Below are positions 1 to 64,000 of a stretch of DNA of 64,000 nt, piece after piece. How positions within the stretch are numbered: position 1 is the first letter of the stretch; each line of letters starts with the position of its first letter. This DNA is from Gammaproteobacteria bacterium (GTDB taxonomy: Bacteria > Pseudomonadota > Gammaproteobacteria > UBA4575). The position numbers and the translations under genes were made by a program. The stretch spans positions 1,589,935-1,653,934 of the forward strand of contig OZ242278.1 in the NCBI GenBank assembly GCA_965207475.1, in the 5' to 3' direction. The notes under the pieces were generated by a model. That model did not search any database. It had not been told where the DNA came from and worked only from the letters and a program-made list of their open reading frames with translations.

Positions 1-438
1 TTCAGGAAGTTCAGGGTAGACTACTCGGTGATTCCGTGGTGTACCTTCACGGAACCGGAGCTGGCGCGGGTGGGTCTGAATGAGCAGGAGGCAAGGGATC
101 AGGGTATCGAATACGAGGTCACCCGGTATGACCTGTCCGAGCTGGACCGCGCCGTCACCGACGAGGAAGCGCATGGAATGGTCAAGGTGCTGACCGTGCC
201 TGGCAAGGACAGGATCCTTGGTGCGGCCATCGCGGGTGAACACGCCGGAGACCTGATCACGGAATACGTTTCAGCCATGAAACACAAGCTGGGCCTGAAC
301 AAGATCCTGGGCACCATTCATATCTATCCGACCCTCGCGGAAGCCAACAAGTCTGCCGCGGGCGTGTGGAAACGCGCACATGCCCCGGAGAGGATACTGA
401 ACTGGCTAAAGAGGTATCATGCGTTTGAGAGACGATAA
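1..438 (+). CDS. FAD-dependent pyridine nucleotide-disulfide oxidoreductase, C-terminal part (5' end of the gene lies outside the window)
   Basis: The ORF is open from base 1 in frame 1. It shows the dimerisation-domain-like signature of class-I disulfide reductases (lipoamide dehydrogenase / mercuric reductase type) and a short C-terminal extension. Confidence 0.6.
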   Translation, partial: FRKFRVDYSVIPWCTFTEPELARVGLNEQEARDQGIEYEVTRYDLSELDRAVTDEEAHGMVKVLTVPGKDRILGAAIAGEHAGDLITEYVSAMKHKLGLNKILGTIHIYPTLAEANKSAAGVWKRAHAPERILNWLKRYHAFERR

Positions 439-459
439 ACGAGAGCCTGATCATCGGCG

Positions 460-1431
460 GTGCAGTGCATGTACGATACTTTTCACCTGTTGAAACCTTC
501 TGATTTTCCGGAAATTTCCCGTGAGAAAGTGGACACCCTGCAGGTTAACCTGGGTTACCGGTGCAACCAGTCCTGTGTGCACTGCCATGTCAATGCAGGA
601 CCCACCCGCAAGGAAGTGATGTCATCGGAAACCCTGGACACCGTTATGGACTACCTGCATGCCCGGCCCATCCAGACGCTGGATATTACCGGTGGCGCAC
701 CTGAACTGCATCCGCAGTTCAAAACCCTGGTAAGCAGGGCTTGTGGCCTGGTGCGGCGCGTCATTGACCGTTGCAACCTCACCATCCTGGTAGAGCCCGG
801 CCAGGAACGCCTGGCCGGGTTTCTGGCCAGGCACAATGTGCAAATCGTGGCCTCGCTTCCCTGTTATCTTGAGCAGAATGTTGATCGCCAGCGCGGCAAG
901 GGCGTGTTTGAGAAAAGCGTACGTGCTCTGCGCTTGCTGAATTCCCTGGGGTACGGAAAGGGCAATCCTGATCTGACCCTGATGCTTGTCTACAACCCAC
1001 AGGGTCCTGACCTTCCCCCGCCACAGGCTGGCCTGGAGGATGAATACCGGGAATACCTGGACAGGTACGATGTGAGCTTTGATGGCCTGTTCACCATCAC
1101 GAACATGCCGATCAAGCGATTCGGCAGCACCCTCGTCAGCCAGGGGAAATTCTCCACGTACATGTCCTTGTTGCGGGGTGCCCACGAAGTGAAAAACCTG
1201 CAGTCCGTGATGTGTCGCACCCTGATCAGTGTCGACTGGCAGGGCTATGTATACGACTGTGATTTCAACCAGATGCTGGGCATGCCTCTGCGATACCATG
1301 ATCGTGTGCGCACTCACCTGTCAGAACTGGTTGACATTGACCTGCGGAACAGCAAAATTGCGGTTGCCGATCACTGTTACGGCTGTACCGCGGGCCAGGG
1401 AAGTAGCTGTGGCGGCTCGCTGAGCCGGTGA
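460..1431 (+). CDS. Radical SAM / Cys-rich domain protein (ArsS-like family)
   Basis: A CNQSCVHC (Cx3Cx2C) radical-SAM motif lies near the N-terminus and a C-terminal Cys cluster reads CYGCTAGQGSSCGG, giving the TIGR04167-like architecture. The start may be GTG at 460 or ATG at 469. Confidence 0.7.
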   Translation: MQCMYDTFHLLKPSDFPEISREKVDTLQVNLGYRCNQSCVHCHVNAGPTRKEVMSSETLDTVMDYLHARPIQTLDITGGAPELHPQFKTLVSRACGLVRRVIDRCNLTILVEPGQERLAGFLARHNVQIVASLPCYLEQNVDRQRGKGVFEKSVRALRLLNSLGYGKGNPDLTLMLVYNPQGPDLPPPQAGLEDEYREYLDRYDVSFDGLFTITNMPIKRFGSTLVSQGKFSTYMSLLRGAHEVKNLQSVMCRTLISVDWQGYVYDCDFNQMLGMPLRYHDRVRTHLSELVDIDLRNSKIAVADHCYGCTAGQGSSCGGSLSR

Positions 1432-1463
1432 TCCCCCGTTTAACTGCCTGGCATGAACCGTTC

Positions 1464-2525
1464 ATGAAATACCTTCCGGCGCATATTTTCCTGGTCATGG
1501 TCGCCCTGGCCTGCGTCGCCCATGCACAGCAACAGGAACAGCCTCCTTCGGTGTTTGTGGTGACGGAGCAGGCGGTGAAGAAGTTCGTATCGCCTACCGT
1601 CCTGTACAGTGCGACGGTCATCAGCCGCAACGATGCCAACCTGGCCGGGGAAATTTCAGGACACCTGACATGGGTTGCGGAAGTGGGTGACCGCTTTCGC
1701 AAGGGTGCACTGGTGGCCAAGCTGGATGATGTATTCATCAGGCAGGAAGTGATCGAGGAACAGTCCACCATCCAGAGTGAGCAGGCCAGGTACGAGTTCT
1801 ATACCAAAACCCTGGAACGTTTCAGAAAGCTGCTGCCGGACGACAATATTTCACGCAGTCAGGTTGACCAGGCGAGCACGGACCAGTCGGTTGCCCGAAG
1901 CAATATCCATTCAGCCAGGGCACGCCTTGCCCAGGCCGAGGAGCGTCTGAAGCGGACCAATATCCTGGCGCCCTTCGACGGGGTGGTGTCGGAGCGGTTC
2001 CTGCAGGCCGGCGAGTGGGCGGACATGGGTGACACGGTCGTACGCCTGGTGAGCCTGGACGATCTCGAGATCCAGACGCACGTCCCGGCCAGCACCCTGC
2101 AGTTCGTGACAGAAGGCACGCCTCTGAACTACACGGACCGCGACTCGTCCGGTACCGGCAAGGTCCGGATTTTCGTGCCGGTCGGCGGGGACGTGTCGCG
2201 GTTGTACGAGTTGCGGATCGCGGTATCGGACCCCTCGCTCGAGGCCGGCAACCTGTTGCGTGTGGCCATCCCCACGGCGCATCCCCAGGAAACGGTACTG
2301 GTGCCGCGTGACGCGCTGGTCCTGCGCCGGGAGGGCGTCCATGTTTTCCGGGTCAATGAGGCATCCGTTGCCGAGAAAATTCCCGTGCAGACCGGGGTTG
2401 CCGAGTCCGGTTACATCGAAGTCCTGGGGGATATTCGGGAACATGACCGGGTCGTGGTCCGCGGCGGGGAATACCTGGCACATGGCATGCCGGTCAGCGA
2501 GCAGCCGTCGACTGCGAGTCCATGA
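1464..2525 (+). CDS. Efflux RND transporter periplasmic adaptor subunit (HlyD/membrane-fusion family)
   Basis: A signal-peptide-like N-terminus (MKYLPAHIFLVMVALACVAHA) is followed by MFP-type coiled-coil and beta-barrel regions. Its stop overlaps the downstream RND permease. Confidence 0.8.
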   Translation: MKYLPAHIFLVMVALACVAHAQQQEQPPSVFVVTEQAVKKFVSPTVLYSATVISRNDANLAGEISGHLTWVAEVGDRFRKGALVAKLDDVFIRQEVIEEQSTIQSEQARYEFYTKTLERFRKLLPDDNISRSQVDQASTDQSVARSNIHSARARLAQAEERLKRTNILAPFDGVVSERFLQAGEWADMGDTVVRLVSLDDLEIQTHVPASTLQFVTEGTPLNYTDRDSSGTGKVRIFVPVGGDVSRLYELRIAVSDPSLEAGNLLRVAIPTAHPQETVLVPRDALVLRREGVHVFRVNEASVAEKIPVQTGVAESGYIEVLGDIREHDRVVVRGGEYLAHGMPVSEQPSTASP

Positions 2526-5500
2526 ACCTGATCAAGGCTGCACTGGGCAACCCCACTGCGACCCTGGTCGGTTGCCTTCTGGTCATCCTGTTTGGTTCCG
2601 TGACGTTGACCCGGCTTCCTGTGCAGCTCACTCCTGCGGTGGAACAGCCTGAAATCGTGATTACGACCAATTGGCGTGCCGCGGCCCCGCAGGAGATCGA
2701 GTCCGAGATTATTGAACCCCAGGAAAAGCAGCTGAGAGGCCTGCAGGGCATGACGGAACTGCTTTCCGAGGCCAGCAGCGGAAACGGCAAGATCACGATC
2801 ACCTTCGAAGTGGGCTACGACCTGAATCGGGCACTGATCGAAGTGATCAACCGGCTGAACCGCGTACCGAGCTATCCTGAAGATTCGGACGAACCCATAC
2901 TGAGCACGGCCGGGGGCAGGGGCCGCCCGATCGCCTGGTTCATCATCAAGACCGATGAAGGCAATACGAGACCGATCGAGACCTACCGGGATTTTGTCGA
3001 GGAAGTGGTGCAGACCCGTTTCGAACGGGTTCCCGGTGTAGCCCTTTCAGAAGTTCTGGGTGGAAATGAATACGAGGTACGGATCACGATCGACCCGTAC
3101 AAGGCCGCGGGCCTGGGAGTTGACCTGCCCAGAGCCGCTGCGATGGTTGGCGGCATTGAGGACGTGTCCGGAGGTTTTGCCAATGTGGGGAAGCGGCGTT
3201 ACACGCTCCGCTTCACCGGCGCGCTCAATGCGCAACAATTCAGGGAGCTTATCCTCGAGTGGCGGGATGGCAAACCGGTCACCTTGCGGGATATTGCCCA
3301 GATCGAATTTCGAACGGTCGACCGCGAAACCTTCGTGACAACCAAGGGTAGCCTTTCCATCGCGGCAAACGCCCACCGGGAAGCGGGAGTCAACGTGCTC
3401 GAAACCATGGCGGACCTTCGTGCTGCAACAAGGGAAATCCAGGAAGGCCCTTTCAAGCGCGCAGGCCTCAATCTGGAGCAGGTCTATGATGAAACCGTAT
3501 ACATCAACAGTGCCATCGAGCTGCTCCGGAACAGCCTGGGCCTGGGCATACTGCTGGCAGTGGTCGTTCTCTGGTTTTTTCTCAGGAAGTTCCGCACTAC
3601 GCTGATCGTCACACTGACCGTACCCCTGTGCCTGTTTGTAACGCTGGTCGTGATGAACCTCACTGGGCGTACCCTGAACGTCATTTCGCTGGCGGGGATG
3701 GCTTTTGCCGTGGGGATGGTGATGGACGCTGCTATCATAGCGCTGGAGAACATCGTGCGCATGCGCGAGCAGGGCATGTCGCCCAGGGAAGCCGCACTCG
3801 AGGGTACCCTGCAGGTTTGGCCGGCCCTGTTTGCTTCGGCCGTGACTACGGTTGCGATTTTTCTGCCCATCATCTTCCTGAAGGATCAAAGTGGCCAGCT
3901 GTTCTCGGACCTCGCGATCGTGATTTCTGCGGCAACAGCCACCTCGCTGCTGGTGGCAAGTACGGTTGTTCCGGTTTCCGCCTACAAGTTCACAATGCGT
4001 ATGAACCTGAGGCAGCGGGCCCGTTCCTGGCAGGATTACGCCAGTTCATTCATCATGATGATTACCGGAACGGCCGCATTGCGCTGGGTGTGGATTTTCG
4101 GCCTGATCGGTACCGCGGCAACCGTCACCTACTTCGCGTTTCCGAAAACGGATTACCTGCCAACGGGCAACCGCAATCTGGTGTTCGGCATCGTAATCCC
4201 GCCTCCGGGGGTCAATGTTGACCACATCGAGCAGGAAATGGGCAAGGTCATTGCAACACGCCTGCAACCGTACCTGGATGGTGTCCAGTCACCGAAGATC
4301 AAGCACTACTTTTTTGTGGCACGTTCCGGATCCATCTTCCTGGGTGCCCGGGCGCAAAATTCCGGGAAGGAGGAAATCGACCGCCTGCTGGAAGTCGTGC
4401 AAGGCACCATATCGGGTTTCCCGGACAGCTTTGCAGTGGTGCGCAGGGCGTCCCTGTTCAGTGGCGTTGGCGGGCGCACGGAGGTCGACATCAATGTCCA
4501 GGGGAGCAACATAGAGAGCCTGTTGCGCGCGGCGCGTGTCGGCTTTTTCGAAATTCCCAAGGTCTTCGATGGGGTCCGGGCCCGCCCGCGTCCCGGATTG
4601 CAACTGGCTGAGCCGGAACTGCAGATGGAACCGAAAGAGGACCGGCTGGCAGAAGTCGGCTGGAATCGTGGCACCATGGGTATCCTGACCCGGTTTCTCG
4701 GACAGGGTCTTTTCGTGAATGAATATTTCACAGGCGATGAAAAGCTTGACGTGATTGCGAGGGCGGAACCCTGGTCGACCCCGGAAGAACTGGCCGCGAT
4801 CCCCTTGTACACTCCGAAGGGCGGGGTGCTGCCCGTGAGCGAACTGGTCGATATCAGGCGTACTGCCGGGCCGGACCAGATACGCCGCCTGGACCGGCGT
4901 CGCACCGTCACGCTGGAGTTACGCCCGCCGCCCGGGATGCCACTGGAGGTGGTCATTGACAAGATCCAGCGGGAAATCGTGCCGCTGATGGAACGCGAGC
5001 TTCCGGAGGATGGAGAGATTCGGCTCAGCGGTTCAGCGGACAACCTGAAGCAGGCCATTAAAAGTTTCGCCAGCAGCTTTATCCTTGCCGTGATCATCCT
5101 GTATCTCCTGATCAGTGCCCTGTTCCGCTCGTTCCTGGACAGTATCCTGGTCGTGCTGGTCTTGCCTCTCGCCACGGTGGGAGGGGTGTTGATGCTGCGT
5201 GTGCTTGGCTTGCCTGCGGACCTGCTGACCATGCTCGGCTTTATTGTCCTGCTGGGCCTGGTCGTGAACAATGCCATCTTGCTGGTGCACCAGGCTCGCG
5301 GCGGTGAACGCAGGGGCATGTCCCGGCACGACGCCGTCCAGGAGTCGGTGCGGGTGCGGCTGCGCCCCATCTTGATGAGCACCCTTACCAGCATTTTCGG
5401 AATTTTGCCTTTGTTGCTGATCCCGGGTCCGGGCTCGGAACTGTACAGGGGATTTGCCGGCGTGATCGTTGGCGGCATGTCCGTGAGCACGGTTTTTACG

Positions 5501-5575
5501 CTTATCCTGCTGCCGAGTTTTCTGCAGCTGGGCCGGGCGCGGCCACTTCCTTCCGGTGAAATGACGCATAGCTGA
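2522..5575 (+). CDS. Efflux RND transporter permease (AcrB/HAE family)
   Basis: The 1017-aa protein has 12-TM RND topology with two large periplasmic loops and is translationally coupled to the adaptor. Confidence 0.9.
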   Translation: MNLIKAALGNPTATLVGCLLVILFGSVTLTRLPVQLTPAVEQPEIVITTNWRAAAPQEIESEIIEPQEKQLRGLQGMTELLSEASSGNGKITITFEVGYDLNRALIEVINRLNRVPSYPEDSDEPILSTAGGRGRPIAWFIIKTDEGNTRPIETYRDFVEEVVQTRFERVPGVALSEVLGGNEYEVRITIDPYKAAGLGVDLPRAAAMVGGIEDVSGGFANVGKRRYTLRFTGALNAQQFRELILEWRDGKPVTLRDIAQIEFRTVDRETFVTTKGSLSIAANAHREAGVNVLETMADLRAATREIQEGPFKRAGLNLEQVYDETVYINSAIELLRNSLGLGILLAVVVLWFFLRKFRTTLIVTLTVPLCLFVTLVVMNLTGRTLNVISLAGMAFAVGMVMDAAIIALENIVRMREQGMSPREAALEGTLQVWPALFASAVTTVAIFLPIIFLKDQSGQLFSDLAIVISAATATSLLVASTVVPVSAYKFTMRMNLRQRARSWQDYASSFIMMITGTAALRWVWIFGLIGTAATVTYFAFPKTDYLPTGNRNLVFGIVIPPPGVNVDHIEQEMGKVIATRLQPYLDGVQSPKIKHYFFVARSGSIFLGARAQNSGKEEIDRLLEVVQGTISGFPDSFAVVRRASLFSGVGGRTEVDINVQGSNIESLLRAARVGFFEIPKVFDGVRARPRPGLQLAEPELQMEPKEDRLAEVGWNRGTMGILTRFLGQGLFVNEYFTGDEKLDVIARAEPWSTPEELAAIPLYTPKGGVLPVSELVDIRRTAGPDQIRRLDRRRTVTLELRPPPGMPLEVVIDKIQREIVPLMERELPEDGEIRLSGSADNLKQAIKSFASSFILAVIILYLLISALFRSFLDSILVVLVLPLATVGGVLMLRVLGLPADLLTMLGFIVLLGLVVNNAILLVHQARGGERRGMSRHDAVQESVRVRLRPILMSTLTSIFGILPLLLIPGPGSELYRGFAGVIVGGMSVSTVFTLILLPSFLQLGRARPLPSGEMTHS

Positions 5576-5607
5576 GGCAACCGCAGCGATTCCGGCAGCG
5601 CCGGGCC

Positions 5608-6642
5608 CTACTTGGCTGTCAGCTTGATCTCTATTCTCCTGTTCCTGGAATAGGCTTCGTGGGAATCCGAGGCGTCCAGGGGATGGTACTCACCGAAACC
5701 GGTCGCCGCCAGGCGTTCTGCCGGAACCCCCTGCTCGATCATGTACCGGACGATGGCCAGGGCTCGCGCAGTGGACAGCTCCCAGTTGGAAGGGAACTCG
5801 GGCGTGTTGATCTTTCTCGAGTCGGTATGCCCGTCGATGCGGATGACCCAGTCGATGTCATCCGGGATCTCGGAGGCCACCTCTGTGATGATCCGTGCGA
5901 GCGATCTCACCTGTCGCCTCCCGCGCTCACCCAGCGTGGCGGAGGCAGTGTCGAACAGGAGTTCCGACTGCAGGATGAACCGGTCTCCAACGATCTGGAT
6001 ATTGGGATTGTTTCCCAGCACGTCGCGCAAGCGCCCGAAAAAGTTGGAACGGTAGTATGCCAGCTTCTGTACCATCTGGAGGAGGGACCGGTTCAGCTCT
6101 CTGGAGAACTGCTCCAGGTTCTCATCGTCAGGATCCATCTCCAGTCCCAGCAACTGCGAAATGGCACTGAGATGTTCGCGCAGCATTTTCACCTGCCGGT
6201 TGATCAACTGGATCTGTGCGACCGACTTGGCCGAGAGTTCCTGTTCCTCTTCGAGTGCTTCCTGGCTGGTCCGGAGCTCTGCAGAAAGACTCTGGATTTC
6301 CTTTTCCAGTTGCTGGCGCAGCTCGGCCAGCAACTCGACGTCCGTCTGCAGGCCCGCAATGTTTTCAGATTTGCCCAGGAGCTGTTCGGCGAGCTTTTCC
6401 ACGCGTTGCTGCATATCCGTACTGGTTGCCCTTTCCGTGGCCAGCAGTGCAGACAGTTCAGCAGTCACACGGTCGAGCTCCGTTATTCTCTTTTCCTTGC
6501 CGGTCAGCGTGATGCTGAGCAGAAACTGTCCGATGGTGAATATCAGCAGCAGGAATACGATGACCAGGAGCAGGGCAGACAGTGCATCGACAAAACCTGG
6601 CCAGATGTTGACATTCCGCCGGGATGAACTGGAGAGTTGCAC
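5608..6642 (-). CDS. MotB/OmpA-family protein: single N-terminal TM, long coiled coil, C-terminal OmpA-like peptidoglycan-binding domain
   Basis: An N-terminal TM helix is followed by about 150 aa of heptad-like coiled coil and a C-terminal OmpA_C-like domain (NRRIEIKL). It is translationally coupled to the upstream MotA-like gene. Confidence 0.75.
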   Translation of the reverse strand: MQLSSSSRRNVNIWPGFVDALSALLLVIVFLLLIFTIGQFLLSITLTGKEKRITELDRVTAELSALLATERATSTDMQQRVEKLAEQLLGKSENIAGLQTDVELLAELRQQLEKEIQSLSAELRTSQEALEEEQELSAKSVAQIQLINRQVKMLREHLSAISQLLGLEMDPDDENLEQFSRELNRSLLQMVQKLAYYRSNFFGRLRDVLGNNPNIQIVGDRFILQSELLFDTASATLGERGRRQVRSLARIITEVASEIPDDIDWVIRIDGHTDSRKINTPEFPSNWELSTARALAIVRYMIEQGVPAERLAATGFGEYHPLDASDSHEAYSRNRRIEIKLTAK

Positions 6643-6644
6643 GT

Positions 6645-7625
6645 CTATTCGGGTGGTTTGCGGTGTGCCAGCGAAGCACTGATCGTGCGCGCCAGGATAC
6701 GCAGCTCCTTGCGCAGTTCGTCTGACAGGGGCTGCTGGTCACGTTTCAGGTACTCGCCGAGTTCTGCCAGCTGACGCGTGAGTTCGAGCAGGTTCGAGTC
6801 CAGCCTGGAGCGTTCATTGACCTGCTCACCCAGTGCACGTTCCAGGCTTTCAATGCCGTCAGCGGTTTTCTCCAGCAAGGCCTGTACATACTCCGGCACG
6901 ATGACGTCTTCGCCATCGGTCAGGGCGCCCGAGGAGAGACGGGTGACGCTTGACAGCCATTCCTCGAGCTCGTTGAAGAACCTTCTTTGTGCATGGCCGG
7001 TCTGCAGGTCAGTAAAGCCCAGGATCAACGAGCCGGCCAGACCGAAGAAGGACGAGCTGAACGCCACACCCATGCCGGCCAGGGGTTGTTGCAGTCCCCG
7101 CTTCAGGTTTTCGAACAGTAACAGGCTGTTCTCGCCATCGGATGACATGTTCTTGATCACGTCGCCCGCGGAATTGATCGTGCTCAGTAGCCCCCAGAAA
7201 GTTCCCAGGAGCCCCAGGAATATCAGCAGGCCGATCAGGTACCGTGATATGTCGCGTGACTCATCCAAGCGGCTGGTGATGCTGTCCAGTAGAGAACGCA
7301 TGGACAGGGTGGACAGCGTGAAACGGTCCCCGGTTTTCCGGGAGAGCATTCGCTCCATGGGCGCAAGCAGGGTCGTGGATTTTACGGATGCGCCATTTTT
7401 GTCCGGGTTGCGAAACTGGTCGATCCATTCGATTTCCCTGACAAGTTTCATCACCTGCAGGGCGTTATAGGCGAGGCCCGCAAGCAGCACCAGCAGGATC
7501 AGGGAGTTGAACCAGGGGTTGGTCCAGAAGGCAAAGAGGATCGAATCATGGGCCGCAAGTGCCGCCAGCGCTGCACTCAGCACGAATATGATCATCCACG
7601 TCAGTACAAGGTACGGCTTTGTCAT
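6645..7625 (-). CDS. MotA/TolQ/ExbB proton-channel family protein with C-terminal coiled-coil tail
   Basis: The protein has a 3-4 TM MotA/ExbB core plus a cytoplasmic C-terminal coiled coil of about 90 aa. It is not in a flagellar or Tol-Pal context. Confidence 0.75.
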   Translation of the reverse strand: MTKPYLVLTWMIIFVLSAALAALAAHDSILFAFWTNPWFNSLILLVLLAGLAYNALQVMKLVREIEWIDQFRNPDKNGASVKSTTLLAPMERMLSRKTGDRFTLSTLSMRSLLDSITSRLDESRDISRYLIGLLIFLGLLGTFWGLLSTINSAGDVIKNMSSDGENSLLLFENLKRGLQQPLAGMGVAFSSSFFGLAGSLILGFTDLQTGHAQRRFFNELEEWLSSVTRLSSGALTDGEDVIVPEYVQALLEKTADGIESLERALGEQVNERSRLDSNLLELTRQLAELGEYLKRDQQPLSDELRKELRILARTISASLAHRKPPE

Positions 7626-7730
7626 GACTGGCTCTGGAAATCAGTGGATCAGGTGCGCAATACTAGCATGCCAAGCCAGTCTCAACCTATACGTCGGCCA
7701 CTAAGGGTGTTTCCGGCACCTGGCCCTGGA

Positions 7731-8540
7731 CTAGCCGTGATTCCCGCGTTGCTGCCGGACCAGGTCGTAGGCCTTGCGTATCTCCTGGGTTTTTTCCGTG
7801 GCGATCTCGATCATTTCTTCCGGCAAGCCCTTGGAGATCAGTTTGTCCGGGTGGTGCTGGCTCATCAGCCTGCGGTAGGCCTTCTTGATTTCTGCATCAC
7901 CGGTCTCGGGGTCTACCCCCAAAACCCTGTACGCGTTGCGGATGTCGGCAGCCGAGCTCTGCGAGGTTGTTCCACGGTAACGGGAATGCTCCCGTGCACC
8001 GTATGTGATGGACTCCAGCTGCACAAGCCACGCGACCGGGTAGCCCAGCTTGTTGCAGATATGGTGCAGGATGCGTTCTTCAGCAGGGTCCTTGACACCG
8101 TCCGCGTAGGCGGCCTGAAGCTGGATCTCGATGAACATCTGGATCAGTGTGGTCTTGCGGTGGCATTCCCTGCGAAACTGCTCGAGCACTTCATCCAGCA
8201 TGAAGTCGGGCTGCTTGCCAAGGTTGAACAGTTCCACGGCAGCGCGTTGCTGATCCTTGTTCAGGCGCATCCGGGCAACGATTTCCTGGGCAAGCTGGAT
8301 TTCATCCTCGGATACCTGTCCGTCAGCCTTGGCAATATGGCCCATCACAGAAAAGGTTGCGGTGAAAAAGGCAGCCTGGGTACGTTCCCGGGCTCCCACA
8401 TTGAGTGAACCCAGTTGCCCGATGTCTTTCTCGGTGGATTTGTCAAGCTGGTGACCGAGCATGATGCCTATCATGGCTCCAAGGGGTCCTCCCAGGACGA
8501 ACCCCAGACCCCCTCCGGCCAGTTTTCCCCACCAACTCAT
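7731..8540 (-). CDS. djlA: Co-chaperone DjlA
   Basis: An N-terminal TM is followed by a TerB-like domain and a C-terminal J domain with an HPD motif (MSQHHPDKL). Confidence 0.8.
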   Translation of the reverse strand: MSWWGKLAGGGLGFVLGGPLGAMIGIMLGHQLDKSTEKDIGQLGSLNVGARERTQAAFFTATFSVMGHIAKADGQVSEDEIQLAQEIVARMRLNKDQQRAAVELFNLGKQPDFMLDEVLEQFRRECHRKTTLIQMFIEIQLQAAYADGVKDPAEERILHHICNKLGYPVAWLVQLESITYGAREHSRYRGTTSQSSAADIRNAYRVLGVDPETGDAEIKKAYRRLMSQHHPDKLISKGLPEEMIEIATEKTQEIRKAYDLVRQQRGNHG

Positions 8541-8578
8541 CGTTTACGGCTCGCTGTACCCGCCTGTTGTCCCGGTGT

Positions 8579-9886
8579 TCATCGATTCGCGCAGGTCCTG
8601 AACCCGGCAAAGACATCGTTCCGGTCGGCTCCGTAGTAGTTCCGCCAGGTACTGCGCAGCATGCGTCCGCGGGTGGTCCAGGCGCCTCCGCGCAGGACTT
8701 TTGTCTGGTTGAACAAGGGCCGGGAATACTCCACGTACCAGTCAGGCGAAAATCCCGGGTAAGGAAGGAAAGTGGTGCCTGTCCACTCCCAGACATTGCC
8801 GTACATCTGCCGGCATCCTGACGCGCTGTCGCCCCCGGGGCAGTCGTGTACAGGTACGGTGCCAAGGGTGGAACTGTCCAGGTTGGCGCTTTGCCCGACC
8901 GGATGGTCCGTCCAAGTGAACGGAATTTTCCGCGGGTCTTTGCCGGCCTGGCGGTCCGGTTCGCAGGTCGCTGCAAATTCCCACTCCGCTTCTGTGGGCA
9001 GGCGGCGGTTCGCCCATCGGCAGTAGGCCTCGGCCTCATACCAGCTGACATGAATCACGGGGTGCGACAGTGCCAGCGGATGCCACTGGTCGAACTGCCT
9101 GGCATACCAGGTGTGATCGGAGTCCCTGTTCCAGAACACCGGGCATTCAAGTCCCTGGCGGCAACGCCATTGCCATCCTTCCCTGCACCAGTATTTCTCG
9201 GTCCGGTAGCCTGCCGCCTCCACGAACTCCGCGTACTCCTGGTTGCTGACGGCAAACTTCGCAATCCTGAACGGCGCGAGCATGACCCGGTGTGCCCATT
9301 TTTCATTGTCGAATACGAATTCACCATCCCGTTCTGCACCCAGCAGGAACGGGCCGCCTGCCATCTCGATGTCTTCATTTGCCGGGGGGCCGGCGGGTTC
9401 CGCAGGAGTCCTGTCCTGCAGGAAGCGGGGAACCGGGTAAGCCAGTGTCTGGCGTGTGTACGTCAGGGCCTCACCATGCATGTCTTCGTGGAAAATGGCC
9501 AGCAGGTAGAAGTATTTGGCGGCATCTTCCAGTTCAATCTGTTCCAGCTGCACGAGTTCAGCCGATAACACGTCCTGCATGTACTGGAGGATACCCTCCA
9601 TGCCGGGCAGCGGCAGATCCCAGCGCAGGTCGTGCTGAATCGAGATGGAATCGAACAGTTCGTCCGAGCCCGGGAGAATTTCCTTTCGACTGCCAAGATG
9701 GCGAAGCACCCACAGCTCATGGAAATAGGCGGTGTGGGCGATTTCCCAGCACAAAGGATTGGTGGTAGGCAAACGCGGCCCCATCAGCTGCTGTTCGTCG
9801 AGGTCTTCCACCAGCGCCAGTGTCCGGGAGCGTGCATCCTGCAAGGCGTCCGCCAGGGATTTCCCTGTGGCCAGTGCGTAATTCAT
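8579..9886 (-). CDS. EgtB-like sulfoxide/selenoxide synthase (DinB_2 + FGE-sulfatase domains); candidate selenoneine synthase SenA-like
   Basis: The N-terminus aligns with the mycobacterial EgtB N-terminus (KSLADALQDARSRTLALV) and the C-terminal domain is FGE-like. An alternative TTG start lies at 9922. The gene is divergent from a family-1 glycosyltransferase and sits near a SelD fusion. Confidence 0.7.
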   Translation of the reverse strand: MNYALATGKSLADALQDARSRTLALVEDLDEQQLMGPRLPTTNPLCWEIAHTAYFHELWVLRHLGSRKEILPGSDELFDSISIQHDLRWDLPLPGMEGILQYMQDVLSAELVQLEQIELEDAAKYFYLLAIFHEDMHGEALTYTRQTLAYPVPRFLQDRTPAEPAGPPANEDIEMAGGPFLLGAERDGEFVFDNEKWAHRVMLAPFRIAKFAVSNQEYAEFVEAAGYRTEKYWCREGWQWRCRQGLECPVFWNRDSDHTWYARQFDQWHPLALSHPVIHVSWYEAEAYCRWANRRLPTEAEWEFAATCEPDRQAGKDPRKIPFTWTDHPVGQSANLDSSTLGTVPVHDCPGGDSASGCRQMYGNVWEWTGTTFLPYPGFSPDWYVEYSRPLFNQTKVLRGGAWTTRGRMLRSTWRNYYGADRNDVFAGFRTCANR

Positions 9887-9967
9887 GAGCGGTGCATGTC
9901 GTTTTGTCTCCAAGTAGGGCAATATACCCTGTTATCCGTACTGTGACCTAATACCATTTTGCGATTC

Positions 9968-10921
9968 ATGAAAATTATCCTGGTTACCCCGGCATTGCCC
10001 CGTTCCCGTGCCGGAAACCGTGCCACGGCGATTCGCTGGCGGAACATCCTGGCTGAGCTCGGGCACAAGGTCGACGTGGTGACCGAGTATACCGGAGGAA
10101 GGTATGACGCCATGGTAGCGCTGCACGCATGGCGCAGTGCTTCATCCATCCGTCATTTTCACGCCCGATGGCCCGACTGCTTGCTGGTGGTGGCGCTGAC
10201 CGGCACCGATCTGTACAAGTTCATCCGGACTTCACCTGAACCCACCTTGTACTCTATCCATGTCGCCGACCTGCTGGTCACCCTGCATGATCTTGCAGGC
10301 CTGGCGATACCCGAGCGGTACAGGGAAAAGATAACCGTGATTCACCAGTCGGCGAAGCCGGCGGTTCGCAAGCCCGCAAAGAGAAGGGCAAGGTTCAGGG
10401 TGTGCGTGATCGGGCACTTGCGTGAAGAAAAGGATCCGCTGCGTGCCGCCTACGCGGTGCGCCGGCTTCCCGCTGGTTCCCGAATCGAGGTGAACCAGTA
10501 CGGGAAGGCCCATACCTGGGTCTGGGCGGAGCGCGCAGAAACGGAAATGAGGAACAATGCCCGCTACCGTTGGCATGGTGAGGTTCCTCACTGGCAGGTA
10601 CGCAGGGTGTATGCGACAGCTGACCTGATGGTACTGAGTTCCAGGATGGAAGGCGGGGCCAATGTCATTTCCGAGGCATGCATGGCGGGCCTGCCCACGG
10701 TCGCGTCGGACATAGCGGGATCGGTCGGCCTGCTGGGGAAAGACTATCCCGCATACTATCCTGTGGGAGATACTCGTGCATTGCGCGAGATGCTTCTCAG
10801 GGCCGAAGCTGAACCGGCCTGGCTGGAAAAACTGCGGGTTTCCAGCCAGGCCAGGGTTGGGTTGTTCAGCCATGAACGTGAGAGGCGCAGCTGGAAGCTC
10901 CTGTTGGCCAAGGCTGCCTGA
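9968..10921 (+). CDS. Family-1 (GT4) glycosyltransferase; candidate selenosugar synthase SenB-like
   Basis: The protein has a GT-B fold with retaining-GT motifs. Its position between the EgtB-like gene and SelD matches sen-cluster organisation. Confidence 0.65.
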   Translation: MKIILVTPALPRSRAGNRATAIRWRNILAELGHKVDVVTEYTGGRYDAMVALHAWRSASSIRHFHARWPDCLLVVALTGTDLYKFIRTSPEPTLYSIHVADLLVTLHDLAGLAIPERYREKITVIHQSAKPAVRKPAKRRARFRVCVIGHLREEKDPLRAAYAVRRLPAGSRIEVNQYGKAHTWVWAERAETEMRNNARYRWHGEVPHWQVRRVYATADLMVLSSRMEGGANVISEACMAGLPTVASDIAGSVGLLGKDYPAYYPVGDTRALREMLLRAEAEPAWLEKLRVSSQARVGLFSHERERRSWKLLLAKAA

Positions 10922-11251
10922 TTTGTACCGGGCCGGCTGTGCCAGCCGGCAAGAGGCCAGCCTCCTGGCGTGAGACGACTGACATCCCGGTTGGTGCGGA
11001 CTGTATCCAACCATTTGATTTGGGACATAAAGAAGATTTGCTTGTGTGGCCACCTGGTTCTGCGTAATCTGGGGGCGTGAATGTTTTATTGTTGTTTAGC
11101 AGGCAGGCCGAACCAACAACGAGACGCAGGTCGCACGTAACATGACAAGTCTGCCCCGGGAGTGCGCGTAATTGCACGGGGGGCAATTCTAGCGAAAGAC
11201 GTACGACTGGTTGCAGAAAAACATCACCGACGAGACAGCAGGCCTGCAGGG

Positions 11252-11288
11252 AAAGCCCGCTCCTGGCGGGCTTTCTTTTTTTCGGGTT
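11252..11288 (+). terminator. Rho-independent terminator (GC stem AAAGCCCGC/GCGGGCTTT followed by a T-run)
   Basis: A perfect 9-bp stem with a 5-nt loop is followed by CTTTTTTTTCGGGTTTT on the + strand. It lies about 330 nt downstream of the glycosyltransferase stop. Confidence 0.5.
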
Positions 11289-11327
11289 TTGGCAGGACCC
11301 TGCACGGGTCACAGGCCGGGCGTATCC

Positions 11328-13592
11328 CTAGCTGATGGTAATGGATTCAACGGTGTCGCTGGCGCGCAGGACCTGTCCGATGATGCAGGCGTGCCGGTAA
11401 CCGAGGCGTTGCAGTTCCTGTATGCAGTTGTCTGCACAGTGCCTGGGGACGGCGGCAAGCAAGCCTCCTGAAGTCTGCGGATCAAACAGCAGCGGATAGA
11501 GCGCGTGCCGGGTAGCCGCCTCCTGGTTTTTGATGGCACGCCGCAGTCGCACATTGGAAGGTTGCAGGGAACTGAATATTCCGAGCTCGATCGTCTCGGC
11601 TGCGCCGTCCAGGACCGGCAGTGCATTCAGTTCGAGTTGTATGTTCACCTCGCTGGCCCGAACCATCTCGACCAGATGGCCGAGCACCCCAAAGCCCGTG
11701 ATGTCCGTGCAGGCATGTACGTCGTGGTTGTACAGGCATTGTGCAGCCGCATGGTTTGACCGCAGCATGCAATCAATGGCACCCGCTATCCAGCGTCCCT
11801 TGGCCTTGCCACGCATTTCCGCTGCAAACAGCGTACCCGTGCCTACCGGCTTGGTGATAATGAGGGTGTCGCCTGGCTCCAGGCCCCCTTTGGCAAGCAG
11901 CCTGTCCCTGTCGATCAGGCCGGTCACGCTGAGTCCGAATGAAAGGTCGGCGCCTTCGCTGGAATGACCGCCGATCAGGGTCGCCCTGTGGTCATCCAGC
12001 ACCTGGACAGCACCTTCCATGATCTGGTAAAGCTGTTGTTCCACCATGGTTTCCCTGCCGAAAGGAATGGTTGCGATAGCCATCGCTGCCTGCGCTTGCG
12101 CCCCCATGGCAAACACGTCACTCAGGCTGTGATTGGCCGTGACTTGCCCGAACACGTAGGGGTCATCGATGAATGCCCTGAAGTAATCCACGGACTGTAC
12201 CTGGACTTTCCCGGGCGGCACCTCCACGACCGCTGCATCGTCCGGAGCATCCAGGCCGAGCAAGATGTCTTCACGTTTGAACGGAGACAGCCGGTTCACG
12301 ACCCGGCTCAGGACATTGCTGCCGATCTTCGCACCGCAGCCGCCACAGCGCATGGCTATCGATGAGAGTTCCTTGAGTGAATCCTGGCTGGCCAGCCTCC
12401 TGTCAAATTCGTGCTCCTGCTTGACTTTCATTTCCGGCAGGCTGTTGTACTTGCGCATGAACTTTCGGTCGATGACATCCTTGAGCCGCCATACCCATGC
12501 GCCTTCACAGGCCAGGGTTCCCCGTGACGCAACCGCATAACGGTTGCCCGTGCTGATCAGGCTGAGAAAGCTGATCTGCGGAACATGCTTCTTGAGGGGC
12601 TGCTCCTGCAGCGCGCGTTCGAGGTTTTTGTGGAGGGGGCGTCCCTGGCGAACCGCGAAAACTCCGGATTTGGGCCGGGGATGGTCGGTCACCGTGGCAA
12701 TGTCTCCTGCAGCAAACACGTTGCCGTGAGAAACCGACTGCAGGGAACTGTTCACCAGGATGAATCCCCGCTCGTCCACAGCAAGGCCGGACTCCCCGTA
12801 CCAGGAAGGTGCGGAAGCGTGTGTAGCCCAGATGGTCGCATTCGCATGCAGGGTGTCGCCGGTATCCGTCTGGATGGTGCGGTCACTGACCCGACTGACC
12901 GTACACGCATCGTGCACGGTGATTCCGCGTTCTTCCAGAATCCGTATGAAGCGACGCTGCACGGAACGGTTGTGCGTGGGCAGTACCGAGTCATTGCCCG
13001 ACATGAGGTGAAACCGAAGCCTGTCGGTCGGCAGTGCATGTTTTTTCAGTAACTCCTGCAGGTGGAACTGTGTGGACAGGGCCACTTCAACCCCTCCCGC
13101 CCCTGCACCCACCACGACGATCCGGTACTCGCCTTTGCGCACGAGTGCTTCCTTCATCATGGCTTCCCAGCCATCGAGAAACTGGTTGATGGGCTTCACT
13201 CCAAGCGCATGTTCGCAGGAGCCGGGCACTTCAAGCGAGGGTGTGGACCCGGTGTTGATGGAAAGCACGTCGTAGTGCACGGGGGGGTGATTGCCACAGA
13301 TGACGTACTGGTTTTCGAGATCCAGGGCCCGGGCTTCGGTGTGAAACAGGCGTGCCCCGGCGAAACGGCTCAGCGGCTGCAAGTCGATATGGCTTTCGTC
13401 GTACTCGTAATGACCTGCAATATACCCCGGCAACATGCCCGAATAGGGCGTATGCACATCACGACTGATCAGCGTGATCTGCAGACCTGCAACAGGTTTC
13501 ATGCCGAATCTTTTCAGCACCGCGACATGGCTGTGCCCGCCGCCTATCAACACCAGGTCCTTGATCACTATGTTGCTTTTCTGGCTTTCCAT
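11328..13592 (-). CDS. selD: Fusion protein: FAD-dependent pyridine nucleotide-disulfide oxidoreductase (NADH-dehydrogenase-like) + selenide, water dikinase SelD
   Basis: The N-terminal ~380 aa carry a GGGHSH dinucleotide-binding motif. The C-terminal ~350 aa have the AIR-synthase-like SelD fold and a CGGCGAK loop, in which the Cys aligns with catalytic Cys17 of E. coli SelD. Confidence 0.8.
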   Translation of the reverse strand: MESQKSNIVIKDLVLIGGGHSHVAVLKRFGMKPVAGLQITLISRDVHTPYSGMLPGYIAGHYEYDESHIDLQPLSRFAGARLFHTEARALDLENQYVICGNHPPVHYDVLSINTGSTPSLEVPGSCEHALGVKPINQFLDGWEAMMKEALVRKGEYRIVVVGAGAGGVEVALSTQFHLQELLKKHALPTDRLRFHLMSGNDSVLPTHNRSVQRRFIRILEERGITVHDACTVSRVSDRTIQTDTGDTLHANATIWATHASAPSWYGESGLAVDERGFILVNSSLQSVSHGNVFAAGDIATVTDHPRPKSGVFAVRQGRPLHKNLERALQEQPLKKHVPQISFLSLISTGNRYAVASRGTLACEGAWVWRLKDVIDRKFMRKYNSLPEMKVKQEHEFDRRLASQDSLKELSSIAMRCGGCGAKIGSNVLSRVVNRLSPFKREDILLGLDAPDDAAVVEVPPGKVQVQSVDYFRAFIDDPYVFGQVTANHSLSDVFAMGAQAQAAMAIATIPFGRETMVEQQLYQIMEGAVQVLDDHRATLIGGHSSEGADLSFGLSVTGLIDRDRLLAKGGLEPGDTLIITKPVGTGTLFAAEMRGKAKGRWIAGAIDCMLRSNHAAAQCLYNHDVHACTDITGFGVLGHLVEMVRASEVNIQLELNALPVLDGAAETIELGIFSSLQPSNVRLRRAIKNQEAATRHALYPLLFDPQTSGGLLAAVPRHCADNCIQELQRLGYRHACIIGQVLRASDTVESITIS

Positions 13593-13654
13593 GAAATGTT
13601 CTGTCAGGCTGGATGTGGGTGGGAGCCTGTTACGGCTGTCTGCACCGGGTCTGC

Positions 13655-15253
13655 TCAGGCAGTCATCGTCTTCTGGGGAGGGCTCTGCCGGAAATAACTC
13701 TCCAGGAAATCATCAAAGGATACCGTGTCTGCAGCCTCTATACTGTGTTGTTTCTCAATGGATTGCTGCACTGATTTTTTTAAATGCCCCAGATCCTGTT
13801 TGCTCAGTGCATGGCTACACAACTGTTCCCGGTGCATTTCCGAGTACCGGTTTGCCATTTCGAAGAAACCTTCCCTGTTCTTGCGCATTTCATCCAGTGT
13901 TCTGGAAGAAGGCGTCTGGTCGGGGTCATCGATGAGTGCGGTCTGATCGCGCAGCGCTGTACTGTAGTGTTCACACCGGTTGGACTTGTCCAGGATTTCA
14001 CAGACTCCCTGCATTTCACGCAGGATTTCCTGTCCCCACTCCTGCAGGGAAACCTGTTTCATGCATCGGGTGAGCTTGAGCTGCGGATCTCGGCCATAGT
14101 GCGCGGTATGGATTTCATTGCTGTCAATCGCCTGACGCTCCGGGGCATCGATCAGCGGGCTGTGTTGCAGCAGGCAGAAAACCATCAGGGCTTCCAGGAA
14201 ATAAAGCTGGGGGGCGCTGGTTCCCAGGGGCTCGAACATATCCAGGTCCAGGGAGCGTAATTCGATGTACTGGACGCCGCGCTCATCGAGCGCATGGACC
14301 GGTTTTTCATGGCTCCCACAGGGCTGCTTGGGCCGCACGGTGCTGTAGTATTCATTTTCTATCTGCAGGATATTTGCGTTGAGCTGGCGGTACTCGCCTG
14401 CAACCTTGATCCCTATCCGTTCATATTCGGGGGAAGGTGTCTCGATGGCGCGGGCCAGGCACTGGATATAGGAATCGACGCTGTCGTAACAGGCCTTGAT
14501 CCCGATCTCGCTTTCTTTCTTGTTGCTGTAACCGAAGTCTCCCATGCGCAGGCTGGTGGCGTAGGGCAGGTAATAGGTTGTGGCATCAAACTGCATCAGG
14601 GGTCCGCGTTGCCCGGTCAGGAATGATTTGCAGATGGCCGGCGATGAGCCAAACAGGTAGTAAATCAGCCAGCCGTAGCGCTGCAGGTTGCGCGTCAGTG
14701 CGAAGTACCTGTCGGATACGAAATCACGCAGTGAACGGTCACTGCCCACAACGTCCATGTAGTACGGCCAGAAACCGTCCTGCAGCGAGTAGTTGAAGTG
14801 CACGCCGGCAATGACCTGCATCATCTTGCCGTAGCGGTAGCCAAGCCCTCTGCGGTACACCGTCTTCATCATCCCCAGGTTTGAGCTGCCGTAACGGGCG
14901 ACAGGGATGCTTTCCTCACCGTCCACCACGCACGGCATGCTCGCATTCCACAGGGACTCGTCTTCCAGTTGCGCGTACACGAACTGGTGGATTTTTTTAA
15001 GGAATCCAAGTGTGGATGAAATTTCCTGCAGGGGCGGCGTGATCAATTCCAGCAGTGCTTCCGAGTAGTCGGTCGTGATGAAAGGGTGGGTAAGTGCCGA
15101 ACCCAGGCCGGGCGGGTGAGGCTGCTGGGAAATCTTTCCGTCGCGGTCCACCCGCAGCGACTCCTTTTCCAGACCGATCTTGCTGCCTGACAGCAGGTGC
15201 AGTTGCCCGTCCCGAACGATTCTGGAGAGTGTGCTGTGTAACTGCTCGTACAT
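13655..15253 (-). CDS. gshA: Glutamate--cysteine ligase
   Basis: The 532-aa protein is collinear with enterobacterial GshA. Confidence 0.85.
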   Translation of the reverse strand: MYEQLHSTLSRIVRDGQLHLLSGSKIGLEKESLRVDRDGKISQQPHPPGLGSALTHPFITTDYSEALLELITPPLQEISSTLGFLKKIHQFVYAQLEDESLWNASMPCVVDGEESIPVARYGSSNLGMMKTVYRRGLGYRYGKMMQVIAGVHFNYSLQDGFWPYYMDVVGSDRSLRDFVSDRYFALTRNLQRYGWLIYYLFGSSPAICKSFLTGQRGPLMQFDATTYYLPYATSLRMGDFGYSNKKESEIGIKACYDSVDSYIQCLARAIETPSPEYERIGIKVAGEYRQLNANILQIENEYYSTVRPKQPCGSHEKPVHALDERGVQYIELRSLDLDMFEPLGTSAPQLYFLEALMVFCLLQHSPLIDAPERQAIDSNEIHTAHYGRDPQLKLTRCMKQVSLQEWGQEILREMQGVCEILDKSNRCEHYSTALRDQTALIDDPDQTPSSRTLDEMRKNREGFFEMANRYSEMHREQLCSHALSKQDLGHLKKSVQQSIEKQHSIEAADTVSFDDFLESYFRQSPPQKTMTA

Positions 15254-15439
15254 TGTTCTGGCATGCAGGTAACCTTGCCTGGTGTAGGCGGATCGGCTAC
15301 TGCACTGCGGTGTTTGTCAGTACATGCGCATTGTACACACTTTGTCTCCAAATGCTTTCAAGATCATTGACTGCATGCAGGCAAGACCTGGGCGCGGGTG
15401 TCCGGTGCCGGCCTGCGGCAGGCCAGGCCTGAATGAGGG

Positions 15440-15988
15440 CTAGGCCAGTTCCCGGTACAGGCGTTGCCAGTCGAAAGCAGGGCCCGGGTCGGTTTTCCGG
15501 TCCGGTGCGATTTCGCAATGGCCTGTGATGTTCTGCCTGTCCAGGGTCGGATAGGCGATGCGCAATGCATCGATCAAAGCCGCCAGTACCCGGTACTGCG
15601 CATCCTCGTAGGGCAGGGTGTCGGTACCTTCCAGTTCAATTCCGATACTGAAATCATTGCAGTGATCCCGCCCCCTGAAGTTCGAGACTCCTGCATGCCA
15701 GGCACGACGGTTGAACGGCACAAATTGCACGATTCTTCCACTTCGCCGAATCAGTACGTGGGCCGATACCTTCAGTTTTGACAGGGAGGCAAAACCGGGG
15801 TGTGCCCCGGGGTCAAGCCGGTTGGTGAACAACTGCGGGATGTACGGCCCTCCGAATTGTCCCGGCGGCAGGCTGATATTGTGAATTACGACCAGTGAAG
15901 GCTGGCAATTACCGGGGCGTTCATCTGCATTGCAGGAAGGCATATGGCTTGCGCCGGTAATCAGGTGGCTTGCAGGGTCAACACGCAT
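15440..15988 (-). CDS. ampD: 1,6-anhydro-N-acetylmuramyl-L-alanine amidase AmpD
   Basis: The protein has an amidase_2 fold and aligns end-to-end with E. coli AmpD (VVHNISLPPG, WHAG, GIELEG). Confidence 0.8.
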   Translation of the reverse strand: MRVDPASHLITGASHMPSCNADERPGNCQPSLVVIHNISLPPGQFGGPYIPQLFTNRLDPGAHPGFASLSKLKVSAHVLIRRSGRIVQFVPFNRRAWHAGVSNFRGRDHCNDFSIGIELEGTDTLPYEDAQYRVLAALIDALRIAYPTLDRQNITGHCEIAPDRKTDPGPAFDWQRLYRELA

Positions 15989-16077
15989 GGGGGCCAGTAT
16001 GCGAAATATCCGGGGAATAAAAAAGGCCCCGCGATGCGGGGCCTTCCAGGACGGTAAAGCTTACCGGTGCGACTGCA

Positions 16078-17736
<1,659 letters not shown>

Positions 17737-17769
17737 CTAAATGCGTTAAATCTGTTTGAGAGTAAGAGA

Positions 17770-18060
17770 CTAGTCTTCGATCACTGCCATGACGTCGTCT
17801 TCACGCATCACCAGCAAATCTTCCCCGTCGACTTTCACTTCCGTGCCGGAATATTTTCCAAACAGGACTTTATCTCCGGCTTTCAGATCCAGTGCACGGA
17901 CCTCTCCGCTTTCAGTAATCTTTCCGTTCCCCACAGCGATCACCTCACCCTTGATCGGTTTTTCGGTAGCTGAATCGGGGATCACAATTCCCCCGGGGCT
18001 TGTACGTTCTTCTTCCATACGCTTGACGACCACCCGGTCATGCAACGGACGTAACTTCAT
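17770..18060 (-). CDS. groS: Co-chaperonin GroES
   Basis: The 96-aa protein is canonical GroES. Confidence 0.95.
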
Positions 18061-18132
18061 CAGGATCGCCTCCTTATAAAATCTGTAAACTCGGTTTTTG
18101 CTTTGCGTGCCCTGTCTCGGGCAAGCCTATTA

Positions 18133-18159
18133 TTAGCACTCGCGTTCAGCGAGTGCTAA
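18133..18159 (-). promoter_or_regulatory. CIRCE element (HrcA operator) upstream of groES
   Basis: The sequence TTAGCACTC-N9-GAGTGCTAA is a perfect match to the CIRCE consensus and is embedded in a longer palindrome. Confidence 0.8.
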
Positions 18160-18186
18160 TAATACGGTCGAGACAGGCAATGTCAA
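18159..18186 (-). promoter_or_regulatory. Sigma70-type promoter of groESL (TTGACA-N16-TATTAT on the minus strand), -10 abutting CIRCE
   Basis: The hexamers are near-consensus when read as the reverse complement. The promoter is about 100 nt upstream of the groES start. Confidence 0.5.
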
Positions 18187-18205
18187 GTGATTTCTTCAGC
18201 CAATA

Positions 18206-18679
18206 TCAGCCGGTTGATCCGTCATCGTGGCGGGTGCTCTCGCCTTCGTAGACATTGCCGCGGGTACGGTATGCACGGGGGGTGTGCAGCGAACCTTGCA
18301 GGCCGCTGCCGAATCTGGCGATCAGCCAGGTGACCAGCGTCCTGCGCGTCACGGGTACCAGACAGGCAAAGCCGATCGCATCCGTGAAAAATCCGGGTGT
18401 GAGCAGCAGGGCTCCGCCGATCAGCAAGGCGACTCCTTCCAGCAACTCGCCCGCCGGATTGCGTCCCTGGACAAGGGACTGCTGAAATCTGAGAAAGGTC
18501 TGGATTCCCTGCATGCGCAGCAGCATGACACCCAGTACGGCCGTCAGCACGACGAGCCCGATCGTGGGGAGCGCACCGATGATGCTTCCCACCTGTATCA
18601 GCAGGTAAATTTCAATGATCGGGACGATCAGGAATACCGCTGCGATCACCGGAAACAGTCTGACTCGGCCTTGCCGCAT
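18206..18679 (-). CDS. fxsA: FxsA family inner-membrane protein
   Basis: It aligns with E. coli FxsA (TM-rich N-terminus, LLPGFFTD motif). The ATG at 18679 was chosen over the longer ORF that extends to 18724. Confidence 0.7.
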   Translation of the reverse strand: MRQGRVRLFPVIAAVFLIVPIIEIYLLIQVGSIIGALPTIGLVVLTAVLGVMLLRMQGIQTFLRFQQSLVQGRNPAGELLEGVALLIGGALLLTPGFFTDAIGFACLVPVTRRTLVTWLIARFGSGLQGSLHTPRAYRTRGNVYEGESTRHDDGSTG

Positions 18680-18931
18680 GAGATGATCCTTCTTCGGTAC
18701 GGGTTTGCGGCACGCAGGCTGCAAATTCCGATTTGCCGGGTGTTTTGCGAGGCTACGGGAAGGGCAGCGGTACGGGTACCGGTGATCTGCCGTGCCGTCG
18801 TGTACCTACTGTATACCGGATTGGCTTGAAATTGTACCTTGCCGTTGCCGGGCAGACCTCCCGGGTCGCCTGCCGCAAGCTGCTCCCGCCCAAGGCTTGT
18901 TGGGAATTCCGGTTCCAAGATATGATGCCGC

Positions 18932-19252
18932 ATGACTTCACATTTGCTGGTTCTGACCACTTTTCCGGACAGTGATAGCGCCATACAGGTGGCAAGGGGT
19001 ATCGTGCGGGCAAAACTTGCCGCCTGCGTGAACATCCTGCCTTCCGTGCAATCTGTCTATGTGTGGCAGGGAAAGGAGTGCGTGGAGCCCGAGCATGTTG
19101 TGCTGATCAAAACGACCGAAAGCGCGTATCCGGGGCTTGAGTCCTACATAAAAAACCATCACCCCTATGAACTTCCTGAGCTGATTGCGACTCCCATCAC
19201 CATGGGATTCCAAGAATACCTGGACTGGGTTACACGGCACGTCATCACATGA
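18932..19252 (+). CDS. cutA: Divalent-cation tolerance protein CutA
   Basis: The 106-aa CutA1 fold overlaps the dsbD start, as in the cutA-dsbD operon. Confidence 0.8.
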   Translation: MTSHLLVLTTFPDSDSAIQVARGIVRAKLAACVNILPSVQSVYVWQGKECVEPEHVVLIKTTESAYPGLESYIKNHHPYELPELIATPITMGFQEYLDWVTRHVIT

Positions 19253-21135
19253 AACATTTGAGCGCCTGGCTTTGCATTGTACTGGCATGGTGGGTACAAC
19301 CGCTGATCGCGGGCACCGCGGATGGCGAGCCGTTGCTGGGCCGTTACGGGGTCCAGAAATTTCTCGATCCGGACGATGCCTTCCGGGTCACCGCAAGCCA
19401 GGGAGATGGCCGGATCATCATCCTGCAATGGCGGGTCGAGCAGGGGTATTACCTGTACCGGGACAAGATTGCTGTCACGCCGAAAGATGAAACCCGCCTG
19501 ACCCTGGGCCCGCCGCAGCTGCCTGCCGGCCAGGTCACGCAGGATGAGTACTTTGGCGAAGTGACCAGTATCGAGCATGACTTCCAGTCCGCCGTGCCGG
19601 TGCTGCAAGTCGCACGGGACACGCGCGACCTGGAGCTGCTGGTGTCCTACCAGGGATGCGCGGAAGCCGGTCTGTGCTACCCGCCCATAACCAAGGCCCT
19701 TGTGGTGGATTTCAATCCCGACCTGGGGACCGGCATGCCGTGGACCGGTTCGAACGGCTCTGCTGCCGGCACCCCGGGTTTCCAGTCCGAGCAGGACCGC
19801 CTGGCGGGCCTGCTGGCCTCGGGGAAACTCTGGCTTACCGTCGCCAGCTTTTTTGGCCTGGGGGTCCTGCTGGCCTTCACGCCCTGCGTGTTTCCGATGA
19901 TCCCTATCCTTTCCAGCATCATCGTCGGGCAGGGCGCGGGGGTCTCGACATCCAGGGCGTTCTCACTGTCGCTGGTCTATGTGCTGGCCATGTCCGTCGC
20001 CTATACCGCTGCGGGAATCGCCGTTGGCCTGTCCGGTGAAAATATCCAGTTCTGGCTCCAGACTCCATGGGTGCTGGGCGCGTTCGCCGGCATCCTCGTG
20101 CTGCTTTCCCTGTCCATGTTCGGGCTTTACGAGTTGCAGTTGCCGCAGGCGTGGCGGTCCAGGGTGCATGCCGTGACTTCCGGCCAGCGACAGGGCTCCT
20201 ATGTCGGGGCGGCCGTGATGGGTTTTCTGTCGGCGCTGATTGTGGGGCCGTGTATCAACGCCCCCCTGATCGGTGCATTGATCTACATCGCCAACGTCGG
20301 GGATGCCGTGCTCGGTGGCACCGCGTTGTTTGCACTGAGCCTGGGCATGGGTTTGCCGTTGCTGGTGCTGGGGACCTCGGAAGGGAAGCTGTTGCCGAAG
20401 GCAGGGGCGTGGATGGGCTCGGTGAAGGCGGTGTCCGGAGTGCTGCTGCTGGGACTGGCCATCTGGTTGCTGGAACGCGTGATGCCGGCCCCGCTGGTGC
20501 TGATGCTCGCCGGAATCCTGCTCATTGCATCTTCCGTGTACATGGGGGCGCTGGAAAGGGTCAGGGAGGGGGCCTCGGGCTGGTTCAGGTTGTGGAAAGG
20601 CCTGGGAGTCATTGCCCTGGTCTATGGCGCGGTCCTGGTCATCGGGGCGGCTGCGGGCAGTCACAGCCTGCTGCATCCGCTGCAGGGCATGATGGCCAGG
20701 AATTTTGACCCGGGCACTGCAGGGTATGCCGTGGACCCGGATCATGTCTTGCCGTTCAGGCAGATCAAGGGGGTCGAGGGACTGGACACGGCCCTGCGCC
20801 AGGCCGTCGCGGAAGGCAAGCCCGTCATGCTCGATTTTTATGCCGACTGGTGCATTTCCTGCAAGGAGATGGAAGCCTTCACGTTCAGCAAGCCGCAGGT
20901 GCGCCGCGCGCTTCGGGATTTCGTCCTGCTGCAGTCGGACGTGACGCATCACGATGAACAGGACCGGGCGCTATTGAAGCATCTCGGCCTGTTTGGCCCG
21001 CCGGCAATCCTGTTTTATGACCCTTCGGGAAGGGAGAGGTACAGTTACCGGCTAATAGGCTTCATGGGCGCATCCGGGTTTTCATCGCACCTTGAGCGAT
21101 TCAAGGAAGCGGTTGCACCCGATCAGGGCCTTTAG
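19249..21135 (+). CDS. dsbD: Thiol:disulfide interchange protein DsbD
   Basis: A signal peptide is followed by N-terminal alpha, central TM (beta, 8 TM) and C-terminal thioredoxin-like gamma domains with a CISC motif. Confidence 0.85.
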   Translation: MKHLSAWLCIVLAWWVQPLIAGTADGEPLLGRYGVQKFLDPDDAFRVTASQGDGRIIILQWRVEQGYYLYRDKIAVTPKDETRLTLGPPQLPAGQVTQDEYFGEVTSIEHDFQSAVPVLQVARDTRDLELLVSYQGCAEAGLCYPPITKALVVDFNPDLGTGMPWTGSNGSAAGTPGFQSEQDRLAGLLASGKLWLTVASFFGLGVLLAFTPCVFPMIPILSSIIVGQGAGVSTSRAFSLSLVYVLAMSVAYTAAGIAVGLSGENIQFWLQTPWVLGAFAGILVLLSLSMFGLYELQLPQAWRSRVHAVTSGQRQGSYVGAAVMGFLSALIVGPCINAPLIGALIYIANVGDAVLGGTALFALSLGMGLPLLVLGTSEGKLLPKAGAWMGSVKAVSGVLLLGLAIWLLERVMPAPLVLMLAGILLIASSVYMGALERVREGASGWFRLWKGLGVIALVYGAVLVIGAAAGSHSLLHPLQGMMARNFDPGTAGYAVDPDHVLPFRQIKGVEGLDTALRQAVAEGKPVMLDFYADWCISCKEMEAFTFSKPQVRRALRDFVLLQSDVTHHDEQDRALLKHLGLFGPPAILFYDPSGRERYSYRLIGFMGASGFSSHLERFKEAVAPDQGL

Positions 21136-21231
21136 TGATCCGGTTCAGGCGCAAACAGCACTCGTGCATGCCGCCAGGCGGGGCAGGGTCCAGGGCCCGC
21201 AAGCCGCTGTACGGTACCATCGGCTGGAGGT

Positions 21232-21996
21232 TCACTGTTTCAGCCTGTAACCGGTCTTGAAGATCCACCAGATGATTAGCAGGCAGATACCGGTAAACAG
21301 CATCACCATGAACAGGCTGACTTCGACGCGGACGTCGGCAACCTCGTAAAAACTCCAGCGGAAACCGCTCACCAGATACACTACCGGGTTAAACAGGCTT
21401 GCGGTCCTCCAGGCGGGTGGCAGCATGTCGATGGTGTAGAAACTTCCGCCGAGAAATACCAGCGGCGTGATCACCAGCATCGGAATCAGCTGCAGTTTTT
21501 CAAAGTTGTCTGCCCACAGGCCAATGATGAATCCCAGCAGGCTGAAGGAGATACAGGTGAGGACCAGGAAGCCAAGCATCCAGAAAGGGTGGTGGATGTC
21601 CAGTTCGACAAAGAATCCTGCAGTGACCAGGATGATGATCCCGATCAGGAAGGACTTGGTGGCGGCAGCACCCACGTAGCCCATGAGAATCTCGATGAAC
21701 GAAACCGGTGCAGAGAGTACTTCGTAGATCGTGCCCGTGAATCTCGGAAAATAAATGCCGAACGAGGCGTTGGCCACGCTCTGTGTGAGCAGGGCCAGCA
21801 TCATCAGGCCGGGAACAAGGAACGCACCGTAGGGAACGTCCTGGACCGTTTCGATCCTTGTTCCGATGGCTGAACCGAACACGACAAAGTACAGGATGGT
21901 AGAGACGATGGGTGAGACGAAAGTCTGCATGACGGCCTGCCATGCACGCAGCATTTCGTGCTTGTAGATAATGCTGACTGCGTGAACGTTGATCAC
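21232..21996 (-). CDS. ABC-2 type transporter permease (YadH-like)
   Basis: A 6-TM ABC-2 permease coupled to the upstream ATPase. Confidence 0.75.
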
Positions 21997-22916
21997 TGGT
22001 CTTGCACCAGGTTGATGAAGATATCCTCCAGCGAGCTTTGGGAAGTGTTCACGTCCTTGAGCAGCAAGCCGGCCTGGTCCACGGCCCGCAGCAGTTCTGC
22101 GATGCCGGTATGCTCGCTGTAGCTGTCATAGGTATAGATCAACCGCGTGCCGTCCGTGGACAGTTCCAGGGACCAGCGGGACAGGGATGGCGGGACCGAG
22201 GCAAGCGGCTCTTCCATTTCTATGGTCATCTGGCGTTTTCCAAGCTTGTGCTTGAGGGCCTGCTTGTCATCCACGACCAGCAATTCGCTTCTGTTTATCA
22301 CGCCGACCCGGTCCGCGATCGCCTCCGCCTCCTCGATATAGTGCGTGGTCAGGATGATCGTCGTCCCGGATTCCTTGAGCCGGGTCACAAGGCTCCACAT
22401 TTCCTTGCGCCGTTCGATATCCACCCCGGCCGTAGGCTCGTCCAGGAACAGAACGGAAGGCTGATGGGAGAGGGCCTTTGCGATCAGTACGCGGCGTTTC
22501 ATTCCTCCGGACAGGGTCATGATCAGGCTGTCCTTTTTCTCCCACAGCGACAGCTGCTTGAGGAGTTCTTCAAGGTAAGCGGGGTCCGGCCGTTTGCCGA
22601 ACAGTCCCCTGCTGAAGCAGACCGTGTTCCACACGGTCTCGAACATGCCCAGGGTCAACTCCTGGGGTACCAGGCCGATCAGGCTGCGCGTGGTCCGGTA
22701 TTCGTGGATGATGTCATGACCGTTTACCATGACGGACCCCTCGCTGGGATTCACGATGCCACAGATGATGGAGATCAGGGTAGTCTTTCCCGCGCCGTTC
22801 GGTCCGAGCAATGCGAGAATCTCTCCGGCGTGGATGTCCAGGTTGATGTTATGAAGCGCACGGTGTCCGTTCGAGTAAACCTTCGACAGGTTGGTGATTG
22901 AAATAACTGGATTCAT
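21993..22916 (-). CDS. ABC transporter ATP-binding protein (YadG-like)
   Basis: Walker A (GPNGAGKT), the LSGGMKRR signature and Walker B are present. Confidence 0.8.
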
Positions 22917-23240
22917 GCCGGCATGGTCAAAGCGGTAATTGTGCGTTGCGTGCTAAAGATACCATCAAACCGGTCTGGGTACCCTTTCCCGTCTCGGACC
23001 CGTGCGCACGAAACCGTCCGGGTGCAGGTACCACTGGAGACACGGCACTTCGTGGACGGATGCCCGCTTGCCGGACCAGGCCCAGCACGGACGGGGTATC
23101 GAGGCCGGTCAGGCCCGCGATGCCAGGAGCGATGAAATATCCGAACAAAGCACTGGCCTCCCCGCAAATTTCATGTACACTAGCAGAAAATCGAAGAAAC
23201 CTGCACGATCAAGACATTTCGAAGCAAAAATCCGGTAGAT

Positions 23241-23684
23241 ATGGCCAAGATTCTAGTTTTAAACGGTCCAAATCTTAACCTTCTGGGCAGGCGCGAACCT
23301 GAAATCTACGGTCATGAGACGCTTGAGGAAGTGGTCCGGCAGGCCCAGGTTACCGCGCACGGGCTCGGTCACCAGCTGGAAGGGTTCCAGAGTAATGCGG
23401 AGCACGAGCTGGTGGAGCGGATACACCGTGCCGGCAAGGAGGGCATCGCCCTGATCATTTTCAATCCGGGTGCGTTCACGCATACCAGCATCGCCCTGCG
23501 CGATGCCCTGCTGGGCGTTGCCATCCCGTTCATCGAGGTGCACCTGTCCAACGTTTTTGCGCGTGAGGACTTCAGGCAGCATTCGTTCCTCACGGACATC
23601 GCGGCCGGCGTGATTTCCGGACTCGGTGCCAAGGGTTACGAACTGGCCGTCCAGGCGGCTCATCACAGGCTGTCCGGAAGCTAG
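23241..23684 (+). CDS. aroQ: 3-dehydroquinate dehydratase, type II
   Basis: The 147-aa protein has the type II DHQase signature. Confidence 0.85.
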
Positions 23685-23686
23685 GC

Positions 23687-24133
23687 ATGGATATTCGAAA
23701 GATCAAGAAGCTCGTCGAGTTGCTGGAGGAGTCCGGGATTGCGGAAATTGAGATCAGGGAGGGCGAGGAGTCGGTGCGAATCAGCCGGGGTGTCCCGGCT
23801 GCTGCAGCCGTCCAGGCGGTTGCACCTCCTGCGCCGCCCGTACAGCCGGCACCGGCTCCCGTCGATACGCCTGACGAACAGGCAGGGGATCATCCGGAAG
23901 GCCACGCCGTCACGTCACCGATGGTGGGCACGTTCTATGAAGCCCCGGCTCCGGGCCAGAAACCGTTCGTGCAGGTTGGGGATTCCGTGCAGTCGGGCGA
24001 TACCCTGTGCATCATCGAAGCCATGAAGATGCTGAATCAGATCGAGGCAGACCAGGCCGGAACCATCAAGGCAAAGCTGGTCGACAATGCGCAACCCGTG
24101 GAATACGGGCAGGCCTTGTTCGTCATCGGCTGA
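23687..24133 (+). CDS. accB: Acetyl-CoA carboxylase biotin carboxyl carrier protein
   Basis: An Ala/Pro-rich linker precedes a C-terminal biotinyl domain with EAMKM. Confidence 0.85.
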
Positions 24134-24137
24134 ATAG

Positions 24138-25490
24138 ATGCTCGACAAGGTCGTCATTGCCAACCGTGGCGAGATTGCACTGCGCATATTGCGTGCGTGT
24201 CGCGACATGGGGATCAGGACCGTCGCCATACATTCCGAGGCAGACCGGGACCTGATGCATGTAGGCATGGCCGATGAATCCGTTTGCGTGGGTCCTGCAC
24301 ACTCGGCAAAAAGCTACCTGGATATTCCCGCAATCATCAGTGCCGCGGAGGTGACCGATGCCACGGCCATTCATCCGGGATACGGATTTCTTTCGGAGAA
24401 TGCGGAGTTTGCCGAAATTGTCGAGTCAAGCGGATTTGTGTTCATCGGGCCCAGCGCGGATACCATCCGGCAGATGGGAGACAAGATCACGGCCAAGAAA
24501 GTCATGCAGGCCGCCGGGGTTCCCTGTGTGCCGGGTACTACGGATCCGATCGGTGATGACACGGATGAAACATTGCGCCTGGCCCGGGACATCGGGTATC
24601 CCGTAATCGTGAAGGCGGCAGGCGGTGGTGGCGGGCGCGGCATGCGGATCGTGCTCGAGGAAGACAAGCTGATCGAGTCTGTGATGCTCACCCGTGCGGA
24701 GGCCAAGGCCGCGTTCAATGATGACCGCCTGTATATCGAGAAATTTCTGCTGGCTCCACGACACGTTGAATTCCAAGTGCTGGCGGATACGCATGGCAAT
24801 GCGATACATCTGTGTGAGCGGGACTGCTCCATGCAGCGGCGCAACCAGAAGGTCATCGAGGAAGCCCCTGCATTCGGCATCAGCGAGGAACAGCGCAAGG
24901 CGATTGGAGACTGCGTGACGCAGGCCTGCCGTGAAATCGGCTACCGGGGCGCCGGCACTTTTGAATTCCTGTATGAAGACGGAAAGTTCTATTTCATCGA
25001 AATCAACACGCGCATCCAGGTCGAGCACCCGGTTACGGAAATGATTACGGGCATCGATATCGTCAAGCAGCAACTGCTGATCGCCTCGGGAGAGCCGCTG
25101 TCGTTCGTCCAGAGCGACATCCGTATTCGAGGACATGCCATAGAGTGCCGCATCAATGCCGAGGATCCCTATACCTTCATCCCCAGCCCGGGCAAGATCA
25201 CCCACTTTCACTGCCCAGGGGGGCCCGGCATCCGGGTTGACACCCACCTGTACAACGGCTACACCGTGCCCCCCTACTATGACTCGATGATCGGCAAGCT
25301 GCTCGCTCTCGGGCACAGCCGTGAAGGGGCATTGACGAGAATGGCAGGGGCTTTGCATGAGATCGTGATTGACGGCATCAAGACGAATGTGCCCCTGTTA
25401 CAGGACCTGATGCGCGACGAGGCGTTCAGAAAAGCCAGGCACAACATCCGCTATCTTGAAGACAAGCTGGACAACCGCTCACAGGCATGA
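24138..25490 (+). CDS. accC: Acetyl-CoA carboxylase biotin carboxylase subunit
   Basis: The 450-aa protein is canonical AccC. Confidence 0.95.
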
Positions 25491-25915
25491 ATCAGGCCGG
25501 GCCCCGGTCTACGCTGCCGGAGAAGGCACCGGCCCGCCGCGTGCCATCTGAAAGATGTGCCGTATGTGAAAAGCCGTAAAAAAACTCTTGGAATTGATCG
25601 AGCCAAGTGCGATCATAATATGGAAAACAGCGCGGCAAAGATCGGGTGCGCGGCTGGACAGATTTCTCCAAAATAATAAGACGCTGCCTGCACGTTTTTG
25701 GACAATTAGCAAGTGCCATAAGTATAAAGAGACAGCTTGTATTCGTGCGTCCGGTATCTGCGAGCGTACACACTATTCGAGAACATCACGTCTGACACCT
25801 GAGCTTGGCCTTGTAGTTTGGAGCTGCCTTGGTGCGCAAGGAGAGTCTGCCGCATCAACAGGTACAGGAAGCAAGAATGCCGGGTATCTACCGGCTTGGA
25901 ACATGGAGCTAACGC

Positions 25916-26197
25916 ATGAACTTATCTCCCTCTACCGTCCAACTGGCCGATCTGCACGTCGAAGAAAAAGAACTGTCCTTGCGTGACACGGTCACAAGTT
26001 GTCTCCACCTTTATTTCAGCCAGTTGAGTGACCATGAACCCGAAGGTCTTTATAAAATGTTCATCGAGGAGGTTGAACGCCCGCTTCTTGAAATGGTCAT
26101 GCAGTACTGCAACGGCAATCAGACCAAGGCGGCAAGGTTTTTGGGACTGAATCGAGGAACGCTACGCAAAAAGCTCGTGTTCTACGGGCTGAGCTGA
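25916..26197 (+). CDS. fis: DNA-binding protein Fis
   Basis: The 93-aa protein has the C-terminal HTH sequence [20 protein letters not shown]. Confidence 0.85.
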
Positions 26198-26223
26198 CCG
26201 GCGGGCTGGACCGGGTTACTCCA

Positions 26224-27798
26224 TTGGCCAATTCCACATGGCAGCCTGTTTGCCGTGCCCTGATCAGCGTTTCCGATAAAGCGGGGGTGGTGGAGTTTGC
26301 CGGTGAACTGGCCAGCCTGGGCATAGAACTGCTTTCTACCGGCAACACTGCGAAGTTGCTGGCCGGGCAGGGGATCGAGGTCACGGAAGTTTCCAGCTAC
26401 ACGGAATTTCCGGAGATCATGGACGGGCGCGTCAAGACGCTGCACCCCAGGATTCACGGCGGGATCCTGGCACGCCGGGACCGGGATAATGCGGTCATGC
26501 AGCAGCACGGAATCGTGCCGATCGACCTGGTAGTGATAAACCTCTACCCGTTTGCCGGGATCACGGCGAGGCCGGACTGCTCTCTGGAAGAAGCCATCGA
26601 GAACGTCGATGTAGGGGGGCCTGCGATGATCAGGGCAGCCGCCAAGAACTTCGAGCATGTGACGGTGATCGTCGATCCGGGTGATTATCCTGACGTCACG
26701 GCACGGCTGAAGAAGCATCACGGCACGCTGGATGCTGCGGTGCGGTTTGATCTTGCAGTGAAGGCATTCGAGCATACCGCGCGCTATGACGGCATGATTG
26801 CGAATTATCTCGGACGGAAGCTTCCGGACGGAGACCCCGAGTTTCCGCGCACGCTCAACCTGCAATTCAGGCAGGTGCAAAGGCTTCGCTACGGTGAAAA
26901 CCCCCATCAGCGCGGTGCATTTTACGTTGAACCGGAACTGGCTGAGCCCTGTGCGGCAGGTGCCAGGGTTGTTCAGGGCAAGAAACTTTCCTACAACAAT
27001 CTGTCTGACACCAATGCAGCACTGGAATGCGTGAAGCAGTTTCCGGACCCTGCCTGCGTGATTGTCAAGCATGCCAATCCTTGCGGGGTTGCCACGGATG
27101 TGGAGATCGCCCTGGCCTATGAACGGGCTTTTGAAACGGATCCGACTTCCGCATTCGGCGGGGTGATCGCGCTCAACCGGGAACTTGACGGCAGGACTGC
27201 CGCGTCTATTCTCGAGAGGCAGTTTGTCGAAGTGCTGGTAGCACCCGTGGTGACCGGGGATGCCCGCAAGGTGCTGAAGGCCAAGGAAAAGGTTCGCGTC
27301 TTGGAATGCGGGGCATGGAAGCAGCCTGTCGCGGCACTGGACTACAAGCGCATCGTGGGCGGGCTGCTGGCACAGGACCGCGACCTGGGTACGGTAACGA
27401 GCAACGATTTGAAGGTGGTGTCCAGGCGCCCACCCGATCACCGTGAACTGGAGGATCTGCTGTTTGCCTGGAAAGTCGTAAAGTTTGTCAAGTCCAATGC
27501 CATTGTGTACGCTCGCAATGGCCAGACTGTGGGCATCGGTGCCGGGCAGATGAGCCGCGTGTACTCGGCCAGGATTGCCGCGATCAAGGCGCAGGATGAG
27601 AAGCTGGCAACAGAGGGTTCTGTAATAGCTTCCGATGCGTTTTTCCCGTTCAGCGATGCCGTACACACAGCACATGAGCACGGCGTTACCGCGATCATCC
27701 AGCCGGGAGGTTCCATGCGTGACGGGGAAGTGGTCGAAGCGGCCAATGCACTGGACATTGCAATGGTGCACACAGGCATGCGCCATTTCAGTCATTAG
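26224..27798 (+). CDS. purH: Bifunctional AICAR transformylase / IMP cyclohydrolase
   Basis: The 524-aa protein has an MGS-like N-terminal domain followed by the AICARFT domain. Confidence 0.95.
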
Positions 27799-27916
27799 GG
27801 TATTTGAGCATGTGGCATGCATGGCATCCTGCAGCGGGCAGCTTGGCTTCGGACGGTCAGGGATTCGCGTGGCTTGACAGGAGAGCGGGGTGCCTGATGT
27901 CGTGGAGGCCGCTGCC

Positions 27917-29206
27917 ATGAAAGTTCTCGTGGTTGGAGGGGGAGGGCGTGAACACGCCCTGACCTGGAAGCTGGGCCATTCCGAAAAGGTCTCCAGGATA
28001 TTTGTCGCCCCCGGCAACGGAGGCACGGCGACCGAGCCCAAGGCAACCAACATACCGATCAGCGCTGAGGATCTGCCGGCACTGCTTGACTTCGCCAGGC
28101 AGGAGCAAATTGACCTGACCCTGGTCGGGCCGGAGGCTCCGCTGGTGGCAGGCATCGTCGACCGGTTCAGCGAAGAGCAGCTGCCGGTTTTCGGTCCGTG
28201 CGCCGCTGCAGCCCGGCTGGAGGGATCCAAGGCATTCGCCAAAAAGTTCATGCAACAGCACCGGATCCCGACGGCCCGTTACGAAGTGTTTTCGGATTTT
28301 CGGGATGCGAGGGACTATATCGAGTCCATGCCCGTGCCGATGGTGATCAAGGCTGACGGGCTTGCTGGCGGCAAGGGTGTGCTGATTGTCGGCGATCACG
28401 AGCAGGCCGCGTGCTGTGCAAGGGAAATGCTGAGCGGTGAACGCTTCGGTGATGCGGGCAGGCAGGTCGTGTTCGAGGAGTTCCTCCGGGGGGAAGAAGC
28501 CAGTTTCATCTGCATGGTCGATGGCAGGCATGTCTTGCCCCTGGCAACCTCACAGGACCACAAGAGGCGGGACGCCGGGGATGAAGGTCCGAATACCGGC
28601 GGCATGGGGGCCTATTCGCCGGCGCCGGTCGTGGATGCCGTCCTGCACCGGCGTATACTGGACGAAGTCATCTACCCGACCGTCAACGGGCTTGCCGAAC
28701 AGGGTACACCTTATGTCGGCTTCCTGTATGCGGGCCTGATGATCGATTCGCAGAAAAACCTGCATGTACTCGAATTCAACTGCCGCTTCGGTGATCCAGA
28801 GGCCCAGCCGATTCTCATGCGCATGCACTCGGACCTGGCAGAACTGTGCATGGCGGCCCTGGCCGGCAGGCTCGACGAGCATGCCATCCAGTGGGATTTT
28901 CGCACAGCGCTGGGAGTGGTGCTGGCCGCAGGGGGATATCCACTGGAGGCCTGTAAATCCGGTGCGGTGATCAAGGGACTGCCGGCAGCTGAAACGAGTT
29001 CCTCGAGAAAAGTGTTTCATGCAGGGACCCGGCTGGGCGACGATGCGGTGCTGACGCAGGGTGGACGGGTGCTGTGCGTTACGGCCCTGGGGGACACAGT
29101 CCGGGAAGCCCGCCGGGACGCCTACGATCTCGTGCGGCAGATCTCGTGGCCGCAAATGTTTTACCGTGAGGACATCGGTCACCGGGCTGTGTCTGAAAAC
29201 ACCTGA
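27917..29206 (+). CDS. purD: Phosphoribosylamine--glycine ligase
   Basis: The protein has an ATP-grasp fold. The ATG at 27917 (MKVLVVGGGGREHA) is preferred over the upstream in-frame start at 27890. Confidence 0.9.
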   Translation: MKVLVVGGGGREHALTWKLGHSEKVSRIFVAPGNGGTATEPKATNIPISAEDLPALLDFARQEQIDLTLVGPEAPLVAGIVDRFSEEQLPVFGPCAAAARLEGSKAFAKKFMQQHRIPTARYEVFSDFRDARDYIESMPVPMVIKADGLAGGKGVLIVGDHEQAACCAREMLSGERFGDAGRQVVFEEFLRGEEASFICMVDGRHVLPLATSQDHKRRDAGDEGPNTGGMGAYSPAPVVDAVLHRRILDEVIYPTVNGLAEQGTPYVGFLYAGLMIDSQKNLHVLEFNCRFGDPEAQPILMRMHSDLAELCMAALAGRLDEHAIQWDFRTALGVVLAAGGYPLEACKSGAVIKGLPAAETSSSRKVFHAGTRLGDDAVLTQGGRVLCVTALGDTVREARRDAYDLVRQISWPQMFYREDIGHRAVSENT

Positions 29207-29274
29207 AAACAGGTCATGGTCATGTTGCCCGAGAGTCTGATTGTGCCCGGTACCCGTCAGGCGATTGATCCCGC

Positions 29275-30207
29275 ATGAGAGCCTTAACGGTCTGTGTACT
29301 GGGCGGAACCGGTTTTGTTGGCAGCCACTTGTGTGCGGAGCTCGCCCGACGTGGTCATCGACTCAGGATCGCATCCCGCAGGCGTGAACGTTCCCGGAAA
29401 TTGCTGGTGTTGCCGGGCGCGCAAGTCATCCAGGCCGACGTGCATGATGTGGCCCAGCTTCATGCATGTGTCCAAGGCTGTGATGCGGTGATCAACCTTG
29501 TAGGCATCCTCAACGAGAAAGGCCGCCGCGGCAGGGAATTCCACGCCGTTCATGTAGAACTGGTTCAAAAGCTCATCAACGCATGCGTTCAGTGCAACAT
29601 CACCAGGCTGCTTCACATGAGCGCGCTCAACGCGAGTCCGGATGCTCCAAGTCATTACCTGCGCTCGAAGGGAGAGGCCGAGAATCATGTGCATTCCGCA
29701 GGCGGGAAAGTAGCGGTTACCAGTTTCAGGCCTTCTGTGATTTTTGGCCCGGAGGACGATTTCCTGAACCGCTTTGCATCCCTGCTTGAATGGAGCCCCG
29801 GGATCTTCCCGCTGCCTTGTCCCCATGCCAGGCTGGCACCCGTATATGTGGGCGATATTGCAGGGGTCATGGCAGATACCCTGGGCGACCCTGCGGCCTG
29901 CGGTTCCAGGCTGGACCTGTGTGGTCCCAGGCAGTATACCCTCAGGCAGCTGGTGAGTTACACCGCTGCTGTGTGCGGGCTCAGGAGAAGAGTACTGGGT
30001 TTGCCGAACTGGATGTCCAGGCTGCAAGCGCATCTTTTGGGGTTTGTGCCGGGCAAACCGTTTACCCTGGACAACTACCTGTCCTTCCAGGTTGACAGCA
30101 TTTGCCAGGGGGCAGGTCATTGCCCGACGACTCTTGAGTCCGTCGCACCGGGGTACCTGCGCAAGCGGTCAGATTATGACACCTTTCGCAGCAAGCACGC
30201 CGGTTAA
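29275..30207 (+). CDS. NAD(P)H-binding SDR-family protein (NDUFA9/complex-I-like epimerase/dehydratase family)
   Basis: A GGTGFVG Rossmann motif and atypical-SDR layout are present. Confidence 0.7.
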   Translation: MRALTVCVLGGTGFVGSHLCAELARRGHRLRIASRRRERSRKLLVLPGAQVIQADVHDVAQLHACVQGCDAVINLVGILNEKGRRGREFHAVHVELVQKLINACVQCNITRLLHMSALNASPDAPSHYLRSKGEAENHVHSAGGKVAVTSFRPSVIFGPEDDFLNRFASLLEWSPGIFPLPCPHARLAPVYVGDIAGVMADTLGDPAACGSRLDLCGPRQYTLRQLVSYTAAVCGLRRRVLGLPNWMSRLQAHLLGFVPGKPFTLDNYLSFQVDSICQGAGHCPTTLESVAPGYLRKRSDYDTFRSKHAG

Positions 30208-31256
30208 CATTCCAGGTGCGAGCGGAACAAGCGTGTGCGTTCTTCCTGTGACCGCCTGGAGATTTCCTTCACACGCCGGTAGAAGACGCTGAAGTCGCGG
30301 CCGCATGCCACGAACAGCTGTTTGAACGCAGGAGTCAGGTCCCGGTACAGGGCAAGGGCCCCGAGCTGTGCGTTGTTCAGGGGCCCGGCCATCCATTTGC
30401 GGTATCGGGTCAACTGGTCATTCGTCCGCACTAGGTCTTCGTACTGCTGACGCAGTTCAGCAGTCATTTTCCGCTTTTCGTCGCGCATGGCATCGGCAGG
30501 CAGGTCCGTGGAGTACAGTTGCTTGAATTCACGCCGGGCCTGCCCGATGAAGTCGGAAAACACCTTTTTCTGGGCAATCCAGTTCTCATACCTGTCCTGT
30601 TCGACCTGGCGTGCACCGTGTTCAAACCACAGGCTTACACCGAGTTCCTCAACGGCCGTGGCGAAGGCCTCGTTGAAGCCGGTATCCCCTTTCAGGTAAA
30701 GCTGCTGGTGTGCGAGCTCGTGAAAGATGTAGGAGGCCGTGACAATTTCGCCCCGGTTGAGCATGCTGCTCAGCAAGGGATCATCGAACCAGCCCAGGGT
30801 GGAATATGCGGTCACCCCGGAGACGTGGACGTCCAGCCCCAGCCCGGACAGTTTCCTGGCGTAGGCCCTGGCGTCATGCTTGTCGAAAAAACCCCGGTAT
30901 TTCAGGCAGCCTACTATCGGGAAGCACCATTTGCGCAGTGACACGGAAAATTCAGGTGCGGCAAAAACGCTCCAGACCACGTAGGGCCTGTCCAGCTGGA
31001 CATAGCTGCGGTAACTGTCATTTTCAGGCAGTTTGAGATGCGAGCTTGCGAAGGATCGCAGTTCCTGGGCGAGCATCAACTGATCTATCAGTTTCTTGTC
31101 CAGCCCGGAATCGTTTACGATGTCGGCAATGGGCTTGCGTTTGGAAATCAAGGACAAGTGGCCGCTGACGGATTGATGGTAATACCCGATCGTCGTGCAT
31201 CCTGTGCATAAGCTGGCCAGCAATACCAGACTCAATACCCGGGTACGGTTTTTCAT
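30204..31256 (-). CDS. Putative lipoprotein aminopeptidase (HExxH zinc peptidase-like, DUF2265-like)
   Basis: The N-terminal signal sequence carries Cys residues (LASLCTGC) and a HELAH motif is present. Confidence 0.55.
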   Translation of the reverse strand: MKNRTRVLSLVLLASLCTGCTTIGYYHQSVSGHLSLISKRKPIADIVNDSGLDKKLIDQLMLAQELRSFASSHLKLPENDSYRSYVQLDRPYVVWSVFAAPEFSVSLRKWCFPIVGCLKYRGFFDKHDARAYARKLSGLGLDVHVSGVTAYSTLGWFDDPLLSSMLNRGEIVTASYIFHELAHQQLYLKGDTGFNEAFATAVEELGVSLWFEHGARQVEQDRYENWIAQKKVFSDFIGQARREFKQLYSTDLPADAMRDEKRKMTAELRQQYEDLVRTNDQLTRYRKWMAGPLNNAQLGALALYRDLTPAFKQLFVACGRDFSVFYRRVKEISRRSQEERTRLFRSHLEC

Positions 31257-31286
31257 GATATTTTCAAGTTACCATATTTCCACGGT

Positions 31287-32459
31287 GTGACAATGGAAGT
31301 TTATCTGGTTGGCGGTGCGGTTCGCGATGAGCTTCTGGGCTTGCCCGTCGGCGAACGCGACTGGGTCGTGGTGGGTTCCAGTCCCGGGGAAATGCTGCAT
31401 CTGGGTTACCGCCAGGTCGGCAGGGATTTCCCGGTATTCCTGCATCCGGACACGGGCGAGGAGTATGCGCTGGCCCGGACCGAACGGAAACAAGGCCGCG
31501 GTTACCGCGGATTCGAGGCGCATGCATCGCCGGAAGTCAGTTTGCAGGAAGACCTGAAACGGCGCGACCTGACCATCAATGCCATGGCGAAAAGCCTGTC
31601 AGGAGAAGTGATTGACCCCTATGGCGGCCAGCGGGACCTCGGGGCCGGGCATTTGCGGCATGTCTCGGCAGCCTTCGTCGAGGATCCTCTTCGTATCCTG
31701 CGGGCGGCCCGATTTGCAGCCAGGTTTTCCGCCCTGGGATTCAGGATCGCAGACGAGACGATGCGCCTGCTGCGTGACATGGTCGGGGCCGGAGAACTGA
31801 AGGATGTTCCCCGGGAACGCATCTGGGAGGAAACACGTCGTGCCCTGGCCACACCCTCACCCGGTGTGTTTTTCGATGTGCTGCATCGCCTGAATGCAAC
31901 CGGGCAGGTGTATGCCGGAATGGCTGATGTATTGTTCAGTGAGTCGGCACGCGGGCTGGCGCAGGCAGCACTGGCTAACATCGTACCTCTGGACGATGAG
32001 CCGTGCGTGCGGTTTGCAGTGCTGGTCGGGGGTCTTTGTTTTCACCGGGATGAATCTGTGACGCGGGGTGCCCTTGAGGTTGCCCTGCAGCCAGGCATTC
32101 CGGGACAGTGCAGGGAGTTGCTTGAACTCACGGTGAATTTTCAGCATGCATGTCATGATGCGCTTGAGCTTGACGCCGCTGCGCTGCTGAAACTGTTGCA
32201 CAGGCTCGACGGGAAGCGGCGCCCGGAACGGTTTGCCAGACTGCTGAGGATATGTTCTGCCGTGTATGCTGCCGCGAAAGGACAGGACGAATACCCGCAG
32301 GCAGACTGGCTGCGCAACACATCTGGACGGATCGAGGCCCTCGACACACGTCGGTATATCGGGAACTTGACCGACGGACAGGAAGTCGCCGAAAGGCTGG
32401 AGCAGGCCCGGCTGCAACTGCTGGAGGAAATGATAGGAGAGCGAGGCTCTCCTGGATGA
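31287..32459 (+). CDS. cca: Multifunctional CCA tRNA nucleotidyltransferase
   Basis: A class-II nucleotidyltransferase head (GGAVRD...D.D) is followed by an HD domain. Confidence 0.85.
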   Translation: MTMEVYLVGGAVRDELLGLPVGERDWVVVGSSPGEMLHLGYRQVGRDFPVFLHPDTGEEYALARTERKQGRGYRGFEAHASPEVSLQEDLKRRDLTINAMAKSLSGEVIDPYGGQRDLGAGHLRHVSAAFVEDPLRILRAARFAARFSALGFRIADETMRLLRDMVGAGELKDVPRERIWEETRRALATPSPGVFFDVLHRLNATGQVYAGMADVLFSESARGLAQAALANIVPLDDEPCVRFAVLVGGLCFHRDESVTRGALEVALQPGIPGQCRELLELTVNFQHACHDALELDAAALLKLLHRLDGKRRPERFARLLRICSAVYAAAKGQDEYPQADWLRNTSGRIEALDTRRYIGNLTDGQEVAERLEQARLQLLEEMIGERGSPG

Positions 32460-32474
32460 CTGCAGGAGGCCGCC

Positions 32475-33266
32475 TCACCCGTAGGCAAGCAGCAGCACGC
32501 CTCCAAGCAGAATCCTGTAAATCACGAACGGCAGGACCCCGATCCGGTTCACAAATTTTATGAACCAGTGTATGCAAAGGTAGGTCACTCCAGCCGAACA
32601 CGCGAACACCCCGAGTCCGAAACTCCATCGTATCACCGAAGCGTCCTGCCAGACCTGGTATCCCCCGTACAGGGAGGTTGCCAGAATGGTCGGGATGGCA
32701 AGCAGGAAGGAAAATCGTGCAGCCTCTGACCGTTTCAGGCCGAGCCACATTGCTGCCGTCATGGTGACCCCCGAGCGGGACGCCCCGGGAATGAGGGCTA
32801 GGGCCTGTGCCAGGCCGACCAGCACTGCATCCAGGGTCGTCAACTGCCGTGTCCCCCGCGTGTGACTTCCTCGCCAGTCGGCCAGCCATAACAGCAGGGC
32901 AAACCCTATGGAGGCCCAGGCGATCACGATCGCATTCCGGCTGTACTGCTCGACATGGGTGTGAAAAATGAAGGCCACGACCAGTATGGGAAGCGTGGCC
33001 CACAGGAGCAGCCAGGCTAGATTTCTTTCCCCGCTTTCCTGCCCGGCGGAAGCGGATCCCCTGCCGGTGATCGAACGCAGGTCATCACGAAAATAAACCA
33101 TTACTGCCAGCAGGCTGCCAAGATGGGCTGCAACATCCATCACCAGGCCTTGGTCCTGCCAGTGCATGATAATGGGCAGCAACACCAGGTGTGCCGAGCT
33201 TGAGATAGGCAGAAACTCGGTCAGCCCCTGTATCACTGCCAGCAGGAACGCGTGCAGTGCTTCCAT
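32475..33266 (-). CDS. uppP: Undecaprenyl-diphosphate phosphatase
   Basis: The 263-aa polytopic membrane protein belongs to the BacA/UppP family. Confidence 0.85.
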   Translation of the reverse strand: MEALHAFLLAVIQGLTEFLPISSSAHLVLLPIIMHWQDQGLVMDVAAHLGSLLAVMVYFRDDLRSITGRGSASAGQESGERNLAWLLLWATLPILVVAFIFHTHVEQYSRNAIVIAWASIGFALLLWLADWRGSHTRGTRQLTTLDAVLVGLAQALALIPGASRSGVTMTAAMWLGLKRSEAARFSFLLAIPTILATSLYGGYQVWQDASVIRWSFGLGVFACSAGVTYLCIHWFIKFVNRIGVLPFVIYRILLGGVLLLAYG

Positions 33267-33280
33267 TCTACCTAGACTGC

Positions 33281-34456
33281 CTACAGCCGCGCGCGCATGT
33301 CGCGCATCGTGAACCGGTCCGCTTCATAGTCTGCCTCTTTCCCCAGCACCATGACCTGAAAACGTTCGCCCAGGGCCGAGCCCAGGGTCAGTTGCTTGAG
33401 CCTTGCCGTCTCTGCCGCGCACGCGGCCGGGTCTTTGCCGGAGGGCCGCCAGTCGAGCAGGCCGTTGGCCAGCATGAAGTTGCGCAGGGAGCCAAAGGAG
33501 AGTACCTGTATAGCCTGCCTGCCCGCTGCCCGCGCCAGCAATGAGAAATCGACGTCCACCGTGATGTCTTGCAATCCCGGAAAGTCAAAAGGGTTGCTGG
33601 ACACCTGGTGCCTGAGGTAGCTGCGCAAGGTTCCCATGCTGCGCTGGGGGTGGTAGTACTCGCTGCACGGGTAGCCGTAATCGATCAGAAACATGACGCA
33701 TTGTCGGCAACATCCGGACCAGTTCGCAAGTACGTTTTCCAGGACAAGGCAGATTTCGCTGCAATACGGTCCGGCGAGCGGCTCAGGCAAACTTGCCATG
33801 AGGTATTCCAGCGCCGTGTCCAGTTCGCTGCACGGGGCTTGCAGGCACCAGTCCAGCTTGCCGTCCCCGGTTGTGGTCACGCATCTCTCTTGCAGCTGGC
33901 AGGGGTCGACGGCAAAACATTTCACGGGCAGTGCATCCAGCACTTCGTTGGCGATCACGATGGCGCAGTCCAGTTCTGCAGGCATTTCCGGCAGCCATTC
34001 TATAACCGGAATGATCTCGGGAGCCTGGCTTTCGAACCGCATGCGCTGTGCAGACCTCATGGTTTCGCTGGTCTCGTGAATGCAGTACTTGCGTGGAAGC
34101 TGCTCCCAGGCGAGCAGGTACCGGATCATGTCCAGAGCAAGCTGCCCGGTGCCTGCACCGATTTCCAGGATACTGTGTCCGGGGTTGTCCCGGATGAGTC
34201 CTGCACAGGCATGAGCCAGGCAATATGCCAGGTGGTCGGACGTCTCCGGTACCGTGACAAAATCACCTTCCTTTCCGATCACCGCGTGATCGCCGTGGTA
34301 ATAGCCCACTGCCGGGTCATGGAGTGCTAGCTGCATGTACCGGTCAAATCCCATACTGCCGCCATGGCGGAGAATTTCCTGCCGGATGCGTTCGGAGCAC
34401 GATGCCGTGCGCTGCAGCTGGTCTGCAGTCGGATTGTAGAAAGGCGGACGGGGCAT
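33281..34456 (-). CDS. Class I SAM-dependent methyltransferase, MidA/NDUFAF7 (DUF185) family
   Basis: An EIGAGTG SAM-binding motif is present and the layout is collinear with NDUFAF7-like proteins. Confidence 0.7.
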   Translation of the reverse strand: MPRPPFYNPTADQLQRTASCSERIRQEILRHGGSMGFDRYMQLALHDPAVGYYHGDHAVIGKEGDFVTVPETSDHLAYCLAHACAGLIRDNPGHSILEIGAGTGQLALDMIRYLLAWEQLPRKYCIHETSETMRSAQRMRFESQAPEIIPVIEWLPEMPAELDCAIVIANEVLDALPVKCFAVDPCQLQERCVTTTGDGKLDWCLQAPCSELDTALEYLMASLPEPLAGPYCSEICLVLENVLANWSGCCRQCVMFLIDYGYPCSEYYHPQRSMGTLRSYLRHQVSSNPFDFPGLQDITVDVDFSLLARAAGRQAIQVLSFGSLRNFMLANGLLDWRPSGKDPAACAAETARLKQLTLGSALGERFQVMVLGKEADYEADRFTMRDMRARL

Positions 34457-34516
34457 TCAGTCTGTCGTTATGAAGTGTTAGAGTCTGGAAAATCGAAAGT
34501 TGTCGCAAGTGTCGAT

Positions 34517-35254
34517 ATGGAAAACTCCAAGGTGGTCATGATAACAGGTGGTGCAAGGCGAATCGGCGCGGAGCTTGTTCGGCATCTGCATCGACACGAA
34601 ATGCGTGTCATCCTGCATTACCGCAACTCAGAGAGTGATGCCCGCAGTCTGGCTGATGAACTGAATGCAAGGCGCAGCAATTCGGTCAGGCTGCTTCAGG
34701 GAGACCTGACGGAGTATGCCAAGATCCCGGCCCTGATGGGACGGGCTTTCAGTTTCTTTGAGCGTCTGGATGCCCTCGTCAACAATGCATCGACCTTTTT
34801 CCCTACGGCTATCGAGAACATCAACGAGGCTGCATGGGAAAGGCTCGTAGGAACCAATCTCAAGGCCCCGCTCTACCTGATACAGGCTGCGGTGCCCTAC
34901 CTGGAATCCACGAGGGGTTGCGTGGTCAATATCGTTGATATCCATGCCGGCCGGCCGCTCAAGGGGTACCCGTTATACTCCATATCCAAGGCGGGGCTTG
35001 CAATGCTGACCCGGTCCATGGCGCGGGAGCTCGCACCCGGGATTCGTGTAAACGGCATTGCACCCGGCGCAATCATGTGGCCGGAAGCCGAGCATTACGA
35101 AGCCATGCACGAGGAGATCATCTCGCGTACGGCCCTGAAGCGGGAAGGCAGCCCGTGCGACATTGCCGATGCAGCCCTGTTCTTGATTCGTCACGCGAAT
35201 TACGTGACCGGGCAAGTCATCGCGGTGGATGGGGGACGCACACTGAGCAATTGA
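34517..35254 (+). CDS. Short-chain dehydrogenase/reductase, pteridine-reductase-like (FolM-like)
   Basis: A TGGARRIG cofactor motif and a YSISK catalytic motif are present. The ATG at 34517 has an SD and was chosen over the longer ORF starting at 34364. Confidence 0.65.
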   Translation: MENSKVVMITGGARRIGAELVRHLHRHEMRVILHYRNSESDARSLADELNARRSNSVRLLQGDLTEYAKIPALMGRAFSFFERLDALVNNASTFFPTAIENINEAAWERLVGTNLKAPLYLIQAAVPYLESTRGCVVNIVDIHAGRPLKGYPLYSISKAGLAMLTRSMARELAPGIRVNGIAPGAIMWPEAEHYEAMHEEIISRTALKREGSPCDIADAALFLIRHANYVTGQVIAVDGGRTLSN

Positions 35255-35263
35255 GGTGTCGCC

Positions 35264-36007
35264 TTACCAGTAGCTTTCCGTAGTGATCTGACCCGGGCTT
35301 CTGCGAAGGTTTTTCTTGAGCCCCTTCTCCTTCAGCGCGCTGCGGGTATCGGCCACCATATCCGGATTTCCGCAAAGCATGGCTTGTGAACAGGCCGGGT
35401 CAAGTTCAATACCTGTCTTTTCCTCCAGCCTGCCGCTCAGGATGGCTGCGGGAATCCGGCCTGGCATGGCGAAGCCGGCAGGTTCGCGGCTTACGAAAGG
35501 GATCATCTGGAATCTTTCGGGATGACGGTTTTCGAAGGTCCGGATCGTATCCCGGTAGCTCAACTCCCGGGCGTGGCGCACTGCATGGACCAGTACGATG
35601 TTTTCAAACCGGCTCCACACTTCCCCGGATTTCAGAATGGACAGGAAAGGTCCCAGGGCGGTGCCTGTGGCAAACATCCAGATGTCCCGTCCGTCGGGAA
35701 CCTCGTTCAGCGTGAAAAACCCGTTCACCCGCCTGTCGATCCAGACCGGGTCGGATTCACGCAGCTCGTACAGGCGGGGAGACAGGGGTCCGTCCTGAAC
35801 CGTGATGGAATAAAACTCGTGGGTGCTTTCATGGGGGGCGTTTACAAAGGAATAGGGCCGTCCCACGATCTGGTCACCTATGTTCAGGCCAAGACGCCCG
35901 TACTGTCCGGCAATGAATGGGTCGATGTCTGCCTCGATGGACAGTGAGTACAGCGTGTCTGTCCAGTGTCTGTTCCTGACGACTTTGCCCTCGATCCAGT
36001 TGCTCAT
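35264..36007 (-). CDS. fpr: Ferredoxin--NADP(+) reductase
   Basis: FAD-binding RPYS and NADP-binding GTALGP motifs are present. The start at MSNW is preferred. Confidence 0.8.
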   Translation of the reverse strand: MSNWIEGKVVRNRHWTDTLYSLSIEADIDPFIAGQYGRLGLNIGDQIVGRPYSFVNAPHESTHEFYSITVQDGPLSPRLYELRESDPVWIDRRVNGFFTLNEVPDGRDIWMFATGTALGPFLSILKSGEVWSRFENIVLVHAVRHARELSYRDTIRTFENRHPERFQMIPFVSREPAGFAMPGRIPAAILSGRLEEKTGIELDPACSQAMLCGNPDMVADTRSALKEKGLKKNLRRSPGQITTESYW

Positions 36008-36069
36008 TGGGTATTGCGGGTGTAGCCTGAATTCATACTGAAATAGGGGCAAGATTCGCAGAAATCAAC

Positions 36070-36405
36070 TCAAGTGTCCTGGAAATCGCCTGGACAAACC
36101 TCGATCCGGCCGTCCTTGATTCGAACCGGATAGCAGCGCAAGGCTTCCGTGGCGGGTTCTTCCATGGGTTGTCCAGTGACCACGCTGAAACGGCTTCCGT
36201 GCAGGGTACAGCTGATCAGTTCCCCCTTCAGGCAACCGAGTGCGAGCGAGGAATCTTCATGTGTGCACATATCATCAACGGCATATACTTTGCCGTCTAC
36301 ATTGGCAAGTAGAATATCCCCATGGGCCATCTTCACTTTCAGGGTATTTCCAGGCGGCAACTGGTCCTGCGAGGCGACGTCAAAAAATCTTTCCTGTGCG
36401 TCCAT
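36070..36405 (-). CDS. Rieske (2Fe-2S) ferredoxin-like protein
   Basis: CTHEDSSL...CTLHGSRF matches the Rieske CxH...CxxH ligand pattern in a 111-aa protein. Confidence 0.75.
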   Translation of the reverse strand: MDAQERFFDVASQDQLPPGNTLKVKMAHGDILLANVDGKVYAVDDMCTHEDSSLALGCLKGELISCTLHGSRFSVVTGQPMEEPATEALRCYPVRIKDGRIEVCPGDFQDT

Positions 36406-36460
36406 GGGTTTCGGAACCGGGAATAACGGTTAGACCGTACAAGTACATTCGAGGCCAATC

Positions 36461-36700
36461 ATGCCTTACTTTATCTATAAAATCACATCCGGATCTTCAG
36501 GTGCCATCAAGGCGCTTGAATGCATTGACAGGTACGACGGGTTCAAACAGGCCAAGAAGTTCATCCGTGAACTGCGCGAACAGACCGTCCTTGACAGCAG
36601 GACCGTGATCAAGATGATTTTTGCTGACGACGAACTGGAAGCTGAACAGAGACTGCGTGAGCCGCGCCAGGCGCCTATACTCAGGGAATGGGAGAAGTAG
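36461..36700 (+). CDS. Hypothetical protein (79 aa)
   Basis: The ORF has plausible coding composition but no recognisable motif. Confidence 0.4.
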   Translation: MPYFIYKITSGSSGAIKALECIDRYDGFKQAKKFIRELREQTVLDSRTVIKMIFADDELEAEQRLREPRQAPILREWEK

Positions 36701-36746
36701 CCTGCCGTGACCCGTTCCCGTCCGGCAATCAGGGTTTCATCCGCCA

Positions 36747-37223
36747 ATGCGCATTCGAGACATGGATGAGCACCAGTATAAAACCACATACCATTTCGTC
36801 AATCCGAACCGGTGCGTGTTTGAAAAAGCACTGAACTCGCGGGTCTGCAACTGCAGCCGGGCCAAACGTTTCAATCTTGCTGACCGCGAGGGCGTTGCAT
36901 GCACTTCCTTGCCCAGGCTGGAGCGCTGCAGCGTTCTGCTTGGCAAGCTCCGTGAGAACGCGAGGTTTGCATTGCAATGCCTGAAGGTCAGCCAGACCCT
37001 GGGGCACGGCGATGAGATCAAGATCCAGAATGGAAGCATGCTGGGGCTGCAGGCGCTCGTCGAGGAAAGCCAGGACACCACGGTCCGGGACATCGATTCA
37101 CTTGTCATCCAGGCGGAACGCAGGTTCGACGGCATCGACGGCTTCCCGTATTCACGACTCATGCAAGGGGTCATCGCCTATCGGTCTCGCAATCGTCGCA
37201 AGAAATCCAGGACCAGCAAGTAG
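36747..37223 (+). CDS. Hypothetical protein (158 aa), Cys-containing N-terminal region, basic C-terminus
   Basis: The ORF has coding-like codon usage. The start is uncertain (36747 or 36762). Confidence 0.4.
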   Translation: MRIRDMDEHQYKTTYHFVNPNRCVFEKALNSRVCNCSRAKRFNLADREGVACTSLPRLERCSVLLGKLRENARFALQCLKVSQTLGHGDEIKIQNGSMLGLQALVEESQDTTVRDIDSLVIQAERRFDGIDGFPYSRLMQGVIAYRSRNRRKKSRTSK

Positions 37224-37229
37224 AGATCA

Positions 37230-37832
37230 ATGCAAACGGTTACCAGGCTGGACCGCTTGCTGGTTGAGGCACGAGCTTGCCGTGTATGTGAGCACGAGTT
37301 GCCGCTCGGGGCCAATCCGGTCTTGCGTGCAGGGCATGGCGCCAGGATACTGATCGTGGGCCAGGCTCCGGGAATCAGGGTGCACAGGACCGGTGTTCCC
37401 TGGAATGATCCGAGTGGCAAACGTCTGCGCGAATGGATGGATCTTGAAGATTGCGTGTTCTATGACGAGCGACGGGTTGCAATCATCCCGATGGGGTTCT
37501 GCTACCCGGGCAAGGGTCCCTCGGGCGACCTGCCGCCACGAAAGGAATGCGCACCACTGTGGCACAAGAGACTGTTGGACATGCTTCCAGAAGTCCAGCT
37601 TGTACTGCTTGTCGGGCAGTATGCCCAGAAGTACTACCTGGCAAATCCCGGCACCACGCTTGCAGATACGGTGCGACGGTGGAAACAGTATGGCCCGAGG
37701 TATTTCCCGCTCCCACACCCTTCACCGAGAAACATCGGCTGGCTGAAAAAAAACAGCTGGTTCGAATCCGAAACCGTACCCCAGTTGCGCAAGAGAATTC
37801 ATGCGGTATTGCACGGGCGTCCGTTCAGCTAG
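37230..37832 (+). CDS. Uracil-DNA glycosylase family protein (family 4/5-like)
   Basis: GQAPG and HPSPRN motifs typical of the UDG superfamily are present. Confidence 0.75.
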   Translation: MQTVTRLDRLLVEARACRVCEHELPLGANPVLRAGHGARILIVGQAPGIRVHRTGVPWNDPSGKRLREWMDLEDCVFYDERRVAIIPMGFCYPGKGPSGDLPPRKECAPLWHKRLLDMLPEVQLVLLVGQYAQKYYLANPGTTLADTVRRWKQYGPRYFPLPHPSPRNIGWLKKNSWFESETVPQLRKRIHAVLHGRPFS

Positions 37833-38085
37833 GCCGAGATGAGACCCGGGAATCCCGGGCAGCGTACGGGCCTGCCCCGGTACGGCATTTGTCAGGGCAA
37901 TTGATGGTCAAGTTCCTGGAATATTTCAGGGACAGGGCCGGCTGCACAGGAACGCGGATGCGGCCATTTAAAAAAGCAATAGGCACTTTAGATTATCTCG
38001 CAACTATCTATATATGAATATTAACATATACTAATATATATCCTATACTGCCCTCAACACATTTAACCAGTTCGAGGACAGTAAC

Positions 38086-38199
38086 ATGGATAGAATCTTC
38101 TCAAAAATTAACGATCTGAACACCGTACTCTGGGTGGAGACGGCAGTGTTTATTGCAGCTGTAGGCCTCATCTTCGGTCTTGTTGTGGGGGTTTTGTAG
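38086..38199 (+). CDS. Candidate small ORF (37 aa) with hydrophobic C-terminal helix, preceded by a GAGGA Shine-Dalgarno
   Basis: The reading is MDRIFSKINDLNTVLWVETAVFIAAVGLIFGLVVGVL. It lies in the AT-rich region just upstream of the RiPP block and is not in the ORF track (shorter than 60 aa). Confidence 0.25.
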   Translation: MDRIFSKINDLNTVLWVETAVFIAAVGLIFGLVVGVL

Positions 38200-38455
38200 C
38201 CAGTAACGATACTTCATGCACCGGTCATGACCGGCCGGGTCACGACCGGTGCATGCCTGGATTCATGCGTATGGGCTGCATGTGACCTGCAGCATCTCAA
38301 CACCTTCTGAAAGTACACGGCAGTCCCTGCCGAACAGCTGCCCGTATCGTTGACCACGTACTCGGAGCTGCCCGGAGCAAGACAGCTTGACAAGGCAGTC
38401 CAGTTGCTGACAATAAGCTTATCAGGGTGTAAATCTGAATAGGCTGGAGGTCGCG

Positions 38456-40903
38456 ATGGCGGAGTATATGGCAGAACCGGGCGGCCTGGATCCCGGTATA
38501 TCTAGAAGAGGTATGGTCGAGCCGTCGGTTCTGAATGCTCTCCCGCACTTTTTGTCCCTTACAGTTTTTCCACTTTTAATCTGTGCCGTGGTATACGGTG
38601 GCTGGTGGATCATCGGGCCGTTTGTCTACTTCGGGCTCGCAAACTGGTTTGACTCGCTGTTTGGCATGGAAAAGCGAAACATGGACCCGGGCAATACGCT
38701 CGAAAGCCAGTTATTCCTGTACAAGCTAGCTGTCTGGATGTGGGCTGTGATGTGGCCCGCCACACTCGTGCTCTCGCTTTGGCTGATGCTTGTCGCTGAC
38801 CATTTGGCCGTTTGGGAATCTGCACTGATCACCATCACCTTGTTTTTTACAGCCCAGTCAATCTTCATCGTTGGACATGAGCTGGTGCACAGGACCTCCT
38901 GGCTGGAAAGACGGTTTGGTGAATTCCTCTTGGCGTCGTCTTCCTATCCGCATTACGCTACTGAACATATTTATGTTCATCATTCTCTGGCCTGTACGCC
39001 TGCTGATCCCGGGTCTGCGAGAAAGGGCCAGAGTTTCTGGCAGTACTTTCCCAGGGATTTGAGGCGAAGTCTGATCGAGTCCTGGCGTTTTGAGCGCGAC
39101 CGGCTTGCACGACGGCACTTGCCTGTGTGGCACTATACGAATCCTTTCTGGCGCTACTCCCTAGAAACCGCTGCGTGGTATGCGCTGGTGTACTGGATGG
39201 GAGGGATCTGGGTAGCGCTGGTCTTCGCCGTATTGTGTTTCTTCCTTGTCCTGTCGATGAAAATCATCAACTATGTCCAGCACTATGGGCTGGAGCGCAT
39301 CCGCCTTCCCGGCGGCCGGTATGAGCCGGTTCTGGTGCGACACTCCTGGAGTGCTGCCAGCAGGTTCACCAACTGGCTCTATTACAATATGCAACGCCAT
39401 TCGGACCATCACACCGAGGCCACCCGGTACTACCCGCTGTTGCAGTATCACGGTGGGGACGAGTCGCCACAGTTACCGGAAGGTTACTCCGCGATGGCTA
39501 ATTACGCGATGGTCCCTCGTGTCTGGTTCCGAAAGATGGATCCGCTGGTTGATCGCTGGCGTGCACACTTTTATCCACAGATTGAGGACTGGAGCGCCTA
39601 TGACAGCGCTGCATACGCTGCCTGCCCGGACGAGTTCGAAGCCATTTCGGAGATCTATGATGCCGCACCACGCATGGCCGAATGGATAAACCGGGCTCCG
39701 GAACTGCTCGAGAGCCTGCGGGACAGGGAGTTCACCGCTCTTGACCTCCCGGATGGCTTCGCCCCGGATCCGGAATTCGAAATGGTTGCGCGGCGAGGGC
39801 TGGCGCGTGTGTACTGGACACGCGAGTTTGATGTTTCTGAAATGAAGGAGCAACTTGCCGCAATACCGGCCCAGGGCGTAAAGGAAGTGGTAGAGACTGC
39901 AAGAAACTGGCTCAACGACAAGGTCTTTCAGATCAGCATGCACATGATCCGCGGTAATCTGCAGCCGACCGAGGCAGGGAAAGTCCTGTCCAACCTTGCC
40001 GAGGCCTCGGTCTGCATCCTGCTGTCGGCGGTTGAGGTGGAATTTGCCAACCGGCGTCGTCGACGCGGCGAAGGTGCCGTCACAGCTGTACTTCTGGGTG
40101 AATCTGCCAGCGGAGAGGCAGCACCCGGTACAAGGCTCGATGTCATGTTCGCGTACGAAGGCGGCCCTGTAGAATATTATCAAGCCCTGTGCAGACGGTT
40201 CCTTGAGGAACTGCGTACATTTTCGCATGAAAACCTGCTTTTTCAGCCACTTCCACGTGGCGGGAAGGGAAGGGGTGTCTGGTCCGTGGCTGAATTTGCC
40301 GAACATTACCGGGGAGACACGGTGAACGGTCTGCCGGACCTCATTCAGTCACGGTGTGTCTTTGAATCCGGAAATCCCGGAATTTGGACCCGCCTGGACA
40401 CGGTGCGACACGAAGTCCTGTCCTCTGGTGCTTCCCGCATCGCACAGGCAGATGCGTTGCGTGAAGCTCTGGGAGCAGCCGGTACGGCCGAACCGGGTCT
40501 GCAGTCGATCGAAGAAATGCGTGGTGGCCTTCGGGAGCTCGTGCATGCAGCCAGGCTGGTACAACTGGCCCATGCCGGTGAGGCTCCTGAAATTCTGGTT
40601 CCTGATACGGCTTCCGCATTCCGGACTGCAGGCAGTCTCGGGCTGATTGCCGGGGATGTCTCCAGGCGGCTGGCCGATGCAGCAGAGATGTGGTTGAACC
40701 TGCATGGCATTTTGCGACTGGTGGTCAAGGATGGCTTTGCCATCGAGAAGGCAACACCGAAGGTCCAAGCCGTCATTGCCCGTTCCTGCGGGATGAAGGA
40801 TTTCAGTGCGCTGACCGATGCAATACATGAAACGGCGGACCGTACCGCTGCAGACATCGATGCGCTGGACAGCACAGTCCTGAAATCAACCCGTATATCC
40901 TGA
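38456..40903 (+). CDS. Fusion protein: AlkB/fatty-acid-desaturase-type membrane di-iron oxygenase (N-terminal) + GlnE/GlnD-like nucleotidyltransferase domain (C-terminal)
   Basis: His boxes HELVHR, EHIYVHH, NYVQHYGL and RHSDHH lie within TM segments. The C-terminal half aligns with the GlnE adenylyltransferase core (LDVMFAYEG; LFQPLPRGGKGRGVWSVAEFAEHY; LIQSRCVFESGNP). A GGAGG SD precedes the ATG. Confidence 0.7.
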   Translation: MAEYMAEPGGLDPGISRRGMVEPSVLNALPHFLSLTVFPLLICAVVYGGWWIIGPFVYFGLANWFDSLFGMEKRNMDPGNTLESQLFLYKLAVWMWAVMWPATLVLSLWLMLVADHLAVWESALITITLFFTAQSIFIVGHELVHRTSWLERRFGEFLLASSSYPHYATEHIYVHHSLACTPADPGSARKGQSFWQYFPRDLRRSLIESWRFERDRLARRHLPVWHYTNPFWRYSLETAAWYALVYWMGGIWVALVFAVLCFFLVLSMKIINYVQHYGLERIRLPGGRYEPVLVRHSWSAASRFTNWLYYNMQRHSDHHTEATRYYPLLQYHGGDESPQLPEGYSAMANYAMVPRVWFRKMDPLVDRWRAHFYPQIEDWSAYDSAAYAACPDEFEAISEIYDAAPRMAEWINRAPELLESLRDREFTALDLPDGFAPDPEFEMVARRGLARVYWTREFDVSEMKEQLAAIPAQGVKEVVETARNWLNDKVFQISMHMIRGNLQPTEAGKVLSNLAEASVCILLSAVEVEFANRRRRRGEGAVTAVLLGESASGEAAPGTRLDVMFAYEGGPVEYYQALCRRFLEELRTFSHENLLFQPLPRGGKGRGVWSVAEFAEHYRGDTVNGLPDLIQSRCVFESGNPGIWTRLDTVRHEVLSSGASRIAQADALREALGAAGTAEPGLQSIEEMRGGLRELVHAARLVQLAHAGEAPEILVPDTASAFRTAGSLGLIAGDVSRRLADAAEMWLNLHGILRLVVKDGFAIEKATPKVQAVIARSCGMKDFSALTDAIHETADRTAADIDALDSTVLKSTRIS

Positions 40904-41010
40904 GCTTGCACACAGTACGGGCAGGCAGGTTACAAGAGCCCATGACTGAATGGTGCCGACTGGCATGATCGGTCTGGCAGGCACTACCCCGGAGTCGGAG
41001 AATTTCTAGC

Positions 41011-43359
41011 TTGGAGAAAAGTACGGACAGGAAGGCATCACCTAACGCCGGTTCATCCCGCAGTATTCTGAAGAAAACCACCGAAGCTGACTGCGGTTTC
41101 ATCGAGAAACCCGTACTTGTCCCGCACCTGGAATTCAGGTTGCTGGGCGGGCGGCAAGCGCTGCTGGTTTCTGAAACTTTCAACACGCTGCTCCATGGGC
41201 AGCTGGTTTGCGATATTCTGCCGCTTCTTGATGGCCGCCGCACACGCCGGGACATCATGGCATCCCTGACCGGCAAGCATCTGGGGCCCGATATCCTGAC
41301 CGCGCTCACCTTCTTGACAACCAAGGGGTATATTGTCTCGGGGGAGTACAGAATGGAACAGGGGCAGGCGGCATACTGGTCTTCACAGGGTGTCACTCCT
41401 CGATATGCCGAGGAGCGGCTGAAGTCATTGCAGGTAGATGTAGCCGGCGATGAAGGCCGCCACCTTGCCCGGCGGCTTGAAGCCATGGGTGTGTACTTGG
41501 ACAGGAGCCATCCGGCCCTTTCCATTATCATTTGTGCCGATTTTCTTGATGAGCGGAATGCGGCCCTCAACCGGCGCCATGTCAGCTCTGGCGTACCCTG
41601 GTTGCTGGTCAGGCCAAAGGGCGTGATTCCACTGCTTGGCCCGGTTTTCCGGCCTGCGGAGCAGGGGCCTTGCTGGGCCTGCCTGGCCTACCGCCTGCAA
41701 GGCCAGCAGGAGGTCCATAACTTCCTGCGCAATCGTGCCGGCACTGAGGCCGCCTTTCAGCCCTTTGCGGCCGAACCCATGGTGCTGGAGACGGTGTACG
41801 GGCTGTTTGCGGCGGAGATTGCCAAGTGGCTGGTCTTCGGCGAGCTGGCGCCGATACATGAGCATGCAATCACGCTGGATGTCGCTGCACTGAAAACGGC
41901 GAGACATCCGGTGCGCAGGCGACCACAGTGCGTGGTGTGCGGCGAGGAAAGGCACTTCAGCCCTGATCGCCCGGCCAGTCCGGTGCACCTCAAGTCCAGT
42001 CCCAAAAACGTTCAAAACAGTGGTGGTGTGCGCTCGGTGTCTCCCGAAGAGACCCTGGCCAAGTACCGCCATCTCATCAGCCCAGTCAGCGGGGTGGTGA
42101 CCTGGATCGAACGTACCACGGACGTGTACGATCACTGGCTTCATGTCTATTGGGCCGGTAGCAATCTGGCCCTTCGTGTCAAAAACCTGAGCTCGCTGAG
42201 ACGCAGCCTGCGGAGCAAGAGTGCAGGCAAGGGAAGCACACCCGAACAGTCCGAGGCGAGTGCGCTTTGCGAGGCGGTTGAGCGCTATTCGGGCGCATTC
42301 CACGGGGATGAGATCCGTACTTGCAAACGGTTTTCAGAATTTTCTGACAAGGAACAGGAGTTTGACGCCATCCACCCGAACCAGGTCCAGTTGTTCAGTG
42401 ATCACCAGTTCGACCATGCGCGCGAGATCAATGCCAGGCAACATCCCTACAATTTTGTTCCTGGCCGGCTCGACCCGGAGGCTGCGATCGAATGGTCGCC
42501 GGTCTGGTCGCTCACGCGAGGTCGGCACTGTTACCTTCCGACCTCCATGCTCTACAGCATGACGCCGGAGCAGCGAGGCACTTCAGACTTGATTGCGGAT
42601 TCGAACGGCTGTGCGGCCGGCAATACGCTGGAGGAAGCTATCCTGCAGGGATTTTTCGAACTGGTGGAACGTGACGCGTTCGCCATCTGGTGGTACAACC
42701 GGCTGCGCTTTCCCGCGGTCGACCTGGAGAGTTTTGGCGACGCCTACCTTGCGGGTGCGCAGGACTACTACCGAAAGCTCCACCGCGAGATGTGGCTGCT
42801 GGATATCACGGGTGATTTTGGCATTCCGGCCTTTATTTCCATCTCGCGACGAACCGATTCACAACCCGAAGACATCCTGTACGGGGCCGGTGCGCACACC
42901 GATCCGCATATCGCGGCCTTGCGTGCAGTATGCGAAATGAACCAGTGCCTGACCTGGGTTCCCCGCCCGGAAACCGGCCATACCGGGTACGGAGTGGATG
43001 ACCCGATGTGCCTGTCATGGTGGAAGAACGCCACGCTTGAGGAATATCCCTACCTGGCCCCCGATCCTGGGGCCGCAACACGGGGCCGCCCGGATTATTT
43101 CGTGCCCGAAACTTCGGATGTGAAAGAGGATGTCGAGCGGTGCGGTGCACTGGTAAAAGCCAGGGGCCTGGAGATGCTTGTACTTGACCAGACCCGTCCC
43201 GATATCGGCATGCCGGTAGCCCGGGTGATCGTGCCGGGATTGCGTCACTTCTGGGAAAGGTACGCACCGGGGCGCCTGTACGACGTGCCGGTCAACATGG
43301 GCTGGCGGGAAAAACCGCTGGCTGAGGCCGACCTCAACCCCGTCCCGGTCATCGCCTGA
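41011..43359 (+). CDS. Fused E1-like (leader-binding/ThiF-like) + YcaO cyclodehydratase, PatD/TruD-like
   Basis: The 782-aa protein has an N-terminal E1-like domain with Cys pairs (CWAC, CVVCGE) and a C-terminal YcaO domain (ALCEAVERYSG; CAAGNTLEEAILQGFFELVERDAFAIWWYN). It appears to start at TTG. Confidence 0.85.
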   Translation: MEKSTDRKASPNAGSSRSILKKTTEADCGFIEKPVLVPHLEFRLLGGRQALLVSETFNTLLHGQLVCDILPLLDGRRTRRDIMASLTGKHLGPDILTALTFLTTKGYIVSGEYRMEQGQAAYWSSQGVTPRYAEERLKSLQVDVAGDEGRHLARRLEAMGVYLDRSHPALSIIICADFLDERNAALNRRHVSSGVPWLLVRPKGVIPLLGPVFRPAEQGPCWACLAYRLQGQQEVHNFLRNRAGTEAAFQPFAAEPMVLETVYGLFAAEIAKWLVFGELAPIHEHAITLDVAALKTARHPVRRRPQCVVCGEERHFSPDRPASPVHLKSSPKNVQNSGGVRSVSPEETLAKYRHLISPVSGVVTWIERTTDVYDHWLHVYWAGSNLALRVKNLSSLRRSLRSKSAGKGSTPEQSEASALCEAVERYSGAFHGDEIRTCKRFSEFSDKEQEFDAIHPNQVQLFSDHQFDHAREINARQHPYNFVPGRLDPEAAIEWSPVWSLTRGRHCYLPTSMLYSMTPEQRGTSDLIADSNGCAAGNTLEEAILQGFFELVERDAFAIWWYNRLRFPAVDLESFGDAYLAGAQDYYRKLHREMWLLDITGDFGIPAFISISRRTDSQPEDILYGAGAHTDPHIAALRAVCEMNQCLTWVPRPETGHTGYGVDDPMCLSWWKNATLEEYPYLAPDPGAATRGRPDYFVPETSDVKEDVERCGALVKARGLEMLVLDQTRPDIGMPVARVIVPGLRHFWERYAPGRLYDVPVNMGWREKPLAEADLNPVPVIA

Positions 43360-43498
43360 GGAGCCAGCCTGTTTAGGGAGCATCTCCATGCCGTGGAAAT
43401 GAGCCCCATCCTGTAGGGGGTGTTGCTCAGGTCTGCTGGGCCTTGAGCGTACAACCTGGGTCAGTGTGCATGGGCACTGCAGGACCTGTACAAATTCG

Positions 43499-43526
43499 TT
43501 GACATTCCGTCCCGGCGGACTATATT
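43499..43526 (+). promoter_or_regulatory. Near-consensus sigma70 promoter (TTGACA-N16-TATATT) upstream of the MMPL exporter gene
   Basis: The hexamers were read directly from the sequence and lie about 250 nt upstream of the ATG at 43774. Confidence 0.35.
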
Positions 43527-43773
43527 CTCCACCGCATTGACCTTCAGTCTGTGTTGCCGCGGATGGTAAATACCTTGATCAACCTTGGTTTGGACTCAGT
43601 GGATTCGGAGCACGTGGTCTAAGTTGGACTGCTCTCGGAGTAACAGGGTTGCAGGCTGCGAAATGGCATGTTTATTACTTGGCATGAGGCTTCCGTTGCA
43701 ATGAAGCTTGTTGCGCGACTTGCCGCCAAGGCCGTTCGCAGCTAGTCACGTCATTCCTGTGAGCAAGCGCGGC

Positions 43774-46104
43774 ATGAAAAAAGGGCAATTTGCCAGGCGA
43801 TTTGCCGAACAGGTGCTCACGGCCCGCTGGCTGGTCATCGTGGCCACGCTGTTACTGGTTGCGGGCGCATCAAGCGGCATCGCCCTGCTTGAATTCTCAG
43901 CCAACTACCGAATCTTCTTCGACGAAGACAATCCGCAGCTTCTGGCATTGGAAGCACTGGAGAATACTTACGGGAAGAACGAGAACATCGTGTTCCTGAT
44001 TGCCCCGGACGATGGTGACGCCACGTCACAAAACGCACTGTCGGCCGCCGTCTGGCTCACGGAAGCCGCCTGGTTGACGCCCTATTCAAGGCGAGTCGAC
44101 TCACTCGCCAATTTTCAGTACACGACTGCCGATGGCGACGATCTGTATGTGCGGGACCTTGTTGATCCGCAGGAACTGGCCCAGGCCGAGGTGCGGTCAC
44201 GAATTCGTGACGTTGCCCTGTCCGACCCGCGGATAGCAGGCACCATTCTAGCCCGGAATGCTGATGTCAGCGTTGTAAACGTCGCGGTCGAGCTGCCCGA
44301 GGAGGGCCTGCTGGAGGCTGTGGCCGAAGTCGCCGAATATGCCAGGTCGGTTGCCGCGGAGGCTGAAGAACGGTTTCCCGACATAGACCTTCGCATCGTC
44401 GGTACGGTCATGATCAACCAAACCTTCCTGGAAGCCTCGATCAACAGCCAGAAGGTTTTCCTGCCCGCAAGCCTGCTGCTCATGGCCTTGATCCTTGGTG
44501 TCCTCACACGGGGCTGGGCAGGGGTGGCGGCGACCGGAATTGTCATAGTCTTTTCCATTTTCACGTCAGTGGGCCTGGGTGTGTGGGTCGGCTTACCCTT
44601 TTCCCCGCCCGTCTCGCCAGCACCGACCATCGTGCTGATGATCGTCGTGGCAAACTGTGTGCACTTGCTGGTGGCTGTGCAGCAGCATTTGCGTGCGGGG
44701 GATTCCAAGCACGACGCCATCGTTGAAGCTGTCAGGCTCAACTTGCACCCGGTATTTCTGGCGAGTCTCACAACGGCGATTGGATTCTTGAGCATGAACT
44801 TTTCCGAAGTGCCGCCCTATCGTCATCTCGGAAACTTCGTCGCATTCGGAATCGTCGCCTCTTTCGTTCTCTCCGTCACCTTTCTTCCGGCCCTGCTTTC
44901 GCTTCTTCCTATCCGTGCGGCAAAGGACCGTCGGCTGCTCCGCGGACCCACAATGCACCGCTTGGCGGATGTTGTGTTGCGCCATAGAAAGCCGCTGTTT
45001 TGGGGATGGCTGGTGGTTGTGCTTGCAATGATTCTGTCCATTCCGCGAAACGAGCTCAATGATGTTCTGGTCCACTTTTTCGATGAGGGCGTTGAATTCC
45101 GGCAAGATGTGGACTTCATGGACGAGCACCTAAGCGGCAACACCCTGCTTGAGTACTCGCTGCACGCATCTGCTGAGGGAGGTGTCACCGATCCGCTTTT
45201 CCTCGCCGAGGTTTCGAGCTTCGCCGGCTGGTACCGTGACCAGCCCCCTGTACGCCACGTGTCGGTCATTACCGATACCTTTCAGCAACTTAACAAGAGC
45301 ATGCACGGAGACGACCCGGGTGCCTACCGAATACCGGAAAGCCAGGAACTGGCGGCACAATACCTGCTGCTTTACGAACTCTCGCTTCCGCAGGGTCTGG
45401 ACCTGAACAATCAGATTGACAGGTCCAGATCAGCCACGAGAGTGACGGTCTCGGCGGAAACACTTTCTTCGCAAGAAGTGCTTGAGCTGAATGCGCGTGC
45501 CGAGGCATGGCTAAAGGAAAATGCATCGCATGTTGCCGGCGTCAACAGCACCGGCCCCGCCGCGTTGTTCGCCTACATCGGGCATCGCAACATTCGGGCC
45601 ATGCTAGTCGGGACAATGGTTGTTCTCTTGGCAATTTCTGTCATTCTGCTCGTCGCGTTGCAATCACTGCGACTGGGCTTGATAAGCATCGTCCCCAATT
45701 TGATTCCTGCAGTGCTGGGCTTCGGTGTCTGGGGATTGATGGTCGGACAGGTTGGACTTTCGCTATCTGTCGTGGTGGCCATGACCGTCGGCATCGTCGT
45801 GGATGACACTGTGCATTTTCTCAGCAAGTACCAGCGGGCGCGAAATGAATACGGCCAGAGTCCCGAGGAAGCGGTACGCTACGCCTTTGACACGGCAGGC
45901 CGGGCCCTGTTTACAACGACGGTCGTGCTGGTGGCCGGTTTTTTGATTTTTATGTTTTCACCCTTCGTTCCCACCGCACAGGTTGGTGTCCTCACCGGGA
46001 TGATTATTGCCTTTGCATTCATCGCCGACCTGACACTCCTGCCTGCGTTGCTGACAGCGGTGGACCGGAATGCTGCAAAGCGGACCGCGCTTGCACCCGA
46101 CTGA
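43774..46104 (+). CDS. MMPL-family / RND-superfamily exporter (HpnN-like, two SSD-like 6-TM bundles)
   Basis: The 776-aa protein has an N-terminal TM (RWLVIVATLLLVAG) and two periplasmic domains with an overall MMPL layout. The ATG at 43774 is preferred over the TTG at 43708. Confidence 0.8.
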   Translation: MKKGQFARRFAEQVLTARWLVIVATLLLVAGASSGIALLEFSANYRIFFDEDNPQLLALEALENTYGKNENIVFLIAPDDGDATSQNALSAAVWLTEAAWLTPYSRRVDSLANFQYTTADGDDLYVRDLVDPQELAQAEVRSRIRDVALSDPRIAGTILARNADVSVVNVAVELPEEGLLEAVAEVAEYARSVAAEAEERFPDIDLRIVGTVMINQTFLEASINSQKVFLPASLLLMALILGVLTRGWAGVAATGIVIVFSIFTSVGLGVWVGLPFSPPVSPAPTIVLMIVVANCVHLLVAVQQHLRAGDSKHDAIVEAVRLNLHPVFLASLTTAIGFLSMNFSEVPPYRHLGNFVAFGIVASFVLSVTFLPALLSLLPIRAAKDRRLLRGPTMHRLADVVLRHRKPLFWGWLVVVLAMILSIPRNELNDVLVHFFDEGVEFRQDVDFMDEHLSGNTLLEYSLHASAEGGVTDPLFLAEVSSFAGWYRDQPPVRHVSVITDTFQQLNKSMHGDDPGAYRIPESQELAAQYLLLYELSLPQGLDLNNQIDRSRSATRVTVSAETLSSQEVLELNARAEAWLKENASHVAGVNSTGPAALFAYIGHRNIRAMLVGTMVVLLAISVILLVALQSLRLGLISIVPNLIPAVLGFGVWGLMVGQVGLSLSVVVAMTVGIVVDDTVHFLSKYQRARNEYGQSPEEAVRYAFDTAGRALFTTTVVLVAGFLIFMFSPFVPTAQVGVLTGMIIAFAFIADLTLLPALLTAVDRNAAKRTALAPD

Positions 46105-46354
46105 AGTCCATTCCGAACGCCTTCTTGAGGAGGAAGCACGTCCTCAGGCTCGTTTCCGGACCCATGCACTCCTGCGAACCATGGCGTGCGATCAAGGCTG
46201 TTGGCTTCATACACCTTCAGGCAGGAGCCCTAGGGAGGGAACTTGATCAGGAAAACGAGACTGAAAGCGGCTTGGCCCCCAAGCCTGCGCACTGAACCGG
46301 AAATTCACGGTCTTGACTGCTTGAAATAGCCATGTTAACGTCATATCACGAACG

Positions 46355-46371
46355 TGTTAATGTCATTAACA
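46355..46371 (+). promoter_or_regulatory. Perfect 8-1-8 inverted repeat TGTTAATG-T-CATTAACA between the putative promoter and the RBS of the precursor gene; candidate operator
   Basis: Read directly from the sequence. A half-site-like copy TGTTAACGTCAT lies 22 bp upstream, and TTGACT at 46313 is a possible -35. Confidence 0.4.
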
Positions 46372-46393
46372 ATCTGAATACAGGAGAATCATC

Positions 46394-46645
46394 ATGAGAA
46401 GCGGAGATGATATGCTGAAGCAGATTGTTGAGAAGTCTGCCTTGAATGCGGAGTTCAGGCAACAGCTTCTTGATGATCCAAAATCTACCATCAGTGGGGA
46501 GCTGGGTATTACAATTCCCGATTCGATGAATGTCGTGGTCCATGAGAGCGACATGCAGACGGTGCATCTTGCACTGCCACCGGACCCGAACATCACCGAG
46601 GAGCAGCTTGAGGCGATTTCAGCCGGCCTTTGCTGTTGCTGGTAG
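46394..46645 (+). CDS. NHLP (nitrile-hydratase-leader-peptide) family RiPP precursor; predicted core LCCCW after a GA/GG-type cleavage site (…EAISAG|LCCCW)
   Basis: The leader reads KQIVEKSALNAEFRQQLLDDPKSTISGELGITIPDSMNVVVHESDMQTVHLALPP, which is characteristic of NHLP leaders. An AGGAG SD lies 7 nt upstream, and the protein is 83 aa with a C-terminal Cys3-Trp. Confidence 0.8.
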   Translation: MRSGDDMLKQIVEKSALNAEFRQQLLDDPKSTISGELGITIPDSMNVVVHESDMQTVHLALPPDPNITEEQLEAISAGLCCCW

Positions 46646-46768
46646 CTCTGATAACCGGCGAGTAGCCGGCTAAGACGCGGAACCCCCTGCATTCGCGCCT
46701 GGTTTGCAGTGCCACGCTGTGCGCCATACGGGCATAGGGCGGTTCGGTGTGGCCGTTCAAGGCTGATA

Positions 46769-47827
46769 TCAGGTGGAAACCGCTCCGGAAAGTACCATGA
46801 ACACGTAGGCTTTCGCTTTTCGGAGTTGATTTTCAGATATGACCAGTTTGATGTGGTGAATGCCACGTAGCATGACAAAACGCCCGGACTTTGCAAAGAG
46901 CGTTGTCGGTTTCGAAACCCAGTCAGCAAGTGCCGTCAGTTTCTCCGAGTCTACAAGGTCCTCATGACCGAGGGCATCCAAAAACGGGTCCCAATCGGTC
47001 AGGCCATCGAGCCAATAACGTGAATCCTTTGTATATCTCTGCTTGACGATAAGCGTAAGGCCGAGCGTCGGACCAACACCTTCTTCCCGCACGTCAATAT
47101 TCACCCCGGTCCTGACGATGTTCACGCGTTTCTTGAAGCGTGCAATCACGGAATCGACCGCAGAGACCTGGCCCGGCCAACCCGTGTTTTCGAGATAGCC
47201 ACATATTTCCTGCTGCGATTTGAAACCCATGATTGCCAGGCGGATTGCACGTGAGCGAGACGGGAATATGCCGAACGAATCCATGCGCGTATCGCCTGGC
47301 TGCGCCAGGTAGGCTCGTTCGACATTCTCCCGCTTGGTGTCGTGCATCCCCCAGCCTACACTGGAAACTAGCGCTTCAACCACCAGACCGATATCGTTCA
47401 CCTGACCACGGGCTCCAATGATTGGCCGTTCCCCGGGCCGAAGGAACATTCCCGGAAGCGAACAGTTGCTTTCCTGCGCCGAGCCAATGTCATATTCCAG
47501 CATCAGCTTGCGGCCTACGATTTCACGCAGGGGCGAGTTTTCGGCATCCATTTGTGTACACAACCGCGCGATCGCTTTTGCAGTCTCATCTGTCCTGTCA
47601 GTCCGTGCGCGCTCCATGAAAAACCCTGCCGTCCTGGTTCCGCTTGCCAGGGAAACGCCGAAATCCGCTTCAGGCCTGTGCGTATGCAACGGCAGTTCAA
47701 AGCCGAACGGAAGGGCGCCCATGGTAATGGGATGTTTCCTGGCACATTCGAGTATGCGCTCCCATTCCGGGACTCCGATAAGAATCGGAGAAATCCTGTT
47801 TCGAAAGTGCTCAAGCAATTCACCCAT
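46769..47827 (-). CDS. Hypothetical protein (352 aa) in RiPP cluster, unknown fold
   Basis: The ORF has coding-like composition and a GAGGG SD but no motif I recognise. It is the last gene of the minus-strand block. Confidence 0.5.
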   Translation of the reverse strand: MGELLEHFRNRISPILIGVPEWERILECARKHPITMGALPFGFELPLHTHRPEADFGVSLASGTRTAGFFMERARTDRTDETAKAIARLCTQMDAENSPLREIVGRKLMLEYDIGSAQESNCSLPGMFLRPGERPIIGARGQVNDIGLVVEALVSSVGWGMHDTKRENVERAYLAQPGDTRMDSFGIFPSRSRAIRLAIMGFKSQQEICGYLENTGWPGQVSAVDSVIARFKKRVNIVRTGVNIDVREEGVGPTLGLTLIVKQRYTKDSRYWLDGLTDWDPFLDALGHEDLVDSEKLTALADWVSKPTTLFAKSGRFVMLRGIHHIKLVISENQLRKAKAYVFMVLSGAVST

Positions 47828-48292
47828 GGTACCGCCCTCTTCGGCAAGACGGTTCTGGGTAAGTGTGACTGCCTCGTCAATATCTATAATTGTCTCCTCA
47901 TGCTATACAAATCATTTCGTACAGAAGCCCAGGCGCGAGGCCTGGCCAGAAGTCACACATGCCCGGCGCGCCGGTCCTGGGCATGCCGGCGTCTGACGGG
48001 TTTGATTGCATGCCCTGGTGCCCTGTCAACCGGCCTCAAGAGGCATAGAAAGGGAAGTATCGGCAGCCAAGCACCCGACGCCATAAAGCGAGGCGACAAG
48101 AATTAACGAGAAACTACCCAATGGAAAATGTGCGAAAGGGCATTAAGATTCATCGGCTTCATGGGCTGCGTGATGCCTGCCCTGTTCAGGCCTGGGCCAT
48201 ATCCTGCGGTTGTATCTCGCAGCATGGCGGCTCCCTGATAGACCCTTGCATCAAGTTTCATGTTACCAGCGAGGCACCTTACCTGAAATCCT

Positions 48293-49594
48293 TCAGGCCC
48301 TCAAGATTTCTACGAGACGCTCCAGGGCCTCGATACAAAAAGCAGAGGTAACGGATTCAGAGCCATGTCCTATCTGCCCTACAGCGCCCCACTTCAGCGA
48401 CTGGTCACCAAACGCGAGAAGCTCCGGCCAACTGCCGTCCTCATGTTGCGAGCTTATGAGCCTTTCCACCTGACGTTTCGCATCGGTGCTTTCAAGGTTG
48501 CCAGTATTGTAGAGCGCTGACACGGCCTGGGCGGTCTGGAGGATGTTGCCGAATTCTCCCTGCTCATCACGCAAGCCCAGGATACGGTCCGCAAGTAGCG
48601 GGCGCAGTTGATCAAGGGCAGGTTGCACACGAATCATGGCACGGGTGATTGCATAGCAGATTGTGACAGTGTCGGGATACCATTTGGACGAGCCCTCGAG
48701 GCTCCCGTCGGCAATCAGGGATTTCAGCCATCGTTGGGCAGCCTTGGTTTCGGGGTTGTCACCGAGGTAAGCGATGACGTTTGCATTGACTACGGGGTCC
48801 GCTTCGATACGAAATCTCGACACGACATTGGGCTCGTCTTCCTCCAGTACCCAGGTCATGAAACGACCCTCCTCGTCACGGTTCGCCAAGATTCGCGGAA
48901 CATTCCTTCCCAGCAAGATCCAGGGATGAGTCCCGATGACAAGGGAGCAGGTGGTGGTACTGTCAAGATCCTGGGGCAGATGCCGGTAGTAGCGCCACAA
49001 TCCGGGGTATTCAATGGTGTCGGCAAGATACGCCTTGGTGGCGGTGCATAGGGCCCTGGCCTTCGCTTCATCGCAGCATTCCAGGGCCAGTACGCAAAGA
49101 GCCGAGATAAAAGGAGGTCTTTCGAAATGCCGTGGGATGTCCGGGTCGGCTATGTTGAACCGGATGCAGTGCCAGGCACCATTTTCGTCAATTGTGGATT
49201 CCAGGAAATCGAGGCCGCGGCGGATACTTTTCCTGCCCGCTTTTACAAGCTCCTTGGTGGTGGCTGCGTGCTGTCGGGCGTACTCACTTTCAGGGGCAGG
49301 GGAACGAAAAGCCGGTGCGGGGTCATGAAGTGTCTTGCGAAGATACTCAAGTGAAGCAACGCCTGTTTTAGCCGCCTCCCGTTCGGCCTCACTGAGTTTG
49401 CTACACGGCGGCAGCACCAAGTGAGTCGAGGTATAGGTTTCTTCGTGCACGTGAATTTCATGATCCTCGGCCAGCGTCACGCCGAGTTCCTTTTCGATTG
49501 TTTCTTTGGGCTTCCCGAGCAGGCGTTCGCGAAAGTCACTGTCCTCGCCCGCTCTCGACACGAGAAACTCTGCTGCGTTATTCGGCTTTTTCAT
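48293..49594 (-). CDS. NHLP-leader-like N-terminal domain fused to an alpha/alpha-toroid repeat domain (prenyltransferase/terpene-cyclase-like NGAW/DGSW repeats)
   Basis: The first ~65 aa (FRERLLGKPKETIEKELGVTLAEDHEIHVHEETYTSTHLVLPP) are paralogous to the precursor's leader. The remaining ~360 aa contain ENGAW and EDGSW repeat motifs. Confidence 0.6.
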   Translation of the reverse strand: MKKPNNAAEFLVSRAGEDSDFRERLLGKPKETIEKELGVTLAEDHEIHVHEETYTSTHLVLPPCSKLSEAEREAAKTGVASLEYLRKTLHDPAPAFRSPAPESEYARQHAATTKELVKAGRKSIRRGLDFLESTIDENGAWHCIRFNIADPDIPRHFERPPFISALCVLALECCDEAKARALCTATKAYLADTIEYPGLWRYYRHLPQDLDSTTTCSLVIGTHPWILLGRNVPRILANRDEEGRFMTWVLEEDEPNVVSRFRIEADPVVNANVIAYLGDNPETKAAQRWLKSLIADGSLEGSSKWYPDTVTICYAITRAMIRVQPALDQLRPLLADRILGLRDEQGEFGNILQTAQAVSALYNTGNLESTDAKRQVERLISSQHEDGSWPELLAFGDQSLKWGAVGQIGHGSESVTSAFCIEALERLVEILRA

Positions 49595-49951
49595 CGATGT
49601 TTTCCATTTTCGTGGGTCATGGTCGAACGTGAATGCTCAGCGGTTAACATACATGACGATTGGCGTGATTTCAGCAGGAGTGCTGTATTCGGGCATTCCT
49701 GTGTTTTCTGAAGTTGCCTGGCCGGGATACCGTAAGGCATTAAACCCATTCCGGATCTCGCCCGCTGCCTGAAAACAGATGAGTGACTGGCAGAGTCGCC
49801 CATGGCCTTGGAGGCGGTGTCGAAGAAACCTGTTACCATGATGCGGTCAAAACGGGTTTGTAGGCAACGACTGCTGAGGATGAAGTCGAACGGGGAATAC
49901 CTCGTGGATGATCCTGCAACGCTCGTCCGCCAGCCGGTCTGCCTGCCCGGA

Positions 49952-52894
49952 TCAGGCGATCTGTCTTTTGACCAGTTTTCTGAATACCCCTTCAGCCTCC
50001 ATGAGTTCCTTGAAGGAGCCGCTTTGCACAACTTTTCCGGTCTGTAACACGTAGATGCGATCAGTCTGTTGCAGCGTGGACAGGCGATGGGCGATGACAA
50101 CCCGGGTGGGGGTCAGGGCAGTGAGGTTCTGCATGACCTTGGCCTGGTTTTCGTTATCCAGCCAGTTGGTTGCCTCGTCAAACAGCATGATTCGCGGACT
50201 GCCGATCACCGAGCGGGCGATTGTGACGCGCTGACTTTCACCCCCTGACAAAACCGCTCCGCTGGACCCGACCATGGTCATCATGCCCATGGGCATGCCC
50301 TTGATTTCGTTCTCGACTTCTGCAACCCTGGTCGCTGTCCAGACATCCTCGGTCGCCACTTCCTCGTGATGACTGACCAGATTGTCCCAGATATCCATGG
50401 GGTGGAGCCCGACAGATTGTGGCACTGCGCCGATTTTCCGGCGCACCTGTTTCAGGTTCAGGTGCCTCAGGTCCCGCCCGTCGTAATACACTGCGCCAGC
50501 AGTCGGGCGGTCGACTCCAAGCGCGAGCCGGAACAGGGTGCTCTTGCCTGCACCGGACTCGCCGGTGATCGCGACAAATTCGCCAGGACGGGCGTGAATC
50601 GTCACATCATCGAGAATTAACGGGCCATCAGGATCGTAACGAAAGGAAACCCGGTCGAACAGAATTTCGCCACCCAGATATTCAACCGGCTCTCCTTCGG
50701 TCTCGGTTTCAGGAACTGCTGCGAGCAGCGGACGCATCTGGTCGAATGCAGGCAGCATGGCGGCAATGGTGCCGAAGGACTCGCCCAGCCGGGCGATTGC
50801 GGACTGGAAAACGATGAAGACCAGGTAGACGACGAGAAAATCACCGATCAGGATGTGCCGGTCGCTCACCGCTGCCACCGCGAATAGCAGTACCCCACCC
50901 GCGAGAAAGGGGAGCGCGGCACCAAATGCGCGTGCATGCCCCTCAAATGCCCCCAGTTCGAGTTCTGCGCGTTTCTGCTCGCGATAATCCTGCGCCCAGA
51001 TGGCGAATGCCGAACCTTCCGCGTTTTCCACGCGCAGTTTGGTGAAACCGCCCACGATCTGGAACAGCCTGCCGGAAACACGACGCGCTGCACGGATCAT
51101 CCGCCCATATGGTGAAATCTGGAGCAAGCCAAGGGCTACCGTGATCAGCAGCGAAGCCAGACTGAAGGCGAGGGTAATGACCCCGAGGGTGGTGTTGTAG
51201 AAGAAAATGATGCCAAATACCGGAAGCAGGAAAATAATCGACAGCAAGCTGTCGGCGACGACTCCTTGCAAGCCATCGCGAAGATTCTGGAACGTCATCC
51301 CCGACATGGCCAGGTCGCCGGTTGAATGGCGGTGCAGAATGCTTGCCGGAAGGCGCATGAGGCGGTCCCAAAAGGCAGCTTCGGCCCGCGATGCGGAACG
51401 ACCCTCAAGCCGCATCATTGCCGTGCTTTGAAACAGGTGCAGCAGTGCACCGAGCAGACCAAATACCGCCAGCGCCACGGCCACTGAATAGATCACTCCG
51501 GCACTTCCGCCTGCAGTTATTTCATTTGCAGCGTAGCCTAGGGCGAGGGCTGGCAACAGTTTGATCAGGCCGCCCGGAAGCCCGGAAATCACCAGCCGCA
51601 CCAGATCCGCGGCTGATCCATGCAGGGCGATTCCCAGCAGGTCAGACGGTTTCACGTTCTCCGAAGGCAAGGGGCGATAGAACATCCAGGCTTCTTCCCC
51701 CAGCGTGTTGGCGCGACCTGCTGCAATCCGCACGCTGCACTTGCTGACTGGGTCGATTTCCCGATAGCGCCCAAATTTTCCCGGCAGCAGCGCTACGGGC
51801 TGGCCATCCTCTGCCCGAAATCCCAGCATCGCGCTACTGTCGCCGCGCCACCAGTGGTCTTCGGCTTTCAATCGTACGCGCCGGGCACGTACGGCTGATG
51901 CATCAAGCACTTCAACGAGGCTGACCGGAGTATCGGAAGGTTCCGAGCGCGTGGGAATCTTGAAATCGATACCTTCATGGCGGCCGATGATTTGCAAGGC
52001 ATCTGTCAGGGCCGTGTCTTCGACACGGGTATCCTGGCCTGTCGGCAAGTCATAGATATTGAAAAGCCGCTGTCGTGCAGTTTTTTCAGCCGTACGTCGG
52101 CTGGTCGTCCGTGCACGTTCGAGATTCACTTCGTCGACCACGGCCAGTTGGCGGTTAAGGCGTTCCAGGGCGAATGCAACCGCGTGAAAAGATGCGAGCG
52201 CTGGCAGCAACATGTCTTGCTGAGCCAGTGTTTCCGTTGATTTACCCAGCAATGTGGCCCTGTCAAACAAGGTGAGCCAGCTTGTCCGCGTCAGCGGTAT
52301 CATGGTTTCATGTGAGCCGCTTGCTTCGGCAAGCTCTGCCTGGTCGACGATGTCCATGAACAGGAATTCGCCGCGCAGTGGCTTGGATACCCATACCACA
52401 TTGCGATGTACGGACAGTATGCAAGGTGGAAAGGTCCGTGCCATACCGGGATCGGCCAGCGCAGTTGCACGCGGAATGGGGCTTGCAAACCGAGAAAGTG
52501 TGTCAGTAATGGCGGTCAGCCAGGTATCCGTCTGCTCCGCCAGTTCTGCCGGATGAACCTCGGACAGCAAGGATGCCGGGAGGCGCTTCAGAAGAGTACC
52601 TGGCGATCCTTTTGCAATCAGGCTGAGGGTGGTATCTTTATTGTTGTCACGTTCGTCTGGTGCCACCCCCGGCAGTATCCAGCCCGCTTCGCGACGCAGC
52701 AGATGCTGCGGCGCTGCCTGTTCCACCCCGTCCTTGAATTCAACCAGGAACAGATTGACGGAACCCTGGTCAATAAACCAGACACTGCCTGGGTCGTCGA
52801 GTTTCACCGGCAAGTTGCCGGCACAAGGTACGGTTGTGCCGGAACGAGCTACGAGTTCGGCAATCGATGTGCAGTTCGGGCTTTTGTCCAGCAT
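49952..52894 (-). CDS. NHLP/NHLM-type bacteriocin ABC transporter, ATP-binding/permease protein without an active peptidase (N-terminal accessory domain + 6TM + NBD)
   Basis: The 980-aa protein has Walker A GESGAGKST and signature LSGGESQRV, with a ~450-aa N-terminal extension lacking the C39 Cys. Confidence 0.8.
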   Translation of the reverse strand: MLDKSPNCTSIAELVARSGTTVPCAGNLPVKLDDPGSVWFIDQGSVNLFLVEFKDGVEQAAPQHLLRREAGWILPGVAPDERDNNKDTTLSLIAKGSPGTLLKRLPASLLSEVHPAELAEQTDTWLTAITDTLSRFASPIPRATALADPGMARTFPPCILSVHRNVVWVSKPLRGEFLFMDIVDQAELAEASGSHETMIPLTRTSWLTLFDRATLLGKSTETLAQQDMLLPALASFHAVAFALERLNRQLAVVDEVNLERARTTSRRTAEKTARQRLFNIYDLPTGQDTRVEDTALTDALQIIGRHEGIDFKIPTRSEPSDTPVSLVEVLDASAVRARRVRLKAEDHWWRGDSSAMLGFRAEDGQPVALLPGKFGRYREIDPVSKCSVRIAAGRANTLGEEAWMFYRPLPSENVKPSDLLGIALHGSAADLVRLVISGLPGGLIKLLPALALGYAANEITAGGSAGVIYSVAVALAVFGLLGALLHLFQSTAMMRLEGRSASRAEAAFWDRLMRLPASILHRHSTGDLAMSGMTFQNLRDGLQGVVADSLLSIIFLLPVFGIIFFYNTTLGVITLAFSLASLLITVALGLLQISPYGRMIRAARRVSGRLFQIVGGFTKLRVENAEGSAFAIWAQDYREQKRAELELGAFEGHARAFGAALPFLAGGVLLFAVAAVSDRHILIGDFLVVYLVFIVFQSAIARLGESFGTIAAMLPAFDQMRPLLAAVPETETEGEPVEYLGGEILFDRVSFRYDPDGPLILDDVTIHARPGEFVAITGESGAGKSTLFRLALGVDRPTAGAVYYDGRDLRHLNLKQVRRKIGAVPQSVGLHPMDIWDNLVSHHEEVATEDVWTATRVAEVENEIKGMPMGMMTMVGSSGAVLSGGESQRVTIARSVIGSPRIMLFDEATNWLDNENQAKVMQNLTALTPTRVVIAHRLSTLQQTDRIYVLQTGKVVQSGSFKELMEAEGVFRKLVKRQIA

Positions 52895-55104
52895 CAGCCC
52901 GACTTAACCAGTTTGTAATACATGCCACCCTGGTCCGCAATCAACTCATCGTGCGTACCGCGCTGTACTGTAACGCCCTTGTCAAGCACGATAATTTCGT
53001 CACAATCCCGCACGGTACTCAGCCGGTGCGCCAAGATCAGGCAGGTGACACCGCGACGCCGCAAGGCATCATCAACGTATTCCTCTGTCGCTGCATCGAA
53101 CGCGCTGGTCGCCTCGTCCAGAATGAGCACTGTCGGATTGCCCACCAGCGCACGGGCGATTTCCAGCCGTTGTCGCTGGCCTCCACTGAAATTCACACCG
53201 CCTTCCTCGACGACGGTTGAATATCCTTGTGGCCTGAGCAGGATTTCGTCATGAATCTGGGCATCCCGCGAGGCGGCGAAGATGACTTCATCCGGTATGG
53301 CTGAGTTCCATAAGGTGATATTGTCGCGCAGCGACGCGGAAAAGAGCACGATTTCCTGATCCACCATGGAAATGGACTGCCGGAGCACTTCCTCGGGAAT
53401 CTCATCCCGCAGATGCCCATCGAACAGGATTTCGCCTGACCATGGCTGGTAGACACCCGAAACCAGACGTGCCAGGGTCGACTTGCCAGAACCACTGGGA
53501 CCGACTACGGCAACCCGCTGTCCTGGTTTGATCATGAGGCTGAAGTCCTGTATCAAAGGCGGTCGGCTCTTGTTGAAACCGAAGGTGACGTTTTGCAGTT
53601 CAAGCTGGCCGGCAAGCTGGAGCCGACCATTGAATGTGGGGATTGACTCCGATTCCGGACTTCGGCGGCTGTAAATGGGGTCTTCAGCGGTCTTGGAGAT
53701 ATCCTCAAGCCGTTGCAGATCGGTTTCGAGCGCCTGGCGTTTGTCGACGAACCCCAAAAAACGGCCAACAGGTGCCAGGAACATCTCTGCCAGGATATAG
53801 AACCCAACCAGTGCTCCCAGGGTCATTTCGCCGGTCATGACCAGGCTTCCCCCTATGCCGATGATCACGGCACTGCGAAGCACGGCAACCAGGCCCGGAA
53901 GCGCAGTATTGACCGAGCCCAGTTCGGAATAGAGCTGGCGCGCATGCAGTTCGCGCGCTTGATGACCGCTCCAGCGGGAAAAAAACCGGTCATCCGATCC
54001 TGTCATGCGCAGGTTGTCTGCATGGCTCAACATCTGCATGCCGACGCCTATCAACAATCCTTGTTCTCGCCGCATGGCCTGGCTGCGAACCCCCCGAAGC
54101 GCGTTGAGAAAGTGGAGCAACATTCCATGTGCAAGGGCCAGCAACAGTACCATCAGTGTGAGCAGGACATCGTAGGCCAGCATCGCGGCCAGTAACACCG
54201 CGCTCATTGCCATGTCGATAATGAGCACAAGAAACTGGTCGGTCAGGTTCTTCGCAATCCTGTCGATGGACGAGACCCGGTCAGTCAAATCACCTGCCAG
54301 CCTGTGTTCAAAAAACTCCACCGGCAATCGCAGTAACCGCGACACGCCCCGGTTGTAGCCAATCACCGATATCCGGACTTCGAGTCGCTTCAGGAACCGG
54401 TGCTTGAGCAGGGACAAAATGTATACCAGGACACCGCCGCCGAGCAGGGCTGCCACCAGTCCACCCCAGGGACCATGGTTTTCCAGAACATCGTCCACGA
54501 AAAAACTGAGAGCTACGGGCACAACAAGTGCCAGTAACGTCAACATGAATCCGCAAGCAATCACTACGGCAAGCACACTCCATGATCCGGCAAGCAAGGT
54601 GGTCAATTGACTGAGCAAGTCGGGACGCTCGCCGCCGGGTTTGAAATCGCCACTGCGCTTGAATCGCAGCGCAATTCCACTGTAGTCCTTGCTGAATTCT
54701 TCGGCAGTAACCCTGCGCCGCCCCGTGGACGGGTCATTGAGGTAGAAATAGCCGTCATCGAAACCCTCAAGGACAACGAAATGGCTGAATTGCCAGAACA
54801 AAATCAGAGGCAACTGCAGCTTCTTCAGTTGCTCAGCGCGTATACTGAGTCCATTGCATTCAAGACCATAGTGTCTGGAAGCGCGCGCGAGGCTCGCAGC
54901 ACTGCTGCCGTCTCGACTCACCTCGCATTTTTCGCGCAATTCCGTAAGCGGCACCCAGCGTCCGAAGTATGCCAATATGCTGCCAAGGCAGGCGGCACCA
55001 CATTCTGATGCGTGCATCTGTAGTAGGATTGGCGTGGTGATCCTTTGTTTCAAGGAGTCCGAGGCAGTGTTGTCTCCAGCCCCTTTAGAGGCGCTTGGCG
55101 GCAT
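52894..55104 (-). CDS. NHLP-type bacteriocin ABC transporter with N-terminal C39 peptidase domain (peptidase/permease/ATPase)
   Basis: A C39 active-site Cys lies in QMHASECGAACL, followed by 6 TM, Walker A GPSGSGKST and signature FSGGQRQR. Confidence 0.85.
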   Translation of the reverse strand: MPPSASKGAGDNTASDSLKQRITTPILLQMHASECGAACLGSILAYFGRWVPLTELREKCEVSRDGSSAASLARASRHYGLECNGLSIRAEQLKKLQLPLILFWQFSHFVVLEGFDDGYFYLNDPSTGRRRVTAEEFSKDYSGIALRFKRSGDFKPGGERPDLLSQLTTLLAGSWSVLAVVIACGFMLTLLALVVPVALSFFVDDVLENHGPWGGLVAALLGGGVLVYILSLLKHRFLKRLEVRISVIGYNRGVSRLLRLPVEFFEHRLAGDLTDRVSSIDRIAKNLTDQFLVLIIDMAMSAVLLAAMLAYDVLLTLMVLLLALAHGMLLHFLNALRGVRSQAMRREQGLLIGVGMQMLSHADNLRMTGSDDRFFSRWSGHQARELHARQLYSELGSVNTALPGLVAVLRSAVIIGIGGSLVMTGEMTLGALVGFYILAEMFLAPVGRFLGFVDKRQALETDLQRLEDISKTAEDPIYSRRSPESESIPTFNGRLQLAGQLELQNVTFGFNKSRPPLIQDFSLMIKPGQRVAVVGPSGSGKSTLARLVSGVYQPWSGEILFDGHLRDEIPEEVLRQSISMVDQEIVLFSASLRDNITLWNSAIPDEVIFAASRDAQIHDEILLRPQGYSTVVEEGGVNFSGGQRQRLEIARALVGNPTVLILDEATSAFDAATEEYVDDALRRRGVTCLILAHRLSTVRDCDEIIVLDKGVTVQRGTHDELIADQGGMYYKLVKSG

Positions 55105-55656
55105 TTATGACCGCCTCATTCGCAATAGTGTGACCGGGGCTTGCCTGCCAATTTTGATGACAACCTGGCATTCCCTGCTCGCAAGGGAAGCAAAATAAAG
55201 GCTTTCGTCGAGTGTGATGTTTACCCGGTGTAAGGACACCGGCGCTGCAGGGTCGAACACTGCCAGCTCCTCGGATAAGGGTATGGCGGTGATTTTTGCA
55301 ACCTTTCCGTCGAGTGAGTCAGCTTGTCCACCTGACTTTTCCAACTCTATCACCGCTGGCATCCCGGCCTTGATATGCGGTGCGACGTCGCTCCGGGCCC
55401 AGACGAGCACTTGCACGGTCCTGTTGCCCTCAAGCAGGTTTTCACCAGGCTCGACCAGCACGCCATCCACCGCGAGACTACGGGCCATGCTCCCGAAGAA
55501 GAGCCACGCAGCAAGGATGAACAGTAAAAGAGCAATGACAGCAACAAGAAGCCGCTCCCGCGGTGTGGAAATCGTCAGCAGCCGGTCAAGTTGTTCCCGT
55601 TCTTCCTTTGCTTCGGCAACAGTGTTGTGGAATGAGTCAAATGGATTATTGAACAC
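55105..55656 (-). CDS. Short HlyD-like secretion (membrane-fusion) protein of the NHLP export module
   Basis: A single N-terminal TM precedes a periplasmic domain. It is only 183 aa, against about 400 aa for typical NHLM secretion proteins, and is translationally coupled to the C39 ABC gene. Confidence 0.55.
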   Translation of the reverse strand: MFNNPFDSFHNTVAEAKEEREQLDRLLTISTPRERLLVAVIALLLFILAAWLFFGSMARSLAVDGVLVEPGENLLEGNRTVQVLVWARSDVAPHIKAGMPAVIELEKSGGQADSLDGKVAKITAIPLSEELAVFDPAAPVSLHRVNITLDESLYFASLASRECQVVIKIGRQAPVTLLRMRRS

Positions 55657-56150
55657 GACCGTGAATCTCCCTATGAAAAATCAGGCAGGGGCAAAAATCT
55701 GGTCCAGCTTGAGTAGGATTTTTAGAGATTATATGCAAATATCGATTGTGAAATATAAAATTTTCATGGTTCTGGAAATTTAGTGTGGTGTGTATCGGCG
55801 GAGGGCTTTCAGGCCAGGTCGTTTTCAGCTTCTTTATTTTGGTCAAGCCCCGTTTCTGGTCTTCCATCCGGAGGCAGTGGAGCCAGTAGCCTGTGATCGC
55901 GGCGGGAAGGGCATGGTACAGGTCGCCGGCAATCCCATGCCGTGGTGGCCTCCTCGTCGATGCCGGTGATCACCGGCATCGTGTCATGAATCCTCTGCCG
56001 AGTGCGCCCTGTTGGAATTTCCAGCCAGCCCATGGCTTCACCCTTTGCAGGGAATTCACGGTATAATGCCACTCGTTTGTCACGGTACCTGTGTAGATGT
56101 TTCCTGACTACGAAACTGCCGAAATCCGGCTTGTCGGCCGAGACTGGACA

Positions 56151-56969
56151 ATGGGCTTCCCGTGTACACAGGGTGCTTCGTTCAGTGTTCTGATTCTGTT
56201 ACTGGCGTGCTTCTGCCTGCTGCATACGCACGTCCTCGCCCGGGAAGAAACGCCGGAGGAGAAGGGTCTGAGAATTGCGCGTGAAGCAAGCGCCCGCAAC
56301 GACGGATTCGATGATTTCACTGCTGGAATGACGATGGTGCTGCGCGACCGGCAAGGTCGGGAGAGCATCCGTCAGATGCGCTTCAAGGTGCTGGAGGTGC
56401 CGGGTGATGGCGATAAGAGCCTGTTTGTGTTCGATCAGCCGCGAGACGTACAGGGGACCGCCCTGTTGACCCATGGCCACATTAACTCCCAGGACGACCA
56501 GTGGCTGTATCTGCCGGCCCTGAAAAGAGTGAAGCGCATCAGTGCCACGGCGCGTTCCGGGTCATTTATGGGAAGCGAGTTTTCCTACGAGGACATGAGC
56601 TCTCCGGAGGTGGAGGAATACACGTACAAATACCTTCGCGACGAGCCCTGCGGCGAACTCACCTGTACAGTGACCGAGCAAGTCCCTCTGGAGAAAAAAT
56701 CCGGATACAGCCGCAAGGTCATTTGGCAAGACACAGGCGAACTTCGCGTCTGGAAGATGGAGCTCTATGACCGAAGGAACTCGCATCTGAAAACGCTCAC
56801 TTTTGAAAGCTACAAGCAATACCTGGGCCGGTACTGGCGGGCAGGCGAACAGACGATGGTGAATCACTTGACCGGGGCGAGCACTGTGCTTAAATGGACC
56901 GATTACCGGTTTCGCACCAATCTTGAAGACAGCGAATTCACCAAACCGGCACTTCGGCGCGTGCGCTGA
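56151..56969 (+). CDS. Outer-membrane lipoprotein-sorting (LolA-like) family protein, typical partner of MMPL exporters
   Basis: A signal peptide precedes a WLYLPALKRVKRIS region typical of LolA-like/DUF1329-type proteins. Its stop is coupled to the downstream OMP gene. Confidence 0.6.
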   Translation: MGFPCTQGASFSVLILLLACFCLLHTHVLAREETPEEKGLRIAREASARNDGFDDFTAGMTMVLRDRQGRESIRQMRFKVLEVPGDGDKSLFVFDQPRDVQGTALLTHGHINSQDDQWLYLPALKRVKRISATARSGSFMGSEFSYEDMSSPEVEEYTYKYLRDEPCGELTCTVTEQVPLEKKSGYSRKVIWQDTGELRVWKMELYDRRNSHLKTLTFESYKQYLGRYWRAGEQTMVNHLTGASTVLKWTDYRFRTNLEDSEFTKPALRRVR

Positions 56970-58198
56970 TGCGATTCGGTGTCGCAATTTCAGCCCTCGT
57001 GTTCATGGCTGCCGCAGTCGCCGAAGTTCAGGCCCTTGACGTTTCGGGGGACCTGAGCTTACAGGCACGATGGTATCCGCAGTCGCCGGCTTTCCCGGGA
57101 CAGCATTCAAGTACCGTCGGGATGGTTTTCAAGCCGACGCTTTACTGGGATTTTACAGAAAGCACCAGCTTCACCTTTACCCCGCTTTATCGATTCGATA
57201 GAGCCGATTCACGGCGGACGCATGCGGACCTGCGGGAGGCCTACCTGTTGACATATGGAGACTGGGGCGAGAATTCCTGGGAGCTTCGGCTGGGGCTTGA
57301 CCGTGTATTCTGGGGTGTGGCCGAGATTCATAACCTCGTGGATATCATCAACCAACTGGACCGTGTCGAGCACCCGCGCGACCGACCCAAGCTGGGTCAG
57401 CCTATGGCACATCTGACGATTTCCGGTGACTGGGGTCTCGCTGAATTGTTTCTGCTGCCGTACCATCGCAAGCTCACGTTTCCGGGGCGTTCCGGGCGTC
57501 TCCGCTCGGAACGCCTGATCGAAGATGAAGGCCTGTACGAGAGCGGTGCCAAGGAACGCCATGTGGATTTTGCGTTCCGCTATAGCCATGGCGTGGGGTT
57601 GCTTGATTTTGGCCTGAGTACCTTTGTTGGAACGAGCCGGGATCCCTTGTTTCTTGCTGCCAACCCATCCGGACCATTGCCGGGAATTGACACGCCCTTG
57701 ATCCCGTACTACGAGCAGATTCGGCAATTCGGGCTCGAAGCCCAGTTCACGACCGAGTCCTGGCTTTACAAGATGGAAGCCATTCGCCGTAGCGGAGCGC
57801 GCAATCTCCTGGGCCAAGAGGAGGATTACAACGCCTTCATCCTGGGCCTGGAGCGCACTCTCTATGCGTTGTTTGATTCCACTGCGGACATGACCCTCCT
57901 TGGTGAGTGGTTCTACGATGATCGTGGAAGCCGTGCTACAAGTGTCTGGCAGAACGACCTGTTTATCGCGGGCTTCCTTGCACTCAACGATGTACAGGGT
58001 ACAGAGCTCGTGGCTGGCATCCTGACGGACCTCCGCCATGAATCCAGTACGCTGAACATGGAACTGAAACGCCGGTTGTCGGATAGCTGGTCGATGCGCC
58101 TGGAAGCGTTCGCGAACATACGCGCGAACCCGGAGGATTTGACCTACGATGGGCGGCGCGACAGCTTCGTCGGTATTGATTTCACACTCAGTTTCTGA
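56969..58198 (+). CDS. Putative outer-membrane beta-barrel protein (C-terminal aromatic residue, alternating amphipathic strands)
   Basis: A signal peptide (AAAVAEVQA) is present and the protein ends in F. It forms a trio with the LolA-like and MMPL genes. Confidence 0.5.
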   Translation: MRFGVAISALVFMAAAVAEVQALDVSGDLSLQARWYPQSPAFPGQHSSTVGMVFKPTLYWDFTESTSFTFTPLYRFDRADSRRTHADLREAYLLTYGDWGENSWELRLGLDRVFWGVAEIHNLVDIINQLDRVEHPRDRPKLGQPMAHLTISGDWGLAELFLLPYHRKLTFPGRSGRLRSERLIEDEGLYESGAKERHVDFAFRYSHGVGLLDFGLSTFVGTSRDPLFLAANPSGPLPGIDTPLIPYYEQIRQFGLEAQFTTESWLYKMEAIRRSGARNLLGQEEDYNAFILGLERTLYALFDSTADMTLLGEWFYDDRGSRATSVWQNDLFIAGFLALNDVQGTELVAGILTDLRHESSTLNMELKRRLSDSWSMRLEAFANIRANPEDLTYDGRRDSFVGIDFTLSF

Positions 58199-58405
58199 TG
58201 ATGCACGTGGCGGGTGCCATACAGGTTGCCTTCAGCAACTGACACCCAGCAGATGCTGAACAGCAGGGCAAGACGGGCCTTGCTGCTGCAAGCCAGTGTC
58301 TTTCTTGGAGACCATGAATTACCTGCAGGGCCGCAGTCGGGCTGACCCATGAAAAAGTTTGTGAACCGTGACAATGATAGGTGACGATGCTAGGATTTTG
58401 CGGGA

Positions 58406-59750
58406 GTGTTGTGTACACGACACATCCAAATATCCCGAGAAGGTGTTATCGACCGACATCTGTGGAAGTCATGTAGGGTGATTCAGCCGGGCAGTAAAAC
58501 ATTACGGAAGATTGCGGTTGTCGGGCGGGGGACCGCAGGGTCCTTGGCGGCAGCAAGCATAGCGCGACTTCACCCCGACAGCGACTACGAACTGCACCAC
58601 ATATATGACTCGCGCATCCCGGTCATTGGAGTGGGTGAAGGCAGTTGGCCGAGCCTGGTTCAACAATTGCAACAACTGACAAGTTTGCCCCATGACACCA
58701 TCCAGCAGCACTTGAGAGGAACCCGCAAGTACGGGGTTGCATTCGAGGGATGGGGTCGACGCAATCGAAACTTCACGCACTACTTTACACCGCGAAAGGT
58801 GTCCTACGCCTACCACCTGTCCGCCGACTTGATGGCGGATTTGCTGCACGAAAACACGCGCGCGCCACATCGATGCGAAAGTGCGCGATATCACCAGGAT
58901 AGAGGGTGGTGCACGGGTGGAGTTCGAGGGCCTGGCGCCGGAGCACTACGATTTAGTCTTTGATGCCCGCGGGTTTCCCAGGAAACTCCATCCAGACCAG
59001 CACATCGATATTTCTTTCATTCCCACCAATACAGCCGTCATCCGCCGCTGTCCGGCGATTATCAAGGAAGAGCAGGATGGACCCGTGCTGCAACATACCT
59101 ATACCCGTGCCGTTGCATGTCCGCACGGGTGGATATTCGTTATTCCGCTTACAGTACATACATCTTACGGGTACATCTTCAACCGCGATGTGTCCAGCCT
59201 TGCCGAAGTCGAATCAGACTTTGATGTTTTCCTTGACACCGATGGCGTGTCGGAATTTGAGCAACGTGCTGTCATACCGTTTCCCAATTTTGTCCACCGC
59301 CAGATTTATGATGGTGCGGTGGCTCGCATAGGCAATGCAGCCGCCTTCATGGAGCCCCTTGAAGCAACGGCCATTGTATCGGCCCAGATACAGATTGGGA
59401 TGGTACTCCACATGCGTCTCAACCGTTCGATAGAGTATCTTGAACGTGACGTGCCGATGGTCAATCAATTTCTTGTCAACAACATCCTCTGCTACGGCCT
59501 GTTCGTCGGTTGGCACTATTCCTGTGGCTCTAAGTATGATAGTGGATTTTGGCGCCATGCTCGTGACCGGGTTTGGCCACGATATCGTAAGGCAACAGAT
59601 CCCGAAGTTGTGGGCTGTGCCGCACTCCGCAAATTCGACGAAATGTTCGAATTGATGAGCCAGTCGAGCATCGACAAGGCAGACTGGACTCGAATGTGCG
59701 CGGTCCCGCTCACCAGTTATGTGCAGATGTCCGAGGGTCTTGGCTGCTAG
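58406..59750 (+). pseudogene. Flavin-dependent tryptophan halogenase, disrupted by a +1/-1 frameshift near 58860-58875 (assembly error or true pseudogene)
   Basis: The two overlapping ORFs (58406..58963 and 58881..59750) together carry GRGTAGS (GxGxxG), GWIFVIP (WxWxIP-like) and GNAAAFMEPLEATAI halogenase motifs. Removing one base in the ACGCGCGCGCCA run restores ...HENTRAHIDAKVRDITRIEGG. Confidence 0.7.
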
Positions 59751-59925
59751 TACAGGACGGTCTTCATCAATTTAGCAAGACGAGCGCAGTTTACGATCGC
59801 GGCAAGACCACCTGATGCCGGCCGTCTTAGTCCTGTGATAACTTGACCAGGCCAGGCAAGAACTTTAGTTGTGATAGTCTTTTGTTGATTCCAGTGCTGC
59901 AAATCAAAGGCCAGGTTTCTGATCC

Positions 59926-61041
59926 ATGACACCTATTCTGAAGACAACGACGTTGCACGACCTGCATGTAAAACAGGGTGCGAGGTTCGTGAACTTTGCA
60001 GGTTATGAAATGCCTTTGCAGTACCGCAGGGGCATCCGGGAAGAACATCTGCATACGCGCAGTCATGCAGGCTTGTTTGATGTTTCGCATATGGGTCAGA
60101 TTCGCCTGTCCGGTGAAAATATCGAGACCGCTATGGAAAGACTGGCAACCGGTGACATCTGTGGCCTGGAGCCATTCAGGCAGTGCTATACCTTGCTTAC
60201 CAACCAGCAAGGCGGAATCATTGACGATCTGATCCTGACCAGGACGCCGGACAGCCTTTTGATCGTTGTCAATGCAGCCTGTCGGGAATCGGATTTCAGT
60301 TACCTGAGGGCCACCTTGGGACCACGGTATCAGGTGGAAATGCTACGCGACCGTTCTTTGCTTGCCTTGCAGGGGCCGAGGGCGGCCGGCATATTGAGCT
60401 GTCTGCATTCCGAATGCGAAAAGCTGCCCTTTTTCGCAGCCTGCGAGATCGAGCTTGACGGGGTAGACTGCTGGGTCAGCCGCTGCGGTTACACGGGCGA
60501 AGATGGTTTTGAAATTTCAGTTCCGTCCGAACAAGCTGGCCATCTGGTCGAATTGTTGCTGGAAGACCATGCCGTGGAACTTGTCGGATTGGGTGCAAGG
60601 GATTCATTGCGCCTGGAAGCGGGTTTGTGTCTTTATGGCCATGACATCAATGCCACAACCACTCCGGTGGAAGCAGATTTGTGCCAGGTGATTGCCCGGA
60701 AATACCGTGACGGCACGGTACAGCAGGCACTGTTTCCGGGGGCCGACGAGATCTTCAGGCAGATGAACACCGGGGTTGAGCAAATCAGGCGTGGTTTCCG
60801 GATACAAGGTAGAATTCCCGTGCGGGAAGGTGCTGTCATACTGGATGCGCAAAAACGGGCAGTTGGCAGGATTACCAGCGGTGGATTTGGTCCCAGCGTC
60901 GGTCATCCCATTGCCATGGGGTATGTCGATATGGATTGTGCTGAACCAGACACCGTGCTGCAAGTAGAAATACGCCAAAGATTTCATGCTGTCCACGTGA
61001 CCGAGTTGCCGTTTGTAAAGCCCCATTATTTTCGAAAATGA
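59926..61041 (+). CDS. gcvT: Glycine cleavage system aminomethyltransferase T
   Basis: The 371-aa protein is canonical GcvT. Confidence 0.9.
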   Translation: MTPILKTTTLHDLHVKQGARFVNFAGYEMPLQYRRGIREEHLHTRSHAGLFDVSHMGQIRLSGENIETAMERLATGDICGLEPFRQCYTLLTNQQGGIIDDLILTRTPDSLLIVVNAACRESDFSYLRATLGPRYQVEMLRDRSLLALQGPRAAGILSCLHSECEKLPFFAACEIELDGVDCWVSRCGYTGEDGFEISVPSEQAGHLVELLLEDHAVELVGLGARDSLRLEAGLCLYGHDINATTTPVEADLCQVIARKYRDGTVQQALFPGADEIFRQMNTGVEQIRRGFRIQGRIPVREGAVILDAQKRAVGRITSGGFGPSVGHPIAMGYVDMDCAEPDTVLQVEIRQRFHAVHVTELPFVKPHYFRK

Positions 61042-63929
61042 GCGTGCTGGAACAACTTGAAATGCGCGGTGGCTTCACGCATCGCCACATCGGCGTGGGC
61101 AGAGACCAGATCCACGAGATGCTGTCCTACCTGGGTGTAAATGAGCTGGAAGACATCGTCAGCAAGGCCGTACCCGAATCCATCATTTCAAAGCAGCCTC
61201 TCTCCCTGTCCAAAACCATCAGTGAACGCGAAGTGAGCGATCGCTTGCGCAGGATGCGCAGAAGAAATCGTGTATTGACCTCCATGATTGGCATGGGCTA
61301 TCACGACACCATCATGCCTGCAGTCATCAAGCGCAATGTGCTGGAGAATCCGGCATGGTACACCGCCTACACACCCTATCAGGCTGAAATCAGTCAGGGC
61401 AGGCTGGAGGCATTGTTGAATTTCCAGCAGATGATCACAGATTTAACCGGGATGGACATTGCCAATGCTTCCCTGCTGGATGAGTCCACGGCCGCGGCGG
61501 AAGGCATGAGCATGGCAAAACGAGTGGGCGGGAAAGACAGCCGGCAGTATTTCGTTGATCATGATTGTCATCCGCAGACCATTTCGGTCGTGCAGACGCG
61601 GGCACGCCACTTTGGTTTCGAAACCATCGTCGGGGACCCGTTTACCGAGCTCGAGGACAAGGATGTATTCGGTGTACTGCTTCAGCATCCAGGCAGCAGC
61701 GGAGACGTGAGAGATTTACGCAAACCGATCGAAATGGCGCATCAACAGGCGGCCATCGTTACCGTTGCTGCAGATATCCTTGCCCTGGTACTGCTGACCC
61801 CGCCCGGAGAAATGGGGGCGGATATTGTAGTGGGCAACTCACAGCGTTTTGGTGTGCCGATGGGTTACGGTGGGCCCCATGCCGCCTATTTTGCTTCCAG
61901 GGAAAAGTATATCCGGTCCATGCCCGGTCGCATCATCGGTGTATCCCTTGACAACCATGGTGACAAGGCGTTGCGAATGGCACTGCAAACCCGCGAACAG
62001 CACATACGTCGGGAGAGGGCTACCAGCAATATCTGCACCTCGCAGGTGTTGCCTGCAGTGATTGCAGGCTTTTATGCGATCTACTATGGGCCCAGGGAGC
62101 TGCGCCTGATCGCACAGAGGGTGCATCGACTGGCACAGGTGATGGTCGCCGGTCTGGAACAGCTGGGAGTCAGGGCAGTGAACGAGCAATACTTTGATAC
62201 GGTGAAGCTCAGGGTGCCCAGTCGTGCCCGGCGCATCGCAGCAAAGGCGAGAGAAGCAAGGATCAACTTTCGAGTTTACGATGCGGATTATCTCGGCATC
62301 GCACTGGACGAGACTACGACGCGTGAGAACCTGCTGGCTGTATGGAAGGTTTTCGCGTCTGCTGCAGGGCGAAGGCTGGATATCGACGCGCTGGATGCCA
62401 CGGTGCAGGAATGCATTCCTGATGGACTGTTGCGCACCTCGTCAATACTGCAGCATCCGGTCTTCGAGTTATATCATAGTGAAACCGAGATGATGCGCTA
62501 CATGCGCTGGCTCGCGCGCCGTGACATGGCGCTGGACCGTACGATGATCCCGCTGGGCTCCTGCACCATGAAGCTGAATGCTGCTACGGAACTTGAGGCA
62601 CTGTCTTACCGGGATTTCAACGCCATTCATCCCTTCGTTGCGCTCGATCAGGCACAGGGTTACATGCAATTGTTCGAGGAACTCGAAGACATGCTGTGTG
62701 ACCTCACCGGATTTGATGCTTTTTCCTTGCAGCCGAATGCCGGTTCGCAGGGTGAGTACACGGGCCTGTTGGTGATCCGCAAGTATCATGAAGTGCAGGG
62801 TCAGGGACAGCGAAACGTCTGCCTGATCCCGGCGTCTGCTCACGGCACCAACCCTGCCAGTGCTGTCATGGCAGGTCTTGAGGTTGTCGTGATTGCCTGT
62901 GACAGGGACGGCAATGTTGACATGAGCGACCTGCAGGCCAAGGTAGAGCGGCATTCGCAGCATCTGTCAGCACTCATGATTACCTACCCATCCACGCACG
63001 GGGTCTATGAGCCAGGCTTCCAGGACATCTGTTCCCTGGTACATGATCACGGAGGTCAGGTATACCTGGACGGCGCGAACATGAATGCACTGGTGGGCAT
63101 TGCCCGCCCTGCAGAAATGGGTGCCGATGTGATGCATATCAACTTGCATAAGACTTTTGCCATTCCGCACGGTGGTGGAGGGCCTGGTATGGGGCCCATC
63201 GGCGTGAAGGTACATCTTGCGCCTTTCCTCCCCGGGCATCCCCTGGTGGAAGGTGTAAATCCGGCTGCTGGCCAGAAAGGCACTGTAGGCACCGTGTCTG
63301 CCGCCCCCTGGGGTTCTGCGAGCATACTGACGATATCGTGGGCATATATCGCGATGATGGGGGCGGACGGCTTGCGGCGCGCGACGCTGGTGGCCATCCT
63401 CAACGCCAACTACATTGCTGCGCGTTTGCGGGAACACTACCCGGTTTTATACACCGGCAGGAACGGAATGGTTGCGCATGAATGCATTCTCGACCTGCGA
63501 CCCATCAAGCAGCGCAGCAACATCACCGTGGATGACATTGCCAAACGACTGGTGGACTACGGCTTTCATGCGCCCACCATGTCTTTCCCGGTTGCAGACA
63601 CGCTGATGATTGAGCCGACAGAAAGTGAAAACAAGCGGGAACTGGACCGGTTCTGTGACGCCATGATATCTATCCGCAAGGAAATCGAACGGGTCGAACA
63701 GGGCGAGTCAGACCGGGAAAACAATCCCTTGAAGAATGCGCCCCACACCCATCGCCTGCTCCTGGAGCCCGAATGGAAGATGCCTTACAGCAAACAGGAG
63801 GCGTTCTATCCCCTGCATACGATCAGGGACGACAAGTACTGGCCGCCGGTGGGCAGGGTGGACAACCTGCATGGGGACAGGAATTTGTTTTGCAGCTGTC
63901 CGCCGATTGAAGACTATTCGGAGGCTTGA
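61038..63929 (+). CDS. gcvP: Glycine dehydrogenase (decarboxylating) P protein
   Basis: The 963-aa protein has tandem PLP-dependent halves. Its start overlaps the gcvT stop. Confidence 0.95.
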   Translation: MSVLEQLEMRGGFTHRHIGVGRDQIHEMLSYLGVNELEDIVSKAVPESIISKQPLSLSKTISEREVSDRLRRMRRRNRVLTSMIGMGYHDTIMPAVIKRNVLENPAWYTAYTPYQAEISQGRLEALLNFQQMITDLTGMDIANASLLDESTAAAEGMSMAKRVGGKDSRQYFVDHDCHPQTISVVQTRARHFGFETIVGDPFTELEDKDVFGVLLQHPGSSGDVRDLRKPIEMAHQQAAIVTVAADILALVLLTPPGEMGADIVVGNSQRFGVPMGYGGPHAAYFASREKYIRSMPGRIIGVSLDNHGDKALRMALQTREQHIRRERATSNICTSQVLPAVIAGFYAIYYGPRELRLIAQRVHRLAQVMVAGLEQLGVRAVNEQYFDTVKLRVPSRARRIAAKAREARINFRVYDADYLGIALDETTTRENLLAVWKVFASAAGRRLDIDALDATVQECIPDGLLRTSSILQHPVFELYHSETEMMRYMRWLARRDMALDRTMIPLGSCTMKLNAATELEALSYRDFNAIHPFVALDQAQGYMQLFEELEDMLCDLTGFDAFSLQPNAGSQGEYTGLLVIRKYHEVQGQGQRNVCLIPASAHGTNPASAVMAGLEVVVIACDRDGNVDMSDLQAKVERHSQHLSALMITYPSTHGVYEPGFQDICSLVHDHGGQVYLDGANMNALVGIARPAEMGADVMHINLHKTFAIPHGGGGPGMGPIGVKVHLAPFLPGHPLVEGVNPAAGQKGTVGTVSAAPWGSASILTISWAYIAMMGADGLRRATLVAILNANYIAARLREHYPVLYTGRNGMVAHECILDLRPIKQRSNITVDDIAKRLVDYGFHAPTMSFPVADTLMIEPTESENKRELDRFCDAMISIRKEIERVEQGESDRENNPLKNAPHTHRLLLEPEWKMPYSKQEAFYPLHTIRDDKYWPPVGRVDNLHGDRNLFCSCPPIEDYSEA

Positions 63930-64000
63930 TCACTTGCCTGGCCGCACTCGAGACTACGCAGCCTTGGGCCTGGTCGGAACTCTGAAATAGATCTTGAGAG

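What the first reader, a model, noticed from the sequence alone, without database searches (positions are those of the whole stretch)
48293..49594. Enzyme-sized protein carrying its own NHLP-leader-like N-terminus
Residues ~15-65 (FRERLLGKPKETIEKELGVTLAEDHEIHVHEETYTSTHLVLPP) are clearly paralogous to the leader of the LCCCW precursor, ending in the same HLxLPP block. Instead of a short core, it continues into a ~360-aa alpha/alpha-toroid repeat domain (ENGAW / EDGSW motifs, as in prenyltransferase beta-subunits, terpene cyclases and LanC-like proteins). Three readings are possible. It could be a modification enzyme that uses a built-in leader mimic to dock onto the heterocyclase or transporter. 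It could be a large cargo protein exported and processed by the C39 transporter. Or the toroid domain could prenylate or lipidate the CCCW motif, which looks like a CaaX box. None of these is a described arrangement as far as I know.
Basis: partly seen in the sequence, partly recalled or inferred. Interest (0 to 1): 0.8.

Follow-up and report, generated by a model that had tools for sequence, protein, structure and literature searches.

The report
Leader-fused terpene cyclase in sponge RiPP cluster
A 433-residue protein in the widespread sponge-symbiont "srp" peptide gene cluster joins a copy of the peptide's own leader domain to a terpene-cyclase enzyme, and with a previously unannotated prenyltransferase next door this suggests the cluster's unknown product carries a cyclised lipid.

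Summary
The minus-strand ORF 48293-49594 encodes 433 aa. Residues 1-78 are homologous to the neighbouring NHLP precursor (gapless, E 5e-16; TIGR03793 E 8e-13). Residues 113-433 form an alpha/alpha toroid.

The window holds an "srp" sponge-derived proteusin cluster: LCCCW precursor SrpE, YcaO SrpC and a PCAT exporter.

The toroid is neither LanC nor a prenyltransferase beta subunit. [quoted passage not shown] A profile hits the drimenol synthase cyclase domain at E 4e-28, and invariant D211 aligns with its catalytic Asp333.

So the protein is most likely the cyclase half of a split PC maturase. The N-terminal NHLP fusion is what I could not find described. It is conserved in 188 species-level genomes across about ten phyla.

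Its double-glycine motif is degenerate: Arg is invariant at -7, with Ala at -4 and Thr at -2. This argues against C39 cleavage and export, and favours a non-cleaved docking or recognition module.

Verdict: a new variant of a known kind. The role of the leader domain remains inferred.

The parts
48293..49594 (-). Complete ORF of the 433-aa NHLP-cyclase fusion protein (called TOR in this report)
49361..49594 (-). Residues 1-78: NHLP leader-like domain. It has a three-helix nucleus (7-37), an HLVLPP block, an alpha-4 helix and a degenerate double-glycine motif, L(-12)SEAER(-7)EAA(-4)KT(-2)G(-1).
49310..49360 (-). Residues 79-95, (A/V)ASLE(F/Y)LRKTLHDPAP(P/A). This is the most conserved segment of the protein (85% mean pairwise identity). 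It is absent from leaderless relatives. Residues 91-100 reach pLDDT 84 in the model, so this stretch probably packs on the toroid.
49259..49309 (-). Residues 96-112: variable linker (45% mean pairwise identity, low pLDDT)
48296..49258 (-). Residues 113-433: monodomain class II terpene cyclase-like (alpha/alpha)6 toroid with QW-type motifs (NRDEEGRFMTW, QHEDGSWPE)
48959..48970 (-). D209-L-D211-S212, a variant of the DxDD/DxDTT general-acid motif. D211 is invariant in 133 of 133 family members and aligns with the catalytic Asp333 of AsDMS.
46769..47827 (-). X370: a 352-aa protein with no Pfam or NCBIfam hit, predicted to be an ABBA aromatic (indole-type) prenyltransferase. It is the constant genomic partner of the cyclase and homologous to the P domain of fused P-C proteins.
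46394..46645 (+). SrpE proteusin precursor: NHLP leader, ITEEQLEAISAG|LCCCW core
41011..43359 (+). SrpC-type fused E1-like/RRE-YcaO cyclodehydratase
38456..40903 (+). Membrane fatty-acid-desaturase-like domain fused to a GlnE-like domain. It is conserved in 44 of 53 srp loci.
43708..46104 (+). MMPL/HAE3 RND transporter (HpnN-like). It is present in 18 of 53 srp loci.
49952..55656 (-). NHLM export operon directly upstream of TOR: short HlyD-like protein (55105-55656), C39-peptidase ABC1 (52894-55104) and ABC2 (49952-52894)
58490..59747 (+). SrpI-type tryptophan halogenase gene, split across two reading frames in this window

Best explanation
The protein is the terpene-cyclase (C) half of a split prenyltransferase/cyclase RiPP maturase in an srp (sponge-derived proteusin) cluster.

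Proposed pathway. The neighbouring ABBA prenyltransferase-like protein (46769-47827) would attach an isoprenoid to the SrpE core. The most likely acceptor is the C-terminal Trp of LCCCW. The toroid domain (residues 113-433) would then protonate the terminal double bond through Asp211 and cyclise the chain. This is the reaction reported for the fused maturase NctPC.

Role of the leader domain. The N-terminal NHLP domain is a duplicated precursor leader captured by gene fusion. It keeps the folded three-helix nucleus. It has lost the hydrophobic -7 and -4 positions and the -2 Gly/Ala used by YcaO RRE domains, by the brominase SrpI and by C39 peptidases. It therefore most likely stays attached and works in the cytoplasm. 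I propose it acts as a protein-protein docking or recognition module that brings the cyclase into the srp maturation/export assembly. It could replace the covalent P-C link of fused maturases, or it could occupy a leader-binding site.

What is shown: the homologies, the folds, the catalytic-residue alignment, the gene linkage and the conservation. What is inferred: prenylation and cyclisation of SrpE, the acceptor residue, and the role of the NHLP domain.
For: Cyclase identity:
- A profile of 133 family members matches the class II domain of drimenol synthase (9mhs/9m7d) at E 4e-28, SHC at 8.5e-21 and AstC at 1.5e-16.
- The top Foldseek PDB hits are AsDMS, the monodomain cyclases 8pak, 8paj and 6ij1, MstE and SHC.
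- D211 is invariant in 133 of 133 members. It aligns with the Asp mutated in the inactive AsDMS D333N structure.

Partner prenyltransferase:
- X370 lies within 10 kb of TOR in 52 of 53 loci with full flanks. It also accompanies the leaderless cyclases in other NHLP clusters.
- The X370 profile matches the N-terminal domains of 650-700-aa proteins whose C-termini are this cyclase domain (hhalign probability 98.7%, E 1.6e-16). This is a gene-fusion link between the two proteins.

Precedent: NctPC is an ABBA-like P domain fused to an MstE-like C domain. It geranylgeranylates Trp of a peptide and then cyclises the chain (review PMC13290415; cyclic-isoprenoid RiPPs also noted in PMC13647313).

Acceptor residue: cores next to leaderless cyclases are Trp-rich (6 of 73 residues, p = 4e-4). 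SrpE ends in Trp.

Leader domain is functional but not a normal leader:
- Mean pairwise identity is 72-77% over residues 1-78 and 85% over 79-95, against 81% for the enzyme domain.
- Arg at -7 occurs in 121 of 121 members, Ala at -4 in 119 and Thr at -2 in 99. All nine genuine precursors examined have Leu at -7.
- Mutating both Leu of L(X)4L to Ala nearly abolishes SrpI bromination and abolishes YcaO processing in vivo. Leu-7 to Lys strongly impairs LahT150.

Origin by fusion: NHLP precursor genes lie directly upstream of leaderless cyclase genes. The fused leader is 41-48% identical to most of those precursors, against 33% to its own SrpE.

Cytoplasmic site of action: leaderless relatives at 40-47% identity have no signal or leader.
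Against: - No biochemical data exist for this protein, for X370, or for any prenylated srp product. The published srp chemistry covers only thiazoline formation and Trp bromination.
- The general-acid motif is DLDS rather than DxDD or DxDTT, so activity is not assured.
- I found no isoprenoid-diphosphate synthase in the cluster and did not search for one systematically.
- The invariant Gly at -1 and the gene's position directly after the PCAT genes (38 of 53 loci) would also fit export or cleavage.
- The docking partner of the NHLP domain is unknown. I could not inspect model coordinates or run complex prediction.
- I could not read Nguyen et al. 2021 or Hubrich et al. 2024, so the fusion may already have been noted there.
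Confidence: 0.55

Rival explanations
1. Exported cargo. The NHLP leader directs the whole protein to the adjacent C39-peptidase ABC transporter. The transporter cuts after Thr77-Gly78 and secretes the cofactor-independent cyclase, which then acts on the exported lipopeptide in the periplasm or outside the cell.
For: - The leader is complete and collinear with SrpE up to an invariant Gly at -1.
- The gene follows HlyD-ABC1-ABC2 on the same strand, often abutting the ABC2 stop codon.
- Class II cyclases need no cofactor (established knowledge).
Against: - Arg is invariant at -7, with Ala at -4 and Thr at -2, where the co-encoded SrpE has Leu, Ile and Ala. Leu-7 to Lys and charged -4 variants are poor or non-substrates for LahT150.
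- Leaderless homologues and P-C fusions have no export signal.
- The prenyl donor and the prenyltransferase are cytoplasmic.
- A folded 36-kDa toroid is far larger than known PCAT cargo (my knowledge, not tested here).
- The NHLP domain is equally conserved in Nitrospira loci where the PCAT genes were deleted, leaving only a Walker-A remnant.
Confidence: 0.12
2. Cis-acting activator. The fused leader folds back onto the cyclase's own leader-binding site and switches the enzyme on permanently. This would be a natural counterpart of engineered leader-enzyme fusions. The cyclase could then act on a substrate whose own leader is occupied elsewhere or already removed.
For: - Leaderless relatives sit beside NHLP precursors and presumably recognise their leaders.
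- The segment 79-95 just after the leader is the most conserved part of the protein, and residues 91-100 are modelled confidently, consistent with packing on the toroid.
- Engineered leader fusions activate LctM and LynD (my knowledge).
Against: - There is no evidence that this cyclase family is leader-dependent.
- The alpha-4/L(X)4L region has low pLDDT (57-63) in the model, so it is not predicted to be docked.
- This explanation cannot be separated from the docking model with the available tools.
Confidence: 0.15
3. Non-catalytic toroid. The domain is a pseudo-enzyme that binds the mature lipopeptide or an isoprenoid, serving as chaperone, immunity or carrier protein. The NHLP domain merely co-localises it with the pathway.
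For: - The third acidic residue of DxDD is replaced by Ser in all fused members.
- Toroid folds also serve as binding domains, for example complement TED domains, which give weak hits.
Against: - The general-acid Asp211 and Asp209 are invariant or nearly so.
- The functional enzymes AsDMS and AstC use DxDTT, and oxidosqualene cyclases use a D-C-T-A-E motif, so loss of the third Asp is compatible with catalysis (and my knowledge).
- Conservation across the whole domain is high (81%).
Confidence: 0.08
4. TOR is itself a substrate: a protein-sized 'core' modified by cluster enzymes. For example, X370 could prenylate the conserved His/Tyr90, giving a lipid-anchored enzyme.
For: - The conserved segment after the leader carries an aromatic His/Tyr at +12 (79 His, 42 Tyr).
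- ABBA peptide prenyltransferases can modify His and Tyr (LimF and PagF, named).
Against: - His and Tyr differ by one nucleotide, so the alternation may carry no meaning.
- The segment contains no Trp or Cys.
- The L(X)4L motif needed for leader-guided enzymes is broken.
- No precedent exists.
Confidence: 0.04

Closest known systems
NctPC / ChrPC bifunctional prenyltransferase-terpene cyclase RiPP maturases (Hubrich et al., Chem 2024; known to me only through PMC13290415 and PMC13647313)
   Same: Both involve an MstE-like monodomain class II cyclase working with a peptide prenyltransferase in proteusin or Nif11 RiPP clusters. The window's X370 is homologous to the P domain of database P-C fusions, and TOR is homologous to their C domain.
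   Different: Here P and C are separate genes. The C protein carries an N-terminal NHLP leader-like domain plus a conserved 17-residue segment. The motif is DLDS. The cluster also encodes YcaO, a brominase and a desaturase-like protein. No product is known.
Monodomain and HAD-fused class II terpene cyclases (MstE 6sbb; AsDMS drimenol synthase 9mhs/9m7d; AstC 22ty; 8pak; 6ij1)
   Same: They share the (alpha/alpha)6 fold, QW-type motifs and an aligned catalytic Asp (D211 = AsDMS D333).
   Different: Sequence identity is only 15-20%. Those enzymes act on free isoprenoid diphosphates or meroterpenoids, and none carries a RiPP leader domain.
SrpE and other NHLP (proteusin) precursors, TIGR03793
   Same: Fold and sequence match across the whole leader: 33% identity to SrpE, and 41-48% to most of the precursors that sit next to leaderless cyclases.
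   Different: The leader is followed by a 355-aa enzyme rather than a short core. The L(X)4L and double-glycine recognition positions are replaced (Arg at -7, Ala at -4, Thr at -2). The score falls just under the TIGR03793 cut-off.
Engineered leader-enzyme fusions (leader-LctM, leader-LynD; my knowledge)
   Same: A leader peptide is covalently attached to a RiPP maturase.
   Different: Those are laboratory constructs with authentic leaders fused to the leader-dependent enzyme. This one is natural, conserved across phyla, and its leader has lost the canonical recognition motif.
LanC-like cyclases and protein prenyltransferase beta subunits
   Same: They share the general alpha/alpha toroid architecture.
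   Different: No LanC appears in the top 50 fold hits, and RabGGTase beta ranks 45 with TM 0.26. No Cys/Cys/His or Asp/Cys/His site is conserved: only C420 is conserved family-wide, and no His is.

Membership tests
Class II terpene cyclase, monodomain (MstE-like / C domain of RiPP PC maturases) | (alpha/alpha)6 toroid fold of the cyclase beta-domain type | tested here: met
   AF2 model, pLDDT mostly above 90 over residues 113-433. Top 38 Foldseek PDB hits are all class II cyclases, E down to 1e-11. Profile against PDB gives E 4e-28.
Class II terpene cyclase, monodomain (MstE-like / C domain of RiPP PC maturases) | General-acid Asp in a DxDD, DxDTT or DCTAE-type motif | tested here: met
   The D209-L-D211-S motif is present. 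D211 is invariant in 133 of 133 members and aligns with AsDMS D333. The third position is Ser in all 121 fused members.
Class II terpene cyclase, monodomain (MstE-like / C domain of RiPP PC maturases) | QW-type repeat motifs | tested here: met
   Q383-x-x-D-G387-S-W389 is invariant, and NRDxxGRFxTW is conserved.
Class II terpene cyclase, monodomain (MstE-like / C domain of RiPP PC maturases) | Functional coupling to a peptide prenyltransferase | tested here: met
   The ABBA-fold X370 lies next door in 52 of 53 loci and is homologous to the P domain of P-C fusions.
Class II terpene cyclase, monodomain (MstE-like / C domain of RiPP PC maturases) | Protonation-initiated cyclisation activity on a prenylated substrate | not testable with these tools
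   Requires heterologous expression and mass spectrometry or NMR.
NHLP leader peptide family (TIGR03793) RiPP precursor | Match to the family model at its curated cut-off | tested here: inconclusive
   48.1 bits against a cut-off of 50.9. The E-value of 8e-13 shows homology but not model membership.
NHLP leader peptide family (TIGR03793) RiPP precursor | Double-glycine cleavage motif with hydrophobic -4, -7 and -12 positions | tested here: not met
   Arg at -7 (121/121), Ala at -4 (119/121), Thr at -2 (99/121). Only Gly at -1 and Leu/Phe at -12 fit the motif. All nine real precursors have Leu at -7.
NHLP leader peptide family (TIGR03793) RiPP precursor | Short C-terminal core peptide that is the modified product | tested here: not met
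   The leader is followed by 355 residues that fold as an enzyme.
NHLP leader peptide family (TIGR03793) RiPP precursor | Genomic association with the NHLM ABC1, ABC2 and HlyD genes | tested here: met
   These genes lie directly upstream in the window and in 38 of 53 loci.
LanC-like lanthionine cyclase | Zn site (Cys, Cys, His) and a LanC-type toroid | tested here: not met
   No LanC structure appears among the top 50 fold hits. No conserved His is present, and only one Cys is conserved family-wide.
Protein prenyltransferase beta subunit (CaaX type) | Zn site (Asp, Cys, His), an alpha-subunit partner and PF00432 repeats | tested here: not met
   No PF00432 hit. RabGGTase beta ranks 45 with TM 0.26. 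No Zn triad is conserved.
srp (sponge-derived RiPP proteusin) gene cluster | 83-aa NHLP precursor ending in LCCCW, with a YcaO and usually a Trp halogenase, in sponge symbionts | tested here: met
   The precursor is 252 bp with ITEEQL...AGLCCCW, exactly as described. YcaO is present. A halogenase is present but frameshifted. The relatives come from metagenome-assembled genomes of many phyla, several with sponge-linked names.

The most novel reading that the evidence does not exclude
The srp cluster has been reported as highly distributed and highly transcribed across sponge microbiomes, and its final product is still unknown. On this reading it makes a brominated, thiazoline-containing peptide that carries a cyclised isoprenoid on its C-terminal Trp. 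Its cyclase would be the first natural RiPP maturase with a built-in, non-cleavable leader domain. That domain would recruit or activate the enzyme within the maturation/export complex, replacing the covalent P-C link of the fused maturases.
Probability: 0.3. Interest if true: 0.8.

Novelty: new variant of a known kind. Interest (0 to 1): 0.62.

Why it matters
The srp clusters occur in many phyla of sponge symbionts and their precursor genes are very highly transcribed. Their end product and ecological role are still unknown. Published work covers only thiazoline formation and Trp bromination.

Two conserved "hypothetical" genes now appear to be an ABBA prenyltransferase and a class II terpene cyclase. 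This makes a concrete, testable prediction about the missing chemistry: a lipidated, terpene-cyclised peptide. It would also make sense of the lipid-type genes in the cluster (desaturase-like protein, MMPL/HpnN-like transporter).

The NHLP-cyclase fusion is a natural experiment in leader-peptide logic. It could show how structured NHLP leaders mediate protein-protein assembly. It could also offer a portable recognition domain for engineering peptide-terpene hybrids.

Tried and rejected
- LanC-like and CaaX-prenyltransferase folds: rejected by fold search and by the absence of Zn ligands.
- Frameshift or stop artefact: rejected. The ORF is intact in the window and in 188 genomes.
- hhalign of the X370 profile against the single sequence P0195 was negative. 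Profile against profile, using seven P-domain sequences, was positive.
- Literature: the primary srp paper (PMC8780398) and Hubrich et al. 2024 (PMC11484575, or by DOI) are not held. Searches for NHLP plus squalene-hopene cyclase, and for proteusin plus terpene cyclase, found nothing relevant. Haft 2010 mentions no such fusion.
- A promoter/terminator scan of the 357-bp gap upstream of TOR showed nothing above background.
- I could not obtain model coordinates. I therefore could not test whether the NHLP domain or residues 79-100 contact the active-site entrance.
Full report
**Observation.** The ORF at 48293-49594 lies on the minus strand and encodes 433 aa. Its first 79 residues align without gaps to the first 79 residues of the 83-aa precursor at 46394-46645 (33% identity, E 5e-16). 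They match NCBIfam TIGR03793 (NHLP leader) at E 8e-13, with 48.1 bits against a cut-off of 50.9. The C-terminal part matches PF13243, the squalene-hopene cyclase C-terminal domain, above its gathering score. The same ~433-aa architecture is found in more than 1000 database proteins and in 188 species-representative genomes. That excludes a frameshift or a missed stop codon.

**Context.** The window carries an "srp" cluster (sponge-derived RiPP proteusins). The 252-bp precursor with ITEEQL...AG|LCCCW is exactly the SrpE type described in the literature. The YcaO enzyme SrpC converts its three Cys to thiazolines, and the flavin halogenase SrpI brominates its C-terminal Trp (PMC10858898; bioRxiv 10.1101/2023.06.09.544420; PMC9426513).

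The cluster in the window comprises:
- a desaturase-GlnE fusion (38456-40903)
- a YcaO (41011-43359)
- an MMPL transporter (43708-46104)
- SrpE (46394-46645)
- a 352-aa protein with no family hit (46769-47827, minus strand)
- the target ORF
- ABC2, C39-ABC1 and a short HlyD-like protein (49952-55656, minus strand)
- a halogenase gene split over two frames (58490-59747)

**Distribution.** Relatives of the target at 71-94% identity occur in metagenome-assembled genomes from many lineages:
- Gamma-, Alpha- and Deltaproteobacteria
- Gemmatimonadota (Ca. Palauibacter, Longimicrobiales)
- Nitrospira and Nitrospinota
- Binatia
- Acidobacteriota
- Latescibacterota
- Poriferihabitaceae

The window resembles a Gammaproteobacteria MAG most closely (L009, 94%). 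Among the 53 loci with full 10-kb flanks, the following genes lie within 10 kb:
- the 352-aa neighbour ("X370"): 52 loci
- YcaO: 49
- the desaturase-GlnE fusion: 44
- halogenase: 43
- C39-ABC1: 38
- ABC2: 37

The target usually follows HlyD-ABC1-ABC2 directly on the same strand. In Nitrospira loci the transporter genes are absent, and only a Walker-A remnant of ABC2 is left upstream.

**What the toroid is.** A profile built from 133 fused and leaderless relatives (A1) was searched against PDB sequences. The main hits were:
- the class II cyclase domain of drimenol synthase AsDMS (9mhs/9m7d): E 4e-28 over the whole domain
- squalene-hopene cyclase: 8.5e-21
- AstC: 1.5e-16
- the monodomain cyclases 8paj, 8pak and 6ij1
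- MstE, weakly

The AF2 model has mean pLDDT 86.9, with the toroid mostly above 90. Foldseek returns the same set of class II cyclases. No LanC appears, and RabGGTase beta appears only at rank 45 with TM 0.26.

Asp211 is invariant in all 133 sequences, and Asp209 is nearly so. In the HMMER alignment, D211 sits opposite the residue that is Asp in wild-type AsDMS and Asn in the D333N structure. Leaderless relatives carry DxDDT. All 121 fused members in the family alignment carry DLDS(T). AsDMS uses DLDTT, so loss of the third Asp is compatible with catalysis. No Zn-binding Cys/His set is conserved. The domain is therefore a class II terpene cyclase, not a LanC-like protein and not a prenyltransferase.

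**The partner.** The 352-aa neighbour has no hit in Pfam or NCBIfam and no PDB sequence hit. Homologues of it accompany the cyclase in every locus I examined, including clusters where the cyclase has no leader.

A profile of this family matches the N-terminal domains of 650-700-aa proteins whose C-terminal domains are the cyclase (hhalign probability 98.7%, E 1.6e-16). Other relatives of the cyclase are fused to UbiA prenyltransferase, P450 or sulfotransferase domains.

**Precedent.** The review PMC13290415 describes NctPC from Hubrich et al. (Chem 2024). NctPC is an ABBA-like prenyltransferase fused to an MstE-like cyclase. It geranylgeranylates a peptide Trp and then cyclises the chain. ChrPC uses a trans-IDS-like P domain. 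PMC13647313 lists such cyclic-isoprenoid RiPPs as known. The window's X370 and target are best read as a split version of this P/C maturase.

Two observations support Trp as the acceptor. Cores next to leaderless cyclases are Trp-rich (6 of 73 residues, p = 4e-4). SrpE ends in Trp. The desaturase-like membrane protein and the HpnN-like MMPL transporter would also suit a lipidated product, but that is inference.

**The leader domain.** It is not a decaying relic. Mean pairwise identity within the family by region is as follows:
- residues 1-47: 72%
- residues 48-78: 77%
- residues 79-95 (AASLEFLRKTLHDPAPP): 85%, the highest in the protein
- the linker 96-112: 45%
- the cyclase domain: 81%

AF2 models the three-helix nucleus (residues 7-37) at pLDDT 84-90. 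Residues 48-90 score about 57-63. Residues 91-100 score 84, which suggests that this stretch packs on the toroid.

The recognition positions differ from every genuine precursor. Arg is invariant at -7 (121/121), Ala sits at -4 (119/121) and Thr at -2 (99/121), while Gly at -1 is retained. All nine real precursors I compared have Leu at -7 and GG, AG or GA at the site.

Published mutagenesis shows why this matters. Both Leu of L(X)4L are needed for SrpI bromination and for YcaO processing. Leu-7 to Lys or Asp strongly impairs the C39 protease LahT150, and charged residues at -4 abolish cleavage. I infer that the fused leader is not processed by the C39 domain. I also infer that it does not compete with SrpE for the YcaO RRE or for SrpI. 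This rests on analogy to other enzymes, not on a test of the srp proteins.

**Origin.** In clusters with leaderless cyclases, an NHLP precursor gene can lie immediately upstream of the cyclase gene (L006 9469-9729, then 10001-10987). The fused leader is 41-48% identical to most of those precursors, but only 33% identical to its own SrpE. A stop-loss or deletion fusion of a precursor gene to the cyclase gene is the simplest origin. All fused members found, down to 57% identity, sit in srp-type clusters, which suggests a single fusion event.

**Mechanism, with likelihoods.** I rate the cyclase identity (fold and homology) at about 0.85. I rate action on a prenylated SrpE at about 0.6. I rate a non-cleaved NHLP domain serving as a docking or recognition module at about 0.5. 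The combined statement gets 0.55.

The rivals are:
- export as PCAT cargo: 0.12
- cis-activation of the enzyme by its own leader: 0.15, which I cannot separate from docking with these tools
- a non-catalytic binding protein: 0.08
- TOR itself as a substrate: 0.04

**Novelty.** Prenyltransferase plus terpene cyclase maturation of proteusins is known. Three things were not described in any text I could access. The first is the presence of this pair in the much-studied srp cluster. The second is the split arrangement of the two enzymes. The third, and most notable, is a natural and widely conserved fusion of a degenerate NHLP leader to a maturase. Two key papers could not be read, so priority cannot be excluded. 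I classify the finding as a new variant of a known kind.

Noticed in passing
[not shown]
   Followed up: yes
window 58490-59747 (+): The SrpI-type Trp halogenase gene is split between two reading frames (58490-58870 in frame 2, 58839-59747 in frame 3). This is either a frameshifted pseudogene or a sequencing error. This copy of the cluster may therefore make an unbrominated product.
   Followed up: partly
window 38456-40903 (+): An 815-aa fusion of a membrane fatty-acid-desaturase-like domain with a GlnE-like nucleotidyltransferase domain. It is conserved in 44 of 53 srp loci. Its function is unknown, and it may tailor a lipid moiety.
   Followed up: partly
window 43708-46104 (+), 56097-56969 (+), 56969-58198 (+): An HpnN-like MMPL/HAE3 transporter lies inside the cluster. 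A LolA-like protein and a 409-aa protein with no family hit flank it. This is a lipid-export-type trio next to a peptide cluster.
   Followed up: no
window 55105-55656 (-): The HlyD-like component of the NHLM exporter is only 183 aa, against 421 positions in the TIGR03794 model. It matches only the N-terminal ~50 residues of that model. The short form is conserved in other srp loci.
   Followed up: partly
L002 9796-10017 (Nitrospira srp locus): A 73-aa ORF just upstream of the cyclase gene is a remnant of the ABC2 Walker-A region (62-67% identity over about 40 aa). This indicates that the PCAT genes were deleted in this lineage while the NHLP-cyclase fusion was kept intact.
   Followed up: partly
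L006 4219-5722, 9469-9729, 11243-11500: A non-srp NHLP cluster in a genome that also carries the fused type (the contigs of P0018 and P0271 have the same length). It has six precursor genes with short Trp-containing cores, two leaderless cyclases, two X370 paralogues, a JmjC/cupin protein and a PCAT.
   Followed up: partly
proteins P0187, P0237, P0185: The same cyclase domain occurs fused to a sulfotransferase, to a UbiA prenyltransferase plus TPR repeats, and to a cytochrome P450. This points to a broader family of cyclase fusions that has not been characterised.
   Followed up: no

What the first reader, a model, noticed from the sequence alone, without database searches (positions are those of the whole stretch)
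58406..59750. Frameshifted flavin-dependent tryptophan halogenase next to a Trp-terminated RiPP core
The two overlapping ORFs together encode a complete PrnA/RebH-family halogenase (GxGxxG, WxWxIP-like GWIFVIP, and GNAAAFMEPLEATAI). The frames switch inside the ACGCGCGCGCC run at ~58860-58875. Deleting one base there restores ...LHENTRAHIDAKVRDITRIEGG... Either the assembly has an indel in a GC dinucleotide repeat or the gene is a recent pseudogene. In both cases the cluster's only Trp (LCCCW) is an obvious halogenation target, which links this gene to the RiPP block.
Basis: seen in the sequence. Interest (0 to 1): 0.6.

Follow-up and report, generated by a model that had tools for sequence, protein, structure and literature searches.

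The report
Broken srpI peptide-brominase gene
This is a copy of srpI, the already characterised enzyme that brominates the last tryptophan of the sponge-symbiont peptide SrpE (core LCCCW). Here it is knocked out of frame by loss of one CG unit from a short CG repeat, so the biology is known and only the damage is specific to this strain.

Summary
ORFs 58406-58963 and 58881-59750 are the two halves of one flavin-dependent halogenase gene (Pfam PF04820, E 3.8e-42). The frames switch in the CG run at 58857-58864.

- **The lesion.** Three close relatives instead carry (CG)5 where the window has (CG)4, so the window has lost 2 bp. The intact protein reads ...TRARHIDAKV.
- **Identity.** The repaired 424-aa protein is 79% identical over its full length to the experimentally characterised brominase SrpI. 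Lys84 and the GWIFVIP motif are in register. The precursor at 46394-46645 is 83% identical to SrpE and has the same core, LCCCW.
- **Linkage.** In 77 of 80 sponge or coral MAG loci from about ten phyla, srpI lies within 10 kb of other srp genes. All 38 complete SrpE copies end in AG-LCCCW. The link to the RiPP block is therefore supported and already published. The expected reaction is Trp-6 bromination, not chlorination.
- **Real or artefact.** I favour a recent real pseudogene (about 0.65) over an assembly error (about 0.3). It is the only coding indel in 15.7 kb. The same copy carries R215C at a residue invariant in 82 of 82 homologues. Amber stops disrupt srpI in three other genomes.

Novelty: already known. 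Interest is low.

The parts
58478..59750 (+). srpI, peptidyl tryptophan-6 brominase gene, disrupted as assembled. The 424-aa form starts at GTG 58478; a longer gene-caller start lies at 58406.
   Evidence: PF04820, E 3.8e-42. After repair it is 79% identical over its full length to the characterised SrpI. It is 99% identical to the intact P0001.
58857..58864 (+). (CG)4 tract, the site of the 2-bp deletion. Relatives have (CG)5, encoding T-R-A-R-H.
   Evidence: Alignments to L001, L082 and L002. About 18 other lineages carry the same (CG)5 tract, all in frame.
58865..58963 (+). Out-of-frame tail of the N-terminal product (PHRCESARYHQDRGWCTGGVRGPGAGALRFSL) and its stop codon.
   Evidence: Translation.
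58523..58540 (+). GxGxxG FAD-binding motif (GRGTAG, residues 16-21).
   Evidence: All three Gly residues are invariant in 82 of 82 homologues.
58727..58729 (+). Codon of the catalytic Lys84.
   Evidence: Lys84 is named as the catalytic residue of SrpI in PMC10858898. It is invariant in 82 of 82 homologues.
59118..59120 (+). TGT codon for Cys215. This is a window-specific R215C change at a residue that is Arg in every homologue.
59127..59147 (+). GWIFVIP, the SrpI form of the halogenase WxWxIP motif.
   Evidence: The characterised SrpI has the identical motif. W219, F221, V222, I223 and P224 are invariant.
59346..59369 (+). FMEPLEAT motif, which holds the conserved halogenase glutamate.
   Evidence: It aligns to FVEPLES of MibH and other halogenases.
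46394..46645 (+). srpE, an 83-aa proteusin (NHLP) precursor: leader ...NITEEQLEAISAG, core LCCCW.
   Evidence: TIGR03793, E 1.9e-18. It is 83% identical to the published SrpE, with the same length and the same core.
41011..43359 (+). srpC-type fused leader-binding/YcaO cyclodehydratase, which converts Cys to thiazoline.
   Evidence: PF02624, E 3.7e-95; TIGR03604 and TIGR03882. Its role is taken from PMC10286304.
38456..40903 (+). Fatty-acid-desaturase / GlnE-like nucleotidyltransferase fusion. It travels with the cluster and marks its left edge.
   Evidence: It recurs next to srpC in many loci. The genes to its left are housekeeping genes.
43708..46104 (+). MMPL/RND-type transporter of the cluster.
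46769..47827 (-). Conserved 352-aa protein that matches no known family.
   Evidence: No Pfam, NCBIfam or PDB match. It lies adjacent to srpE in many loci.
48293..49594 (-). 433-aa protein with an NHLP-leader-like N-terminus fused to a large C-terminal domain.
   Evidence: TIGR03793, E 8e-13, just below the cut-off. PDB 8TB1 proteusin leader, E 0.0017. It is conserved in about 50 loci.
49952..55104 (-). Two NHLP-bacteriocin ABC exporters. ABC2 spans 49952-52894. The C39-peptidase ABC1 spans 52894-55104.
   Evidence: TIGR03797, E 1e-199; TIGR03796, E 1e-252.
55105..55656 (-). Short (183-aa) HlyD-like secretion protein.
   Evidence: TIGR03794, E 3e-5, N-terminal part only. The same short form is present across phyla.
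56097..58198 (+). LolA-like (56097-56969) and DUF1302-like (56969-58198) outer-membrane proteins that travel with the cluster.

Best explanation
**What it is.** The locus is srpI. It is the flavin-dependent brominase of an srp ('sponge-derived RiPP proteusin') gene cluster that spans window 38456-59750.

**How the intact system works (shown by others).**
1. The 83-aa precursor SrpE carries a nitrile-hydratase-like leader and the core LCCCW.
2. The YcaO enzyme SrpC converts its three Cys residues to thiazolines.
3. SrpI binds the leader through the LxxxxL region, which reads NITEEQL here.
4. Using FADH2 from a separate flavin reductase, O2 and bromide, SrpI forms an electrophilic bromine species held by Lys84.
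5. It brominates C6 of the C-terminal Trp indole.

Export and leader removal by the C39 ABC exporter pair is inferred from the family annotations of those genes.

**What happened in this genome.** One CG unit of a (CG)5 tract in codons 127-130 has been lost. Translation keeps residues 1-129, which include GxGxxG and Lys84. It then runs 32 out-of-frame codons to a stop at 58961-58963. The remaining 294 residues, with GWIFVIP and the FMEPLEAT segment, lie in another frame and have no Shine-Dalgarno-like sequence upstream.

**Predicted consequence (inferred).** As assembled, the gene is a recent pseudogene. This strain would be predicted to make, at most, the non-brominated tri-thiazoline peptide.
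For: **Identity**
- PF04820, E 3.8e-42.
- 79% identity over the full length to the characterised SrpI sequence.
- Lys84, Pro105, Val108 and Ser109 fall at the published residue numbers.
- SrpE is 83% identical with an identical core.
- A YcaO gene and NHLP exporter genes lie in the same cluster.
- srpI lies within 10 kb of other srp genes in 77 of 80 genomes. All 38 complete SrpE copies end in AG-LCCCW, some only 180-600 bp from srpI.

**Lesion**
- The 2-bp deletion is seen against three relatives.

**Evidence that the lesion is real**
- It is the only indel inside coding sequence in 15.7 kb aligned to L001. All other indels against L001 and L002 are intergenic.
- The same allele carries R215C at a position that is Arg in 82 of 82 homologues.
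- Independent knock-outs of srpI exist elsewhere. Amber stops occur at Q76 in L082 (the same 90% cluster), E151 in L007 and W366 in L026.
Against: - No reads are available. The frameshifted allele is on record from a single 2.14-Mb contig. I could not find it in any independent assembly.
- A short dinucleotide repeat in GC-rich sequence is a plausible place for a consensus error.
- Apart from R215C there is no decay. The window lineage has 6 synonymous and 3 non-synonymous changes, which is no worse than gcvT or gcvP next door. If the gene is dead, it died very recently.
- The identity of this particular protein as a brominase rests on 79% identity to the tested enzyme, not on an assay.
Confidence: 0.65

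Rival explanations
1. The gene is intact in the organism, and the missing CG is an assembly or consensus error in a short dinucleotide repeat. The strain would then make the normal brominated product.
For: The lesion sits in a low-complexity (CG)n run. The allele is known from one contig only. The gene shows purifying-selection-like divergence, with 6 synonymous and 3 non-synonymous changes and no other stop. At least ten members of the same 90% cluster are full length. Error-ridden contigs of this lineage do exist, for example L083, where gcvP and other genes are also fragmented.
Against: There is no other coding indel in 15.7 kb compared with L001, or in the stretch shared with L002, so the assembly is not generally indel-prone. 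About 18 other assemblies carry the same (CG)5 tract without error. R215C at an invariant residue on the same allele is unexpected for a gene under selection. Real nonsense alleles of srpI occur in three other MAGs.
Confidence: 0.3
2. The (CG)n tract is a slipped-strand phase-variation switch, or a site of programmed frameshifting, that turns bromination on and off.
For: The length change is by one repeat unit, as in slipped-strand mispairing. The exact (CG)5 tract recurs in many lineages.
Against: The tract has only 4-5 units. The window is the only one of about 92 close copies examined with a length change. The other broken copies are point nonsense mutations at unrelated positions. The tract is explained by the conserved peptide T-R-A-R-H in a GC-rich gene. 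No slippery site and no Shine-Dalgarno-like sequence precedes GTG 58881.
Confidence: 0.03
3. It is a PrnA/RebH-type halogenase of free tryptophan, as database names ('tryptophan 7-halogenase') suggest, and is functionally unrelated to the RiPP genes.
For: Source annotations of homologues read 'tryptophan 7-halogenase'. The protein shares the superfamily motifs, and PDB matches to PrnA, RebH and Thal reach E 1e-9 to 1e-16.
Against: At 424 aa it is about 90-125 residues shorter than those enzymes, and the alignments end near chain residue 410-445 of 511-554. The 79%-identical SrpI did not brominate free Trp and needs the proteusin leader (PMC10286304). Its linkage to srpE and srpC holds across about ten phyla.
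Confidence: 0.02

Closest known systems
SrpI, the flavin-dependent peptidyl tryptophan-6 brominase of sponge-derived RiPP proteusin (srp) clusters (Nguyen et al. 2021 JACS, cited in PMC10286304; PMC10286304; PMC10858898)
   Same: 79% identity over the full length. The same 424-aa architecture. Lys84, GWIFVIP, and the 105-109 surface loop positions P105, V108 and S109. The same partner genes: SrpE with core LCCCW, and the YcaO enzyme SrpC. The same habitat signal, since its closest relatives are all sponge or coral MAGs.
   Different: The reading frame is broken by a 2-bp deletion. Arg215, invariant elsewhere, is Cys. Loop residues 106-107 are Arg-Lys instead of Gln-Gln. The leader motif is NITEEQL instead of NLTEEQL; NITEEQL is the commoner natural variant (33 of 38 loci; also noted in bioRxiv 10.1101/2023.06.09.544420). 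In this genome srpI lies 11.8 kb from srpE, next to gcvT and gcvP.
MibH, lanthipeptide NAI-107 tryptophan-5 chlorinase (PDB 5UAO)
   Same: It is the best solved-structure match (E 5.6e-24). It is also a flavin-dependent halogenase that acts on a peptide-bound Trp of a RiPP.
   Different: MibH is 541 aa and chlorinates. [quoted passage not shown] SrpI requires the leader and only brominates (PMC10286304, PMC10858898).
PrnA / RebH / Thal free-tryptophan halogenases
   Same: The same superfamily (PF04820), GxGxxG motif, catalytic Lys, conserved Glu, and two-component FADH2 chemistry.
   Different: Those enzymes are 511-554 aa, with a C-terminal module that binds free Trp, and they use the canonical WxWxIP motif. 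The window protein is 424 aa with WxFxIP, and its characterised orthologue does not accept free Trp.

Membership tests
Flavin-dependent halogenases (Pfam PF04820 Trp_halogenase) | Significant match to the family profile | tested here: met
   E 3.8e-42, 145 bits against a cut-off of 21. There are 30 solved tryptophan-halogenase-type chains at E <= 6.3e-9, the best being MibH at 5.6e-24.
Flavin-dependent halogenases (Pfam PF04820 Trp_halogenase) | GxGxxG dinucleotide-binding motif near the N-terminus | tested here: met
   GRGTAG at residues 16-21, window 58523-58540. The motif is invariant in 82 homologues.
Flavin-dependent halogenases (Pfam PF04820 Trp_halogenase) | Catalytic lysine that holds the hypohalous or haloamine species | tested here: met
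   Lys84 in GTRKYG, window 58727-58729. It aligns with the Lys of MibH (TWKLG). It is invariant in 82 of 82 homologues.
Flavin-dependent halogenases (Pfam PF04820 Trp_halogenase) | WxWxIP motif | tested here: inconclusive
   The window has GWIFVIP, where the second Trp is Phe. The experimentally active SrpI has the identical variant, so the deviation does not preclude activity.
Flavin-dependent halogenases (Pfam PF04820 Trp_halogenase) | Predicted halogenase fold | tested here: inconclusive
   An AlphaFold2 model of the intact orthologue P0001, built on a shallow 27-sequence alignment, gave a mean pLDDT of 47. That is too poor for a fold search.
SrpI peptidyl brominase (srp cluster) | Close sequence relationship to the characterised enzyme over the full length | tested here: met
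   338 of 427 positions identical (79%), end to end. The reference sequence was taken from the supplement of PMC10286304.
SrpI peptidyl brominase (srp cluster) | Cognate proteusin precursor SrpE with a C-terminal Trp (core LCCCW) in the same cluster | tested here: met
   srpE at 46394-46645 is 83% identical to the published SrpE, with core LCCCW. All 38 complete orthologues near srpI end in AG-LCCCW.
SrpI peptidyl brominase (srp cluster) | YcaO cyclodehydratase (SrpC) in the same cluster | tested here: met
   Window 41011-43359: PF02624, E 3.7e-95; TIGR03604, E 2e-81.
SrpI peptidyl brominase (srp cluster) | Uninterrupted reading frame | tested here: not met
   A 2-bp deletion at 58857-58864 splits the gene. 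Whether the deletion is real could not be tested without reads.
SrpI peptidyl brominase (srp cluster) | Leader-dependent, bromide-specific halogenation of the C-terminal Trp at indole C6 | not testable with these tools
   Known only for the 79%-identical orthologue (PMC10286304, PMC10858898).
PrnA/RebH-type free-tryptophan halogenases | Protein of about 510-550 aa with a C-terminal free-Trp binding module | tested here: not met
   The window protein is 424 aa. Alignments to PrnA, RebH, PyrH and Thal stop at about chain residue 410-445 of 511-554.

The most novel reading that the evidence does not exclude
srpI is repeatedly and independently knocked out in natural sponge-symbiont populations while the rest of the srp cluster stays intact. 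The cases are this frameshift plus amber stops in three other genomes, about 4 of 92 copies. On this reading, bromination is a dispensable, strain-variable decoration, and brominated and des-bromo forms of the still-unidentified srp product coexist in sponges.
Probability: 0.4. Interest if true: 0.3.

Novelty: already known. Interest (0 to 1): 0.15.

Why it matters
It matters little beyond annotation.

- **Annotation.** The window contains a textbook srp cluster. The gene is best labelled 'srpI, peptidyl Trp-6 brominase, frameshifted' rather than 'tryptophan 7-halogenase'.
- **Practical use.** SrpI is used as a bromination biocatalyst. Natural variants such as R215C and the Arg-Lys loop at 106-107, and natural knock-outs, could tell enzymologists which residues matter.
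- **Ecology.** If the lesion is real, this strain is a natural des-bromo producer. It could help to test what bromination contributes to the unknown ecological role of the srp peptide.

Tried and rejected
- **Finding the source contig and independent copies of the (CG)4 allele.** Exact-product look-ups of the 185-aa fragment, the 289-aa fragment and the neighbouring 409-aa protein returned no DNA. The cluster look-up showed only that the 289-aa fragment is on record from one 2,140,536-bp contig.
- **Metagenome scans.** An allele-spanning DNA pattern found nothing in metagenome contigs. A protein-guided scan there gave ten close srpI copies, all intact and none from this lineage.
- **Structure prediction.** AlphaFold2 on the intact orthologue with a 27-sequence alignment gave pLDDT 47. 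I ran no fold search because the model is unreliable, and the sequence evidence already decides the family.
- **L083 as a third broken copy.** I rejected it. That low-coverage contig also has gcvP, CbbQ and a TPP enzyme fragmented, so its frameshift is an assembly artefact.
- **All internal stops being TAG.** I judged this not meaningful. For GAG and CAG codons, TAG is the only stop reachable by one substitution.
- **Elevated dN/dS in the window lineage.** It is not elevated relative to gcvT or gcvP.
- **Original paper.** The 2021 srp paper (PMC8780398) and the 2022 mpr paper (PMC9746716) are not held. I therefore could not compare the published gene lettering srpA-srpI with the 13-gene set found here.
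- **Promoter and terminator scan around srpI.** It gave nothing above shuffled expectation.

Full report
**1. Observation**

The + strand between 58406 and 59750 holds two overlapping ORFs. ORF 58406..58963 has its codon starts at coordinate mod 3 = 2. ORF 58881..59750 has its codon starts at mod 3 = 0. Joined, they match Pfam Trp_halogenase PF04820 at E 3.8e-42, with 145 bits against a cut-off of 21.

| Motif | Window coordinates |
|---|---|
| GRGTAG (GxGxxG) | 58523-58540 |
| GWIFVIP | 59127-59147 |
| FMEPLEAT, inside GNAAAFMEPLEATAI | 59346-59369 |

A catalytic-type lysine sits in GTRKYG, with its AAG codon at 58727-58729.

A continuous product is possible only if the frame changes between 58833 and 58963.

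**2. The lesion**

The closest database protein, P0001, is 99% identical and uninterrupted. Its locus, L001, comes from GCA_011523795.1 and has the same gene order as the window.

- DNA alignment shows the window has A(CG)4CCAC at 58857-58864 where L001 has A(CG)5CCAC.
- A second strain (L082) matches L001 here. A sister-species MAG (L002) has the same tract length with one substitution.
- The derived event is therefore the loss of 2 bp, one CG unit, which removes Arg130. The ancestral peptide is ...HENTRARHIDAKV.

The window product keeps residues 1-129. It then reads 32 out-of-frame codons to the stop at 58961-58963. The first possible restart is GTG 58881, which has no Shine-Dalgarno-like sequence in front of it.

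**3. What the gene is**

Published work describes SrpI as a flavin-dependent brominase from marine-sponge microbiomes. The papers are PMC10286304 and PMC10858898.

- SrpI brominates indole C6 of the C-terminal Trp of the proteusin precursor SrpE, whose core is LCCCW.
- The three Cys residues of that core are first converted to thiazolines by the YcaO enzyme SrpC.
- SrpI needs the leader to be attached, and the LxxxxL region of the leader is critical.
- Lys84 is the catalytic lysine, and a K84A mutant was inactive.
- No chlorination was seen, and free Trp was not accepted.

The SrpI and SrpE sequences are printed in the supplement of PMC10286304.

- The repaired window protein, starting at GTG 58478, is 79% identical to SrpI from end to end.
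- Lys84, Pro105, Val108 and Ser109 fall exactly at the published residue numbers.
- The window precursor at 46394-46645 is 83 aa, like SrpE. It is 83% identical and has the identical ...EAISAG/LCCCW end.
- A fused leader-binding/YcaO cyclodehydratase lies at 41011-43359.

The window therefore carries an srp cluster, and the gene in question is its srpI.

**4. Linkage to the RiPP genes**

A scan of one genome per species found 139 relatives, of which the best 80 were kept as loci. All are MAGs at 76-94% identity, and where the record title names a source it is a sponge or coral. The phyla include Acidobacteriota, Alpha- and Gammaproteobacteria, Binatia, Gemmatimonadota, Nitrospinota, Latescibacterota, Opitutales and Thermodesulfobacteriota.

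A tblastn search with the window's proteins gave the following results.

- 77 of 80 loci have other srp genes within 10 kb of srpI.
- The recurring partners are SrpE, a 352-aa protein of unknown family, SrpC, a desaturase/GlnE-like fusion and a 433-aa NHLP-leader fusion. The set also includes two NHLP ABC exporters, a 183-aa HlyD-like protein, an MMPL transporter, a LolA-like protein and a DUF1302-like protein.
- Their order varies among lineages.
- All 38 complete SrpE orthologues end in AG-LCCCW. Some lie only 180-600 bp from srpI.

In the window this 13-gene set occupies 38456-59750. Housekeeping genes lie to the left and gcvT/gcvP lie to the right. gcvT and gcvP were found beside srpI only in the window's own lineage (L001, L002, L082 and L083).

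**5. Real mutation or artefact**

This cannot be settled without reads.

*In favour of a real lesion*

- Over 15.7 kb aligned to L001 at 98.4% identity, there are three other indels, and all are intergenic. The same holds for L002. The assembly is therefore not generally indel-prone.
- About 18 other assemblies carry the identical (CG)5 tract in frame.
- Polarised with L002 as outgroup, the window lineage has 6 synonymous and 3 non-synonymous changes in srpI.
- One of those changes, R215C (TGT at 59118-59120), hits a residue that is Arg in all 82 homologues compared. It lies three residues before the invariant GWIFVIP motif. That is unexpected for a gene still under selection.
- srpI carries in-frame amber stops in three other genomes with intact neighbours:

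| Locus | Change | Codon change | Note |
|---|---|---|---|
| L082 | Q76 to stop | CAG to TAG | same 90% cluster as the window |
| L007 | E151 to stop | GAG to TAG | – |
| L026 | W366 to stop | TGG to TAG | – |

- Other srp genes show a similar low background of lesions: MMPL has 2 stops, and ABC2 has 2 stops and 1 split.

*In favour of an artefact*

- The site is a dinucleotide repeat.
- The allele is on record from one contig only.
- There is no further decay.
- At least ten cluster members are full length.
- I could not find a second, independent observation of the (CG)4 allele.

I put a real, recent pseudogene at about 0.65 and an assembly error at about 0.3. Phase variation or programmed frameshifting gets a few per cent. 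The tract is short, only this one of about 92 close copies has a changed tract length, and the other knock-outs are unrelated point mutations.

**6. Mechanism and consequence**

*Shown by others for the orthologue.* SrpI carries out FADH2-dependent, leader-guided, bromide-specific Trp-6 bromination of tri-thiazoline SrpE.

*Inferred here.* The N-terminal fragment has GxGxxG and Lys84. The C-terminal fragment has GWIFVIP and the FMEPLEAT segment. Neither alone can form the active enzyme. If the lesion is real, the cluster would yield at most a non-brominated product. No flavin reductase gene is evident inside the conserved set.

**7. Comparison with known families, and novelty**

The gene belongs to the halogenase superfamily and specifically to the SrpI family. 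It is not a PrnA/RebH-type free-tryptophan halogenase. At 424 aa it lacks the C-terminal region of those 511-554-aa enzymes, and its characterised orthologue rejects free Trp.

The best solved relative is the lanthipeptide chlorinase MibH (5UAO, E 5.6e-24). MibH differs in being leader-independent and in chlorinating.

The cluster, the enzyme, its substrate and its wide distribution across sponge-symbiont phyla are all published. The sources are Nguyen et al. 2021 (via PMC10286304), PMC9426513 and bioRxiv 10.1101/2023.06.09.544420.

Only the strain-level damage is new: the CG-unit deletion plus R215C.

Noticed in passing
window 38456-59750; loci L002-L081: A fixed set of 13 genes travels together across about ten phyla but in shuffled order. 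Besides srpE, srpC and srpI it includes an MMPL transporter, a LolA-like protein and a DUF1302-like protein. These three look like a lipid or outer-membrane export module. That may bear on the still-unknown final srp product.
   Followed up: partly
window 48293-49594 (-): A 433-aa protein has an N-terminus resembling an NHLP/proteusin leader (TIGR03793, E 8e-13; PDB 8TB1, E 0.0017). It is fused to a domain of about 350 aa with only a faint squalene-cyclase-repeat hit. It is conserved at 67-79% identity in about 50 srp loci. Its role is unknown; it could be a second substrate, a leader mimic or a scaffold.
   Followed up: partly
window 38456-40903 (+): An 815-aa fusion of a fatty-acid desaturase domain and a GlnE-like nucleotidyltransferase domain sits next to the YcaO gene. 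It recurs beside srpC in many loci at 46-56% identity.
   Followed up: no
window 46769-47827 (-): A 352-aa protein matches nothing in Pfam, NCBIfam or the PDB. It lies adjacent to srpE in most loci at 70-81% identity.
   Followed up: partly
window 55105-55656 (-): The HlyD-like secretion protein is only 183 aa and matches only the first 56 positions of the 421-position TIGR03794 model. The same short form is conserved across phyla, so it is a genuine short variant rather than a truncation in this genome.
   Followed up: partly
L082 1145-1147; L007 about 6070; L026 about 11120: In-frame TAG stops disrupt srpI in three other MAGs, at Q76, E151 and W366. Stops or splits also occur in MMPL (L011, L059) and ABC2 (L010, L079, L052). 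Together these suggest a low background of decay in srp clusters.
   Followed up: partly
L045, L073 (Silicimonas MAGs), L064 (Boseongicola MAG): These loci carry srpI at 77-80% identity with no other srp gene detected in the available flanks. L045 has the full 10 kb on each side. These may be orphan halogenase copies in Rhodobacterales.
   Followed up: no
window 49679-49809: About 132 bp are present in the window but absent from L001. They lie in the intergenic space between the ABC2 stop codon and the start of the 433-aa gene.
   Followed up: no
window 58368-58394: A 13-bp unit (GTGACAATGATAG) is repeated 2.1 times just upstream of srpI. It overlaps the only sigma-70-like match in the region, and that match is not above shuffled expectation.
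   Followed up: no
window 35264-36052 (-): An FNR-like oxidoreductase (NAD_binding_1 domain) lies 2.4 kb left of the cluster. SrpI needs a separate flavin reductase, and none is evident in the conserved set. I did not test whether this gene is linked to srp in other genomes.
   Followed up: no
L083 (ERZ25072196 ctg177315): This is a low-coverage contig of the same lineage in which srpI, gcvP, CbbQ and a TPP enzyme are all fragmented. It shows how an error-prone assembly looks, in contrast to the window.
   Followed up: yes
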